The notes below the pieces were generated by a model that was not told the origin of the DNA, made no database searches, and saw only the letters and a list, made by a program, of their open reading frames with translations. Shown piece after piece: positions 1-64,000 of a DNA stretch of 64,000 nt (position 1 is the stretch's first letter; each line of letters opens with the position of its first letter). Source of the stretch: Phoronis australis (taxonomy: Eukaryota > Animalia > Phoronida); contig NMRA01000194.1 of the NCBI GenBank assembly GCA_002633005.1, forward strand, positions 206,458 to 270,457. Reading direction: 5' to 3'. Made by a program: the position numbers and the translations under genes.

Positions 1-404
1 GCAAGCAACCATTGGTAGATTAATTTCTGTTTCAAAAACATTTATGTCCAAAAGTCATTGAATGATCTACCTATACCTATAACACCTCTCTAAGAATTGG
101 AGGTAAAAAACAGAATCAAAGATGTGGGATGCAGTCATTAAAGTCTCGTGCAGCAAGAAATAGGTCACTTGAAAACTGTCTGTATCACACTGTTATGTGG
201 CTTCAAGTGTGGTAATGCTGTAGTTGGCTGTTTCCAGGGTTAGGTGGTTATGCAACTTACAGTTCTTGCATTGTGTTCCTTATAAGGACACCTTGGATTG
301 ATAAGACACTTTCAGTGAGATGTGTTTGATCAGAATCAGTCGACTTTGGCGTCACAATCACGTGGTATAGTTCACAAACATTTTATCTAATATTTGGCAC
401 TCAG

Positions 405-780
405 ACACCAGTGGTTACCTTTTCCCAGCCTCCAGACGTCTGGGTACTCTTCATTGTGGTCCCGGATACTCGAGGGTCACCTCTCAACCCCCTTCAGATG
501 TCTAGGTGCTGCCTCATTGCTGCCCTTGGGACACTAGAGGTCACCCCTTACCCTCCTACAGATATCTGAGCACTGCTTAATTGCAGCCCTCGTACACTAG
601 ATGGTCACACCTTCCCGTCCTCCTGTACTGTCTGAGTGCTGTTTCATGGCAGCTCCAGATACTAAAAAGTCACCCCTTACCTCCTCCAAATATCTGGGTG
701 CCGCTTCAGTGCAGCTCGAGACTCTAGAGGTCACCCCTTCCAGTCCTTCAGATGTCTAGGTGCATTCTCATTGCAGCCCG
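405..780. repeat. Degenerate minisatellite, ~60-65 bp unit x6
   Basis: Recurring gacactagaggtcacccctt...cagatgtctgggtgct...cattgcagc starting near 405, 465, 530, 593, 658 and 720. Confidence 0.85.
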
Positions 781-3177
781 TTTGACAAAACATTTATTTC
801 GTGAACTCATGCTGAATGCTCAGTACGGTCCCTCTGTGACATCTCACCGTGTTTGTTGTTATATTGGTCAAAAACATTTGACTGAGATCAACTACAAATG
901 ACTTGAGACTATTTTTGGTTCCTAAGGTGGATGCATACTTTGCTAGCTATACAGTCAGGTCAATGTAGACGTAATGTAAACTGGTCAATATTGCCTGTGT
1001 AAGCCAGACTAGTAGATATGGCTATTGTCATCATGATTTAGATTTGACGGAACAAAGATTTCGTTTGTCACTCTGTGACCTTGTTAAATTAATACTATCT
1101 TTTTTCCAGACACAACATTTTGTTTCTGTATAGTCTCGATAAAAAATGATTCCGAACTAAAATATGTTAATTGCTAATTAAAAATTCACCCGTCATTGGT
1201 CTCGGATTATACGTTGCCTATATAAAGTTTGCCCATCAATAACATACCAGTATTATCTACAGTACAAGACAAAAGTATGAAGATAAAATGCAGTTTCCCC
1301 AGTCAAGGCAGTTTACCCCTTCATGTCGGCTAATTCTGTTAACAGCTAAAATGACTGGTAAGAGCTATTAATGGAAGCAAAATTCTAATACAGTGTGGCT
1401 TAGCCACCTTTCTAACTTTCATGTTCATTCTCGAGCATATAGGATGAGTACTCTCACAAGGAATTTGGAGCCTGTTCCGCCATAATGACTGGGAATTCTG
1501 GGTCATTTTTTCTGAGTACGTATGTTGTATACTGTATGTGCTGACATGTTCTTACCAGGATTCAAGTATTTTATGACATGTTCTGCAACAATGCATGCAT
1601 GGCACCTGTCGCTGTGAGGGAGACATTTAGTTTAAAGTCGCTTCATCTAAAAACTGAATTTCTGATCAGCATTTCTGAATACACCTCACCTGTAGGCTGG
1701 TTACCTTTCCTTTATTAACACAATCATCAGGTATATAACACTCATCACGTGTATAACACTCTGTCTAGTCTTTCTTTATTACAGTCGAAGCTTGCTCAAT
1801 GATTATGGTGCTTTTGTCTTTTCTTGTGGTATTTTGCTATGTTTATGTTTGATATTTTTATGATTTTTGGGTGTTTTGATGTTCTTAGTACTGATATTTT
1901 AAAATTTCATAAGATTCACATTATACGCCTTGTTGTGATTCTGTAAGCATGGAATTACTGTCATCTGGACACACCCTGAAAGTAACTGGCTCCCCTAAAT
2001 GTGCGAAGTTTTCTTGTTTGGCCTTACATATTGCAGCTCGTTTCTAGTATCAAATCATATAAAAATTCAATCCCTGTTAATTAATGGTACCAGTGTTTCA
2101 GCCTGCGTTTTGTATATTTATGCTGGAGAGGCGAGAAACCCCAGATGTACAACTGCCTTTTTTAAAATTTAGTATGTTTGAATACCGGTAACTCCTAATA
2201 TGTAGTTAGAGTGCGTCGTTCTAGTTTCCTATTGCTTGTATTCGCTACGGCTACAGTAGTTATTTCAAACTAGCAGTTAGAAATGTTGGCTTTGGCAAAC
2301 AATAACCAGAAATTATTAGCATTATGTGTGCTGTTTGTGTTCGGTAAGTATTTACTCCAAAAACTCTTTGGCAAAGCTGTCCAAGACCTTACACTGGCAG
2401 CCATTTTGTAAGTCTGCTGGTAAGATATTGCATTTGTGAAAAATTAGGACCATAAACCGAACGTGAACTCATTCCTTTCCAGTTTACTCTGATTGTATTT
2501 TAATGCCAAGTTCTAACATATTTGTATTATTTTTGCTGCAGTTTAATTTCTTTGCAGTCCACTGCAAGTGCTGTTGCCTTTCAAAACTTTGAGTGTCCCA
2601 TGATGCATTGCGATGGTAATGTGTAGTACATATCATTCTGCCCACAGTTGTGCAGTGCAGTCAAGACTGGTGCTATTTCTAACAGCCGGTTTGCTGCTGC
2701 TGCCATCTTGAATGAGGAGATGAGGGCCGGAATTTCCGTGACTAGAAGTGGGGGAGGACTTTAATGAACCACCTTGTCTGTGATTCGTCCAAAACGAGAT
2801 GCAGAATTGGATTGGCGTTTGTTGAAATCTCATTTAACAGATTTTGTCTTTTCATAATATCAAATCGTTTTCATAGCTTGAAGCCGACTCCTGATCGATG
2901 TATTCTGGTTGAAGCATTCACAGTCTGAAATTACTTCGTAGTCTGTTACGCACAAAATAACGATAAGTTCATCTAAAGTTTAACTGTTACAGAAGTCTGA
3001 GAGTACTCCCTTGCATTTATTTGACTTACGGTAGTTATGCATGTCAAAATACTCAGTTTGGTTAAAAGTGAGCTCTTGGGTATTTATTTACAGAAACTTA
3101 TTATTAATTGTGATTGTTGTTTGTAGGAGTTTCAGGATCTTAGCGAGGATGAATTCACAATGTATTTCGTTATCAGA

Positions 3178-3624
3178 TTGTTATACAACTTTGTACTGAT
3201 CTGGAAGGCAATGTTAGTTAATGTGAACCGAGGGGGAGCAATGCTGCTCGACTCCAAATGCCGAGGGTAACATTGCACTGTTGAAATCCATATAGCTTTA
3301 TATGCCTGAGAGATCAGTTTATATTTGTTTTATTGTACAACCATTCAGATGCTTCTATCCTCCGATTTTGTGGTCTGTTTGATATCTGCTTGTTAACGTT
3401 TTAACAGGATGAGCAGTTTATGATTTTTACAGCAGGTAATTGGCCACATCCAAATTCTGAGTAACTTGAATGATAAGTGTGATTTCATGGATAACTTGAG
3501 CTACATCACTTCACAACAGAAGCCATCATGGTGTTTTACTTTAGCCAATCGGAGTGCAGAAATCATCAGGTTTTACTTTAAATTAGCCAATCGGAGTGCA
3601 GAAGTATCACTGGTTGTACAATAA
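3178..3624. mobile_element. Non-autonomous element with nested inverted repeats (Crypton-like architecture, tentative)
   Basis: Perfect 14-bp IR ttattgtacaacca (3330-3343) / tggttgtacaataa (3611-3624). Inner IR ctgatct..gcaatgtta / taacattgc..agatcag around a ccgaggg..ccgaggg core. Duplicated ttagccaatcggagtgcagaa. Confidence 0.45.
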
Positions 3625-4281
3625 GTTGTGTTGTGTGTTTTGATAATGCATTGTGAACTAACTTTATGTTGGTGAATTTAGTACTAAAAAATATTATGTT
3701 GGAAAATGTTGTGAAGTATGTTAGGAATTTTTAGTGATTTGTGATAAAAATACAAGGGTTTCTGTAAGTTTTTAAAGTGGAATAATTGTCTGGGAAGATT
3801 AACCTCAAGTTACAGTGCAATCTCATTAATTTTGAACTAAAAATTATCAAAATAATTGCACTTTCTCACTTCGTAACATTGTTGTGAATCCCCACAAATC
3901 TTCGTATTTCCTGTTGTTAACTATGGCACAGAAGTTTGATATGGCAAACCATTATTCTGATGATGTATATCATCTGCCATATTATGTTCTAAATTGGCAA
4001 GATTTTACTGTGTTAACACTTCATAATGTCAGTGGTGCTGGAGAATAACTGAGAATAGGCCAGTAAGTGCAACAAGTGAAATTGCAAACAACTTCATTAT
4101 GCATTTAGGTGAACTTGACAGTAATGGACTGATGTATTAGCTTTTTTACCAGCGTCGGCTAGGATTTCTTAGATTTTAGTAATTATGCTGTGGTGCGGAT
4201 TGAAATATAAAAATATATTACAAATACAGCTGATCTTTTTTATCAACCTAAGGAGGCTATCCTTAAAGTATTTAATTCCCA

Positions 4282-4298
4282 TTCCACCAGAGGGCGTT
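4282..4298 (+). promoter_or_regulatory. Candidate CTCF site (ttCCACCAGAGGGCGtt) downstream of the NCKAP5-like gene
   Basis: Close visual match to the CCACCAGRKGGCGC consensus; motif evidence only. Confidence 0.4.
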
Positions 4299-5948
4299 CT
4301 TGTGTTAGTCGCACATTCTTTCTGATGGCAATTGTTTACTCTCACAATAAATTGTTTATTGCGAGAGTAAAATCTTATCGAGCAATAACAGTGGCCATTA
4401 GAACGAAAGACTGAAGAATGCCATCTAGGGGACTGGTGCTTGCTTTCCCTTGCCCTGCCTACAATTTTCCGTGATGTGTAGGTTGGTAAAATATTGTTTT
4501 TCACTTTTCATTGTCTGGGTGGAGTCGTTTGTTCCAAAATATTTTTGTACAATTGAGAAAAAATAATTTAATTTGTCCTATTTCAAAATGTTTTCGAGTC
4601 CTGTGCACATTTTAGTCCCGTAGTGCAATGGGAAACATACTTAAAGCAGTTATAAACCTGCCTTCCATCTCAAAATACATCTCGATTTAAACCACTTGTC
4701 ATGAAATTGGTGTCAGATTGTTCTGTCAAATTGGAGATAATTTCAAGGCTTCGAAAGAATTAACAGTTCATTGTTGGTCTAGATCAGGTTCTACAAGAGG
4801 ACTCGCCAGAGCGAGTCATTTTATGACCCGAGCTTGGTCGCGAGGAATAACAAAGTGTCAATTCCTTGCAATCCCAGAAGCCACTTCTCATCCGAGTAAG
4901 GAACAGGTAGAGATCAAGTCATAGTTAGCCGTACGTTACTCGCACCACAAAATATGTGGCAGTGGATGTGTTCTTTGAATTCTGGTGCATCTACGTGATG
5001 AGAATTGTAGTCCTACTTACTGTTTATATGCCACCATAGATTATAGACATAGTCTATGATGCCACCCAGCTTACAACCGTTTTACAATGCATTTGGAAAA
5101 TTTCGGCCGCGCATAGATGAAATCCACCGGTCTAGAGTCCATGACCATGGTTTCCCACGACACTAATTGGTTTGGGGTTCTCTTGCAATATGCACTCGGG
5201 CCCAGACTAGTCACTCGCTCTTGTATTGCGCTATCAACAATACAGTCAAGTTTAAAGTTGTATTATTGAAACAAAACTACTTTATTTGCTAGTGCTTAAA
5301 ATAGTTTTCGTACACTATTTCATGTCTTCACTTTTATTGTTGTTATGTAGGCAAGACTGCGGAAGAATATCGCACACGTCAAAGCTTAAATTTACTGTAA
5401 ACAAAAATATTGTGTGGATTTTTCTCACTCGAAGAGTAATTGATCAATGAATGTTTATGCTGATAAGGATTCTGAAAAGAACGAAGTTGATTTTGACATC
5501 ATCCAGGATTGAGGCATACATTTGGTTGCCTCAGCCGTTATTCACAAAAGACAGGCACAGATCTACATTAGTAACATGACTAGACAGCTCTGATCTATTC
5601 CAACCCATGATTGGTCATAGAAATGTTGTTGAGTACCTTAACAACGAAGGCTGGCCCTCCCAACAGTTACAACGGCACTGCCTGGCCCCCTCATTAGAAT
5701 CTGATCCATGTCAATGTCTGCTGGGTACCAGCAACACATATAATCTCAATGATAATATATCAACTCCCATAACACACAAATAAGAGCGTCAATACAGTGC
5801 AGATATTTTCGGCTTGCACGAAGACAACTGAGCACTGGAAGCTGGAACGAGGCTAGCATAGATCCTAACCACCCGCTGTCAACGTACATTGGGGTAGGGG
5901 GGTCAGTCAATGTTCAAGCGATAACATGGCACTGCAACTCAACTGAGT

Positions 5949-6074
5949 GTCACAATAAATGCTGGCTGAAGGGGAACACAAATTTTCAACATCAGTTCTG
6001 GTCTGTGATGGTCACAATAAATGTTGGCTGAAGAGGACAACACAAGTTTTCAACACCAGTTCTCATCTGTGATT
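5949..6074. repeat. Tandem duplication, ~62 bp x2
   Basis: gtcacaataaatgytggctgaag...ttttcaacaycagttct..tctgtgat occurs twice. Confidence 0.8.
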
Positions 6075-7493
6075 ACCCACAAAAATACAAATATTTATTT
6101 TCAACTTATGACTCGATTTACAAAATAAAATGCAACTGTGCAATAATTGCCAACGGAACAATCCGCTAAAAGCCTCCTTAAATATGTCGAAACACAAAGT
6201 ACAAAATCGAAACCATCTATCAATAAGGAGACGGGCGGACATATACAAATGATTCATAATGAAATCAAAGTAAGTAGCTTTGGCAAAGTCATCCATAATA
6301 CAGCAGAATACAAACATAATTAAGTACATATACGTACAAGGTTTAACACATGAGTATCAATAGAAATTGTGTTCATATTCACAATTGTGTTAATCTCTGC
6401 CCTTGTTCCACAGAAGTGGAATGTCTCTATGATGCACCAAAATAGCAGATCTCACCTGGCTAGAATATTTTTTCTAAATGTTTTGCAAAATAAGAATTGT
6501 CCGTGTACCATAATAACCTTGCTAGATTCGTTGTGAAAATTCGCCGTTTGTGAGGTTATTTTCACATACACTGAAAAAAAACAGCTTACGTCGCATGAAT
6601 GAAAAAACTAAATCACAAAAACGTACTTTTAGGTCCTAAGAATGGTTTCTGATCGTCAGTGCTTACACTTTACAACAAAAGAGGGTTGCAGTATAATTTC
6701 ACCTCATATGATTTCAACTTAAATAACTTATTCGTTATCAAATTAAAACAAAGTGCCTGTAGCACCAACGAGAAGCCACCTTAGCATTGGCCAAAATACA
6801 AGTTTTACCACAACTGAAACAACTGGCAACTCCTGCACTGGTAAAAGGCTTGGTACAGATGTTTTCCAGGTAAATAAATCAACTCTTACAGCACCTGTTT
6901 ACCAATTAAGCAGACCACCCACACACGCACAGAGCAGTTTAGAGACAGACACGTAATTCATCCAGTAAAATCAAAAAAAAATCCTGGCAGTCAATAATCT
7001 AATAATCTTATCTAATTTTATGAACGTAATCTCACAAAAGTCGTTTCAGAATGACACATGGTCACCTGATTAAAAAACAAGACTGTGTAAAACATGGCTA
7101 CACTAAATTCAATTCAATAGTTATCGAATAAAAGCAGAATTTCGAAATTGCTGTGTTCAGACTGAAGCCATCACCCAGGGTGGTAAAGATATGATTCCAG
7201 ACTTCTACGACAAACTTCTTGAATTTAAAGCACAAAATAACACACATGCGACACTTTATTTTGCCAAATTTCTCAAAAATAAAATTTAAAAACTTGACTT
7301 CACTGTTACCAAGTTACTTGCTAGCACGTCAGCATTTACTCCAAAGCACTAAACATTCAAAGCAGGAAAATTACAGTTTTGGAAATTCTACACAGAACTG
7401 AAATAACTTTACTGCGAAATTATGTCAATGTTGAAGTCGTTTTTGTAGATCAGATAGAAATCAAATGGCCATCTCCACACTCCACACATTGCA
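6070..7493 (-). other. Probable 3' UTR of the NCKAP5-like gene with candidate poly(A) signal AATAAA at 6094-6099 (- strand)
   Basis: U-rich on the - strand. The AATAAA is followed by a U/GU-rich tract (tatttgtatttttgtggg). Other AATAAA hexamers exist, so the end is uncertain. Confidence 0.4.
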
Positions 7494-8086
7494 TCAATGG
7501 AGGTCTCCATTTTCATCGGCTGAGAATTCTTCACAGCAGGAGTCACTAAAAGACAGCCTATCTTCCACGTCACATGGGCTACTCAATGTGTCCGAGCTGA
7601 CAGTCGATCGTCTTTCCATTACTGAGTACTTCTGCAGTCCATTAGAAGGATAAAGCCTCCTATCGAGAGACTCCAACAGTTCGTCAGCAAAGTCACCCAC
7701 TTGGCCACGGGAGTCTAAACTGCCAACACTGGACAGATTGCTGGCACTATCCTCACTAACCTTACCCGAGCACTCATCACTCCTACTCCCATCGTCACAT
7801 TGACTCGAACACACTTTAAGAATTAACGACGATTCGGATTGAGCTTGTCCCAGTTTTTCTTCAATCTGATCTCCAGACGTTGCCAAGCCATTGCCACACG
7901 CACAATTCTCACGTGATTCACTTTCGGACACAGAAGCATCTGCCGACAAGTCAGAGCAACTCACGTTATTCAGGAAGTCAAACGTAGCCAAAGCCTCCTC
8001 TTCCTTCTCACCGTAACGAACAAACAGGCTGACAAAATCCAGAGCTGGCCGGGTGACCGTAGTCTGCCGTACTACGCCAAGCTTTC
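7494..8086 (-). CDS. NCKAP5: Probable terminal coding exon of the NCKAP5-like gene (phase 1 start): (G)KLGVVRQTTVTRPALDFVSLFVRYGEKEEEALATFDFLNN...DENGDLH*
   Basis: Strong acceptor cattctccttgcag; extends ORF 7494-7991 upstream; Ser/Asp-rich like exons I and K. It needs intervening exon(s) to fix the phase relative to exon K. Confidence 0.72.
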
Positions 8087-11000
8087 CTGCAAGGAGAATG
8101 ATACCGAATGAGCAAGAATTCTTGGTTCGCCAGGAAAGTGTAGTCTCCCATTTGTTTTCTTCAAGAAATATTCAAGTGGGGAAGGTTAATTAACAAAAGC
8201 TTGCTCCAAGTTACAAAGCACTTTGGGCAAAACAAGGTTGAAGTGTGCTAAGATATTTCACAACTGGTTGTCACTGACATTAACCATAAACACAACATTA
8301 TTGCAAAACAAAAGTGCTCCACACAGTAAGGCTTGGCAAAACTTAATGGTGAAACAATCACCATGGAAAGTCAACCCGCAGGACCCTGGAAATTAATCAA
8401 AAACACAACGGACACCAAATTGGTTTTCAAAATCAGCTATACGATCTATCCTACATTTCTAATTAAAAGATAATCATTATAATCAAAACACAGAAGAGAC
8501 ACACCTGGATGCTTCAGCATCTCCATGGAAACGTTCTCGTAATTTTAAACATCAACCTATAATCCATCAAAAATAGCCAGGACAACTGAGCAGATTCTCT
8601 TACTACCACTAAAGACAAATCTCCACTGATTATCACCCCGCTTCCCAGAGTCTGGGAACACTGTTTTGACAGCATATACTGGCTTGTTTTCTCACCCCTT
8701 GTATGAGGCCAGTGTCACAATTGGACCAAAACAAACCAACAAAGGCTTGTAATGGTTTGAGAAACATCAGAAAGTACATTTACAAAAGCTGTTTAGGCAA
8801 TGACAGAGTATTAGTGGAGATATGCTAGTTATGTAGCAGCTAGTTGACAGAAGAAACATAGAGTGGGCACAAGGACAATACAACAGGAGGGGGAAGGGGG
8901 GCAAAACACAACAGGGAGATCAGATTTCATTGTTGGCCAACTATTTACCATATTCAATATGAGTGAGATGCAACATTAATAATAAGACACTCTCACAAAA
9001 TCGAGTTACTGTGTTTCCGCGAATGACTATTTTTGTAGTCACTTGTACTGCTATATAGGTGCAGATGACAAAATGCAGTGTTGTTTCAGGTAACACGAAA
9101 AAGTTGTGTTAGGCCAGGTGACAAACGACTGCCAACTGATTGGTTGCGTTATGCTTGGAAACTCTTAAATGGCACACACACAATAGATTGTCTTTTCAGA
9201 ACTAGGGCGTTGCGAAGTGTATGGAAAAGACGGATGGCAGCGACGGGCAGCATGTACAATGAAGAATGCTTTAAAACTCTTTCACTGCCCACTTTCATTT
9301 CTCAGTGCCAAAAAATAGCTGCCTTTTGAAATAGCCGCACCATATTGAAATTCACAAATCTGCCATCAGGTCTTTGGTGGACAAGTATTCAGTGCCACCT
9401 ACTAATGCAGACAGGAGGTTTCAACCTACCAGTATAATTATTGTTTTAACAACTTTCCTGCTGTTATAATGGCTGCAAATTTCCACCATTTTTTTCTGTC
9501 ATCTCTTCAATGTATTAACTGTATGATAAAACTGGGTTCACCACTTGGTAATCACAGAAATATACATAAATTATCATGTTTTTGACATCACTGCAATTGC
9601 ACACCTTAGCATGAGTGTACCTTGAAATCACAGCAGATATCGAATTATAGCAGGCACAGATCAGAGCTGTATAGTACCCGAATTGGGGTCTTTTCAAACT
9701 TTGTCAAACAGCTGTGTTTCTGGTACTTGACATGCCAATTAATAGTGCTCCGGCACTGACAGGTAAACAAATACTTCCAGGTGTGGATACAGAGGGGGTC
9801 TAAAGGTTTCAAACTTCCCCTGCTTGACAACCCTAGAAATTAATGGAATAGAGGAATTTAAAGTGCCCCCCCTTGCCAAGATTTACACCAAAATATCAGT
9901 CATCACACTTTAGACCCTTTCCCATACACTAATCTTCGCTGTTCCTGAAGCTTCGATGTTAACTTTGGTTAACCGCAAAGTTAAGCATTAGTGTTCCCAT
10001 CTGATTCGGAGTAGTAGTTCAGCGAAGTTATAGCAAGGAGGCGCTAATATGACCTTTTGTCATGTGGCCTTGTTGTTTTTGACAGTGCTTCCCATCAAAA
10101 ATAGAAACTAGAATGTCAACTTCAAGGACAATGACGATGTACTAGAAAATGACATTTTATATTAAAAAATTTGACTCTTGAGCAGGCTCACTGCTGATCT
10201 AAAAGTGAGACAAAGGTGGTATGGCATGGTGGAAACTCCTTTTGCATTACACACATTCAGTGGTATTTTAATGTAAAGAATCCAGCAAATACATGAATAA
10301 ATTGAAACAGAATGGTTACACCACCAAAATAATAATCATTAGAACAAAATATTAACAAATAATAACCAGTCACAGCCCCCTGTTGGCAATGTTCGGCACT
10401 GGCAACACCGAAGCTTTGGAGCCAGTAGGACGGCTTTTTTGACAGCATACAACAGAGGTAGTTACCAGATAGCAGAGGGCTGAGACGTCCAAGTCTGAAT
10501 TGTTTAAATTCAATGGATGCTGCTATCGATTAAAACTATTGGGGATTATTTACTAATTAAGTGTTCACTGGAATTCAACATGCTTGTAGCTCAGTGGTCA
10601 CAATCACACTGCCATCTAGTGTATGTAACTGCTCTGGATTGATCAACTATTAAATCAGGCAGGTTCTTGCATAACATGTCGGTGGCAGTGGAGGTAAACA
10701 TCTCTCTCACAGCAAATATCTCTCTCATGCCTGATTTCAAATTTCGNCAGAGTCTGGGAACACTGTTTTGACAGCATATACTGGCTTGTTTTCTCACCCC
10801 TTGTATGAGGCCAGTGTCACAATTGGACCAAAACAAATGAACAAAGGCTTGTAATGGTTTGAGAAACATTAGAAAGTACATTTACAAAAGGTGTTTAGGC
10901 AATGACAGAGTATTAGTGGAGATATGCTAGTTATGTAGCAGCCAGTTGACAGAGGAAACATTGAGTGGGCATAAGGACAATACAACAGGAGGGGGAAAGG

Positions 11001-14000
11001 GGGCAAAACACAACAGGGAGATCAGATTTCATTGTTGCCCAACTATTTACCATATTCAATATGAGTGAGATGCAACATTAATAATAAGACACTCTCACAA
11101 AATCGAGCTACTGTATTTCCGCGAATGTCTATTTTTGTAGTCACTTGTACTGCTATATAGGTGTAGATGACAAAATGCGGTGTTGTTTCAGGTAACACGA
11201 AAAAGTTGTGTTAGGCCAGGTGACGAACGACTGCCATCTGATTGGTTGTGTTACACTTGGAAACTCTTAAGTGGCACACAAACAATAGATTGTCTTTTCA
11301 GAACTAGGGCGTTGCGAAGTGTATGGAAAAGACAGATGGCAGCGACGGGCAGCATGTACAATGAAGAATGCTTTAAAACTCTTTCACTGCCCAGTTTCAT
11401 TTCTCAGTGCCAAAAAATAGCTGCCTTTTGAAATAGCCGCACCATATTGAAATTCACAAATCTGCCATCAGGTCTTTGGTGGACAAGCATTCAGTGCCAC
11501 CTACAAATGCGGACAGGAGGTTTCAACCTACTAGTATAATTATTGTTTTAACAACTTTCCTGCTGTTATAATGGCTGCAAATTTCCACCATTTTTTTCTG
11601 TCATCTCTTCAATGTATTAACTGTATGATAAAACTGTGTTCACCACTTAGTAACCACAGAAATATACATAAATTATCATGTTTTTGACATCACTGCAATT
11701 GCACACCTTAGCATGAGTGTACCTTGAAATCACAGCAGATATCGAATTATAGCAGGCACAGACCAGAGCTGTATAGTACCCGAATTGGGGTCTTTTCAAA
11801 CTTTGTCAAACAGCTGTGTTTCTGGTACTTGACATGCCAATTAATAGTGCTAAGGCACTGACAGGTAAACAAATACTTCCAGGTGTGGACACAGAGGGGG
11901 TCTAAAGGTTTCAAACTTCCCCTGCTTGACAACCCTAGAAATTAATGGAATAGAGGAATTTAAAGTGCCCCCTGTCATTGCTAAGATTTGCACTTAAATA
12001 TCAGTCATCACCCTTTAGACCCTTTCCCATACACTAATCTTCGCTGTTCCTGAAGCTTCGGTGTTAACTATGGTTAACTGCGAAGTTAAGCATTAGTGTT
12101 CCCATCAGATTCGGAGTAATAGTTCAGCGAAGTTATAGTAAGGTGGCGCTAATATGACCTTTTGTCATATGGCCTTGTTGTTTTTGACAGTGCTTGCCAT
12201 CAAAAATGGAAACTAGAATGTCAACTTCACAAGGCAACCAACAGTTGCCACGTTAGGACAATGACGATGTACTAGAAAATGGCATTTTATATTAAAAAAT
12301 AAATCTGACTCTTGAGCAGGCTCACAGCTGATCTAAAAGTGAGACAAAGGTGGTATGGCATGCATTACATTATACATTCAGTGGTATTTTAATGTAAAGA
12401 ATCCAACAAATACATGAATAAATTGAAACAGAAAGGTTACACCACCAAAATAACAATTATTAGAACAAAATATTAACAAATAATAACCAGTCACAGCCCC
12501 CTGTTGGCAATGTTTGGCACTAGCAACACCGAAGCTTTGGAGCCAGTAGGACGGCCTTTTTGACAGCATACAACAGAGGTAGTTACCAGATAGTAGAGGG
12601 CTGAGACGTCCAATTCTGAATTGTTTAAATTCAATGGATGCTGCTATCGATTAAAAACTATTGGGGATTATTTACTAATTAAGTGCTCACTAAAAGTCAA
12701 CATGCGTGTAGCTCAGTGGTCACAACCACACTGCCACCTAGTGTATGTAACTGCTCTGGGTTGATCAACTATTAAATCAGGCAGGTTCTTGCATAACATG
12801 TCAGTGGCAGTGGAGGCAAACATCTCTCTCACAACAAATATCTCTCTCATGCTTGATTTCAAATTTCGCATTAACACAATCTGACAAATGGGGTAAAAAT
12901 TATCCAGTTTAGGACAGTATCTAAAATTTGGGACATCGATATTCACGCCAAAGTTCCACCATTTTAGCCTTCAGTAACAATAATAGTTTAGCTTCTTTTA
13001 ATATGAATCTTGAAGCTTTGGACATGGCCGGTGGCTGATTTAGATAGGGGGGGCAAGGGGACCATGGCCCCCCTAAAATTTTCCCAGATTCCATTTGGCA
13101 GTTCGGGAGGTGCGAATGCCTGTTGGGCAAAATCCTAGGCCCCCCTGACTCAAAATCCTGGATCCGCTTCTAATGGCAATTTTGACATTCGTCAAACTCC
13201 TCAAATACCGCACATCGCATTTTGTAAACTAACAGGATTTTAAAAGACTTGGCAGTTAAAATTGTAGAAAATAGTTGCCAACACAACATTTTCATAAATA
13301 CATAGAGTATTATAAACACCAAGGTGAATGATCATTTGTGATTGATCATAATTCTTGAATTTGAGACGGACAATTTTGCCCATTTCTAAAATTAGGTACG
13401 CTGCCCACCCCAACCTTGAGCAAAGAAGCTGAACTGGTGACTTTTTACTCCTAATTACAAGTCTTCGAACAGACTTCTACATGTATCTGTCAACGGCTGT
13501 TTTATACCTGATTAAATCCAGACTGAATTATCACAACATCAGGTGTGATGGACAAGTTTCTTTAAATTAGCAACAGTGAAGCATGTCATAAGTTGGGGGA
13601 ACCACAAACACATTATTTACTTAATAAACAAAATGCTTCTAACTCTTGCAATTACTGGCTGATTATTCAACAAACTTGTGCCAAGAAAAATAAAAAGTGC
13701 CCATCATTGACCACCATGAGTGTACCATACACCTGTGCTCATTCTTCAAAGAACACAATGACACCTGAAGACGGCCATAGAAATGAAACGTTGTGTCAGT
13801 ATACATAGGCTTAAGGTTGGGGTAAATAAACAAATGGAAAAAGTAATTCTCACACGTTTCCATAAAAGATAAATAGCACAAAAAATAATGGTTTGCCATG
13901 TTTAGCTTCTTCACCATAATTATTTCTCAGAAACTGTGAGAATTCCCAGTGTTAGATTCCCTTGAAAATGAAACCCAGGCAATTCTGCCAATTGGATTTA

Positions 14001-17000
14001 CCCAAAATTGGTGAGATTCTATAGTAAATACAGACAACTTCTTTCCATGTGAAATATGTGAAATTTGTAAAACTAAGAAGGCATCATTTACATCTCACAC
14101 CAAATTGGACATTCCTAAGTGTGTCAGCGATGACGTAACACGTGATGGGTCCCAAACCATCATTTCTGTTATTTAAATACTTCAGAATAACTAAAAACAG
14201 GACAGAGTTGTTTGCAGTTAGTAAAAGAGGACAGGGTGAAAACACAATGTGAAACAGCGAGATAAGAGGACATTTAGCATTAAGAAATAAATAGCACATG
14301 TCCACATTGTTGATTGTCTTGTGACATTTACAAGACATTTGACTCAGCTAGTTTGCAATAAACAAGCTATTAGCAACTTGCACTTCACAAAAAACATGAA
14401 CTTAAATGGCAATAATACTATATTTGCCAGAAGATCTCTTTTTAAAGGGAAAGCAAGTGTTTTGATGATACCTTTAGCAAAAATGCAGATCCCTGGTTAT
14501 CTTGTAGACATTTTACTGTGTTAATTAAACATAAACGTTCCCATGGCAAGTATGTAAAATCCAAGAACAACAGAATGTGATGTAAACGGCCCAACAAAGG
14601 CCTGCAACTTGGTTCTCCATTCACTTGCATTGAGCAGAAACAAATGACATGCAGAGACTGTTCATTGTGTGCATGCAGAGACTGTTCATTGTGTTCATGC
14701 AGATACTGTCCATTGTGTTCATGCAGAAACAGTTCATTGTGTTCATCCAAAGACTGTTCATTGTGTTCATGCAGAGACTGTTCATTGTGTTCATGCAGAG
14801 ACTGTTCATTGTGTTCAATAGGGAGTAGAACATCATGCTTCCTCAATGGAAGCGAGTGCAGAACAAAGATGCGGGCCTTTTGTTGGGCCAGTTACATCAC
14901 TTCCTGTCGCTCCATGGATAGTAGAACAGTAATTAACGTGGAAAAATGTATTTCCAAGACAACCAGTATTTTTACTATAGCATCAAAAATGTCTGCTATC
15001 TCCCATTAAGATCCATGAGTTGAATGCTACAAAAATTTCTACTTTAAGGGCCGTTTCAGATGAGAGGCATNNNNNNNNNNNNNNNNNNNNNNNNNNNNNN
15101 NNNNNNNNNNNNNNNNNNNNNNNNNNNNNNNNNNNNNNNNNNNNNNNNNNNNNNNNNNNNNNNNNNNNNNNNNNNNNNNNNNNNNNNNNNNNNNNNNNNN
15201 NNNNNNNNNNNNNNNNNNNNNNNNNNNNNNNNNNNNNNNNNNNNNNNNNNNNNNNNNNNNNNNNNNNNNNNNNNNNNNNNNNNNNNNNNNNNNNNNNNNN
15301 NNNNNNNNNNNNNNNNNNNNNNNNNNNNNNNNNNNNNNNNNNNNNNNNNNNNNNNNNNNNNNNNNNNNNNNNNNNNNNNNNNNNNNNNNNNNNNNNNNNN
15401 NNNNNNNNNNNNNNNNNNNNNNNNNNNNNNNNNNNNNNNNNNNNNNNNNNGAAGACCCAAGCCTATCTCTAACCATTAGATCTGATCAAGGCCAATCAGA
15501 TTATGTCACAACATCAGTTATGGCTGACATCCAGACGTGACTGATCTCTTGTTTACAACCAGAGAAACAAAAATGTGACATTTGAAGATGTCAAATAAAC
15601 AAGACTTGCATAGGGTTCATGCCCATGTGAGCATCACTGCTAGTTTTGGTGTAAACAGTCAATTAGAATCACTTAGTAAGATGGTGTTGTAGGTAATAGG
15701 CCATGATGCAGTGTTTAGTCACCCATAATGACATCTGCAGAGACTGTCATCAGTGTCTGTAAACTGTGCTTCACAGCTTTTACTTTTCCTTCAAAAGCAC
15801 CAGACCAAATGAGGCAACCAGTCTGTTCTAACTTTTAAGTCCTAGGCACATTTGGTCCCCGCCCTCAAGGCACAAGCCGTTTTGGAGCTCGCCACGACCA
15901 ATTGTTTGAAACTTTTGGTTGACTCTCAGCTCACAATATCCTAAAATCTGCCAGTAAGAATATTTCATGTCTTTCAAAAAATAAAAATAAACTGTTTCTT
16001 ATTTGCCAGATTTAATGACCATACATCGAGTAACTTTTTAGAAATCATGGCAAATACTATGGAAACTAGAATTCCCAACAGGGGACTCTATAACAGGACG
16101 ATTTATCCAAAAATCCAAGTCTTCTGTGATCTCTTAAATAGAAATGCATAACAAATTTATTGAAGAACCATCAAATAGGTAGAAAACAGACAAAAAAAAA
16201 TTGCCACTAGGGGGTGTCATAGCAGTCCCAACCATCCTAAATACGTCAGCCGTGCAATTTCCATCACAGTGCAAACAAATACGCCATTTTGCATAATAAT
16301 CCTCAGAATGGTTTGACTGACAGTGTGGCGAATGCCAAAAAACAGGTTAGAAAATAATACAATAGCAAATACAAATAATACCAAGTGGTGCACAAAGAGT
16401 TGAATCTATTCAAAAATGAGGTGCCATCATCTCTCGAATAGAAATCTATTTGCCAACTCCAGAAGAAAAATGCAAAAAACTAAAACTGCAACAAGGCGGC
16501 GCAGTCAAAGTCATCTGCCAACATGTATATATAAATACACTTGCCAAATGTAACAAAGATCTTGCAAGGATTTTAGCAGAAATAAGTCCGGAGGCAAAAA
16601 AAAATTGCCACTAGTGAATCCAACGGTAGTTGGAGGCATCCACAAATATTCTCATAAGGAACACATAACCCAATCTTCATTATTTTTGATACGGTATGGC
16701 TGATAGACAAGTGGACACCAAAAAACAGATCGAAAACAGTAAAAACGGTCACTAGGTGGCAAAGAAAATCATCCAATTTGTCTAATAATGGAAAGCCGTC
16801 ATTGTCTCCTGAATTTGCTGAACTTTATTTCCATTATTCCAAAATTTCATGCAAATACAACAAGGAACTCTGGAGACAGAAAAGCAAAATTAACGTAAAA
16901 ACCTAAATTGTCGCAGGAGTAGACAGATCTATCCAGTAATTTGCTCGTGCCATCCTATGCGGGAACTTGCCTGCAAAATTTCACAAACATCCATCAAGGG

Positions 17001-20000
17001 GTTTTGAGATATACCAACCTACACATGGAAAGAGGAATGGACGGACAGCATATAATGTACCCACATGTACATGAGCATTAAGAACCCTCTCACAAACTGA
17101 GCAGCTAGGATATCTAATTTTCGCTAGCAGTTCTCACAAAAACAGATGGCCAGTTTGTTTCTTTCTCTATAAACTGTTGTCAAGGGAAAGTACATTGCAG
17201 CTGTGAATCAGAGAAATGCTTCAGTGAGTCACAACATGGCCTTATCCAGGACACTACATTGTGTACACATTTTACAGTGGGTGACATAAAAATGTCAAAA
17301 TGATCCATGAAGAGAATGTCACCTTGTGTAGAGGACAAGTTCCTGACACCAGCTGGGAGACTATACGGTAATGGTGAAAGTATTGACTGGTAGTTACAAG
17401 AGGATTAAATTACACACCATTTGGAAGGAACAGCATTTTTTACTTTACCCTAATAAAGGAAAAACACATATCAATGGTAATCCTGCAGAGACATTCTTCT
17501 GCAGCAATTACAGACTGTTCCCCTGGTGTGTTTTTACTATACATAGAACAGTAGGAAGTGGCATAAATGGCCTATCAAAGACCCACATCTGTGGTTCTGC
17601 ATTCACAGCCACAGAGCAAAACATGAATGACTGGCACAGACTGGGTACATAGCAAGGCATAGAGTTTTGTTCAATGGAAGGGAATACAAAACCTATATGT
17701 AGTGAATGCCCACAGTTTTTCAAGCTCTTTGTCTGAACAGATGCTAGCTGTGCTACACAGCAACAACATGGAGCATTGTTAACTTGGACTTCAGCATGTT
17801 TCACAGTGGTGAGATTTTCCCATAGTAACAACACACCATGGGAACAGTCAACACAGCTAGAAATTAACCCACTTTCCATTGCAAAAATCAAGTACTGATT
17901 TAGACCACTTGATGTTACGAAACTGGTCTCAAATTGCTCGAGTCCAGGCTTTACAACGTGGCTTGTCACAGTGTCATTTAACGCACTTGGCATTATCTCA
18001 AAGAATAGCGCTACCACCAACCTTTGCAAACCCAGAAATCACCTACCATTTGAGTACGAAACAAGATATTAAGATCACTTTTACCGAGATAAGTGGTTTA
18101 AATAAAACCGTAGCTCTTTAGACACAACACAGACCTTATAAAGTGTCTCCCTAGGATACTCACACAACTGTATTTTTACTAAATGTAACATCTAAAAAAG
18201 TTAGGTTCTCTCTAAAAGGTCAGCTTCAAGAAAACTATTAAGGCAAGTAAGAAACAAACCGTGTTTCCAAACATGTATGCACTGCCCTTGAAGGATCATG
18301 AAGCAAACAAGTAAACAGTTTTTGGTGTCATCTGTACATGGTTCATTCCTTTTTAAAGCTTATTTTCACTTTGGCTTATTTATCAACCTTATCCTAGTTT
18401 GAATATCTGTCTGTCTGCCTCTTGTTAGTTTTGCTCTGTGGTTTATTGCATTGTATAGCATTCTATTACTAGTTTTCATAGTCAACCACTACTTAAATAT
18501 AATCAATCAAGCACAATGTCCATTATTTTGTAGAAAATAGTCGCCAAAACAATCTGTTTTATGATTCAGTCTGTGCTAAGAATAACACAAAATTATTATA
18601 AAACACAAAAAATAACTACAGGCGGTCTGGTACATTGTGCGCGCAGGCCGCGCATGTGGGCTCATTGCACTGATCACCTAGAACCATTTCTATGCTTACA
18701 TAATTAAAACCAAGGGTAGGAGCAACTCAAGGGTTTAGCAGTGTGCCCCAGTGGCACTCAAACGCACAATCTTGAGCAAAGGAAGTGGACACTTATCCGT
18801 CTAGGCCACAATGCCTCCTCATCATCAAGTCCTGTTATATAACAGCTGAGCAGTGCAATGCACAATCTAGGTTAATGATCAAACAGAATTTTCTTAATGG
18901 TGAGGGATGCTTAATATATTCTGCAGGAATTCTTTTCATAACTGAAAAAGACAATGACCACCTTCGGGCTCGAAGTAGCGCGGAAGTTCTGTCCATCCAA
19001 ACACCGCCAAAACAATTACATGTGATCCCGTTAATAATCTCGTATGCACAAAACTGAGTTCAATACCTGCCTGGTACTATTTGGATCATCTACTCACCTG
19101 TGGATCCACACATGAGGTATGCCCCCAGCTCCTGCTCGGCTCTGTAGACACTTCACATTTAGTCTTTCTCTTCACCTTTCGACTGGACTTTTTTTGTTGC
19201 TTTACTTCGACATTACATTTGGCCAACCCATGGGATGTCTCACTACTCTCAACTGCTGGATTGTAGTGCCTGTCAACACGACTATCACAGTCAGGTGACT
19301 GTGTTGCAGGTCCATTATTTGCCAGAACGCCAATATCATCAAACCAATGATACTTTTGTGAACATTCAGAATCTGTCAAACTCTGGTTCAGTAATCTGCC
19401 AGTATTTCCACAACTATCTAAACTTGTCAAACTCGCCTGTAGTTCATCAACGGTTTTGGACAGATCTGCAATCTGCTGTGTGAAGTCACCTGCATCTTCA
19501 AGGTCATGGCCTCTGTCAAGGTCATGACCTCCACAGCCATGAATGAAGTCGTGTTGAAGTCTCAGTTGCTCGTGACTTAATGAACGCAGAAGACTACGGA
19601 AGGCTGTGTCAGGACTGACTAGGTTGGGTTCGCTTAAAGTGTGACCACCCCTTACACCTAGACTCTTGTGAGACTCTACACGACACAACCTGTAGAAGTC
19701 CTTTTTAAACTCTGTCTCTACACTGACTGGAGTAAGATCATGCTTCAATGACACCGATTCTGTGACACTCTGTTCATCAACGCTACTCGTTTCCAAAGTA
19801 ACGACCTTTGCCCTCTTACACAGCTCCTCCCATTCTTTGTCAAATTCCTCCAGCATGACTGCATTGCTCGGTGAGATATTCATTGAGGGTAAGGTCCTTG
19901 CTGTGGTGTCAGCAATGTTGCAATCATCAGAATATTCCGACTCCAGCCGTAACGGCGGACTGTCACTCAGCTGCGATGTTTCAGAAGTACCACCGACATC

Positions 20001-23000
20001 AATCTTCAGCAGTAATGCATCCATCTCTCGCAGATCTGCCTGGATGTTGGGCATGTCCTTCCTGCCAATCTGAAGGCATAATGAACAATATAGGAAAGTT
20101 GTACCAGAGCTATAAAACCAATTACTGTAGTGGAGTCTCTTCAAAAATGTCAATTTTTCTGGACCAATAACATTGCTATGAGTGCCCACAACTTTTATAA
20201 AGAGTGTCTGATGGTAGCTAAGGTAACGGATTTGAAAATAGCAAAGTATTGACCAGGTGCTATCTATATCTTATGAAATAACTAAGAAAATAAAATTTCA
20301 CACACAATCTTTTCTAAATTGGTGAGAGTTTATCAAGCTTCAACTGCTGTATCAAAATAAGGTAAACCAAATATTAATTCCATTTTGTAATATGCTGGTA
20401 CTGCAGAATCTGGGAATACAACCTTGTCTTCCATAGACTACATGCGCTTTCTTTTCTCATGAAAATATTTTTCTCAACAGCTAAATATTTTCATTCGCGC
20501 ACACAATTCACATCTTCAAGTGAAAACTGGAATACTTCAAAGAACAGGGTTGTCATGAATGACAAAAGGAACACTGCTCATGAGAAAAGAACTTTCAAGA
20601 AAAGAACACATCTACCAGGATTTTCCGCAGATAAGCCCATCTGGTCTGAAACACCTATGGGCATTTATTTAAAAAATTATGCTGATCAAGCAGCCATGGG
20701 CGTTCATTTGGCGTTACAACTTCTGGTGTGAAGTGTCCAAATAGTGGGACGTTTATTCCGAAAATTTCCTCTTAACAACCCACTCAGCGTCAACTTTTTG
20801 TCACAACAGTTTTAAGTAAAAAAATGCCAAAATCAACAAAACTGTGGCTTTACGTTTAAAAGCTCCAATTTCTGAATAAACTCCCAGGTGTTTAGTTGGT
20901 GTTACTAAAACGCCTGAAAATTTTCATTTTCCGAACATACACCCATGTGCTTATCTACGGAAAATCCCAGTCCTAAGAAGACCACCGGTACAGTCTGAAA
21001 TGGAAAACATCATCTAGTAGGTCAGCCATGAAATGTATTTTACTACATCCAGGAAAGAGGAAAGTTCAATACAGGATGGATCAATCTGACACTTCAATAC
21101 GGGATGGGTCAATCTGACACATACTCACATTCAACTCCTCTAGCCTTTTCTTTGGGTCCCAGTCAGGGAGCTTTACTTGTGGCCGGCTCTTCCACATTTC
21201 CACAAAGTTCAACACTCCGCTCTGTGACTCATCATCGCTGGAGTCCGAGATGATTGACTAGATCCAATAAATAGCTCCATTAGAAAATTTTGTTCACACA
21301 TAAGGCACATAACTTCCATGTAAAAAGTACGACGCTTCGGTGTTAATGTTCACAGTGGGCTCTGATTTTTCTGAGAAAGACGTTTAGAGAGAATGAAATA
21401 TGTTTTAAAAATTCTCTCAGGTTTTGTAATAAGCAACAAGTCTTAAAACTTTGATTTACATAAAGAAGATTCCGTGCAATTACACAGTAACCAATTAGCA
21501 ACACTGTGCGAGGCTTGCGTTACCTGTTGGGCCAAATGGAGTTAATTTTCATTGCGAGTATGAATTTAAAGGCAGAATAAAAAGACACAAAAAGATCCAA
21601 GACAATAATTTTAAGGATTCAAATGTTGTTTTATGGTTATTATCTTTAAACACAAAATGTTAAAATTCATTTAAAAGAATACTAGAGCCAGTTTCGACCT
21701 ATTTATAGAAATTAAGAATGACTTTCCTTTCTAGATTTCTAAAATAAAATAATCCACTGCTCGTCAACCCTCAAAACTTTGGAACAAGTTTGAAAACCCC
21801 TCACAAAGAATACTAAACTGTCAAGCGCAACCGATGCTTTCGCCAAGTTACACAAAACTATGGGAGGAGACTCACCGAGAACACGGGATTCATTTTATGG
21901 CAAGGTCTAAGTGTTTCTAGTTGAATAAGAGCTTTCATCATTCAGGTGAGACATGAATCGTGCAGTAGCAAGAGACGGAACAGAAACTGGCTGACACCCA
22001 AAACACGATATGTAGTAGGACCTCATCCCAAATATCAACAAACCTATAGATTTTAACTTGGTAAAAGTCTAGAAAAGTCATATTTTCTGAAAGTAGGAAG
22101 CCTGTAGAATTTGATTTTTAACTTAATACCAATTTCCCATCAACTGGTCTTTTTGACAAAATTTTGGGAAAAAAGAAAAACACATCCCTAGCAAAGTAAT
22201 GGAAACAATAACATGAACAAATTTCATTTGATGTAAATATTCAAGATGAAATCTCAAAAACGCTTAAAATTTTCTATTTTTTTCTAAATTATCATTTTGG
22301 TATAGTTTTATGCAACTTTTGAATACTGTTTTTTATAGCCCCTGATCCAAAAGAAGAACATTTTAAAACATTCTCATCTGAAATTTTCATATGAACCCAA
22401 TCAGCCATTTCTGAGATATGAAGTTCCAAAGTTAGCCAAATTTAGACATTTTTCTAAGGTCCTACATAACTTGAAACGTTTCTGTGAAGTTTAACTTGTA
22501 CATCAGTACCTGCCCAGTTGGAGGTGGAAGACCAGTAGAGACACCTGTAGGCTCCACAGTCTCCTTCATCTGTCCAATCATCAGTGGCGAACTGCGCGGC
22601 TGCGAACTACCACTACTGGTGCTGCTAGTGAGGGGGGAGTGGCACTCCACTCCGCTGTCCGACAACCTCTGCTCAACTGAACGAGTATCCTTATTGCTAG
22701 ATGAAAGGCCAATGTCCACACATAGAAAATCCGACTGTTTCTGAGACAACAAATCGTGACTATTGCCACAGAATGGACCATTAACAAAAATCCCTGAGTC
22801 ACGTGTGGCTTCACATTTAGTCGTTTTTGCACTTAGATGTTTTTCACTTGAAGCCCTGGGTGTCGCTAAACTAGCTCTATCAATGCTTGGAAAACGGGCA
22901 CTGGGAGTATCATCACGGTAACAATATCCGACGACAGGTGAAAAATTGGAATTTGTGCCTGCCTGAAATTCCACATTTTGCCCATTATGAGGTAGTCTAT

Positions 23001-26000
23001 TCACACCATTGATAGTCTGTTCACAAGGTGTGCCATGCTCCAAATTATTTTCAAAGAATGCCTTGATGTCCTTCACCTTTCTCTTAGATGACCCTTCAGT
23101 ACTTGAAACCGATCTTGAGCTGCCAGATGAGTCGTGGCGATCCCTTCGACTAGAAATCTGATCAGATAGTTTGGGTTTGGCTGGAATGGGAGGTGGGATC
23201 TTTTTCCCTGTGGGTGGAGTTAACACTGAAGCACCATTTAAACGAGACTGCTCCACTTGATTGGCAGCTGGGATCACCTCTGAGGCTGCTTTCTGATTGG
23301 CTGCATCCAACAGCATCCGCTCCAGCGAGGCAATTTTCAAAGTCATGGGTCGGGGTGAGGCAGAGAAGTCCCTGTCGATGGATACCTCTGTGCGACTATG
23401 AACAGTACTGGCAACGGAGAGGTCACTAGCTACACTGCTGAACTCATTGGAGGTATGCATGATCTGTGCACTCTCCGTGTCACTACACTCCAGCCTCACA
23501 CTATCGCTACTATCCACCATCACCTTGGTTGGTGATGACGGTGTGTCATCAAAGTCCGTTAACTCATCTTCCGTATCGCAAGCCTCGCCCTCCAACAGCT
23601 CGTCCAAAGACACGGATGACGCGATGCTCAGATGTTTCGATCGCGGAGACATCTCCCCATCCTCACCCTCTGACGTTCTTAACTCAATCTCCGGCAGACC
23701 GTCTTCGTTGGCAGTATATTTCTCCTCGAATGCATCAGTGAGTTTCATCAGTTCCCTCCCCGGTGATATATCCGGCTGAGACGTGCTACTGGTACTCAGC
23801 AGTGACTCTGGTAATGGCCGACTGGCCTCACCCGAGCCCAGTGAGGTGCATGGGGCACCATCATTCTGTCCCACATTGTCGTAGAACTCCTCCACATAAC
23901 GATATCTACACCCAGCACTGCTACCAGACCCTCTCTCTACACCTATACTGGTATGATCGCTGCTTACAATGGGCAACTTTGGCGACCGCACTCGTTCCAT
24001 GTGACCATTATTAGAGACAACTTCTACATTCTGTATTTCACTAGTGTTATGGGAGTTCCTGCTTAAGAAACCAGCTGAGTTTGTATCCATGTTGCTGGTC
24101 TCAATACCACTATGTGAGCCCCTACTCAGGCCACTAACTGAGTTCATGCTGCCTTGACTAGCCTGCCGACTATGGGATCCTCCTTGAACATAATCAACTC
24201 TTTTCATCTTCGGGCTCTCATTGGTGGCGGGGAACTCTGTCTCGATTCTTGACCCTGAAGAGACGACACTACCACTGGGGGAGCCACCACTTCCGACTTG
24301 GGACTGGTGAAGTAAGTACTGTATTTTGCTGCGCGGGGTCATGACCCCTGACTGACTAGGTGAATCCAGGGCACAGGCTTCTCTAGGCTGACCCTCTGGA
24401 CTCTCAGGGGACTCGGGGGAGTACATGCCGCCTCGGGCAGCCAACTTGTCTCTCAGCCAGATGGGGGGCTCACTCGGCTGCGGCTGGGCTGCAGCATTGT
24501 AGAGACTCTGCAATTGATAACAGCTGGAGTAAGACAGGCACAATATGGAAATGAGTTTCCAACAGTACATGTTCCAATAGTACATGTGAATCTAACAAGA
24601 ATTTCAAAGTATCCCCAAGAAAAATGAGGCAGAATCAAGATTTTATCAACAAAATCATCTCGTGGGCATTGGGAAGATCTTCAACAAATTTGAGCACCCA
24701 AGGGGTGTGTGTGTGTACTTGGACTTTGTCCTAGTCACAATTAAAATTGAACACTGCATAAGGCCATCTGCAGTCTTGATGCAGCAGCATAAACAAAACC
24801 TACAAAAACATGATTTTGCCAGCCAATGTACAAAAAAGTAACTTGAAAACACAAATAAATAATGCATGCCAATCAAAAATAAAATACAAAACATTCCAGC
24901 AAGTTAATGAGCAGTGAACATGCTTGAAAATGAGATTTTTAAATAGCAACTGATCACAGGGACTGACAACTAGTGACACCTAGCTGCCAAAGGACTGAAC
25001 TAAGGACATTACAAAGTAGACCCTATTAACCGCAAAGCCCATTATTCCTTAACTTGAAGGTGAGCCCTTATGCCATGGACTAGGAACTTTAAAAAACACT
25101 TTATAAAGCATGTTGACAGCAGGGCTCACTTGTCCTGAGCCACAGAAAGCAGTGTTCAATTGCAGCAATAGGTGTCACTTACATCTCCACCTAACAGGAA
25201 ATCTCCACTGTCCACTGAATGCATGCTATTGCCGGAGCCGTGTCTTGATTGGTTGAGAAATGAATAGGCCTGCAAGGGAGTTAGGGATGTTAGCACATGC
25301 TGGACTTGAAAGAAATGAACCTCTGCCCATGACATCATGCATTTGATCAACTAAAGAGGGCGCAGTTAGCATTAAATGTCTATATGCTACCCAATGCCTG
25401 TAAAGACTACAGTTCAATTTACACAAACTGCAAACGCGAGGAAAAATACATGAACTTAGGATACACTTGTATGCAGCTCGGCTCGTGCTCGGCTTATGTT
25501 TTCAGGATCAATGACACGTGTTTTAAGGACAGAGAAGTGTGTCTAATGTCTGTGACTCGCATTCCTTTTCTCGAGGACTTGAAATTGGCATGGATGAAAA
25601 CGAGAAATGTTTAGAACTGAATATTACTTGTGGTCTTTGGGAACAGTACGTATTTAAGAATGGCACGATTTGGGTGCAGTCACAGCAACCTCCAACTGAA
25701 TTTAATAAAAATATAGAAATGTCATTAAAAAGTTTTAAGGCGGTTTGCTAAACAATGCATCATGCTAGTCACTGCAATAAAAATAAAATCATAGTTCAAT
25801 TTGCATACAATAAATCAAACATTGCTTAATAATCACACGTTAGCACAAAGCAAGCGGCAAAAACTAAAAATTTATATGAGACACTGGAAGCTCAAGTAAG
25901 CACAGTATACCTGAGGATTGACCGGGAGACTGTGGTAGCTGTCTTGACTGCCTGACCCCTTGGAATCAGTTGACCCATTCAACTTTGACCTCATCAGTTT

Positions 26001-29000
26001 CTTGTTGGGAAATGACTAGAATTGGAACGGAAAGAGAGCTGGAATTCAATTACTCTACAGGAAAGTAAGGCAAATCCACCAATTTGGAACACAGTGTGAC
26101 AGGCAGATATGTTGCATCAAAGCATTAGTTTACCATTTCTAAGTTCAGAATATAATAAACTAGAAACACTGGTTTTCTGTTTTCAAACACAGAGAAACCT
26201 GAAAAACGTGTCACACTGAAAAAAGAACAGTGCCACGAGACAAAACAAATAATTACTTGAACAAGTCAGTTGCAAACTGATCATCGATTGATTTGTGGTC
26301 AGAATTGTGGAATTTCGTGGATTATATTTTTAATTTAATTGGTAATTAACTACCAAACATACTAGAAATATGAAATTTAATACTGAAATAGGTAAATTAC
26401 ATTCAAAACCAACTCCCTCGCATGTACACCTTTCTAATCATGAACTACATAGGCTGATCCAAACAATAGAGCCACAGAGTGGATTCTTGGAGTGAATAAG
26501 ATGGCAGGTCGCCGTAGAAATACTTCAACATTATTAACCCATTTTAGCCGTGAGCAACAGTTCAGTTTCTTTTATTACGTGTGAACTACGGTGGATAAGA
26601 TGTCATCAATACAGTACTTTAGTTACTATTAATCAAAGTACATGCTTTCTCACAAACCAAAAGATGGCAGGAAAATGTTCACATGAACTAAAGTGAATGT
26701 TATGATTCTAGATTGTCGTAATAATTGTAGATAAAATAAAACCACTATAACAACATTTTAGAACCCATACAAGTACAATGTGCAAATGTTCAGCGCTCTC
26801 TAGTCACAGCGCCTCTTACCTGCAGGAGAGAATCTGATGCGTATCTCATTCTCTGTTGAAACATGATGTTAAGCTGTTTGTTGTGAGACTCTAGATCTTT
26901 CACGCGGCCCTGTAGATTCATGCACTCCTCACGCAGACTCTATAGAGAGTAGACACGCATGTTCAGGGCGATTATACAATCAACATATGGCAAGACACAA
27001 TCCACCTGAACACCAATTTCATGATTTGCAAACAAACTACTCCGAGTCTCAAGGATTCAGAATTCAATGTTTCTAGACAAGCCACAATTACCTCTCACTT
27101 ATCAGTAGTTTGTTAAAGCTGACCGAGCAGTGGTTAATAACCGAGAACGCCTATAAACCAATGAATGTCAAATAAGTAACATACTATTAAGCTCGGTAAA
27201 TTTTAGTTACCAACACTTTCAAAAGCCAACAAAACATACCTTTTGAAAAATTACAGACTTCATTTTATGAACAGTATTCTCTTTATAGGTTATTTTAACT
27301 GACATTCTCAGAAAACTTTAGAAGGAGCATTTGCCGTACAAATTCCAACGCCATAGTGTACATTTTAAAGGCTTTGAAAAATGTTGATATTAATGAAAAC
27401 GGACCAGTCAGCAAGACAATTTACAGTTGGTGAAAACAACAAAATCAAGACGAGTCATGTCAAAATAAAACAACAAAAACAACAAAATATCTTAAAAATT
27501 AGCATTGTTGTCAAGTTAGTTTATAGCGTCATCAAACCCGTGCTTTCAGTCAAAAGCCAAGCTTTGATTTAGGCAACTTATCGTTATGAAATTGCTCTCA
27601 AATTGTTCCTTAGTCAAATTATATGTGACGTCTGGATTTGTAAAGAACGTGAATGTTCTTCATTCCGTTTAGAAGCGTTCTCTGGACTTGAAAAGAACTG
27701 CAGTCTGCTATTTCGCCAGGGACGAAGCTCGTAAAATTTCAGGTAATGTTGTGATTGGCAATTTAACGAGCTTGGCCTGAGGTAATAACAAAATGTTTTT
27801 TTCCAAGCTCAGAGATCACTTCTAAATGGAGTAATGCATGAGACAAAACCAATTTTACAATATGGTAAGTGGATAAAATCGGAACACGTTTATTGACAAA
27901 GTATGGGTTTAATGTCGCTTTAAATATAAAATAAAACAATAACTTTGTGTAAGTAAAATTATTATTAACCTTGAAGTGCAGGCTTGTGAATCTCGTGCGA
28001 ATCTGTTAAATCAATATGTAATGTCCACGCAAATAAGTCTAACACGTATCATTGAAATGGAATTCAGAGTTAAAACCAGCAATGGTCAAATTTTAATGAT
28101 GAGAGGAGCCAGTGTGGCCCTCTGGGTTGAGAGTCCCATTTCCTGTTCTTAATGTCGTGGGTTCAAATCTCACTAGATGGCACTGCTAGACGCTTGAGTA
28201 CCTCAGTCTCTAATTCAACCCTCAGCCCGGACTAAATTTGTGTATACCTGTATATGTTAATAAACAAGAAAATGGGCAGCCAGTGAAAGCCTGATGCAAC
28301 GTGTATCGGATCACCAGCTGGCCTTTATGCAGGGTATGGCCTGGATGCCCTAGCACTAATTTGGACGCCCTGGCAAGGACGCCCAATGTATCATTTGGAC
28401 ACCCACTGTCAATAGGAACCTTTCATGTTTGGACTCGCACATTGAAATGAATACTAGGAAGTCTCTGAAGGCTCACAGTGGGGACTCTTTTTTTCAAAGC
28501 AGGAAGAAATATACAATGTACATACAAAGTATCTACAATGTTGCTACGCTGGCACTTGGTTGATAGCATTGTAAAAGTCTTGGTCTACAGTTTGTTTTAG
28601 TAAAAATGCTCACTACAGAAGGCTGTTTTTTAAACTTTGATGTAAAAACCTTGGTCTGTGTATTTTTTGTAAAAAAATCTGTGTTTGGGGGGGATTGCTG
28701 GGGGTGGGGGGGTTTACGCATCGGAATCATGGACGTCCTGGAATATTGGGAACCCCATTTTGGACACCCTATTTTCGAAATCCTGGATAAAGGCCTGATC
28801 ACCAGCACTATTTATTTTAAAACTAATGATGTGCTGGAAGTCAAATGTGGTCTAGCAACTTTGTCAACTTCTATTAAAACATTAAGACAAGTGGCATTTG
28901 TGTTTCAGCAGCCTTTTGGTCTTTCAGAACATCTCCAAGGACGCCAGCATGTAATGAAGCCCAAGTAAGAATGATTCCTCTTTCGGCCTCACGACGACAA

Positions 29001-32000
29001 AGAAATATTAAAATGGAGAAATGAGTAATTATTTCCACAATGAATGAATGACAGAGAGCTTTTGGACAATTCCTTCATTACTGATCAACAAACTTAAATT
29101 TCTATTTTGAACAGTTTTCTACGTTTAAATCATCACAAAATGACATGGTCAAATTAAATACACATACAAACAGCACTTTCCAAAAATTCAGTTTTTCTAA
29201 CACACGTGAGAATTTTCTGCTGAAAAACATGGAAGCTATTGCGGAGAGGACACGCTGTATTTACCTTCTGAGTGAGGAGAGCCTGTACGACCTGATTGGC
29301 TATCTCGTCCAGGCATTTCTCATACTGTGCCCTCTGGTTCTCATTCTCCAGAACCAGTGAGGAGTTCTCCGTCTCCATGCTACGCAGCCGTTCCAGAAGT
29401 AACTTAGACTTTTCACTGTCATGCGTTAGACCAGGCTAAAACATTTAGTAACAGACACATTCTAACTACAGTGGGTTAGCTCTGTTATCAAAATAGCGCT
29501 AACAATATCAGTCATGAACATTCATCGTGACATAATGCATTTCAACGTATTTAGTGATTGAAGAAAATTAAAATAAACTAAAATTTCATACATTAAAATA
29601 ATAACATCCTCGAAGTGCACTGAAAATATAAGGAAAGAAAACAAAGTAAACGGAATCTCAGAGATATGATCGTGAGTAGAGCCATTTAAAAAATATGTTC
29701 GAAGCATAAATAAAAAGACAAAACTTTGTCTTAACAAAAATCACTATCACAGTTGCATCGAGCATGCAAAATTTAATTTATGGCCTATTTCTCAGTCATC
29801 AGAAGTCTGAGTACAACTCTAAAATACTTTAAACTGACAATACGTCACCATAGAGAATAGATATACCACCTCAGTAACAGTATCACAGCTTCAGCATTAA
29901 CACTCGAAAATATTTGTTAACGTTAGAGACCCACTATCAAAAAAATGAAAAATTCATTTGCGCAAACCTAAAATTAGATTTTACCCATTTAGTAAATCAG
30001 GAAATCCTATTTTGGCATTTCAAACTCAAGGAATAACTGCCACAAAATTATTTGGGAATTGCCAAATAACACTTTCCACTAAATTTTTGTCGCAACTCAG
30101 TTTTCACAACTTGCTGCACACTATGTAGATTATCTAACAACCAAAAACAAAAAACATAAAACAGCGCCACCTTCGGAATGAATGCACAACTACTGCAAAA
30201 TGTCTGTAGATCCACTTGTGGCCAGAAATTATCTACTAGGTTAACATATCTGATGAATCATATTCTTCCAAAAAATATTAACAGTTATCAAGTCTACTGC
30301 TGAAATGTGTGAATTGCGTTTGAAATGTAGAATTCCATGAAAGATTCAACTTAGATACCGTAAGTCCGTCTGTCAACAGTTACGGCAGAAAACTAAGGTC
30401 TCTATAACATGCAGCCACAGAATACCAACCTGACGCACTCTGTAGTCCAAATCATGCTTGCAATAGAAACAGGAGGATTGCTGAAAGCAGATAAAGCATG
30501 CTATTTACACGACTTCGTACTTAAATGATTTTCATACAGATCCATAATTTAATCTCATTTTCATATATCGTAAGTATTTCTCAATACATGAAATCCACAA
30601 AATCATTACAGTGTTCCCCAATGACCCCAACTTTTTTGATCGGTTGGCGAGTGAACAAGTTGAGAGGATGATTAGCATAGCCAGTATCTTACACAGCTGA
30701 TTAACTCTATTCTGGTACTTATGGTTCGAGGGCCAGCTCTCTTTTGCTCGATAACTGACCTATCGCAAGCTCTGTCCCCTTGCGAAAAGTCACGTGACAT
30801 CCAACAAACAAACAAACAATAAGTTTTACCGGGCAACGTGTTGTGTGTCGGGTAAAATGGCAGATTGGAAAAAAGGTTGTGTCAAGAAGGCTGCGTTCTG
30901 ATAGGTCAGTTAAGCTGTCACACTCAAAATCCTGGTGATAGATGTATTCTATCCGAACGCATACAAATGCATTGGGTTTGACTGTGTTCATACGCGGTCA
31001 GCAATAAGGTACAACCACTATATTTTCATAACACTTACATCTAAGATACAGATACATAAGTCTCATATTTGATCCAATACGTTGGTTTCTAGCAGTATAA
31101 ATGACTTTAATAAAGATCTTACACCTGGTGTGTTGGTTTTACTGAATTACGTGCATTACTATCATGGTCAAATTGATTGCAAATCTAACATCACATGGTT
31201 CGTATATGTTACGATTTCCGTGTGCAGTTAGCCTGGTTTCGCCAAAACATGAAGATGTGTTGTGAATACGCATTCAACTTTCCCTTAAAACACAGGTGTT
31301 CATGCTCAAACTATGAGCGAGCTTACTGGAGCTCATAAAACCGGACAAAGAATTTTTATTTTAATTTTTTCTGATATAGAAATTTCCAATTTAATTTAAA
31401 ATTTTACAAAAATAGAACTTTTTAAATTCTTCATCCGGATTCCTGAAATTTGACTTTATTTTTGTGTAAAAATAACCTTCACACCCCTTGATAGGGCATA
31501 TCCTATGTGTGCAAAGACGGCAAACTTAGTCACTTGCGGGTGCCATGAATTTTGAACTAAAGGTGGAAAGCCAACGTCCCATGGAGTATCAAAATGCACT
31601 TGAAGTCCGTGCAAACTTTTGGAATTAGGATACTGAGGGTTTCAGGATCTATTAATGTGAGTTTTATTTGACAAATTAAATTTTAACATGGATAAAAAAA
31701 ATTTAAACTTGGACGTTCAGCACAACAAAATCACCGATCCGAAAACAAAATAGGACCAGCTATGACAGAAGGTGGAGCTCTAAATGAAACGAGCCGCTAG
31801 GATCCGTTCCACAGTAATGCATACATTTTTAGGAAAACTCCAGAACTAGTCATCCTAAAAAGCTGCACAGTGAAACAAACAGGTGGAGCGGCTTTTCGTT
31901 ACTGAACAAACAGCTTGAGAGCACCTCGACTTCTTGAAGTTAATAATGCTTGCTGGAGTCCACTCCCTACTGAAGCTAAATGTTTCATGGAACAAGTCCC

Positions 32001-35000
32001 AAAGGTAATTCCAATACAATGGTTATTGACAAACCCAGAAAACATGGCCATAATTTATTCATTGTTGTACTACTGTTACCTGATGGCCAAAGTAGTTCTG
32101 CCAGGTTTCAGTAACCCTTTGAAGCCTGGTAGATAATTGGCCTGCCTGTTGTCATACCAGACAAAAGACTGTGCTTGGCAGTTAACAAAGGAGCTAACAT
32201 TCACAACCACTCTATGTCTAATAAAGACACTGAACAAGAGAACACTCTAATAGCTAGCAGAACTGCAAGGGTAGTTTTCTATTTCATACACAATGGCAAA
32301 ACTTCCACCTTTTCCTAAAACAAAAAATTGCCCTTAAGGGTCAAAACTGTTCCTGAAAGAGTATATGGCGTTTTAGAATTTTAGTAACCCATCAAAATCA
32401 GCCACTCACAACTTTCAGTAGTCGTTTCATTAGCTAACACAACACGGGTCAAGATTATCAAAGTTTACTCAAGACTCGGCATAAAAATTATCAAATCACG
32501 TGACTTGCTTCAAATGTACAAATTTCGTACTAGTGTGACTGGACAATTTTTAGTGAGACCTGAAATGAGTTTGGCAGCCTCAGTCAGTTGAAACTCACCT
32601 GTGATTCGAGTTTCTGTACCTGGCCAATCAGTACCATGTTTTCATGCTCCAATTTCCCAACATGCTCACGGTACTTCTGTAAGCTATTCTGTGATTGGAC
32701 AAAAGCATACAGCATTAGACAGTAAATGGCACTTGAACAAAACTTCCACAACATGCCATAACCACAAGGCACTGTTTACTGGGATTACCTGAATGCAAAA
32801 TAAGGGTATATTCCTTTCTGCGCTAACACCACCTAGTGGACACTGAGTTCCTCAATGATATCATTTACATAAATGTAACCAACAAAAAGTTATCAATACA
32901 ACTTCATTTTCAACCAAAGCCAAGTTAGAGTGCATCGAGCGTAATGCAACAATCTCACCGTGGCTTATCAGGAAGATGAGAATGTAAAACATGGTGGCAG
33001 GAAGTGAAATTGGGTCAGAGTTAGTGAAAAGTTCTGATCCACAACATCAGCACCATGATTCAAGCCATTCAAGCCCGGCTTGCATGCAGACGTGTAGACG
33101 AATTAAGCTACGAACAAACTAATATGGAGACCTAGATTTTCAACTCCAAAACAGAAATACAGTTAACCAGGAAAAGAACAGTGCCACCTTCAGGAAGACT
33201 GAACAACTACTTGAAAATGTCTGTTGCAAAGCCATAGTTGATCATTGGATACAAGTTTAAGGTAATTATATTTGTAATTTTTGAAAACTAAAAAATGAAA
33301 AATAAAAAATATTACAATAATGAAATCTACTAGAAACATGTAAATTCCATTCAAAGCCTCCAAATCCATGAGAAAAGTCCGTTTTCCATTGCGGAAAATC
33401 GCATATCTAACCTAATAATTTACACAATACAGCGTAAAGCCGCGCATCAGTGTTATAACACAGCATTATAGTGACACGCTGCCGTGGGTACACACCTCAT
33501 AGGAGCAGGAGAGACTGGCTTTCTCCTGCTTCAGTTGTTCAATCTTGGACTTGTACTGCACCATACTACGCACCATGTCCTCCATCCTGAAATGCACAAC
33601 AACGGAACGCATTAAGACTAGCCAAAATATTGTAAAAAGTCTCTAGATTGGGAGTCTATTGAATTTGGGACACGTAAATTCCCGTAAAAATTACTTTTTT
33701 TTGTTCTGGAATTTGGGAGAAGGGCAATTTTGGCGTTCACCACATTTCTCAAAATTTTGGGCAACGCTTTTTCAATCTACAGAGTGTACAATTTTGCCTT
33801 CTTTCCAGTGATTCCTGAATTGGAGATGGCCGATATTGCCCATCTTTAAAATTTGGGACAAGCTCTGGGCCCTTTCCAGGAAAACTGACTTAGCTAAGTC
33901 AAATCTTAAATTTCAGTCAATTTTACGATAAAATTTAAATTTGTCTCAAGTCCGTTTCAAGAAAGAGACCTTAAGTTTGAATTAAGCTTTTAACTTAAGT
34001 TTGACTATCTTACCTGGTGTGGAAGTTTCAAACTTTGGAAGTTGAGACAAATCTTAGATTTAAGTAAAAAATGAACTTAAGCCACTTTCTTGGAATAGGC
34101 CCTTGACCTTGAGCAAATTATTTTTTCACTGTCCCAAATTGGAAAATTTTAATAACTTCTTGAAATGCCCCTGAGGTGGTGATGTAACAACATTTCTAAA
34201 GTCTATTGGTTTATTTACACCAACCTCTGACCTATTTACATTAAGCACAATTTAACAGGGTCGATGTAAACAGGCTAGAGGCTGGCATAAATAGACAAAG
34301 AAATTTTAGAAATGATGTTAAACTTGACAAAGACCTGGACATTAGAAATCACGAACCTGTTTCCAACAAGACATTAACGTGCAAAACAAATAATTAATGG
34401 TAATAAAACAGTAAAATCACCACAACACAATCTCTGAAAGAGCAGAAGGGTCCACAGTTCTACCAGGAGTCACTCCTACCCTTGAACCATATTTGATACT
34501 CCAAATCTGAGACAACCACAAGGAAGTGACCTCCCCCCTCCCATATTGTGAAAGGCCCTGAAATAACCTCGTGTCTTCAATGCTTCATTAATTCATCGTG
34601 GAAAGTTGTTTTACAAATTTTGTCTACAGGACGTGGCAAGTGTAACATAGCATAACTAGCAATGAGCTTAGATATTGAAAATACCAGAACTAATGCACTA
34701 TATAACCAAGATATCATTATACCAAGTGTAACATAGCATAACTAGCAATGAGCTTAGATATTGAAAATACCACAACTAATGCATTATGTAACCAAGATAT
34801 CATTATAACAAGTGTAACATAGCATAACTAGCAATGAGCTTAGATATTGAAAATACCACAACTAATGCACTATATAACCAAGATATCATTATACCAAGTA
34901 CACTTACTACACATCTGGCGCTCTTTTAACCCTGAGGTTATAATGTCTAAGTGGTATGTCGGAAGACAGTCACTTGAATAACGTGATTGCAATGGGTAGT

Positions 35001-38000
35001 ATGCAATCCTTGTCATTTGTGAATAACCGCACAATTAATCACAAAGACACTGGTAATACGCATTACTCACAACTCAATTAACATTCCACCAATAGCATTT
35101 TTTCTAATACTATGCCGATATGAGATGACAATAGTTTGGCCTTCTACAATTCACATGGGATGTAGGTAGAAATTTTCACAGTAAAAATTCTCCAGTTTAG
35201 AACAATGAAAAACTAATAATTTTGGTCAAGGTCGGAGCTTGCACCAAATTTTAGAAATAGGAAATATTGACCCTTCCAAACTGAATAATTAAGATCAAAG
35301 ATAAAAAATCATTCACCATACTATAGGGATACCTGAAAATGTTGCATCGGTCACTAGTCTTCATGATTACATGAAATGCCCAATCTTTTTGATACAAAAC
35401 GCAGAGTCTGATATTCTGAGAAATATGACGAACACCAAAATCGCCCATGCCCCAATCTTCAGTATCAAGAAAATTCAATTTCGTCTTGAATTTTGGATTC
35501 CAAACTTCAGAGACTGACCCAAACTAAAGAAACTTGAAAGTAAATTTGTAATTTTGCAGTGTTTTTAGCATCCTTTGAGCTCATCACGCTGTCAAATTAC
35601 CATTGCTGTGAGATGGAACATTCACATGACTTATGCAAATATCTGCGGTTGAAAAGGGTTATATTTCTTCCAGACTATCTTGATCCCCGCGGACTAACAG
35701 ACTGCGAGACTAGAAGAACCATCAGCCGCTTTCCTGATGTTATTACACTAAAGAGCTTTTAAGTCCACTGTTTGCATTTGTCATATCCCAAACACAAATG
35801 GCTTAACTCGCTTCCGAGCAAATTTCTGCGAAACGGTGACAGGTGGTGGATGACTAAATGAGATCATTTTTTATTAATTACCAATCAAAAACATTATTGC
35901 AGCCAGTTCGAAACCATCAACTAAATCCTAATCCTTTGGCTATGAAGGAGCAATCTGTATAACTGGATTAGCAATCTGTCGCCACGAAAACACCGAGTTT
36001 GCAAAAGATTCATTTTGGTAAAACAATGTGTGGAAATCTCAAAATTCTAAACTGAACCGTTTCCAAGACGCTTTGCTCTGAACGTCACGTGAAGAAATAG
36101 AAACTTGGAAGACCAGGTGAATTTTCACCGTTTTGACACAAACAGCAACTTCCACGTGAAAGCTTATCCATTTCCACATTAAAAATACGAATGCCAGACA
36201 AGTATGTTTTCCTATGAAAGCATTTCCACAACCCTAAATGACGTTTACACATTCCAGCAACCAAATATTAGCATGTTGTTCTAAATCATGTACATCTCAG
36301 AAGAACTAAGTAATTCCTCAATGTTGGAAATCAAGGTCTTACTGCAAATAACAAGAATTTCCTCGTCTTCTCATACTACCTCATTCATCTTTCAGTAGAC
36401 CCTTCCAGTATTACCCACACCCATGTCTCAAAGACAAATTTCGGGTAATCACCCTCAATTTCGCCTCGTACCATGAGGGTAATTACCCACAATTCCTCAG
36501 ACTGAGCACAGATAGGAGGAAGTGTCAAAATATCAGTTCACCTACTTTGCCATGTCTTCCTGCAGGTTGTGTAGTCGTGCTTTACAAGCGTCGCTCTCTA
36601 TTGTCACTTCATGAAGTCTTCGTTCCGCCTCAATTCGCAGTCGCCGTTCATGCTCAAACTCTTTCACATAACCTTCGCGCTAAAATGACCAACGGTAAAA
36701 TAATGTAGAGCTGCTGAATCGCAGTCTGAAATGAAACAATCTCTCGCTTGGCATTATCAACTCATATAGGAGATACAAAATTATTCGGACAAAAATTCAT
36801 CTCCGTATTTACAGGCAGCAAACTGACATCATTTTAGCAAAAGACAGGTGAAATCTTTTTATTGATTTTATCTAGGAAACAAAATCCTTATAAAGATTTT
36901 TTTCTTTGAATCTGTCCAGAGTTGGTTGTTACGCTCAAATAAATAATAAGAATGGCCGCGAGACATACTGTGCACTACCTGCAGAGATATATACACCTTT
37001 ATACTTTGCTACGGACAGCCCGAGTTAGCTCTGTGGAGACACAGATTCATTGAGCTGTATGCATGGACAAAGTTAGCATGCTGTAAGGTTGGGAGTCTCT
37101 AGAGAGGGCGACTAAATCAACAACCATTCAAGCACAAAATGCAATTGGAGAAAGCTTCTAATTGGCAACAGGGCTCTCTCATTGGAAAATAACTTGAAAC
37201 TGTTTCATTTCACTAATAATACACAGTCTTACAGTCGTAATTCCTCACTTTTGTCAAGACGGGATAAAAACACTAGTACTGTTTTTTCTCAAAATGCAGG
37301 AAAGGTTATCCCCAAACATTTTACTCATCTACCAGGAATGACTGTTTCAAAGTCACAGTGCAGTGCCACCTATCCACAGACCCCAGTGTCATTCCACTTC
37401 AAATAGTTTCCCAAATCTCATCTTAACTATACAGTCCTTCTTCATCACCTACACTGTTGCACAGTGACCTCTCCACTTGACCTTAACACTAGAACCAATC
37501 AACTCACCTGACTTAAAGCTAAAAAATGATGGATCGGTCCACTAAAGTATTATGGGGGAGTTATTGCAAAATTTAATCCAAAAAGAATGACCTTTAATCT
37601 TACCAACGGCATATCTAAACTAAATACGCCAACTCGGACAGATCGATCCAGTTAATGGATAAGAGGGAGCTTGACCATTCACTAATTTGAACCTAGGATT
37701 CAAAAGTCATGCCAAGCAGAACTCATGAGAAGATCCTTCACCTGGCTAATGCCACATGAAACAAACCAATACATCATTCCTACATGATTTCAGGTGCAAC
37801 ACACGTATTCATCAAGTGAATGTACCAAAACAAGAAGAATGTAAAGGATGGTCCACAGCATGACCTGCTGTACTTCTATATTTACATACAATACACAACT
37901 GCAAGAGTTGAAGCTAATTATGAACTACCTCACTAATTAAGTTTATTCATCAGTCTACTGCTAATAAACCAGTGGTTGCCTCTGCTTTGTAAACAGTCGT

Positions 38001-41000
38001 GTCAGCCATAATATAGATAATAATTGCAGGTGGTACGCAGGCCGCGCATGTGGGCCCATTGCACGGATCACCTGGAACCATTTTGGAGCTAATGTGTAAT
38101 TAAAGCCGAGCTGAGGAGCTAGAAACCTGACTCAAGGGTCTAGCAATGTGCCCAAGTGGGACTCGAACCCACGCCCTCATGTAAAGAAAGCGGGCATCAA
38201 TCACACAAGGCCACACTGCCTCCTCGTCACCCATTGCCAAGATGTTAAAATACCAGATCGCGGCCAGATATTAGATTGATACGGAAAGAGTGCTTGCTAG
38301 AAATGAGAGCGCTGCAATAGCACAAGGAGACTTGCACATCTGCGTCATTCCTACATTTCCAAAACCAGTCACATGACTATCACGTTGCCGCAGATTCAAA
38401 CAGCATCTACCCATCACATTCTGATGACGGTCACAGGCCAATGAGATAGAAAACATTTCATTAGATGACTTAGAAGCATCAGATGAACTGTTGCCCACTA
38501 ATAGCCAAGGAAAGAAGCAAGTATTAGCATCCACACAATGTTCTATCAAAAGGAGAATGAAAAGGAAATTGTAATCGTCACTTGGCCATCATTTTTGAAG
38601 CTGGCCAAAACATCATCAGACAGGCAGACGCTACAAAGATAAACACCAGTATGCTTGGCTACCTTGGAATAAAATCAATTAGTCCGCATCATCAAGCCCC
38701 GACTTACTGCAGTGATGAGGATATGACCAGGGGCTACACAGGTAATGACTGATCATTCACAGAGTCGAGTCGCTCAACTGTGTCCAATGGTTGGCGCCTG
38801 GCAGCAGTCGGCCAGGAAATGCGGACAAGTATTTAGCACGTAGAGTTTAATCATCAATTCTAATTTCTGCATCCCGAATTCAACTCTCATCTCTTGCAGA
38901 GGTAGAAAAACGAACTGTACAACTGACCTAATTTTTGGAGGGCCGCCATGACACACACAAGTCGATTGGGAAAAGTAGAGATTTATCACAGCCACTCAGT
39001 TTTTTAATTTTTACGTCTGCATTGCAAGTGGCTATATATGCAACAGTAAAACTTTAATGACATCAAAATGGCAAAATAATCTCAACACAAAATTGCGATT
39101 AGCATGGTAGCAGTGTACTGCTGCAGGCCAAATGCCCCACAGATGCACAGCATTATGGGTAAACACCGCATATCCAGAGAGGGCGCTGTTGGCAGAATAT
39201 AGTGCCACGACCAGTTTGTTACAGATATCATTTCTTGTCTACAGGCAAGTAAAAAAGAAAATCCTCTTTAACAATATGAAACATTCTGCACACACCTCTA
39301 TCATTAAAAGAGCACAAAAGTCGTTTTGATATGGACAAGATGAAACTTCTTTCATTTACAAACCATTTCAAACAATGTGTGTAAAATCATTTGAATATCT
39401 CACACTACACCACTGGCAGTTTGCTGGCATTATGGTAGCAAGGAATGCTGGGAAATCCAACAACAATACGACATCAAACCCCCAGAAAAGAACAGCGGAT
39501 GTCGCCTACCGACCTCAATATCACCAACTAGTGACAAGGCGCATTCCGTCATACCGCCGCCGTATTGTAAAATGGCCACTGTCAGAAGCAAACAGAAATG
39601 TTAATGCAACAAACTGCAGCAGACGGGTGAAACAAACAAATGGAGAGAGGCAGCAAAAACAGAGGTTGTATGAGAAAAATACCCCAGCAGTGTGTGAAGC
39701 CTTAATGAGCAAGCATTAGCCTTCAGGCACAGATAGTAGAGTGTGGTGAAAACTAATCAATGAACTTATTTTGTCATCTACAAATGTAAACCTCAAGGCA
39801 ATGTGTGTTGTGGCTGAACGACAGGCAACTCACAATATGTCAGACAACCACGTGCTTAAGAGTCATTCATATGGGCCCTAGGGGTACTATCACGCTAATG
39901 CTAAATTTGTAGGAAAAAGATGTGTGGTGTTCAAGTCAATTATTTTCGTCAAAATTACTAGGCTGCATATCAAGAACAAAAGCAGAGCAAATGAGTCAGA
40001 AAGAAAAAGTCGTCTAGAAAATAGATAATAACTTGCAGCAGCATTTCACTCGACTTAGTCGGATAAAAATGAAAATCAAAATAGGCCTTTTACGTATCTC
40101 AATATTACATACTATGATAGGATTCCATTTCGCTGCCAGCTTAAACATCAAAACCTTCAAGATAAGCCTAGTTTCACATTCGAATACGATGCAATGCAAT
40201 GCAATGCCTGTCACTTGAGTATTTTAGTTTGGCTCATTCAGCAAAATTCAAGAATGGATGAGTGTGGTGACGCTTTAAAATCTCAAAACATTTCGGTTGA
40301 AAGGAGGCGGTCTACAGAAGTTCGGACATGGAAACTCCTGCAAAAATGAGTTTTCTTTATTCTTGAATTTGGGACAAGGGTGATTTTGATACTCATATTT
40401 CTCAAATTTCGGATGCGTTTTTAATCTACAAAGAGGATAATTTTGTCTTTCCAGTGATTCTTAAATTTAGAACAGCCAAATTGCATGTTTCTACAATTTG
40501 AGACAAGCTCTGACCTTGAACAACTAATAAAATTTTGACTGTCCCAAATTAGAGAACTTTTATGGTAGCGAGATTTTATCGTAACGTGATGATGTGCAAG
40601 GTATTGTACTTCTTACGAACATAATAAGCCAACATGCAGAAAGAACGCTTACAATGGAAACCATAGAAACCATTTTGACACAGAGAGCTATAATTTTGCC
40701 ATTTGGTCTGACAAAAGGATCAATAAAATGCAACTAATTAAGGATAATTTGTCACAACTCCAAGTCACGTAGATTATCTGCCATCTTCACCTCAATAAAC
40801 AACTGACACAGATATCCTTCTAGTCATAGAAAACCTTTTCTAAATTGCCTTTTTACCATTTTTTAAAACTTACTGGTGTGCTGTCAAGTTTTAATTACCA
40901 TTTGTTCCATGACAACAGCTTAACGGAGCATAAAATGCTGAAAAACTCAAGCAGAACATTCACACATGACTTTGTGCACCAAACTCCGCCTACCATTTTT

Positions 41001-44000
41001 AGCCACCCTCTTTATTCAAACCATTACTACACACCCTTATCGTTGCCCTCATTCTCTAAAAAAGTAACATTTTACTGAAATCGTCTACGATAAATTTCCA
41101 GAATTTTTTTGCTGTCATTTCAGACCCTATTTTGTTGTGAACCGACCTAGTGTTTGCTGTGTCACGTGCTGCGTGACGTGAAACTAACTCATCCTTTCAA
41201 AGTACCCAAACAACACGGCTCACTCACTCATGAGCATGGCTCACACACCTGCAATCCCAGTTCACTAACTCACAAACATGGACACACACTCTTACAAACG
41301 TCACATTTTGATCATGACTAATTATTTCTTTACAAATTTATTGTATACCGTTATGTAAAAACAATGTTCATTCTGTACAAACTGTCGACACACCTTCACC
41401 ATTGCTAAACATATAACATAACCTACATGCTGTCCAATGTTCAAGTTCAAACATATCCACAAGCAAATTTAAAGCTGAAAAAGTATTGCCAACTTAATTT
41501 AATATGCACAACCTCTACATACATTCAAGTGGGTTGGCACTAATTCTTACTATTTTCGAAGAGAAATTTGACAAGATGAAGTTTCCCACACCTCCACCAC
41601 AAAAGTCCTGTCCACATACAGTCTCTCCCAGAACAAGATGCATTAGTTCAATTTACCCCACTTTAAGTGGAGCGTCCACACACACGCGCATGTGCACGCG
41701 CATCCGCACACACATGCACGTACGCACACACACGCAAGCGCGCGCACGCACACGCACACGCACACATCCAATTACTAGGATATGGCGGAAGCCGGTGCTC
41801 TGAACACCTAATGCGAATACAACACGCAAAAGAAAGCCTGTCTGAATCAAGGTACATAAACTACAAGGCTAACAGAATGCAAATCACCATGTCCGACGCA
41901 CGTACCTGCAAACACCGTTCACTGACTTAACTTCATGGGATCGGACACACAAAACACCATTCATTCACCCATGAAACATGGCCACGGACTCACATCCACT
42001 TAGAAACATAACACACAGATCAAAATAGAGAAATCTCATTAGACTGAATGTCTGTTGAATAAATATAACCAGTTTATCACTGATCACAACGAAGTAGACT
42101 AAAAATTAACCCACAACCCTACTTTCACCAAAGCGTGCAAAACCATCGATATAAACATTGAACACGATTTGCGCTTAATGACCTACCTCAATAAACCAGC
42201 TGACTGCTCATCAATTACAGAACGCAAATTAAGCCCGACAAAAGCTAATTTCGAAACGCGATAACATAGAAACAATTTACAGTTTGCAAAAATGGCCACC
42301 GACCTGGTCAAAGCACCATGTTTCAACTGTCCAGGATCATCTAATCAACCCAATTTCCTGGTCCATAGATCTGCGTCCATGGATTTTTTCTGAGTACGGT
42401 CTCCACAAGGAGATTCAACTGAGATAACGACCAATTATCGGCAACTCCCTTGAGAAGGTGTCAAAGTTCACCCACTTCCTGTCATGGCGCTAGTTGGGCC
42501 TTGAAGCGAGATGACAAGCGAAACTAGTCGTGTAAATGACCAATCAATGGAATGCTTTTCGATTAATTACCAATCATGTCTTGGACAACCTGTCTCCTAT
42601 GCCATTGTTTAATGCTGAGACCTTGGCCGCAGGTGTTGAATTCTCACAAAGAGACAACATCCTGTATAGTAAGGTAGCCTATATACATCACGCCTCTAAC
42701 CATGACCTAACATGAACACTCCAATCCAGATGTATGTGTACACTCAAAAATCAGCTTTCAGTAAATTTCCCAATTCCACTCATTGTTTTGAGTCATCATC
42801 TTTAAATTCTGCGAACTATCAGCTACATATTTTGCAGTATACATAAGTACCCTAGATATTACAAATGTAAAACTGAACGAAGTGGAATACCTTCCTGTGC
42901 ATCTCTAGTCATCTTTTCTTATTACCGTAATCGGTGGGGTTAACGCCCATGCTCAGTTAACCGCCCATCCCCGACTTTAAGTGGATTTTCGATTTAACCG
43001 CCCACTGCTCGGTTAACCGCCCCCCTGTGATTTTTGAAGATTTCCAGTTAAGCGCCCACCTCTCGGTTAAGCGCCCATCCCCGACCTTTAAAGAATGAAG
43101 AGTTAGCGCCTAGTGCTAAGGAAACGTGCGATTCCCCGACTTTTAGAAAAAGATCGATGATCACAATGAGTGCAACGACGCCGGGACTCCCGAGACGGTG
43201 GTTTAGCAATCTGAATTACAATACAGGTAACGAGTTATTGTTTTGGGTCATGAACTCACTTCAAAATATAATGCTTGAACATTTTTGTCTCTATTTTCTT
43301 CCCTTGTTTGCAAAGTTTAAGAACGCCGCCGCCGTCAAAAACCTCCGCTTTCAGCGACTTTGTCTGCCGCGCTGAGTTTCCGTCTGCAGTACACTAGATA
43401 AAACATATATTCGAAAAAATCAGGCCAGAAAAATGTGACAAAGGTTTTGCCAACCCTCCAAATTCTATTAAGGTGGGAAGCTCTCGTAATTTGAACACAT
43501 CTCACAACTCACGGAAAGATGTCAAATTCTCAATATTTTGATGAATATAACTGCCGGGTTATAGAGGATGTGGGGCGACCGAAGGGACAGTACAAGTTCC
43601 TTACTGGGTTACCGATTTCGTTGCTGCCTGTCGATTTCTGAATTCAAACGTTGGCAATAATGTATGTTTGTGTATGATCTTGAAGTAATAAAAAACGGCT
43701 AGTCAAATTTTGTTTTTCGCTTATTGCATCTCAGTCAAACTGGTTAGCAGATTTAACTAATGTCGCTTGCTATTCTTTACTATTCTTGCGTCAGTCTGCA
43801 CGTAAGCGTGACTGTGAATTATCATTTCCACATCCCCTTTTTAGCCATCCAGAATAATTTTGTTTATACATTGGCCATTTTCAGCCTGAACAAAAATTCT
43901 TACCATTCGAGTCTGAAATATCTACGACGTAGACTGCTTGACGATAGTGGATAGGAGATTCACACAGCTAGTTACAGGGATGGGCTTAGGGAGCATCGAG

Positions 44001-47000
44001 CCGGGAAATATGGCAATAGACTTGACATCGCAGTTTTGGGGAACATTGGCAACGGAGGAATATCGTAAGGAACTGGGTCTTTCCTAACAACAGCTAAAAG
44101 CACATAGTCACGCCCGTTTTTGTTACTTCGGACTGTCGCTATGTGTGACTGATTTGCAGTGGTGCACGTGCGCAAGTTCCCACACCTTGGAGTGCATGTT
44201 ACCTTGACACCAACATGTGATTGACAGGTGACTCACACGTAGGCCCTACGTGCGTGCTGAATACCGCCACTATCTTTGGCCATAAAAAACGAGATGCATA
44301 TTGAAAGAGGCCGTTATATTACTTGACGGCATTTCCAAGTCACGATTGTCAGCCGACTGAGACATTGCGCGATAACAGCGGGACCGAACAGTGCCGCAGT
44401 GCGATATTACAAGTGATATAAATAGGATAATCTGGACATCTTGCATGAAAAATAAATGTTTTTCCACCACGAAGTTTGGTAAGGTGATCGTTTAGAATAA
44501 TGAATTGAAACATTGCTGTTTTCTGACATTTTGTAACATATTTATGCAGTTGCTTGAAATTTTATTCTTGATCGACGACTGGCTCGACCACCCCCGATCC
44601 TTGTCTTACTTCTTTGCATAGCATGTTTGGCGCAACGGCAAGAGAGCAAGGCCGGGCTGTCGAGATAAGACAGCTAGCCGCAGAACCATACGCTGAAAAT
44701 GTCATTGAGTCACGGAGTGTCGACTATAACATCCCAAACACAAAAAAAAACAGAGTTAAGTTTTTCAAACTTTTATTACAACCAATTTTAAAACTGCTCT
44801 CTGACTCAGAACTTGACAGCTACATATAGTACGAGACTGTAACCATAAATTTGATGTCTGACCTCTGCAACACGTGAAGCTTGCACGCGCGCACTTAAGC
44901 AGGGTCACATCTTGAAACAGTTTTAATTCTAGTGGAGGCTGCGTGGTGACTGGTCGTCTGCGCACCGCAGGACGGCACGGGGCTATTACTCAGCAATTTT
45001 GTAAATTTAATAGTGAATGACTAATCTGAGGGCAAGAGAACCTTTGTTGGGATCATCCGCTGTTATGACGTTTTCACAGTCATTTGGCGACGTGACGATA
45101 AAGCTCTTTGAAAAGGGCTACGCGTTCCGAGTATGATTGTCGTGTCGGGATTTAGATCGCCAGGTAAGATTAACCGCCCAGGGCGGTTGTCTGTCGTAAT
45201 AAGCGCCCATGTTCGGTTAACCGCCCATCCCCTACTTTAGGTGGATTTTCGATTTAACCGCCCACTGCTCGGTTAACCGCCCTCCCCCGATTTTTTTAAT
45301 TCGCCAATTTAACCGCCCAGGGCATTAACCCGAACGATTACGGTAATTCTACATAAACGGTTTTATTTTCATTACATTCTGTGCAGATATGGAATTAACG
45401 AGTTACTGCCTGGTCTGTATAAAGTCTCTTGTCTAAATCCACCAAGAACTATCGTCATGGAGAAATATTTGGTCAACGGCAATCCAAGAGTCTTGTCTAG
45501 TGCACACAGTACACTGATACTGTATATGACCAAAGGAGTCACTACTTCCTCGCCACAATGTCGCATTAAGGGGGCATTTTCGGCAAGAAAAGTAATTTTA
45601 CAGTAGGGTGGATTTGAACCCACCAGCTCCACAGTACAATGCTGAATTCTCTGCCACTGATGAAATCTCATGTCGTAAATACCAGAGTAGTTTAAGCACA
45701 TTTAAATGAGAAAGACACTGGCTCTGACTTTTAAAAATATCTGAAAGACACAATGGCCCGAACTGGCGATTTGTAATCAAAACCAGAAAAATGCAACGGG
45801 TTAAGTTGTTTAACAGCTTTGGTCAAACCTTAACCCATGTAGTGATAATCCCAAAAATGTGATTTTGGCCATAAACCATCAAATAAGAAAGGCTTCTCTA
45901 AGCTCAGACAAACCAGAACAAACACTTATGGAAATCAGGACGAACTATGAAAAGTATGCAAGTCGACAGACATTCATACAACATAGCAAAGATGGAATCG
46001 CAAGTTGCACAAGTTGCACCGTTTAGAAAACATGGAAGACCAGAATCAATGTTTAATGTTTCTGCCGCGTTTCATTTCCTTGCAGTTAATTGCAAGCCAG
46101 AAATTTAATCACAGAGTCAATAGTTATAGGGAAACAGCGCAGTAAGTGATATTGGATTCACTTCCTCTTTAACAAAACAAACTTCGTCACCTGAATTTGA
46201 GAGAGACACAGAGCACGCATGAGTACAGTGCATTCTGGGACATTAGAAAGTTTGGTAAACATCATTATAAGACATTTTTTAAACATTGAAAGAGCAATGT
46301 GAGCGAACTTAAATTTCTTTTTAAATTACACAATGCAATGCAAAATGGAGTAAAAAACGCAAAGCCACACAATTTGTAAAACATCACAAAACATCTCCAT
46401 CAGCATATTTTGTGATTTATTAACCAATCGCCAAAATCATGTAGAGTTCAACTGAGACAAGGTGGTATAAACTAACACAAGAAACAGACCGTGTTCACAC
46501 CAAGCCAATGATGCAAGCAGTCTAACGAATAGAGCACAATTATTACATCGCTTAATTTCACATATCTCTGCTTACCAACACCTACCCATGATTCCATAAG
46601 CACTGTATAACAAACCGAAATGCATAATATATATGTCTCTATCTTACACAGCAAAACAATCCTTGATAATGCAGTCAACAGAAAAGGCCAAGTCAACTCA
46701 TGCGATTGGTCTAGACGGATACACACAACCTCACCACCAGCCAATCACGTCTCACACTTTCATGACACGTTTTCTCTAGTTTTCAAGTAATAGCTGTCAA
46801 ATTAATGCATCAGAAAAAAAACCCATTAAACAGCAGATATGATTAATCAGTATTTGTGGTATACTAGGAAAGTAAACAGTTATGCAATACTTCAGCGGGC
46901 ACAGGGAAAACTGGATCAGTGGGTCATGCTAATAGGAACAAACAAAATCTATATAAATAATAATAATACATATATTAGCAAATACTGACAAAGCAGAATA

Positions 47001-50000
47001 GTAAAGCAATATCAAACCAATGTAAACATAAACAAAACATCATTAATACATCAGAATACAGGGTGATTATGGTTATGAAGGGCCTTAGAAAAATGGCTAA
47101 ATTTGGCTAGCTTCGGAAAAATCATATCTCAGAAATGGCTAATCAGCTTCATATGAACTTTCAGATCTTACTATGCCTCACCACTGTTCTCCAAAATGCA
47201 GTTAGGAATCGCTTTAAATGATCCCTCGTACATGAGAGGCAGTCATAAACAACTTTTGTATAATTATGAAAAAGTGGCATGAAATGAAAACGAAATGATA
47301 ATTCAAAAATCATAACAGTGTTTTAGCAACTGATAATTTACATCAAATGAAATTTAGTCAATTTATTAATACTGTTGTTTTGCTATGAATGTATCTTTGT
47401 TTTTCGCTACATTTTACTAAAAAACATGGTCACTAGACCCAATCAATGGCCCATAGGTATATCAAAATTAAAATCTAGAGGGTTTCTGCTTTCACAAAAT
47501 ACAGTACATACTTTTCTTGAGCTCAATTCCACAGTTTTGTAGATATTTATCAGCATGGACCTACCTACACAACCATAAAAAAGACTGCAAGCGGAGCGGT
47601 ATGGTGCAGTGCAGTGTGGTGCCAAGATTCCATCAGACGTGTGCAGGCCAAAGCAATGTGTTCATTGCATAGCGTGATGATAGGTCTAAGGCTCTGACTT
47701 TTAAACCAAGGACTTCTTCCATTTTAGAGGTTCGTGTTCGCGTGTACACAACAGCTTTCAAGCTTTAATGAGCTGGTAGTTCCCATTAACAATTTACTCA
47801 CAGAATGTTAAATTCATGTGCTCTGCTGGCCAACTGTTCTTCAGTCAAATAAGTTTAGAAAGTTCATAACAACTAATTAGCCCAGAATCCAGCAGTAATC
47901 CAATTAACTTATGGGTAGTTCAGGTGTAATACTTGAGATGAAAGAAACGCTGAAGAGCTAGAAGTCGTTAACTTTCATACAGCTCACTTGCTTTAATTGA
48001 ACTCAAGCACTTGAGATTTTTAAGTGTGTCGATCATACTCAGTAAAAGAGTGGAGAATATGATTTAAACAACAGCTGTACGCAACAAACAAGCCAAACAC
48101 CATACCAGTATCTTTGACCATACCCAGACTAGTTAAAGGAGTATGAAACGACCAACTCGAAAATCAAGGGTGTGTATTAACGGAGTGTGGATATTCATCT
48201 TAAAAGTCAACATGGGCGAAAAAGTTAAATTCTGTGAAATCTCACCGATTTAGGACACCATATCGCGGACAAGTGAAGTTTCGTTTTCTCAATTTTATGC
48301 AAAATATGTACTGTAGCACCAAATGGACGTTTTAAAGGAGGCAGTGTGGCCTGGTTGATAAGTGCCCGCTTTCTTTACCCGAGGTCGTGGGTTTGAGTCC
48401 CACCAGGTTACACTGCTAAACCCTTGAGCTAGGTTTCTAGCGCCTCAGCTCGGTTTTAACCATACATTAATGAAGCATAAAAAATATTTCCAGGTGATCA
48501 GTGCAATGGGCCCACATACGAGGCCAGCGCACATCTGGTACGTGTATCAGACCGCCTGCAATTATTTTTTATATTTATAAAATGGACGTTTTTCATGTTA
48601 AAATTTGCATCACAGCTAGCTACCATTAGACAATGTTTTGAAAATTTATGGGCACATGCAGCTATGTTAGCAGCATTTGAAAATGAAACGTGGCAATTTT
48701 GGCCATTACTTTCGTCTGAATATGATGAGATTTTGCCGTAATCAGCCCCAACGATGTGCGACTCCCAACATTCGTAGGCTGCTGAACCTCTACCCTATCC
48801 ACAAGCTCACTGTGCCCGACATGTAATTTTAGAGTTCGGGCAAGATGCTCACACAGAACATACCCTGGTAAACGTTTCCTCCCAAGAACTGTATAAGTTT
48901 GCAGTTACAATTATTAGGTTATCGGGTTTTCCAAGCGGATTTGACCATTAGCGAAAACAATTTTGAATAATTAGGCCGATTGGGAGAGATCATCCAAAAA
49001 ATTCGAGACTTTGCGAGGAATTAAATCGGTTAATTAGTCTAACACAGGAAACATTAAAAGCTTAAAAACAATTTTAGATTTACTTTTAAAATCAATCAAA
49101 TGTAAGCATGAATGTTGAGTTATTTCTTGAAAACGAGAGAGCAATGCAAACCCCTGTGGCTATCTCAACGAGCAATCTTGACATTTCTAAAAATGTTCCA
49201 CTCATCTCCCACGGCAGAACAGCCTCATGGTTTTGAGTAGTGTCTACACGATCAGTTTGAAAGGTTATGGTCTAGGACAGAAATTAAAATCAAAACTTAC
49301 GTTCGCAGCGAACACAGGTGGATTCAAAAATGGATTTGTTAACTTAAGTGCTATCAGAGTTATCAATAGGTGTCACTGTCAATAACGACTCATTTTAATA
49401 TTTAATATTTAAGTACCGTATTTTCCACAACAAGCGCCCACTCCCCCGCCCATGAACGTCTACATGCAAAAAATGACTTACATACAATCCTAAAATTCTA
49501 CAGTCTTCAATTTATCAACAAGATTCGGCAGTCCTGAAAAGATCGTTGCGGGTGGAATTTCTAGACCACCAGCCTCGTCGCTATGTCGGTACGTAGCTGT
49601 GACTCCACACTTCTAACTTCCGACGCGCTTCAAAAACAACACAGGTTTTGCTGATCTCACCAGGAACCTCTCCCTCAACTATAGTCTGGCCTTTCAGAAC
49701 AGACACAGCGTACTTGTCAATGGGATTGAGTCTCACGTACAAAAACTTTTGCGTTATTTTTAAGAGGAATCGATACATAAATCTCAACAAGATTCCAAAT
49801 TTCATAGTACACGTGAAGACCGTGAATCGAAGCGTGCCAGTCAGATGATGAGCACGTGGCCAGGAAGCATGCGATACATACCTGTCATTGCAAACATTAG
49901 TCTTCGGGAACGATCTATTTATGAAACAACGGGGAGCACAGCATCAGCAAGACAAAAATATTGGCACAAATTTCCAAAAATTTCTAATACCATACAAAAA

Positions 50001-53000
50001 ACTTTGTGTATTTTTGTCAGAAATCATTTAATTAATCATGATATCTAATTGACCATAATTGGTGTTTTTAAGTACCTTATAATAGTGAGCATCTCCGCAC
50101 CTGAATCTCCAGGAACTTAAATAATTGTCAGACTGTCACACATCCAGTCACCCGCCGACTCAGTGACATTGGTATATTCAGTCTTACCGAGACAATCTCA
50201 AACGTTTTACTAGTAGATGAGACCAGTTAGGGCTAAATAAAACATGTTCTGCTTTACTGATTATGTTAATTTCTTTAGTTAAACGCACACTGAGATCGTT
50301 ACATGTGTTTACAATGGCAAATGAACACTGGTGACATGCACGCGCTCGCTCACACACACGCGTACACAACCTTCAAAACAAACGTCTTGAGATTTTTCTC
50401 GTGTTGCGGGGTACAATCTTGTGCAGATTTGGAGTTAACCTGCAGTTAATCCCGACTAGACAGGAACTTAAAAATTTAGGTACACTATTTGGAAAACTTT
50501 AAGCGATGATTTCAGGTAATTTGTTGAGTCAAAACTGTATTTTTATTCATGCTGCCATATCGACGATCGCGAGACAGTGACACATCGGCGAGTTTTTGCC
50601 CTGGTATTTCAGCACAATATTCTGTAAAATGATCGTAATGTAACAATGAAGTTTGATAGGAATGCACCACAGTTTTGTAGAAAGTCTCCCATAGATTACA
50701 GATACGTGACAGAGCATATATCTGAAGAATCCTAGCTTCCGATTTCACCCGTTTCGGAGACCGGGTTTCTACCGCCTTAGGTTTCAATAAGCAACCCCCT
50801 GCAACGAATTTTTCTAAGCGCCCAGGCGATTATTAGAGAAATACGGTATTCATAATATGACTCCACAGTTTCGTATACCACCTAGAATACCTAATTCGTT
50901 AGAGTAAACAAACGAATTCATATGCGTTTCCCCATCTAAGCGGACAGAAGAGTAAGACCTGTTAAAACTGATATTTTCTAAAGATATAGATTGTGTTCAG
51001 TTATAAAATGGTTGCGATTGATATATACGGTAAAGTCGCGTGATTTTCGGACACTGAAAATTAATTCCAATAGAAAAAATTCATTCTTGGACGAATCTCG
51101 CGAAACATCATTTCTGTGGTGTCCGAATTTGGCGGACCTCCAAATTTGGGTTTCCGCTGGTGTCCGAATTTCGTGAGTGTACATTATTTCGATGAGCGGT
51201 CGTAGTATCAACATTGCTGGCTCGTTCANAATTTTACCCAACAATGTATTGTTTGTTAGGTAAAATGGCGGCTTGGAAAGAAAGGCGTGACAAGAATGCT
51301 GTGGTCTGATTGGTCAGTTAAGCCGACACTCAAAATTGTGTCAATAGGACAATTATGCCATTCCCAACATATTCAGGATTGTCACTAACTCAATCTTCTT
51401 CCTCAGAACACTATATACTCATTTTTGTACTGTACTATATAATGCCAATGTTGTCGATAAAAATCCAGTAATTCGCTAGGTTGGCTATGTGTCCACAAGT
51501 TCACCCCAGAGTCAGTATTGATAATGTTAATTATTCCTGGCTGCAAAGTAAAAACAAGTCCAGCAAAGTCAAGATCGAGGGACAAAACGGAACTTCATGA
51601 ATCATCTGGAAGATTCGACGTTCAAACAGCCTCGCAGAATTCATGAACTGATTGCATAATTGCGTTTTTGCCAATTACTCGCTATTTTAAGAAAAAACTG
51701 CTACCCATGGAGCTCAATGTAAAAATTGGCTTGTTTCCTCTGCCCACTTCATTTCATTTACGGTTAGTTCATACACATATAATTGCCAGAAATTCTCCTG
51801 TTCATTTTGTGGTTCTACACTGTTGTGAATGTCTAGAATTTTTCCAAATATTGTCTGATGGCAGCTCCGCTACAGAGTAGAAAATAGTAAAGCCCTCCTA
51901 GGCTACTACTTGATGTTCGGGAAAAAATAAGAAAATAACGTTCAAATTATGTGCTATGTTGTGCTCTCCACTGCTCAGATTTTATTATTTAATTATCCAA
52001 ACAAAGATACCATTCTTGATACCTAAAAAGTATGTACCATATACATAATGTTTTTCGCTGTGCCATTTTCCAATATCTTAGATCAATCAAAAATCGTTAA
52101 TTATCAACGCCAGTTTGAGAAGTTCAATTAACTCAAGTTCGCAGTGCACATCGACGATTCTCTTGTGCCATCGCTACCATGGTCTGTCAATAACATCGCA
52201 CAGTCTTCAAATAAAACATAGGCAAATACACAGTGCACTGATTAGCTTGCGTACAGGCAAGCAAACGGCATGTTTCAGGACCTCAAATTCTTGGTGGATA
52301 CATTCACAGACACAGTCACTTTTAAGGTCTGACGACCAGCATACAACAAAAACATGGTAATAGGGCTCAAACTGAAAGTGAGCATTAGAAGTACCACAAT
52401 ACACATAGCTCGCAGCACTTGCAGGTCTAAAAGACAAAAGTAATCATGCATTCAATGACTCCCCCTCCAGGAATATTAGTTTTTGGTGAAGACAAACCTT
52501 CATCAAAGGGACATCCTCAATCGTAATGACAGAAAAAAACAGAAAATTCTGTTCTGGTTTTAAAAACAGCAACTCTCTTCAAAGGCATATTCGTTCTTTC
52601 AAAGCAACACCATTGCGTTCTTATCCTTTGAATTTAAATTGGTTACAAAAAAATCCTCTTGAATTCTCCAAGCTGCCACACTGACTTAGTGAGAGAGACT
52701 GACCCCCGTGACAACAGTTCTCAAGAAAAGAATTCATTTCAGATCAGCGTAATGAGCGAGACGAGACCGCTTGTACAACACTAAATGGTCCAAGTCAGAA
52801 GTCGACTTAAACGAGCGACATGGATTAATTGTCCCTGACACTGTATTATAGCTGCCAGTTGAAAAATTGGTTTGCTATAATTGACATGAAATTGATAAGT
52901 AGTTTCAAAGCGTGTACAATTATAATAACCGAATTGCACATAATCATTAATATTGGTACTATTGAATACCAATAAAATTTACGGAAAACCTAGTAGAGAA

Positions 53001-56000
53001 CAGGCGCAGCAGGACTCACTGACCAATTCTATCCATTCATCAGCATCATTGGTACAGATATCACACAAATAATTCATCAGATGACATGTACAAAAATGGC
53101 AATATGGCTGACAGTGTTGATTCACTATGATTCAGATAACCCTGCAGATTTCAAGACAAGCTATTNATCCCACGTGACTTCCTTTCACATAGATGACCTT
53201 TGACCTAGGAGCCTCAAAACGGGGCGTCTAAATGACTTACTATACTACTAACACCATTGCGTTCTTATCCTTTGAATTCAAATTGGTTACAAAAAAATCC
53301 TCTTGAATTCTCCAAGCTGCCACACTGACTTAGTGACAGAGACTGACCCCCGTGACAACAGTTCTCAAGAAAAGAATTCATTTCAGATCAGCGTAATGAG
53401 CGAGACGAGACCGCTTGTACAACACTAAATGGTCCAAGTCAGAAGTCGACTTAAACGAGCGACATGGATTAATTGTCCCTGACACTGTATTATAGCTGCC
53501 AGTTGAAAAATTGGTTTGCTATAATTGACATGAAATTGATAAGTAGTTTCAAAGCGTGTACAATTATAATAACCGAATTGCACATAATCATTAATATTGG
53601 TACTATTGAATACCAATAAAATTTACGGAAAACCTAGTAGAGAACAGGCGCAGCAGGACTCACTGACCAATTCTATCCATTCATCAGCATCATTGGTACA
53701 GATATCACACAAATAATTCATCAGATGACATGTACAAAAATGGCAATATGGCTGACAGTGTTGATTCACTATAATTCAGTTAACCCAGCAGATTTCAAGA
53801 CAAGCTATTAATCACAGCCTTGTCGTTTCACACTTATTAAGAGTTTTTTATTGTCAATGCATTCTAGACCAAACCAGCAATCACAACTTGGCACGCAACA
53901 AAGATTCTTGTACGCCAAACGGAAAAGTGTACAAGACACAAGATGGATTAGTTGTAACTTGTTAGTCATTTCAAGCCAACTAGTACAGCTCTATCACTAA
54001 CTCATTACATTAGGTTTGTAAACCTATACTAATCACAGTCAAGTATATTTCATGGGAAGAAAGTAAACTGCGAAGTAAACACGCAGTCTTGTGATTCTTA
54101 AGTTATTTCGCAGAAATGAGATTGACAAATTTGTACGCGATCCGGAAGCTGAGGTGAACACATGAAGGTGTCAAAATTTCTAATCTGTTGTCTATCATCT
54201 TTAGATGTAGTAAGATACGGTAGACTAAGTCAAAAGATTAGAAGGGGCTATGAAATGAAAAAGAACACTAAATCAAAAGAAAAATAGGTAGAAATTTGCT
54301 TCATTGCCAACATTCAGTGGTACAAAGTTTCATCAACACTACTGTCCCTTGACGACCATGTGTAAGTGACCTGGGTACAACAGTAACAGGAACACACGTC
54401 AGCAGTTTTGAGACAACTCATTGCCACAGAATACGAATCTTTTAAGCGTTAACATTACTAGCACTTTCGCTGCTAGAAAAGTTACTGACAAAAATGCTAC
54501 TGTTTTGGCCAGTTTCTGAATGTGGTACAACACAAGGAAAAACAAAGTAGAATAAAACAAAAAAGGCCCAACCCCCCCATAAAATCACAGGTATGACAGA
54601 TCAGCAAACGCATGGCCTACCTTAATCAGAAGCATGGATGAGATACTGAAGTTCAAACAAAGACTTCCTAATTAATTACACGCGAACGTGATGTATAGCT
54701 TGTTTAACATAATCACACGGCAGATGCCAGCAGGATAACTAGGTGGCTAACATTTTCATGGTGTACATTAATGTATTGTTCACACCAAAGCGACAATTGC
54801 TTTTAAAACCTATTTAAAGGATGTCACTCTTGGTGTGAACAGTTTAAAACCGGTTTCAAAAAAATTTAACTGCAGCGCAGTTATAACCCTCTGAGAGAAT
54901 GGTTTAACGAGAGGTTATAACTTATAATCGTTGTGACTCGGATGAACAAGACTATTGCAAAAGTTATAATGCAGTAGGTGGCACTGTTGTCAAATATCGG
55001 GAAAAAATGGCGCACTGACGCACTAATTGGAAAGCGATTGCACTGCCGACTAGTGACNATAACTAGGTGGCTAAGATTTTCATGGTGTACATTAATGTAT
55101 TGACATGTTCACACCAAAGCGACAATTGCTTTTAAAACCTATTTAAAGGATGTCACTCTTGGTGTGAACAGTTTAAAACCGGTTTCAAAAAAATTTAACT
55201 GCAGCGCAGTTATAACCCTCTGAGAGAATGGTTTAACGAGAGGTTATAACTTATAATCGTTGTGACTCGGATGAACAAGACTATTGCAAAAGTTATAATG
55301 CAGTAGGTGGCACTGTTGTCAAATATCGGGAAAAAATGGCGCACTGACGCACTAATTGGAAAGCGATTGCACTGCCGACTAGTGACTAAAACCACGAACT
55401 AAGGTTACAACAGTTTTAAATAGCAGTGTGCACGGTAATGATAACGCATAACAGTTATAACTATGCTAGGAAGAGTTTCAGTTTAGTTGGTATGAACACA
55501 GGGTAAGAAAAGATCATTTTTGCAGTGGGATAGAAGAAAACAGGCGAGTCAATCTTCAATCTAAAAAATATCACTATTATAAGTAATTCAGAGATAGAAT
55601 TTTGTCATTGTTTTGCTATTTCTAAGGACACGTGCTGCCACTAAACGCCCACCGGTCTCCCTATATCTCACCTTTCTGGCATTTTCAACCAAATTCACTC
55701 ATTCACTCCTTCCCGATGAGTGCAAACATATTTCAGATTACGCCACATGCAAAGCTGAACAATTAATTACATTTAGAACACTTTTTTCAAACAAACAAGT
55801 GGCCATCTTAAGTTAAAATTAACCTCTCAAATTTTGTCTTATCAAACAGCTTACGAGAAAGCAATTTTGATTTCAAAAAGCCTCTAAACTGAAGAAGAGG
55901 GCAATTTAGCTAAATCACACGTTGTGAGATACTCGAACGTGATGAGTATCCTATTGATCTTACAGTTACTGCTTCAGGAACACAGTTCTAGAAACACTTC

Positions 56001-59000
56001 ATCACCTTTAACAGCCATTTTCTCCCACATATACCGTACTACTTTAAACCACATTGTGTAGGCAAGACACTTGCCCAGACTTGAAATGACAGATAGCAAC
56101 AAATCACGATATGAAAATATAATAAGAACTCAAAAAATAACCAAAAACAGGCGAGTCCAGAAGAATATTCTGAGGAGCTAACGTCAAATAAAATAATAGC
56201 TCTAGGTTCTTTTCTAAAGCGTGCCACTGACAGCAGGCCAAGATTGGCAGAAAATTTCAACAAACCCATCCCAAATGCTGCACCTGGAACTCAAGACAAT
56301 TTTACCCAGGCAAAAATGCTTCGAGTTCAGAATAACACGTGCAGAGATTTTCGAAAAACTTACAAACCAAAATTTGAATTTCCATCATTCGCATACAATC
56401 AGGCAGCAACAATCTTAAAAGAAATTGGAGCAGCTGAACGCTTAACATCATCCCTACGTGTCATGTGACCACAGATTTCGGGGACCCTTTAACCCATCAC
56501 GTCACAGAACTCAGTCTCACCTCTCTCCGCTCCCTTTCCAGTCTACACCTCCACAAGTTGACCGTTGTCAGAAACAGAACTAGGGTCAAGGCCAAAGCCA
56601 CTGTCCACTGCTCGCTCATCAATGCATGACTATCGCCCGACTGATCACTGTTGGCTAGCCTCACAACAAACAGCCACCAAGCAGACACGAGCATGCCCAC
56701 CACATTCAGACAGCTTCATGACTCCACTACATGTTCACGCGGATAAGTCTGGTGTAATGAGTCCAACTTGTTACGTAGACTTTAGAAGAAATCAATATGT
56801 CGACTCGCGTGATTCAAAACAATGCACATCGAAATCAATCACATAATCACCACTTAGAATGCCACAGAATATGGTAGGTGGTTCCGCATGAAGGCCAGAA
56901 GAGAGTTGGCTATTTATAGACGGTCAGATATTTAGTAACCAATGCTTTCTTGAGATGACATTCACAATTATAAACAAGTAATAATACACTATGCTCTAAT
57001 CTAAGCTCACACTGTGAAGCTGCCAGTGATAAAGCTGCCACCTATGGTGAAGCATTTGAACCGATAACACTGGGTAATGGGCAATTTTTCTGAAGTACTT
57101 TCACATTTCATCAAATACCTTTTTTATCTAACGGTAAATAACTTTTTATCAAATAACTTTTTATCTGTCCCACTTCAACCTTTAAATGTTCATATTTTCT
57201 GAAACCTCGACTACTGAATAATCTTAATTCATGCCTTCGAATGTTCTAGTTGTTTCTAACTGTGTAAAAGCCATTTTTGTGAAAATTGTCATTCTAGAAA
57301 CCTTTACTGCTGACAATGTACTCTTACTGTCAATAAACAGGGAACCATATTTCAGATTTTTATTGAAACTCAAACTGTAGAGATGTCACCCACCAAAACC
57401 CTTTAAAAGGATACTAAACCCCCAATTTGATGATTTCAACCAATCCTCGTTCTGTCACCTGGTAATGCACCACTGGCATCAATCTTCCAAGTTAACGACA
57501 GGAATCAACAAAAAACTCGGGTTGCCTATGTCACAGGTAGGACATTATGGACAATGGTCCTTAGTGGGTGGTCTTTTCCCATAGTTGCCATGTAATTTAC
57601 TAAAAGCTAAAAGCGTAGGTCACCCTTGCTTGTTTAGCAGACTTTGAAAGAAGTTTTAAAATTTTCCTCCAAACTTTTGAGGGTTGTCGAGGTTTACAGT
57701 GTATTATTCTGTTTCAGAGGACTGGATGGAAAAGTCATTTTTAGTATCCGTTAATAGGCCAAAACCAGGTTTGGTATCATTTTAAATGAGGTCACAAATC
57801 TTCATTTCTGACAACCGATATCTCCGCAGTTCGAAAGTAAATCAAAACTCTCAAACACACATTGCCTGGTCATAGACCATCAAATAAATGACATCGTGCA
57901 AAAATTCATTGAAATCGAATCATGCAAGAAAGAGTAATCGATGACTGTTCAAATCTGCTACAAAAGTCTTGACAATCAAAAAGCCTGAAAATGGCCAAAA
58001 AGACTGGCTGTAGAATTGAAATTGACGCGAGTTGTACCAAAGAATTCGTATATTTGGCGTCTGAATAATCCGTTTTAAGAAAAGTTATGTGTGGTCAAGA
58101 CAAACATAGAGCAACTTCTGTACAAGATGTGAATGTCGGATTTTTGAAGAAACTTCCACCAAGATTACCAGTCACCACAAAACAGTTAAGTGCACCTTTG
58201 CCCTTCACATACGCCATAAAATCTTAACAATATAGGACACACTATGGCAGACAAGTGAAATTTTATTTTTTTCCATGAAAGATGGGCAGCACTAAAGTAA
58301 CAATGCTTTAACATGTTCGAGGTCTGCAGCACATAAAAAATAATTACAGGCAGTCTGGTATACGTTGTACCTGAGTCTGCATCATGGCTACCACCAGACA
58401 ATACTGCGACAAATTGTGGACACTCACAACAATGATAGAAGCCTATGAGAAATGAATGAAGGGCTACCATATTACCTTAACTGTTTTTGTCCAAAAGTGG
58501 TGAGATTTTACCACAAAAACTTCATCCAGGCACTCTACAGTGCACTTCATCTAGGCACTCTACAGTGCACTTCATCTAGGCACTCTACAGTAAACGTCAT
58601 CTACACTCATGCATTACTAAAAAGTGGCCATTTCAATCTGGCTACAAAAGAAAAAATACGAGATATGACTCACATCAAAATAGTGTTTTAAATAAAAATT
58701 TCAAAAACACCTCAAAAGTACAGCCTTAAAAATCAGGACATGACTTTTCAGTTTTTCAGTAGTTGAAGTTACGATTAGGATATATGTCACTGCTACTCAA
58801 TATTGAAACCTCCTGTTCAACACTCCAATAGAACTGGGCAGGAGAGCATGCATGGGATAGTCATGCCCTCTGGTGGGCATACACATAAACTGAGAACACT
58901 TAACGATACCTGAACAAAACTTGCAACAAAACATATTTAACAAGGCTGCGTTTCATAGACCCAGAACACTAGTATGATGGTGCACTTTACACGTAATCTG

Positions 59001-61718
59001 TGATGATCTCACGAAGACTCGCATGATTTTGCGTTTTCGTGAGATTCATTTATTGACAGAGCACAGCCCAGGACAAACTAGAACTTAAAAGAGCCAAACC
59101 TACCAAAGCACAAGACTGGAACTAACTAAATTATAAAATGTTCATTCATACACACATAACGTCCATGTGATAATTTAACACAAATAGGATATAACGTAAC
59201 ACTTGTCTAGAATTCAAACCAAAACAACTCAATAGTGAACAATAATTTACATACTGACCTGCAGTCTCTGTTAAAACAAAAACAAAAAGGGATGAAAAAA
59301 GAAAGACGGATTAAATGAGACGACACTACGATACGTTCTACAATAAGTTTTTGTTAGTAACTCATTACGAGAAATCTTGGCAGTTTCATTCAGATGCCAG
59401 TTTGGAAACTCCACAAAGACCCACCTACCATTGACTCAAACACCAGCATATTAACCAAGCCCACACTTTCAACCTTTAATTACAAAATAAACAGTTTTAG
59501 CGTTCTTAACATGTGTCAGAATAGACACTCCGGACTAGGTTCGAGTTTATTATCGCTATAACGCTAGATTCCGCAAGATATCAAGACTGTGTACTTTTAA
59601 TAAGAGCACATTACTTTAGCGAGATTTTTTTGCCACGAGACAGTAATAATGAACTTAACTCAGATCAGTCCCAACAGACATGTTGGATTTTGGCACATCA
59701 AAATACTATTCAGAGTTCACTCTTAAGCAATTGCAATTTTTTCCTAAATCTTGCACATTACTGCGTCTCAAATGTGCTTCACAATGTTTCCATATCAGAA
59801 ATCTTGACAATAACTGCTGATGCAAACATGTCCTACTATGTCATATAGCATTATACTTACACTCTATTATGAATTTTGGACTTCTAACAAATTTATGTGG
59901 TTAGCGCTAAATCGGACAACTTAATCTTAGTCTNAATGAAGAATATAAATCGGTAAATAAAACAACAAGAATGGATCAACTGAAATTTGAAATTTTCGGA
60001 GGTAACAACTTCCTTTATCAACAAAAACAGAAATAAAGACTTCTAACAAATTTATGTGGTTAGCGCTAAATCGGACAACTTAATCTTAGTCTGAAATTAT
60101 ATACACGCATGTAAATATAACATAGAATGAAAGTCTCGGTCAAAATGGAATAATGACAAGCAAGCTCACTACTTACCAATCAGATTTGTTTTCACAGTAG
60201 ACTTACTTAATTATTACTTAATGGCATACTTTGCTGTTTTGACACTGGTCAGTATGTCAAACTTTCGTTTATTGATTTTTTTTCTTAGTTTTCGCATTTT
60301 TGTCAAAATCAAACTATAGTTTTACAAATTTTATTTATAAATAACATTTCAATTATATTTGTGTGGATACCGTGATGACTGTTTCAGCATTATAATATGG
60401 AGAAAAAAATTTCATAGGGGTCGTCACAAGGGAGCCAACTTCAGCCATTCACCAAGTGATAAAATACAGACAGTTAAATCATCATTATAAGATTCCCAAG
60501 GCATAACTCTGAAACCCCAGCACTTTATCTCGGTTTAACTAACTACAATACAAGACAAAAGTAATCGGACAAACTACGGCTTCCTCATCATCACCACTAA
60601 TTCTTTGAACAGTAAAAGTGACTGAGGCAGCAAATTGTATTTACAGACAGATCTAGCCACCTTAGTAACTTTCTAATTAACTCCCCCTCATTCTCAGTCA
60701 TTAGGTAAGGCTACACTGGTTAGAAGTTCACCTTCTACTCAGCCATCATGAGGGGGAATTGTAAGATATTTTGTCCGAATACTTTTGGCCTCAACTGTAG
60801 TTACTATACATTAATTTGGAAGTCTTGCCAACAGCCTCTAGTAAATTTGGGTACTTAGCATACCTGAAGCCGCCAGGCAAAACCCACCTTCTGGTGAAAA
60901 TCACTTTTGGTGTAGACGGCTTAGCATTATAAGCTTGGTACTAACATGTACCTTATTCGGATCTGAGAGGCGTTTTCCGGGCACAGGCAAAACTGACAAT
61001 TCTGATTGGTGGACACAAGTCTCACTAGAATAGCACAACAGCACCAGTAATTTTATGCCCTGAGCACGGTTTCAAGCAATAACAAATATAGGTTATTCCC
61101 GAGAGCGAAAACAAATTTTTAGCGCCTGCAACAAGTTGTGACCAAGCCTGCAGTACATAGGCATAAGAAACTGGCGAAAATGCAAGATGACGCAAGCCTT
61201 CGTAAGAAATTGCAATGCGTTATGAACAAAGGATAAAAGCACACAGGCTTTTGACATGATTACTTCTTGGGGCTATGAAAAGCAGCTGATTTTGATCATC
61301 ACCGAAGCGCTTTTCGCATTTAGGAAATCTTTACAGTTTGTCACTGCTCAAGACGAGGCTCAATACATTGGTTCAACAAGGCTTTTATTTGTTCAGCATG
61401 GGCTAAAGCGTTAACAGACCCGCATCAGTTCTTTTCAATCCCAGAAGTCATTTTTGACCTTAACAAAATAAGAAACATTTTATCAACCAAGTGTTCTAAA
61501 CCAAAAGGTAGTTTTTGACAGAAGGTGGATATGTAGCACCTTTAATTAAGGTCTACAGCGGACACCAACAGGCCACTCACCATCATGGTCTTGCTCTTGC
61601 TGCGGGATAGTTCCTGTTGCAGACGTGCTATGGTGATCTTCTCTCGTCTGCTCATCTGACGCTCCTCAGTCAACTGCCGCTGCAGCTCATGCAGACGACG
61701 CTCCAATGAGACCATGTC
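7494..61718 (-). CDS. NCKAP5: Multi-exon NCK-associated protein 5 (NCKAP5/NCKAP5L) family gene, 5'-incomplete; overall span of 12 identified coding exons (~1540 aa)
   Basis: Hand-spliced exons have GT-AG borders and compatible phases from 61718 down to 19098. The translation contains KSKLLLERLRSMETENSSLVLENENQRAQYEKCLDEIANQVVQALLTQK-SLREEC, which nearly matches the recalled human NCKAP5 segment KTKLLLERLKALEAENSALALENENQREQYERCLDEVANQVVQALLTQKDLREEC. Confidence 0.9.
8646..12868. repeat. 2.1-kb head-to-tail duplication (8646-10746 / 10748-12868) joined by a single N; probable uncollapsed haplotypes
   Basis: Copies are co-linear with scattered SNPs and short indels, and the junction is exactly the N at 10747. 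Confidence 0.9.
13028..13171. mobile_element. Short degenerate MITE (gcggatccagga-type terminus, G/C-run interior)
   Basis: Right end aaatcctggatccgcttct, left end cggtggctgatttag, internal ggggg..ccccc hairpin. No clear TSD. Confidence 0.4.
13759..13798 (+). ncRNA. Degenerate minimal type-I hammerhead ribozyme (Penelope-like pLTR relic)
   Basis: tgacac-CTGAAGA-cggccatagaaat-GAAACGTT-gtgtca: perfect 6-bp stem I, both core boxes and palindromic stem III, but stem II is incomplete. Confidence 0.5.
14648..14817. repeat. 24-bp minisatellite x7 (catgcagagactgttcattgtgtt)
   Basis: Seen directly in the sequence. Confidence 0.95.
15071..15450. other. Assembly gap (380 N)
   Basis: Run of N. Confidence 1.
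16064..17081 (+). mobile_element. Old, diverged copy of the Helentron/pearl-type satellite-bearing element seen at 62064-64000
   Basis: Begins aactagaattcc. Contains decayed subunits (aaattgccactagggggtgtc, aaattgccactagtgaa, ggtcactaggtggcaa), then caaaatttcacaaacatccatcaaggggttttgagat, ggacggac and a terminal atgtac..gtacat hairpin. Confidence 0.65.
18606..18818 (-). mobile_element. tRNA-derived SINE
   Basis: Reverse complement aligns along its length with the copies at 38010-38223 and 48334-48579. Confidence 0.85.
19098..20069 (-). CDS. NCKAP5: NCKAP5-like exon K (972 nt, 324 aa, phase 0-0): IGRKDMPNIQADLREM...HTSCVDPQ
   Basis: Core of ORF 19086-20189. Acceptor tgccttcag, donor CAG|gtgagt. 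Confidence 0.85.
20615..20970. mobile_element. MITE with ~26-bp imperfect TIRs
   Basis: Left end ccaggattttccgcagataagcccat versus right-end reverse complement ctgggattttccgtagataagcacat. Confidence 0.7.
21064..21120. repeat. 28-bp tandem duplication just inside the intron after exon J
   Basis: ttcaatacRggatggRtcaatctgacac x2. Confidence 0.85.
21129..21257 (-). CDS. NCKAP5: NCKAP5-like exon J (129 nt, phase 0-0): SIISDSSDDESQSGVLNFVEMWKSRPQVKLPDWDPKKRLEELN
   Basis: Acceptor ggatctag, donor AAT|gtgagt. Open frame with coding-like composition. Confidence 0.82.
21668..21810. repeat. Dispersed repeat fragment; inverted relative at ~57640-57786
   Basis: The run tttaaaagaatac..tgactttcc..tcaaccctcaaaactttgga aligns with the reverse complement of tccaaacttttgagggttg..ggaaaagtca..gtatcattttaaa. 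Confidence 0.6.
22015..22470. mobile_element. Dispersed DNA-transposon-like repeat; inverted relative at ~47072-47480
   Basis: The reverse complement of 22381-22470 matches 47072-47165 (ccttagaaaaatg.ctaaatttggcta..catatctcagaaatggct). Short terminal IR gtaggacct/aggtcctac. Confidence 0.65.
22510..24507 (-). CDS. NCKAP5: NCKAP5-like exon I (1998 nt, 666 aa, phase 0-0), Ser/Pro-rich disordered region
   Basis: Core of ORF 22462-24585. Phase-0 acceptor caattgcag|AGT, donor CAG|gtactg. A very large central exon is typical of this family. Confidence 0.88.
25183..25269 (-). CDS. NCKAP5: NCKAP5-like exon H (87 nt, phase 0-0): AYSFLNQSRHGSGNSMHSVDSGDFLLGGD
   Basis: Acceptor ctaactcccttgcag with a branch-point-like ctaac, donor GAT|gtaagt. 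Confidence 0.8.
25911..26015 (-). CDS. NCKAP5: NCKAP5-like exon G (105 nt, phase 0-0): SFPNKKLMRSKLNGSTDSKGSGSQDSYHSLPVNPQ
   Basis: Pyrimidine-rich acceptor ending caattctag, donor CAG|gtatac. Open frame and locally raised GC; no homology recognised. Confidence 0.75.
26820..26939 (-). CDS. NCKAP5: NCKAP5-like exon F (120 nt, phase 0-0): SLREECMNLQGRVKDLESHNKQLNIMFQQRMRYASDSLLQ
   Basis: Acceptor ctctctatag, donor CAG|gtaaga. Resembles human DLREECVKLKTRVFDLEQQNRTLSILFQQRVRPTSDLLLQ. Confidence 0.93.
28105..28818 (+). mobile_element. Diverged tRNA-derived SINE interrupted by a hAT-like MITE
   Basis: Head ggagccagtgtggcc..gtcgtgggttcaaatctc. After removing 28318-28805 the tail reads cgtgtatcggatcaccagcactatttatttt, matching the tail of the copy at 48541-48570. 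Confidence 0.7.
28318..28797. mobile_element. hAT-superfamily MITE (480 bp) with 8-bp TSD
   Basis: TIRs ctggcctttatgcagggt / caggcctttatccaggat. Perfect TSD atcaccag at 28310-28317 and 28798-28805. Internal (tt)ggacrccc repeats. Confidence 0.85.
29265..29435 (-). CDS. NCKAP5: NCKAP5-like exon E (171 nt, phase 0-0), most conserved coiled-coil block: PGLTHDSEKSKLLLERLRSMETENSSLVLENENQRAQYEKCLDEIANQVVQALLTQK
   Basis: Acceptor atgttttag, donor AAG|gtaaat. Near-identity to the NCKAP5/NCKAP5L signature ENENQRxQYExCLDExANQVVQALLTQK. Confidence 0.95.
29925..30403. mobile_element. Degenerate MITE-like repeat; related copy at ~33125-33410
   Basis: Termini tagagacc / ggtctcta. Shares aacagygccaccttc.g.a..caactact..aaaatgtctgt with 33178-33225. 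Confidence 0.5.
32599..32688 (-). CDS. NCKAP5: NCKAP5-like exon D (90 nt, phase 0-0): NSLQKYREHVGKLEHENMVLIGQVQKLESQ
   Basis: Acceptor ccaatcacag, donor CAG|gtgagt. Heptad-like coiled-coil sequence; overlaps ORF 32584-32772. Confidence 0.85.
33496..33586 (-). CDS. NCKAP5: NCKAP5-like exon C (91 nt, phase 2-0): (K)MEDMVRSMVQYKSKIEQLKQEKASLSCSYE
   Basis: Acceptor tgcatttcag, donor GAG|gtgtgt. The phase complements exon B. Resembles human MEETVRNLLQ. Confidence 0.88.
33700..34150. repeat. Dispersed repeat (second copy ~40355-40560) split by a nested MITE
   Basis: Co-linear similarity with 40361-40560 once 33867-34102 is removed. Confidence 0.7.
33867..34102. mobile_element. PIF/Harbinger-like MITE (236 bp)
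   Basis: TIRs gggccctttccaggaaa / gggcctattccaagaaa, many internal ttaag repeats, absent from the sister repeat at ~40510. Confidence 0.7.
34637..34899. repeat. 86-bp tandem repeat x3, near-identical
   Basis: caagtgtaacatagcataactagc... starts at 34637, 34723 and 34809. Confidence 0.95.
36546..36679 (-). CDS. NCKAP5: NCKAP5-like exon B (134 nt, phase 0-2): REGYVKEFEHERRLRIEAERRLHEVTIESDACKARLHNLQEDMA(K)
   Basis: Acceptor cattttag, donor AA|gtaggt. Resembles recalled human ELEEERHLRLQSEKRLQEVTLES. Confidence 0.9.
38010..38223 (-). mobile_element. tRNA-derived SINE
   Basis: On the - strand: ggaggcagtgtggcc A-box region, B box gggttcgagtccc, conserved body ccaggtgatc.gtgcaatgggcccacat and AT-rich tail. 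Confidence 0.88.
41677..41767. repeat. Compound (CA)n/(CG)n alternating purine-pyrimidine microsatellite
   Basis: Seen directly in the sequence. Confidence 0.9.
42925..45343. mobile_element. Non-autonomous Tc1/mariner-superfamily (Tc2/pogo-like) DNA transposon, 2.4 kb
   Basis: TA TSDs; ~24-bp TIRs ccgtaatcggtggggttaacgccc / ccgtaatcgttcgggttaatgccc; clusters of ttaaccgccc at both ends; no transposase ORF. Confidence 0.88.
48334..48579 (+). mobile_element. Full-length tRNA-derived SINE with 13-bp TSD
   Basis: A-box-like tggcctggttga, B box gggtttgagtccc, AT-rich tail. TSD aaatggacgtttt at 48321-48333 and 48580-48592. Confidence 0.92.
49416..50846. mobile_element. Non-autonomous Tc2/pogo-like DNA transposon, 1.43 kb, carrying a HIRAN-like pseudogene
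   Basis: TA-flanked termini ccgtatttt / aaatacgg, with subterminal aagcgccc motifs similar to the element at 42925. Confidence 0.75.
49496..49860 (-). pseudogene. Frameshifted HIRAN-like domain remnant
   Basis: Ordered motifs across shifted frames: SIHGLHVYYEIWN, NPIDKYAVSVLKGQTIVEGEVPGEISKTC, LFLKRVGS*KCGVT..GGLEIP..FSG..LVDKLK. These match the recalled invertebrate HIRAN-like pattern RGYHVY..W..N..DxYAV..VGHVPxEIS..FL..GG..VTG..GGLEIP. Confidence 0.7.
52606..53809. repeat. 560-bp near-identical duplication (52606-53165 / 53250-53809) at a single-N join; probable haplotype artefact
   Basis: N at 53166, offset 644, few SNPs. Confidence 0.88.
53024..53077 (-). CDS. Candidate alternative first exon MNYLCDICTNDADEWIEL (second copy at 53668-53721 inside the duplicated segment)
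   Basis: 18 open codons from ATG to TTG|gtcagt, phase 0, compatible with exon B. No homology support. Confidence 0.35.
54735..55386. repeat. ~325-bp duplication (54735-55057 / 55059-55386) at a single-N join; probable haplotype artefact
   Basis: N at 55058; the copies differ by a SNP and a 5-bp indel. Confidence 0.9.
56521..56694 (-). CDS. Candidate alternative first coding exon encoding a signal-peptide-like segment plus a transmembrane helix, in phase with exon B
   Basis: ATG at 56694 (or 56619). Translation MLVSAWWLFVVRLANSDQSGDSHALMSEQWTVALALTLVLFLTTVNLWRCRLERERRE ends at donor GAG|gtgaga in phase 0. Confidence 0.6.
56911..56943 (-). promoter_or_regulatory. Candidate TATA box (TATAAATA) with adjacent CCAAT motif for the internal first exon
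   Basis: + strand tatttata at 56911-56918 reads TATAAATA on -, about 220 bp upstream of ATG 56694. ccaat at 56939-56943. Confidence 0.4.
58521..58591. repeat. 25-bp tandem repeat x~2.8 (ttcatctaggcactctacagtgcac)
   Basis: Seen directly in the sequence. Confidence 0.9.
59259..59267 (-). CDS. Candidate 9-nt frame-preserving microexon (AGA CTG CAG = RLQ) between exons A and B
   Basis: Preceded by a ~35-nt polypyrimidine tract ending taacag and followed by donor gtcagt. Confidence 0.55.
59879..60092. repeat. 55-bp duplication (59879-59933 / 60038-60092) across a single-N join
   Basis: N at 59934; gacttctaacaaattt...cttagtct is identical in both copies. Confidence 0.8.
61581..61718 (-). CDS. 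NCKAP5: NCKAP5-like exon A (138 nt, phase 0-0): DMVSLERRLHELQRQLTEERQMSRREKITIARLQQELSRSKSKTMM
   Basis: Acceptor tcatttgtag, donor ATG|gtgagt. Resembles recalled human LLTQLEEQHRSLWREKLAVARLQREVA. Confidence 0.9.
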
Positions 61719-62063
61719 CTACAAATGACAACAGATGGCAACAGTGTACTGATGATCAGTTCATGGTAAATATTCTCGGCACACGTGTCTAGCTCAGACT
61801 TCACCCACCAAAAGTAAAGCTTATTCAATTTAGAAAACAAAATGGCAACAAAGGGAATTTTGTTTCATCAAATTTCGCAACAAAACGAAGGGAAAATGTC
61901 ATCTTATGCTAGCAGATTGGGCACATCCATCAGCAAACTACAGGTTTTGAAATTCTGAGCAGTTCACAATGCAATGGAAAACCGCAATTTTGGCAAATAT
62001 TTGGAGGAAATTTACTCCACACGAAAATTATATTAAAGCATCAGCTTCGGCGTTTTAAGATTT

Positions 62064-64000
62064 AACAAGAGCAACGCAGAGCGTTGAAATGCGCCCACAA
62101 TTGCACCGCATACGGTATCCTTCTAGGGTTGTTTATTGGTACCATAAAGTGGCCAGTAGAGGGCATATATGTAGTATGTTGTACTTTGCAAAATGGAAAG
62201 GCATGGTCATTGTCTCCTCAATAGGCTAGGGGCAAAATGTGAGTAATCTTCATAATACAAGCACATCCTATACACCAGTTGCTTAAAGCACCACAGAAAC
62301 ATAGAATTAAAAACAAATTTACCAACATACGAGATTAGCACAGCATTAGAATGCCAGAAACAAATTTCTACTTGGAACTTTTCCTTCACAGTCACGAAGT
62401 AACACAAAGTATACACCTGAAGACCTATGAAAATACAGAGGTCAATGTAAAATACTAAAATTGCCACTAGAGGCAAATACTAAAATTGCCACTAGAGGCA
62501 TACCGGTAATCAGAATCATCCTAAAGTCGTCATCGTCCGTTGTCAACATCACATAAATACACTTGCTAAATTTAGTAAAGATCCTGCAAACGGTTTGGGA
62601 GATACAGCCATGGGCGCAAAAAAACAAAACTGCCACTAGGAGGCGCCACAGTAGTCCAAATCGTCTGAAAATCATTGTCAGCTGTCTTCCTTATAGTAAG
62701 CACATACACGCCAATTTTCACAATCATCCTTTGAGCGGTTTGGTTGATAGAGGGGTGGACGCAAAAATACAGACTCGAAAACAGTAAAAATGGCCACTAG
62801 GTGGCGCAAACTACGTCGAATCCATCTGAAAACAGTAGGATAGCGTCATCTCACTAATAGGTGCCTACATACCAAATTTCATGAAAATCCGTTCAATACT
62901 TTTGAAGATACAAAGGTAAGCGTAAAAAACTAAAATTGCCACTAGGGGGCACACCGGTAGTCGGATCCGACCAAAAGTCGTCATCTTCCGTTGTTAACAT
63001 CATATAAATATACTTACACAATTTGTAAAGATCCTGCGAACGGTTTAGGAGATACAGCCATAGGCGCAAAAAAACAAAACTGCCACTAGGAGGCGCCACA
63101 GTAGTCGAAATCGTCGGAAAATCATCGTCAACCGTCCTCTACATAGTAAGCATATACATGCCAATTTTCACAATCATCCTTTGAGCGGTTTGGTTGATAG
63201 AGGGGTGGACGCACAAAAACAGACTCGAAAACACTAAAAATGGCCACTAGGTGGCGCAAACTATGTCGAATCCATCTGAAAACGGGAGGATAGCGTCATC
63301 TCACTAATAGGTGCCTACATACCAAATTTCATGAAAATCCAATAAGGACTTGTGAAGATACAAAGGTAAGCGTAAAAAAATTAAAATTGCCACTAGGGGG
63401 CACACCGGTAGTCGGATCCGTCCAAAAGTCGTCATCTTCCGTTGTTAACATCATATAAATATACTTACACAATTTCGTAAAGATCCTGCGAACGGTTTAG
63501 GAGATACAGCCATAGGCGAAAAAAAAAACAAAACTGCCACTAGGAGGCGCCACAGTAGTCGAAATCGTCGGAAAATCATCGTCAACCGTCCTCTACATAG
63601 TAAGCACATACATGCCAATTTTCACAATCATCCTTTGAGCGGTTTGGTTGATAGAGGGGTGGAAGCACAAAAACAGACTCGAAAACACTAAAAATGGCCA
63701 CTAGGTGGCGCAAACTATGTCGAATCCATCCGAAAACGGCAGGATAGCGTCATCTCACTACTAGGTGCCTACATACCAAATTTCATGAAAATCCGTTCAG
63801 GACTTTTGAAGATACAAAGGTAAGCTTAAAAAACTAAAATTGCCACTAGTGGGCACACCGGTAGTCGGATCCGTCCGAAAGTTCGCACATGCCGTCCCAT
63901 TCATGAATGAAACATATCTGCCAAATTTCATGAACGTATGTCAAAGGGTTTTGGAGATAGAGCAGCGGACGCCGGACGCCAGACGCCGGACGGACGCCGC
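62064..64000 (+). mobile_element. Helentron-associated / pearl-type non-autonomous element with an internal ~450-bp higher-order satellite (3 x ~150-bp subunits); runs off the window end
   Basis: Starts aacaagagcaacgcagagcgttg (short hairpin). 450-453-bp units begin at 62481, 62931, 63382 and 63835, followed by ccaaatttcatgaa..ggttttggagat and a ggac/gacgcc microsatellite, the layout known for HINE/pearl elements. Confidence 0.8.

What the first reader, a model, noticed from the sequence alone, without database searches (positions are those of the whole stretch)
56521..56943. Internal promoter and first exon that could make NCKAP5 a single-pass membrane protein
Seen: inside the 25-kb intron A-B, an ATG-initiated frame encodes a hydrophobic N-terminus (MLVSAWWLFVVRLANS), a short polar linker, an ~18-aa hydrophobic helix (TVALALTLVLFLTTVNLW) and a basic tail (RCRLERERRE). 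It ends exactly at a good donor (GAG|gtgaga) in phase 0, so it would splice in frame onto coiled-coil exon B. TATAAATA lies ~220 bp upstream. Known: vertebrate NCKAP5/NCKAP5L (CEP169) are described as soluble cytoskeletal or centrosomal coiled-coil proteins. Inference: promoter choice switches between a soluble and a membrane-anchored isoform with the ~1500-aa scaffold in the cytoplasm. I do not know of such an isoform being described for this family.
Basis: partly seen in the sequence, partly recalled or inferred. Interest (0 to 1): 0.8.

Follow-up and report, generated by a model that had tools for sequence, protein, structure and literature searches.

The report
Membrane-anchor start exon in invertebrate NCKAP5
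Inside a long intron of an invertebrate gene for the coiled-coil scaffold protein NCKAP5 sits a hidden stretch whose RNA reads stop exactly at a splice signal and which encodes a greasy helix predicted to span a membrane, so the gene likely makes a membrane-anchored form beside the usual soluble one.

Summary
Observation confirmed. On the minus strand, ATG 56694 opens a 58-codon frame ending at a strong phase-0 donor (56521). It encodes an uncharged 19-residue hydrophobic stretch (W30-W48) followed by basic residues, and it joins exon B in frame. The host gene is an NCKAP5 orthologue, closest to mollusc proteins. RNA depth implies three clipped reads in two samples ending exactly at the donor, so the donor is used. 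Not shown: the joint to exon B was not among the listed joints, and first-exon status rests on about one read pair. That pair starts 9 nt upstream of where the TATA box would put the start site. Six ATGs lie upstream of the frame. No relative of the peptide was found, with thin invertebrate sampling. No paper on such an isoform turned up in five searches. This scan earlier reported a membrane-anchored NCKAP5 isoform in sea urchins (e1-7909048, untested here, seemingly another exon position). Verdict: likely a real membrane-anchor start exon (about 0.55), of the dystonin-a2 kind. A microtubule-tether role is weaker, because no canonical EB1-binding SxIP motif was found in this orthologue.

The parts
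56521..56694 (-). Coding part of the candidate alternative 5' exon, 58 codons: hydrophobic tip (1-13), polar linker, hydrophobic helix, basic tail
   Evidence: Open frame from ATG to donor; AlphaFold2 single-sequence model, helices 2-18 and 23-57, mean pLDDT 75.6
56551..56607 (-). Predicted membrane-spanning helix W30-W48, uncharged, tryptophan at both ends, followed by R-C-R
   Evidence: Kyte-Doolittle 1.77 over 19 residues, 2.35 over 15
56515..56520 (-). Splice donor GTGAGA, phase 0
   Evidence: Sequence; read depth stops exactly at 56521 in X2 (2 reads) and X3 (1 read), zero depth in 56381-56500
56617..56619 (-). Second in-frame ATG (M26), weak context; would give a short signal-anchor form
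56695..56898 (-). Putative 5' untranslated part with six upstream ATGs and in-frame stops
   Evidence: Two fully aligned 151-nt reads in X2 cover 56664-56898; upstream frames
56911..56918 (-). TATAAATA, candidate TATA box (unproven)
   Evidence: Sequence; 3 such words in the intron; one read reaches only 20 nt from its first T
61581..61718 (-). Exon A, coiled coil; replaced in the candidate isoform
   Evidence: tblastn to mollusc and coelacanth NCKAP5; splice sites
36546..36679 (-). Exon B, coiled coil; phase-0 acceptor, inferred target of the donor
   Evidence: tblastn; RNA depth on the gene's strand only in bin 36601-37267
26820..33586 (-). Exons C (33586-33496), D (32688-32599), E (29435-29265), F (26939-26820): rest of the conserved coiled coil
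   Evidence: exon E hits NCKAP5 proteins at E about 1e-15 and 70-84% identity
7494..24591 (-). Long serine-rich open frames of the scaffold (24591-22462, about 21257-21084, 20270-19086, 8171-7494); exon ends not mapped

Best explanation
A stretch in the A-B intron of this invertebrate NCKAP5 gene is transcribed on the gene's strand, and its RNA reads end exactly at the donor at 56521; it is likely an alternative first exon that would splice in frame to exon B and replace the first coiled-coil segment with a helix predicted to span a membrane. Shown: frame, donor, phase, hydrophobic helix, clipped reads. Inferred: (1) an internal promoter near 56.9 kb; (2) the splice goes to 36679, the next phase-0 acceptor of the gene; (3) translation starts at M1 or M26. 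From M1 the hydrophobic tip could be a cleaved signal peptide (A-N-S before D17 fits the recalled -3/-1 rule), giving a type I protein. From M26 the helix would be a type III signal anchor. (4) Either way the positive-inside rule puts the basic tail and the roughly 1,500-residue scaffold in the cytosol, on the ER or a later secretory membrane. The protein would tether NCKAP5 partners to that membrane; a microtubule link is plausible from the family but untested in this species.
For: with arithmetic: bin 56501-56530 holds 20 read-bases in X2 and 10 in X3, which is 2 and 1 reads ending at 56521. All 10 reads laid in X3 and 10 of 12 in X2 are only partly on the stretch; 5 reads are 99%+ alike; all exon reads have the same mate direction as those on exon B. 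Depth is zero in 56381-56500 and 56921-57070. The frame runs through exons B-F without a stop. The chance rate for a similar exon in this intron is 2-6% at middle criteria and 0 of 300 at observed values. The region is not a repeat within the window. Precedent: dystonin-a2 gains an N-terminal transmembrane domain through an alternative N-terminus (PMC3279385, passages).
Against: The joint is not listed. The three reads may be only two molecules, and run X1 has none. The 5' part rests on probably one fragment, and stray intronic reads on the same strand occur elsewhere (about 300 read-bases in X1, bin 55944-56600, outside the exon). That fragment reaches 56898, 9 nt upstream of the start the TATA box predicts. 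There are six upstream ATGs, two of whose frames overlap M1. No homologue of the peptide was found. None of 229 fetched NCKAP5 proteins of 300 aa or more has a 19-residue window above 1.41 in its first 250 residues, though only 8 are named invertebrate proteins. Loose chance criteria are met in 14-19% of shuffled introns.
Confidence: 0.55

Rival explanations
1. The exon is real but works as an untranslated or poorly translated leader. Upstream ATGs block the hydrophobic frame, or translation starts at a later methionine, giving a shortened soluble protein. The helix is then incidental.
For: Six upstream ATGs, two with frames overlapping M1; M26 has a weak context. Models starting right at the A|B boundary are common in the family: 17 of 205 proteins with the exon-B motif start at the methionine just before it. 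No conservation found.
Against: An uncharged, tryptophan-flanked 19-mer with basic residues after it at a strong phase-0 donor is rare by chance. M1 has a G at -3. Both overlapping upstream frames end before M26, so re-initiation could still make the anchor.
Confidence: 0.22
2. It is an internal cassette or cryptic exon of the upstream-promoter transcript. An acceptor upstream of the in-frame stop at 56718 would make a poison exon for decay; a phase-0 acceptor at 56640, 56610 or 56607 would insert the helix between exons A and B.
For: AG sites exist at 56779, 56766, 56748 and 56640. The only 5' fragment could be pre-mRNA.
Against: These AGs have 8-12 pyrimidines in the 20 nt upstream and several have competing AGs close by. 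No loose end or joint is listed at an upstream edge (below the three-read threshold this is weak). Two reads run unbroken through 56664-56898.
Confidence: 0.13
3. Splicing noise: a strong chance donor used at low level from a weak cryptic promoter, with no selected function.
For: Only 3 reads, in 2 of 3 raw-read runs; loose criteria met in 43-58 of 300 shuffled introns; no homologue.
Against: Coverage of the first 79 nt of exon B is only about 4 read-equivalents per run. If the clipped parts are exon B, 3 of about 12 would be a sizeable share rather than noise.
Confidence: 0.1

Closest known systems
Human NCKAP5L / Cep169 and NCKAP5 (PMC4613824, passages; PMC11466077, passages)
   Same: Same family by the N-terminal coiled coil (exon E 70-84% identical) and the same A|B boundary.
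   Different: Cep169 is described as a centrosomal and microtubule-tip protein; 'transmembrane', 'membrane' and 'isoform' occur 0 times in the main text of PMC4613824. It binds EB1 through SxIP motifs; this orthologue shows only one degenerate TGLP. The Pfam NCKAP5 domain PF15246 was not hit in the 8 window frames scanned and is also absent from three mollusc homologues.
Dystonin-a2 (BPAG1/DST) (PMC3279385, passages)
   Same: One gene gives a soluble and an N-terminally membrane-anchored cytoskeletal linker through alternative N-termini; a2 sits on the ER and perinuclear membranes.
   Different: Unrelated protein (spectraplakin); localisation shown by experiment there, only predicted here.
STIM1 tip-attachment complex (PMC7090928, summary and passages)
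   Same: A single-pass ER protein with a cytosolic part that couples membrane to growing microtubule ends, which this isoform would resemble if it binds EB1.
   Different: STIM1 is always transmembrane and has a proven SxIP motif; none canonical was found here.
Sea-urchin membrane-anchored NCKAP5 isoform (earlier scan note e1-7909048, citing RefSeq models of Lytechinus)
   Same: Same gene family, alternative front exon with a membrane-spanning-like helix.
   Different: The sequence look-up found no look-alike. Homology not tested; the proteins could not be fetched.

Membership tests
NCKAP5/NCKAP5L family (host gene) | Homologous N-terminal coiled coil | tested here: met
   314 proteins at E<=0.001 for exon E; the named ones among the 120 listed are mostly NCKAP5; exons A-F match in order
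NCKAP5/NCKAP5L family (host gene) | Pfam PF15246 C-terminal domain | tested here: not met
   No hit in 8 window frames; also '-' for mollusc P0004, P0021, P0034, so the model does not seem to reach these invertebrates
Alternative first exon from an internal promoter | Donor used in RNA | tested here: met
   Three clipped reads end at 56521, inferred from bin depths
Alternative first exon from an internal promoter | Spliced to exon B in frame | tested here: inconclusive
   Phase fits; joint not among those listed
Alternative first exon from an internal promoter | Own start site, no upstream splice | tested here: inconclusive
   One probable fragment reaching 56898; no cluster of starts
Single-pass membrane protein, C-terminus in cytosol (type I or III) | About 19 uncharged hydrophobic residues with basic residues after them | tested here: met
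   no second hydrophobic window in exons B-F (maximum 0.41)
Single-pass membrane protein, C-terminus in cytosol (type I or III) | Membrane insertion and topology in cells; SignalP/DeepTMHMM call | not testable with these tools
   No such predictor or experiment available
EB1-dependent tip-tracking membrane tether (STIM1-like) | SxIP motif in a basic, serine-rich cytosolic region | tested here: not met
   Only TGLP in the 709-aa frame, none in the other three scaffold frames; mollusc homologues carry SRIP or SKLP. The exon map of the scaffold is incomplete.
Conserved isoform across species | Homologous exon in relatives | tested here: inconclusive
   None. Only 3 of 11 loci hold exon B, with 2.2-8.7 kb upstream, and none shows exon A; no close relative's genome available

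The most novel reading that the evidence does not exclude
NCKAP5-family proteins have a hidden membrane-anchored form across bilaterians: a protostome (this gene) and sea urchins each use an internal first exon to bolt the centrosomal and microtubule-tip scaffold onto the ER, at apparently different points in the coiled coil, which would mean repeated invention of an ER-microtubule tether from a protein known only as soluble.
Probability: 0.25. Interest if true: 0.7.

Novelty: new variant of a known kind. Interest (0 to 1): 0.45.

Why it matters
Human Cep169 is studied as a soluble microtubule-tip and centrosome protein that helps load dynein and Lis1 at plus ends (PMC11466077, passages). A promoter switch that anchors the same scaffold in a membrane would add a candidate organelle-microtubule tether to a short list (STIM1, dystonin-a2) and give a direct test: tag both isoforms and look. 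The mechanism, an alternative first exon adding an anchor, is well known in other genes, so the novelty lies in the family, not the principle.

Tried and rejected
No whole genome is held for this window. Pfam on the peptide: one sub-threshold hit, FSAP_sig_propep, E 0.043; rejected. Word-index search with the peptide against longer proteins: 0 of 133 candidates. With exon B: 0 of 30 candidates, although exon B has clear homologues, so this search misses true relatives of short queries and one search is weak. Full HMMER search of 1.84 billion representatives: 1 hit, P0161, a five-fold repeat protein whose single stretches score about 8 bits; rejected as chance. ESM Atlas: best 0.78 to hypothetical proteins, a lead at most. 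Metagenome scan with the peptide: 0 of 588 pattern matches confirmed. Metagenome scan with exon E: 11 loci. The 3 holding exon B show no ATG-to-donor frame with such a helix upstream of it. L008 has a hydrophobic phase-0 frame ending at a strong donor at 1854, but with no ATG and with charged residues; not counted. Run X4 (contigs): nothing laid, no evidence either way. No RNA holder was listed by index; runs X1-X3 came by species label. Recursive splicing as the source of this donor: no YAG|GTRAG site at the exon; the only one in the intron is at 37508. A second anchor exon in other introns: the scan gave only a tandem-repeat frame (62504) and an intron read-through into exon D. Literature: searches listed no paper on a transmembrane NCKAP5 isoform (listings only; 20 of 27 shown in 13, 10 of 163 in 73); searches were for family background. 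Supplements were not read.

Full report
What is there. The window holds most of one minus-strand gene. Exon E (29435-29265) finds 314 proteins at E<=0.001; the best 120 were listed and the named ones are mostly NCKAP5. tblastn with mollusc proteins (Haliotis P0004, chiton P0021, Sinanodonta P0034) maps exons A to F and the serine-rich frames in order. Exon D and motifs of the long exons match the molluscs but not the two vertebrate queries, and exon C matches those only weakly. The animal is therefore an invertebrate, closest among those seen to molluscs. The Pfam NCKAP5 domain is not hit, as in those molluscs.

ATG 56694 opens 58 codons to 56521, followed by GTGAGA. Exon A ends and exon B starts in phase 0, and the candidate joined to B-F reads without a stop. 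Residues W30-W48 are uncharged with mean hydropathy 1.77 (2.35 over the best 15) and are followed by R-C-R. A single-sequence AlphaFold2 model gives helices 2-18 and 23-57; that says helix, not membrane. Of 8 ATG-to-donor frames of 19 aa or more in the intron this is the most hydrophobic. In Markov copies of the intron a similar exon appears in 58 and 43 of 300 under loose criteria, 18 and 6 of 300 under middle criteria, and 0 of 300 at the observed values. The criteria were set after seeing the site and the donor matrix is approximate and recalled, so sequence alone is suggestive, not decisive.

RNA. Three raw-read runs and one contig run with the same species label were laid, with 18-19% of each raw run read. 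On 56381-57280, bin 56501-56530 holds 20 read-bases in X2 and 10 in X3, which is what 2 and 1 reads ending at 56521 give; the four bins below are empty. All X3 reads and 10 of 12 X2 reads are clipped, and five reads are 99%+ alike. All exon reads lie in the same mate direction as the reads on exon B. I read this as splicing at the donor in at least two molecules from two samples. X1 has none. Other splits of the 20 bases in X2 are arithmetically possible. The joint to 36679 was not among the 15 joints shown (18 hidden; three reads are needed for listing), so the acceptor is inferred. The first 79 nt of exon B carry about 300-313 read-bases per run, about 4 reads each, so the exon could supply around a quarter of them if the clipped parts are exon B.

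The 5' end is the weak part. Two fully aligned 151-nt reads in X2, probably one pair, cover 56664-56898, with nothing in 56921-57070. Stray intronic reads on the same strand do occur (about 300 read-bases in X1 between 55944 and 56380), so this pair could be pre-mRNA. It also reaches 9 nt upstream of 56889, where the recalled 29-31 nt spacing from TATAAATA (56918) would put the start. The word occurs three times in the intron. Six ATGs lie upstream of M1, two with frames that overlap M1 and end before M26.

Relatives. The peptide found nothing credible in the word-index search, the full HMMER search, the ESM Atlas or the metagenomes. The word-index search also failed for exon B, so it is insensitive for short queries. 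Of 238 fetched proteins, 229 are 300 aa or longer (P0161 left out). None has a 19-residue window above 1.41 in its first 250 residues, but only 8 are named invertebrate proteins, and 194 hits were never shown. Eleven metagenome loci encode exon E; three include exon B with 2.2, 3.1 and 8.7 kb upstream, none shows exon A, and none has the exon. Conservation is thus neither shown nor fairly excluded.

How it likely works. An internal promoter would drive this exon, which would splice to exon B and drop exon A. From M1 (G at -3) the hydrophobic tip could be a cleaved signal peptide, leaving 13 luminal residues, the helix and a cytosolic scaffold. From M26 the helix would act as a signal anchor. 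By the positive-inside rule (established knowledge) both give the C-terminus in the cytosol. In human Cep169 residues 1-135 bind CDK5RAP2 and an SKLP motif binds EB1 (PMC4613824, passages). Losing exon A might weaken centrosome targeting, which is inference; I did not align exon A to that region. The microtubule-tip role is doubtful here: the window's scaffold frames show only a degenerate TGLP, while mollusc homologues have SRIP or SKLP.

Compared with what is known. It works like dystonin-a2, where an alternative N-terminus adds a transmembrane domain to a cytoskeletal linker (PMC3279385, passages). It would resemble STIM1 only if it binds EB1 (PMC7090928, passages). The Ciona preprint 10.1101/641233 (passages) treats Nckap5 as a homologue of centrosome-enriched proteins, upregulated in one neuron type. 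Searches listed no paper on a membrane form (listings only; subscription papers and supplements not seen). This scan earlier noted a membrane-anchored isoform in sea urchins, said to be in RefSeq models (e1-7909048). It is a lead, not support.

Verdict. The donor is very likely used (about 0.85). A translated membrane-anchored isoform from an internal first exon is the best reading (0.55), ahead of an untranslated leader (0.22), a cassette or poison exon (0.13) and noise (0.10). New variant of a known kind; interest 0.45.

Noticed in passing
window 37502-37530, minus strand: The only YAG|GTRAG site of the 24.9-kb A-B intron (pyrimidine tract, CAG|GTGAGT at 37508), 830 nt before exon B; looks like a recursive-splice point or micro-exon donor. 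No ATG in the phase-0 frame; RNA depth zero in that bin. Earlier notes e1-7909040 and e1-7909044 report such sites in sea-urchin NCKAP5 introns (unchecked).
   Followed up: partly
window 7494-24591, minus strand: The scaffold seems shorter than the mollusc homologues (about 1,550 against 1,850-1,900 aa, rough sum) and lacks a match to their middle region, where their SxIP motifs lie.
   Followed up: partly
window 29265-29435 and L001-L011: Exon E is unbroken here and in L001 and L002, but L003-L010 have an extra intron near its end (after ANQ): an intron gain or loss marker.
   Followed up: no
L008:1768-1854: Hydrophobic phase-0 frame ending at a strong donor (CTG|GTAAGT) about 390 nt before exon B, without an ATG.
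   Followed up: no
window 42600-45900, 48300-48600, 50400-51400: Intronic repeats heavily covered on both strands by RNA reads 90-95% alike, likely dispersed elements expressed from other loci.
   Followed up: no
window 62475-63882; 54735-55386; about 8400-12700: A 450-nt tandem repeat (3.1 copies), a 329-nt tandem duplication at 98%, and a duplication of about 2.1 kb seen as repeated frames; the last two may be assembly artefacts.
   Followed up: no
P0023, P0135, P0136, P0229, P0232, P0234, P0236: Some whale and wombat NCKAP5 gene models end in hydrophobic tails instead of the usual C-terminus; probably read-through into introns.
   Followed up: partly
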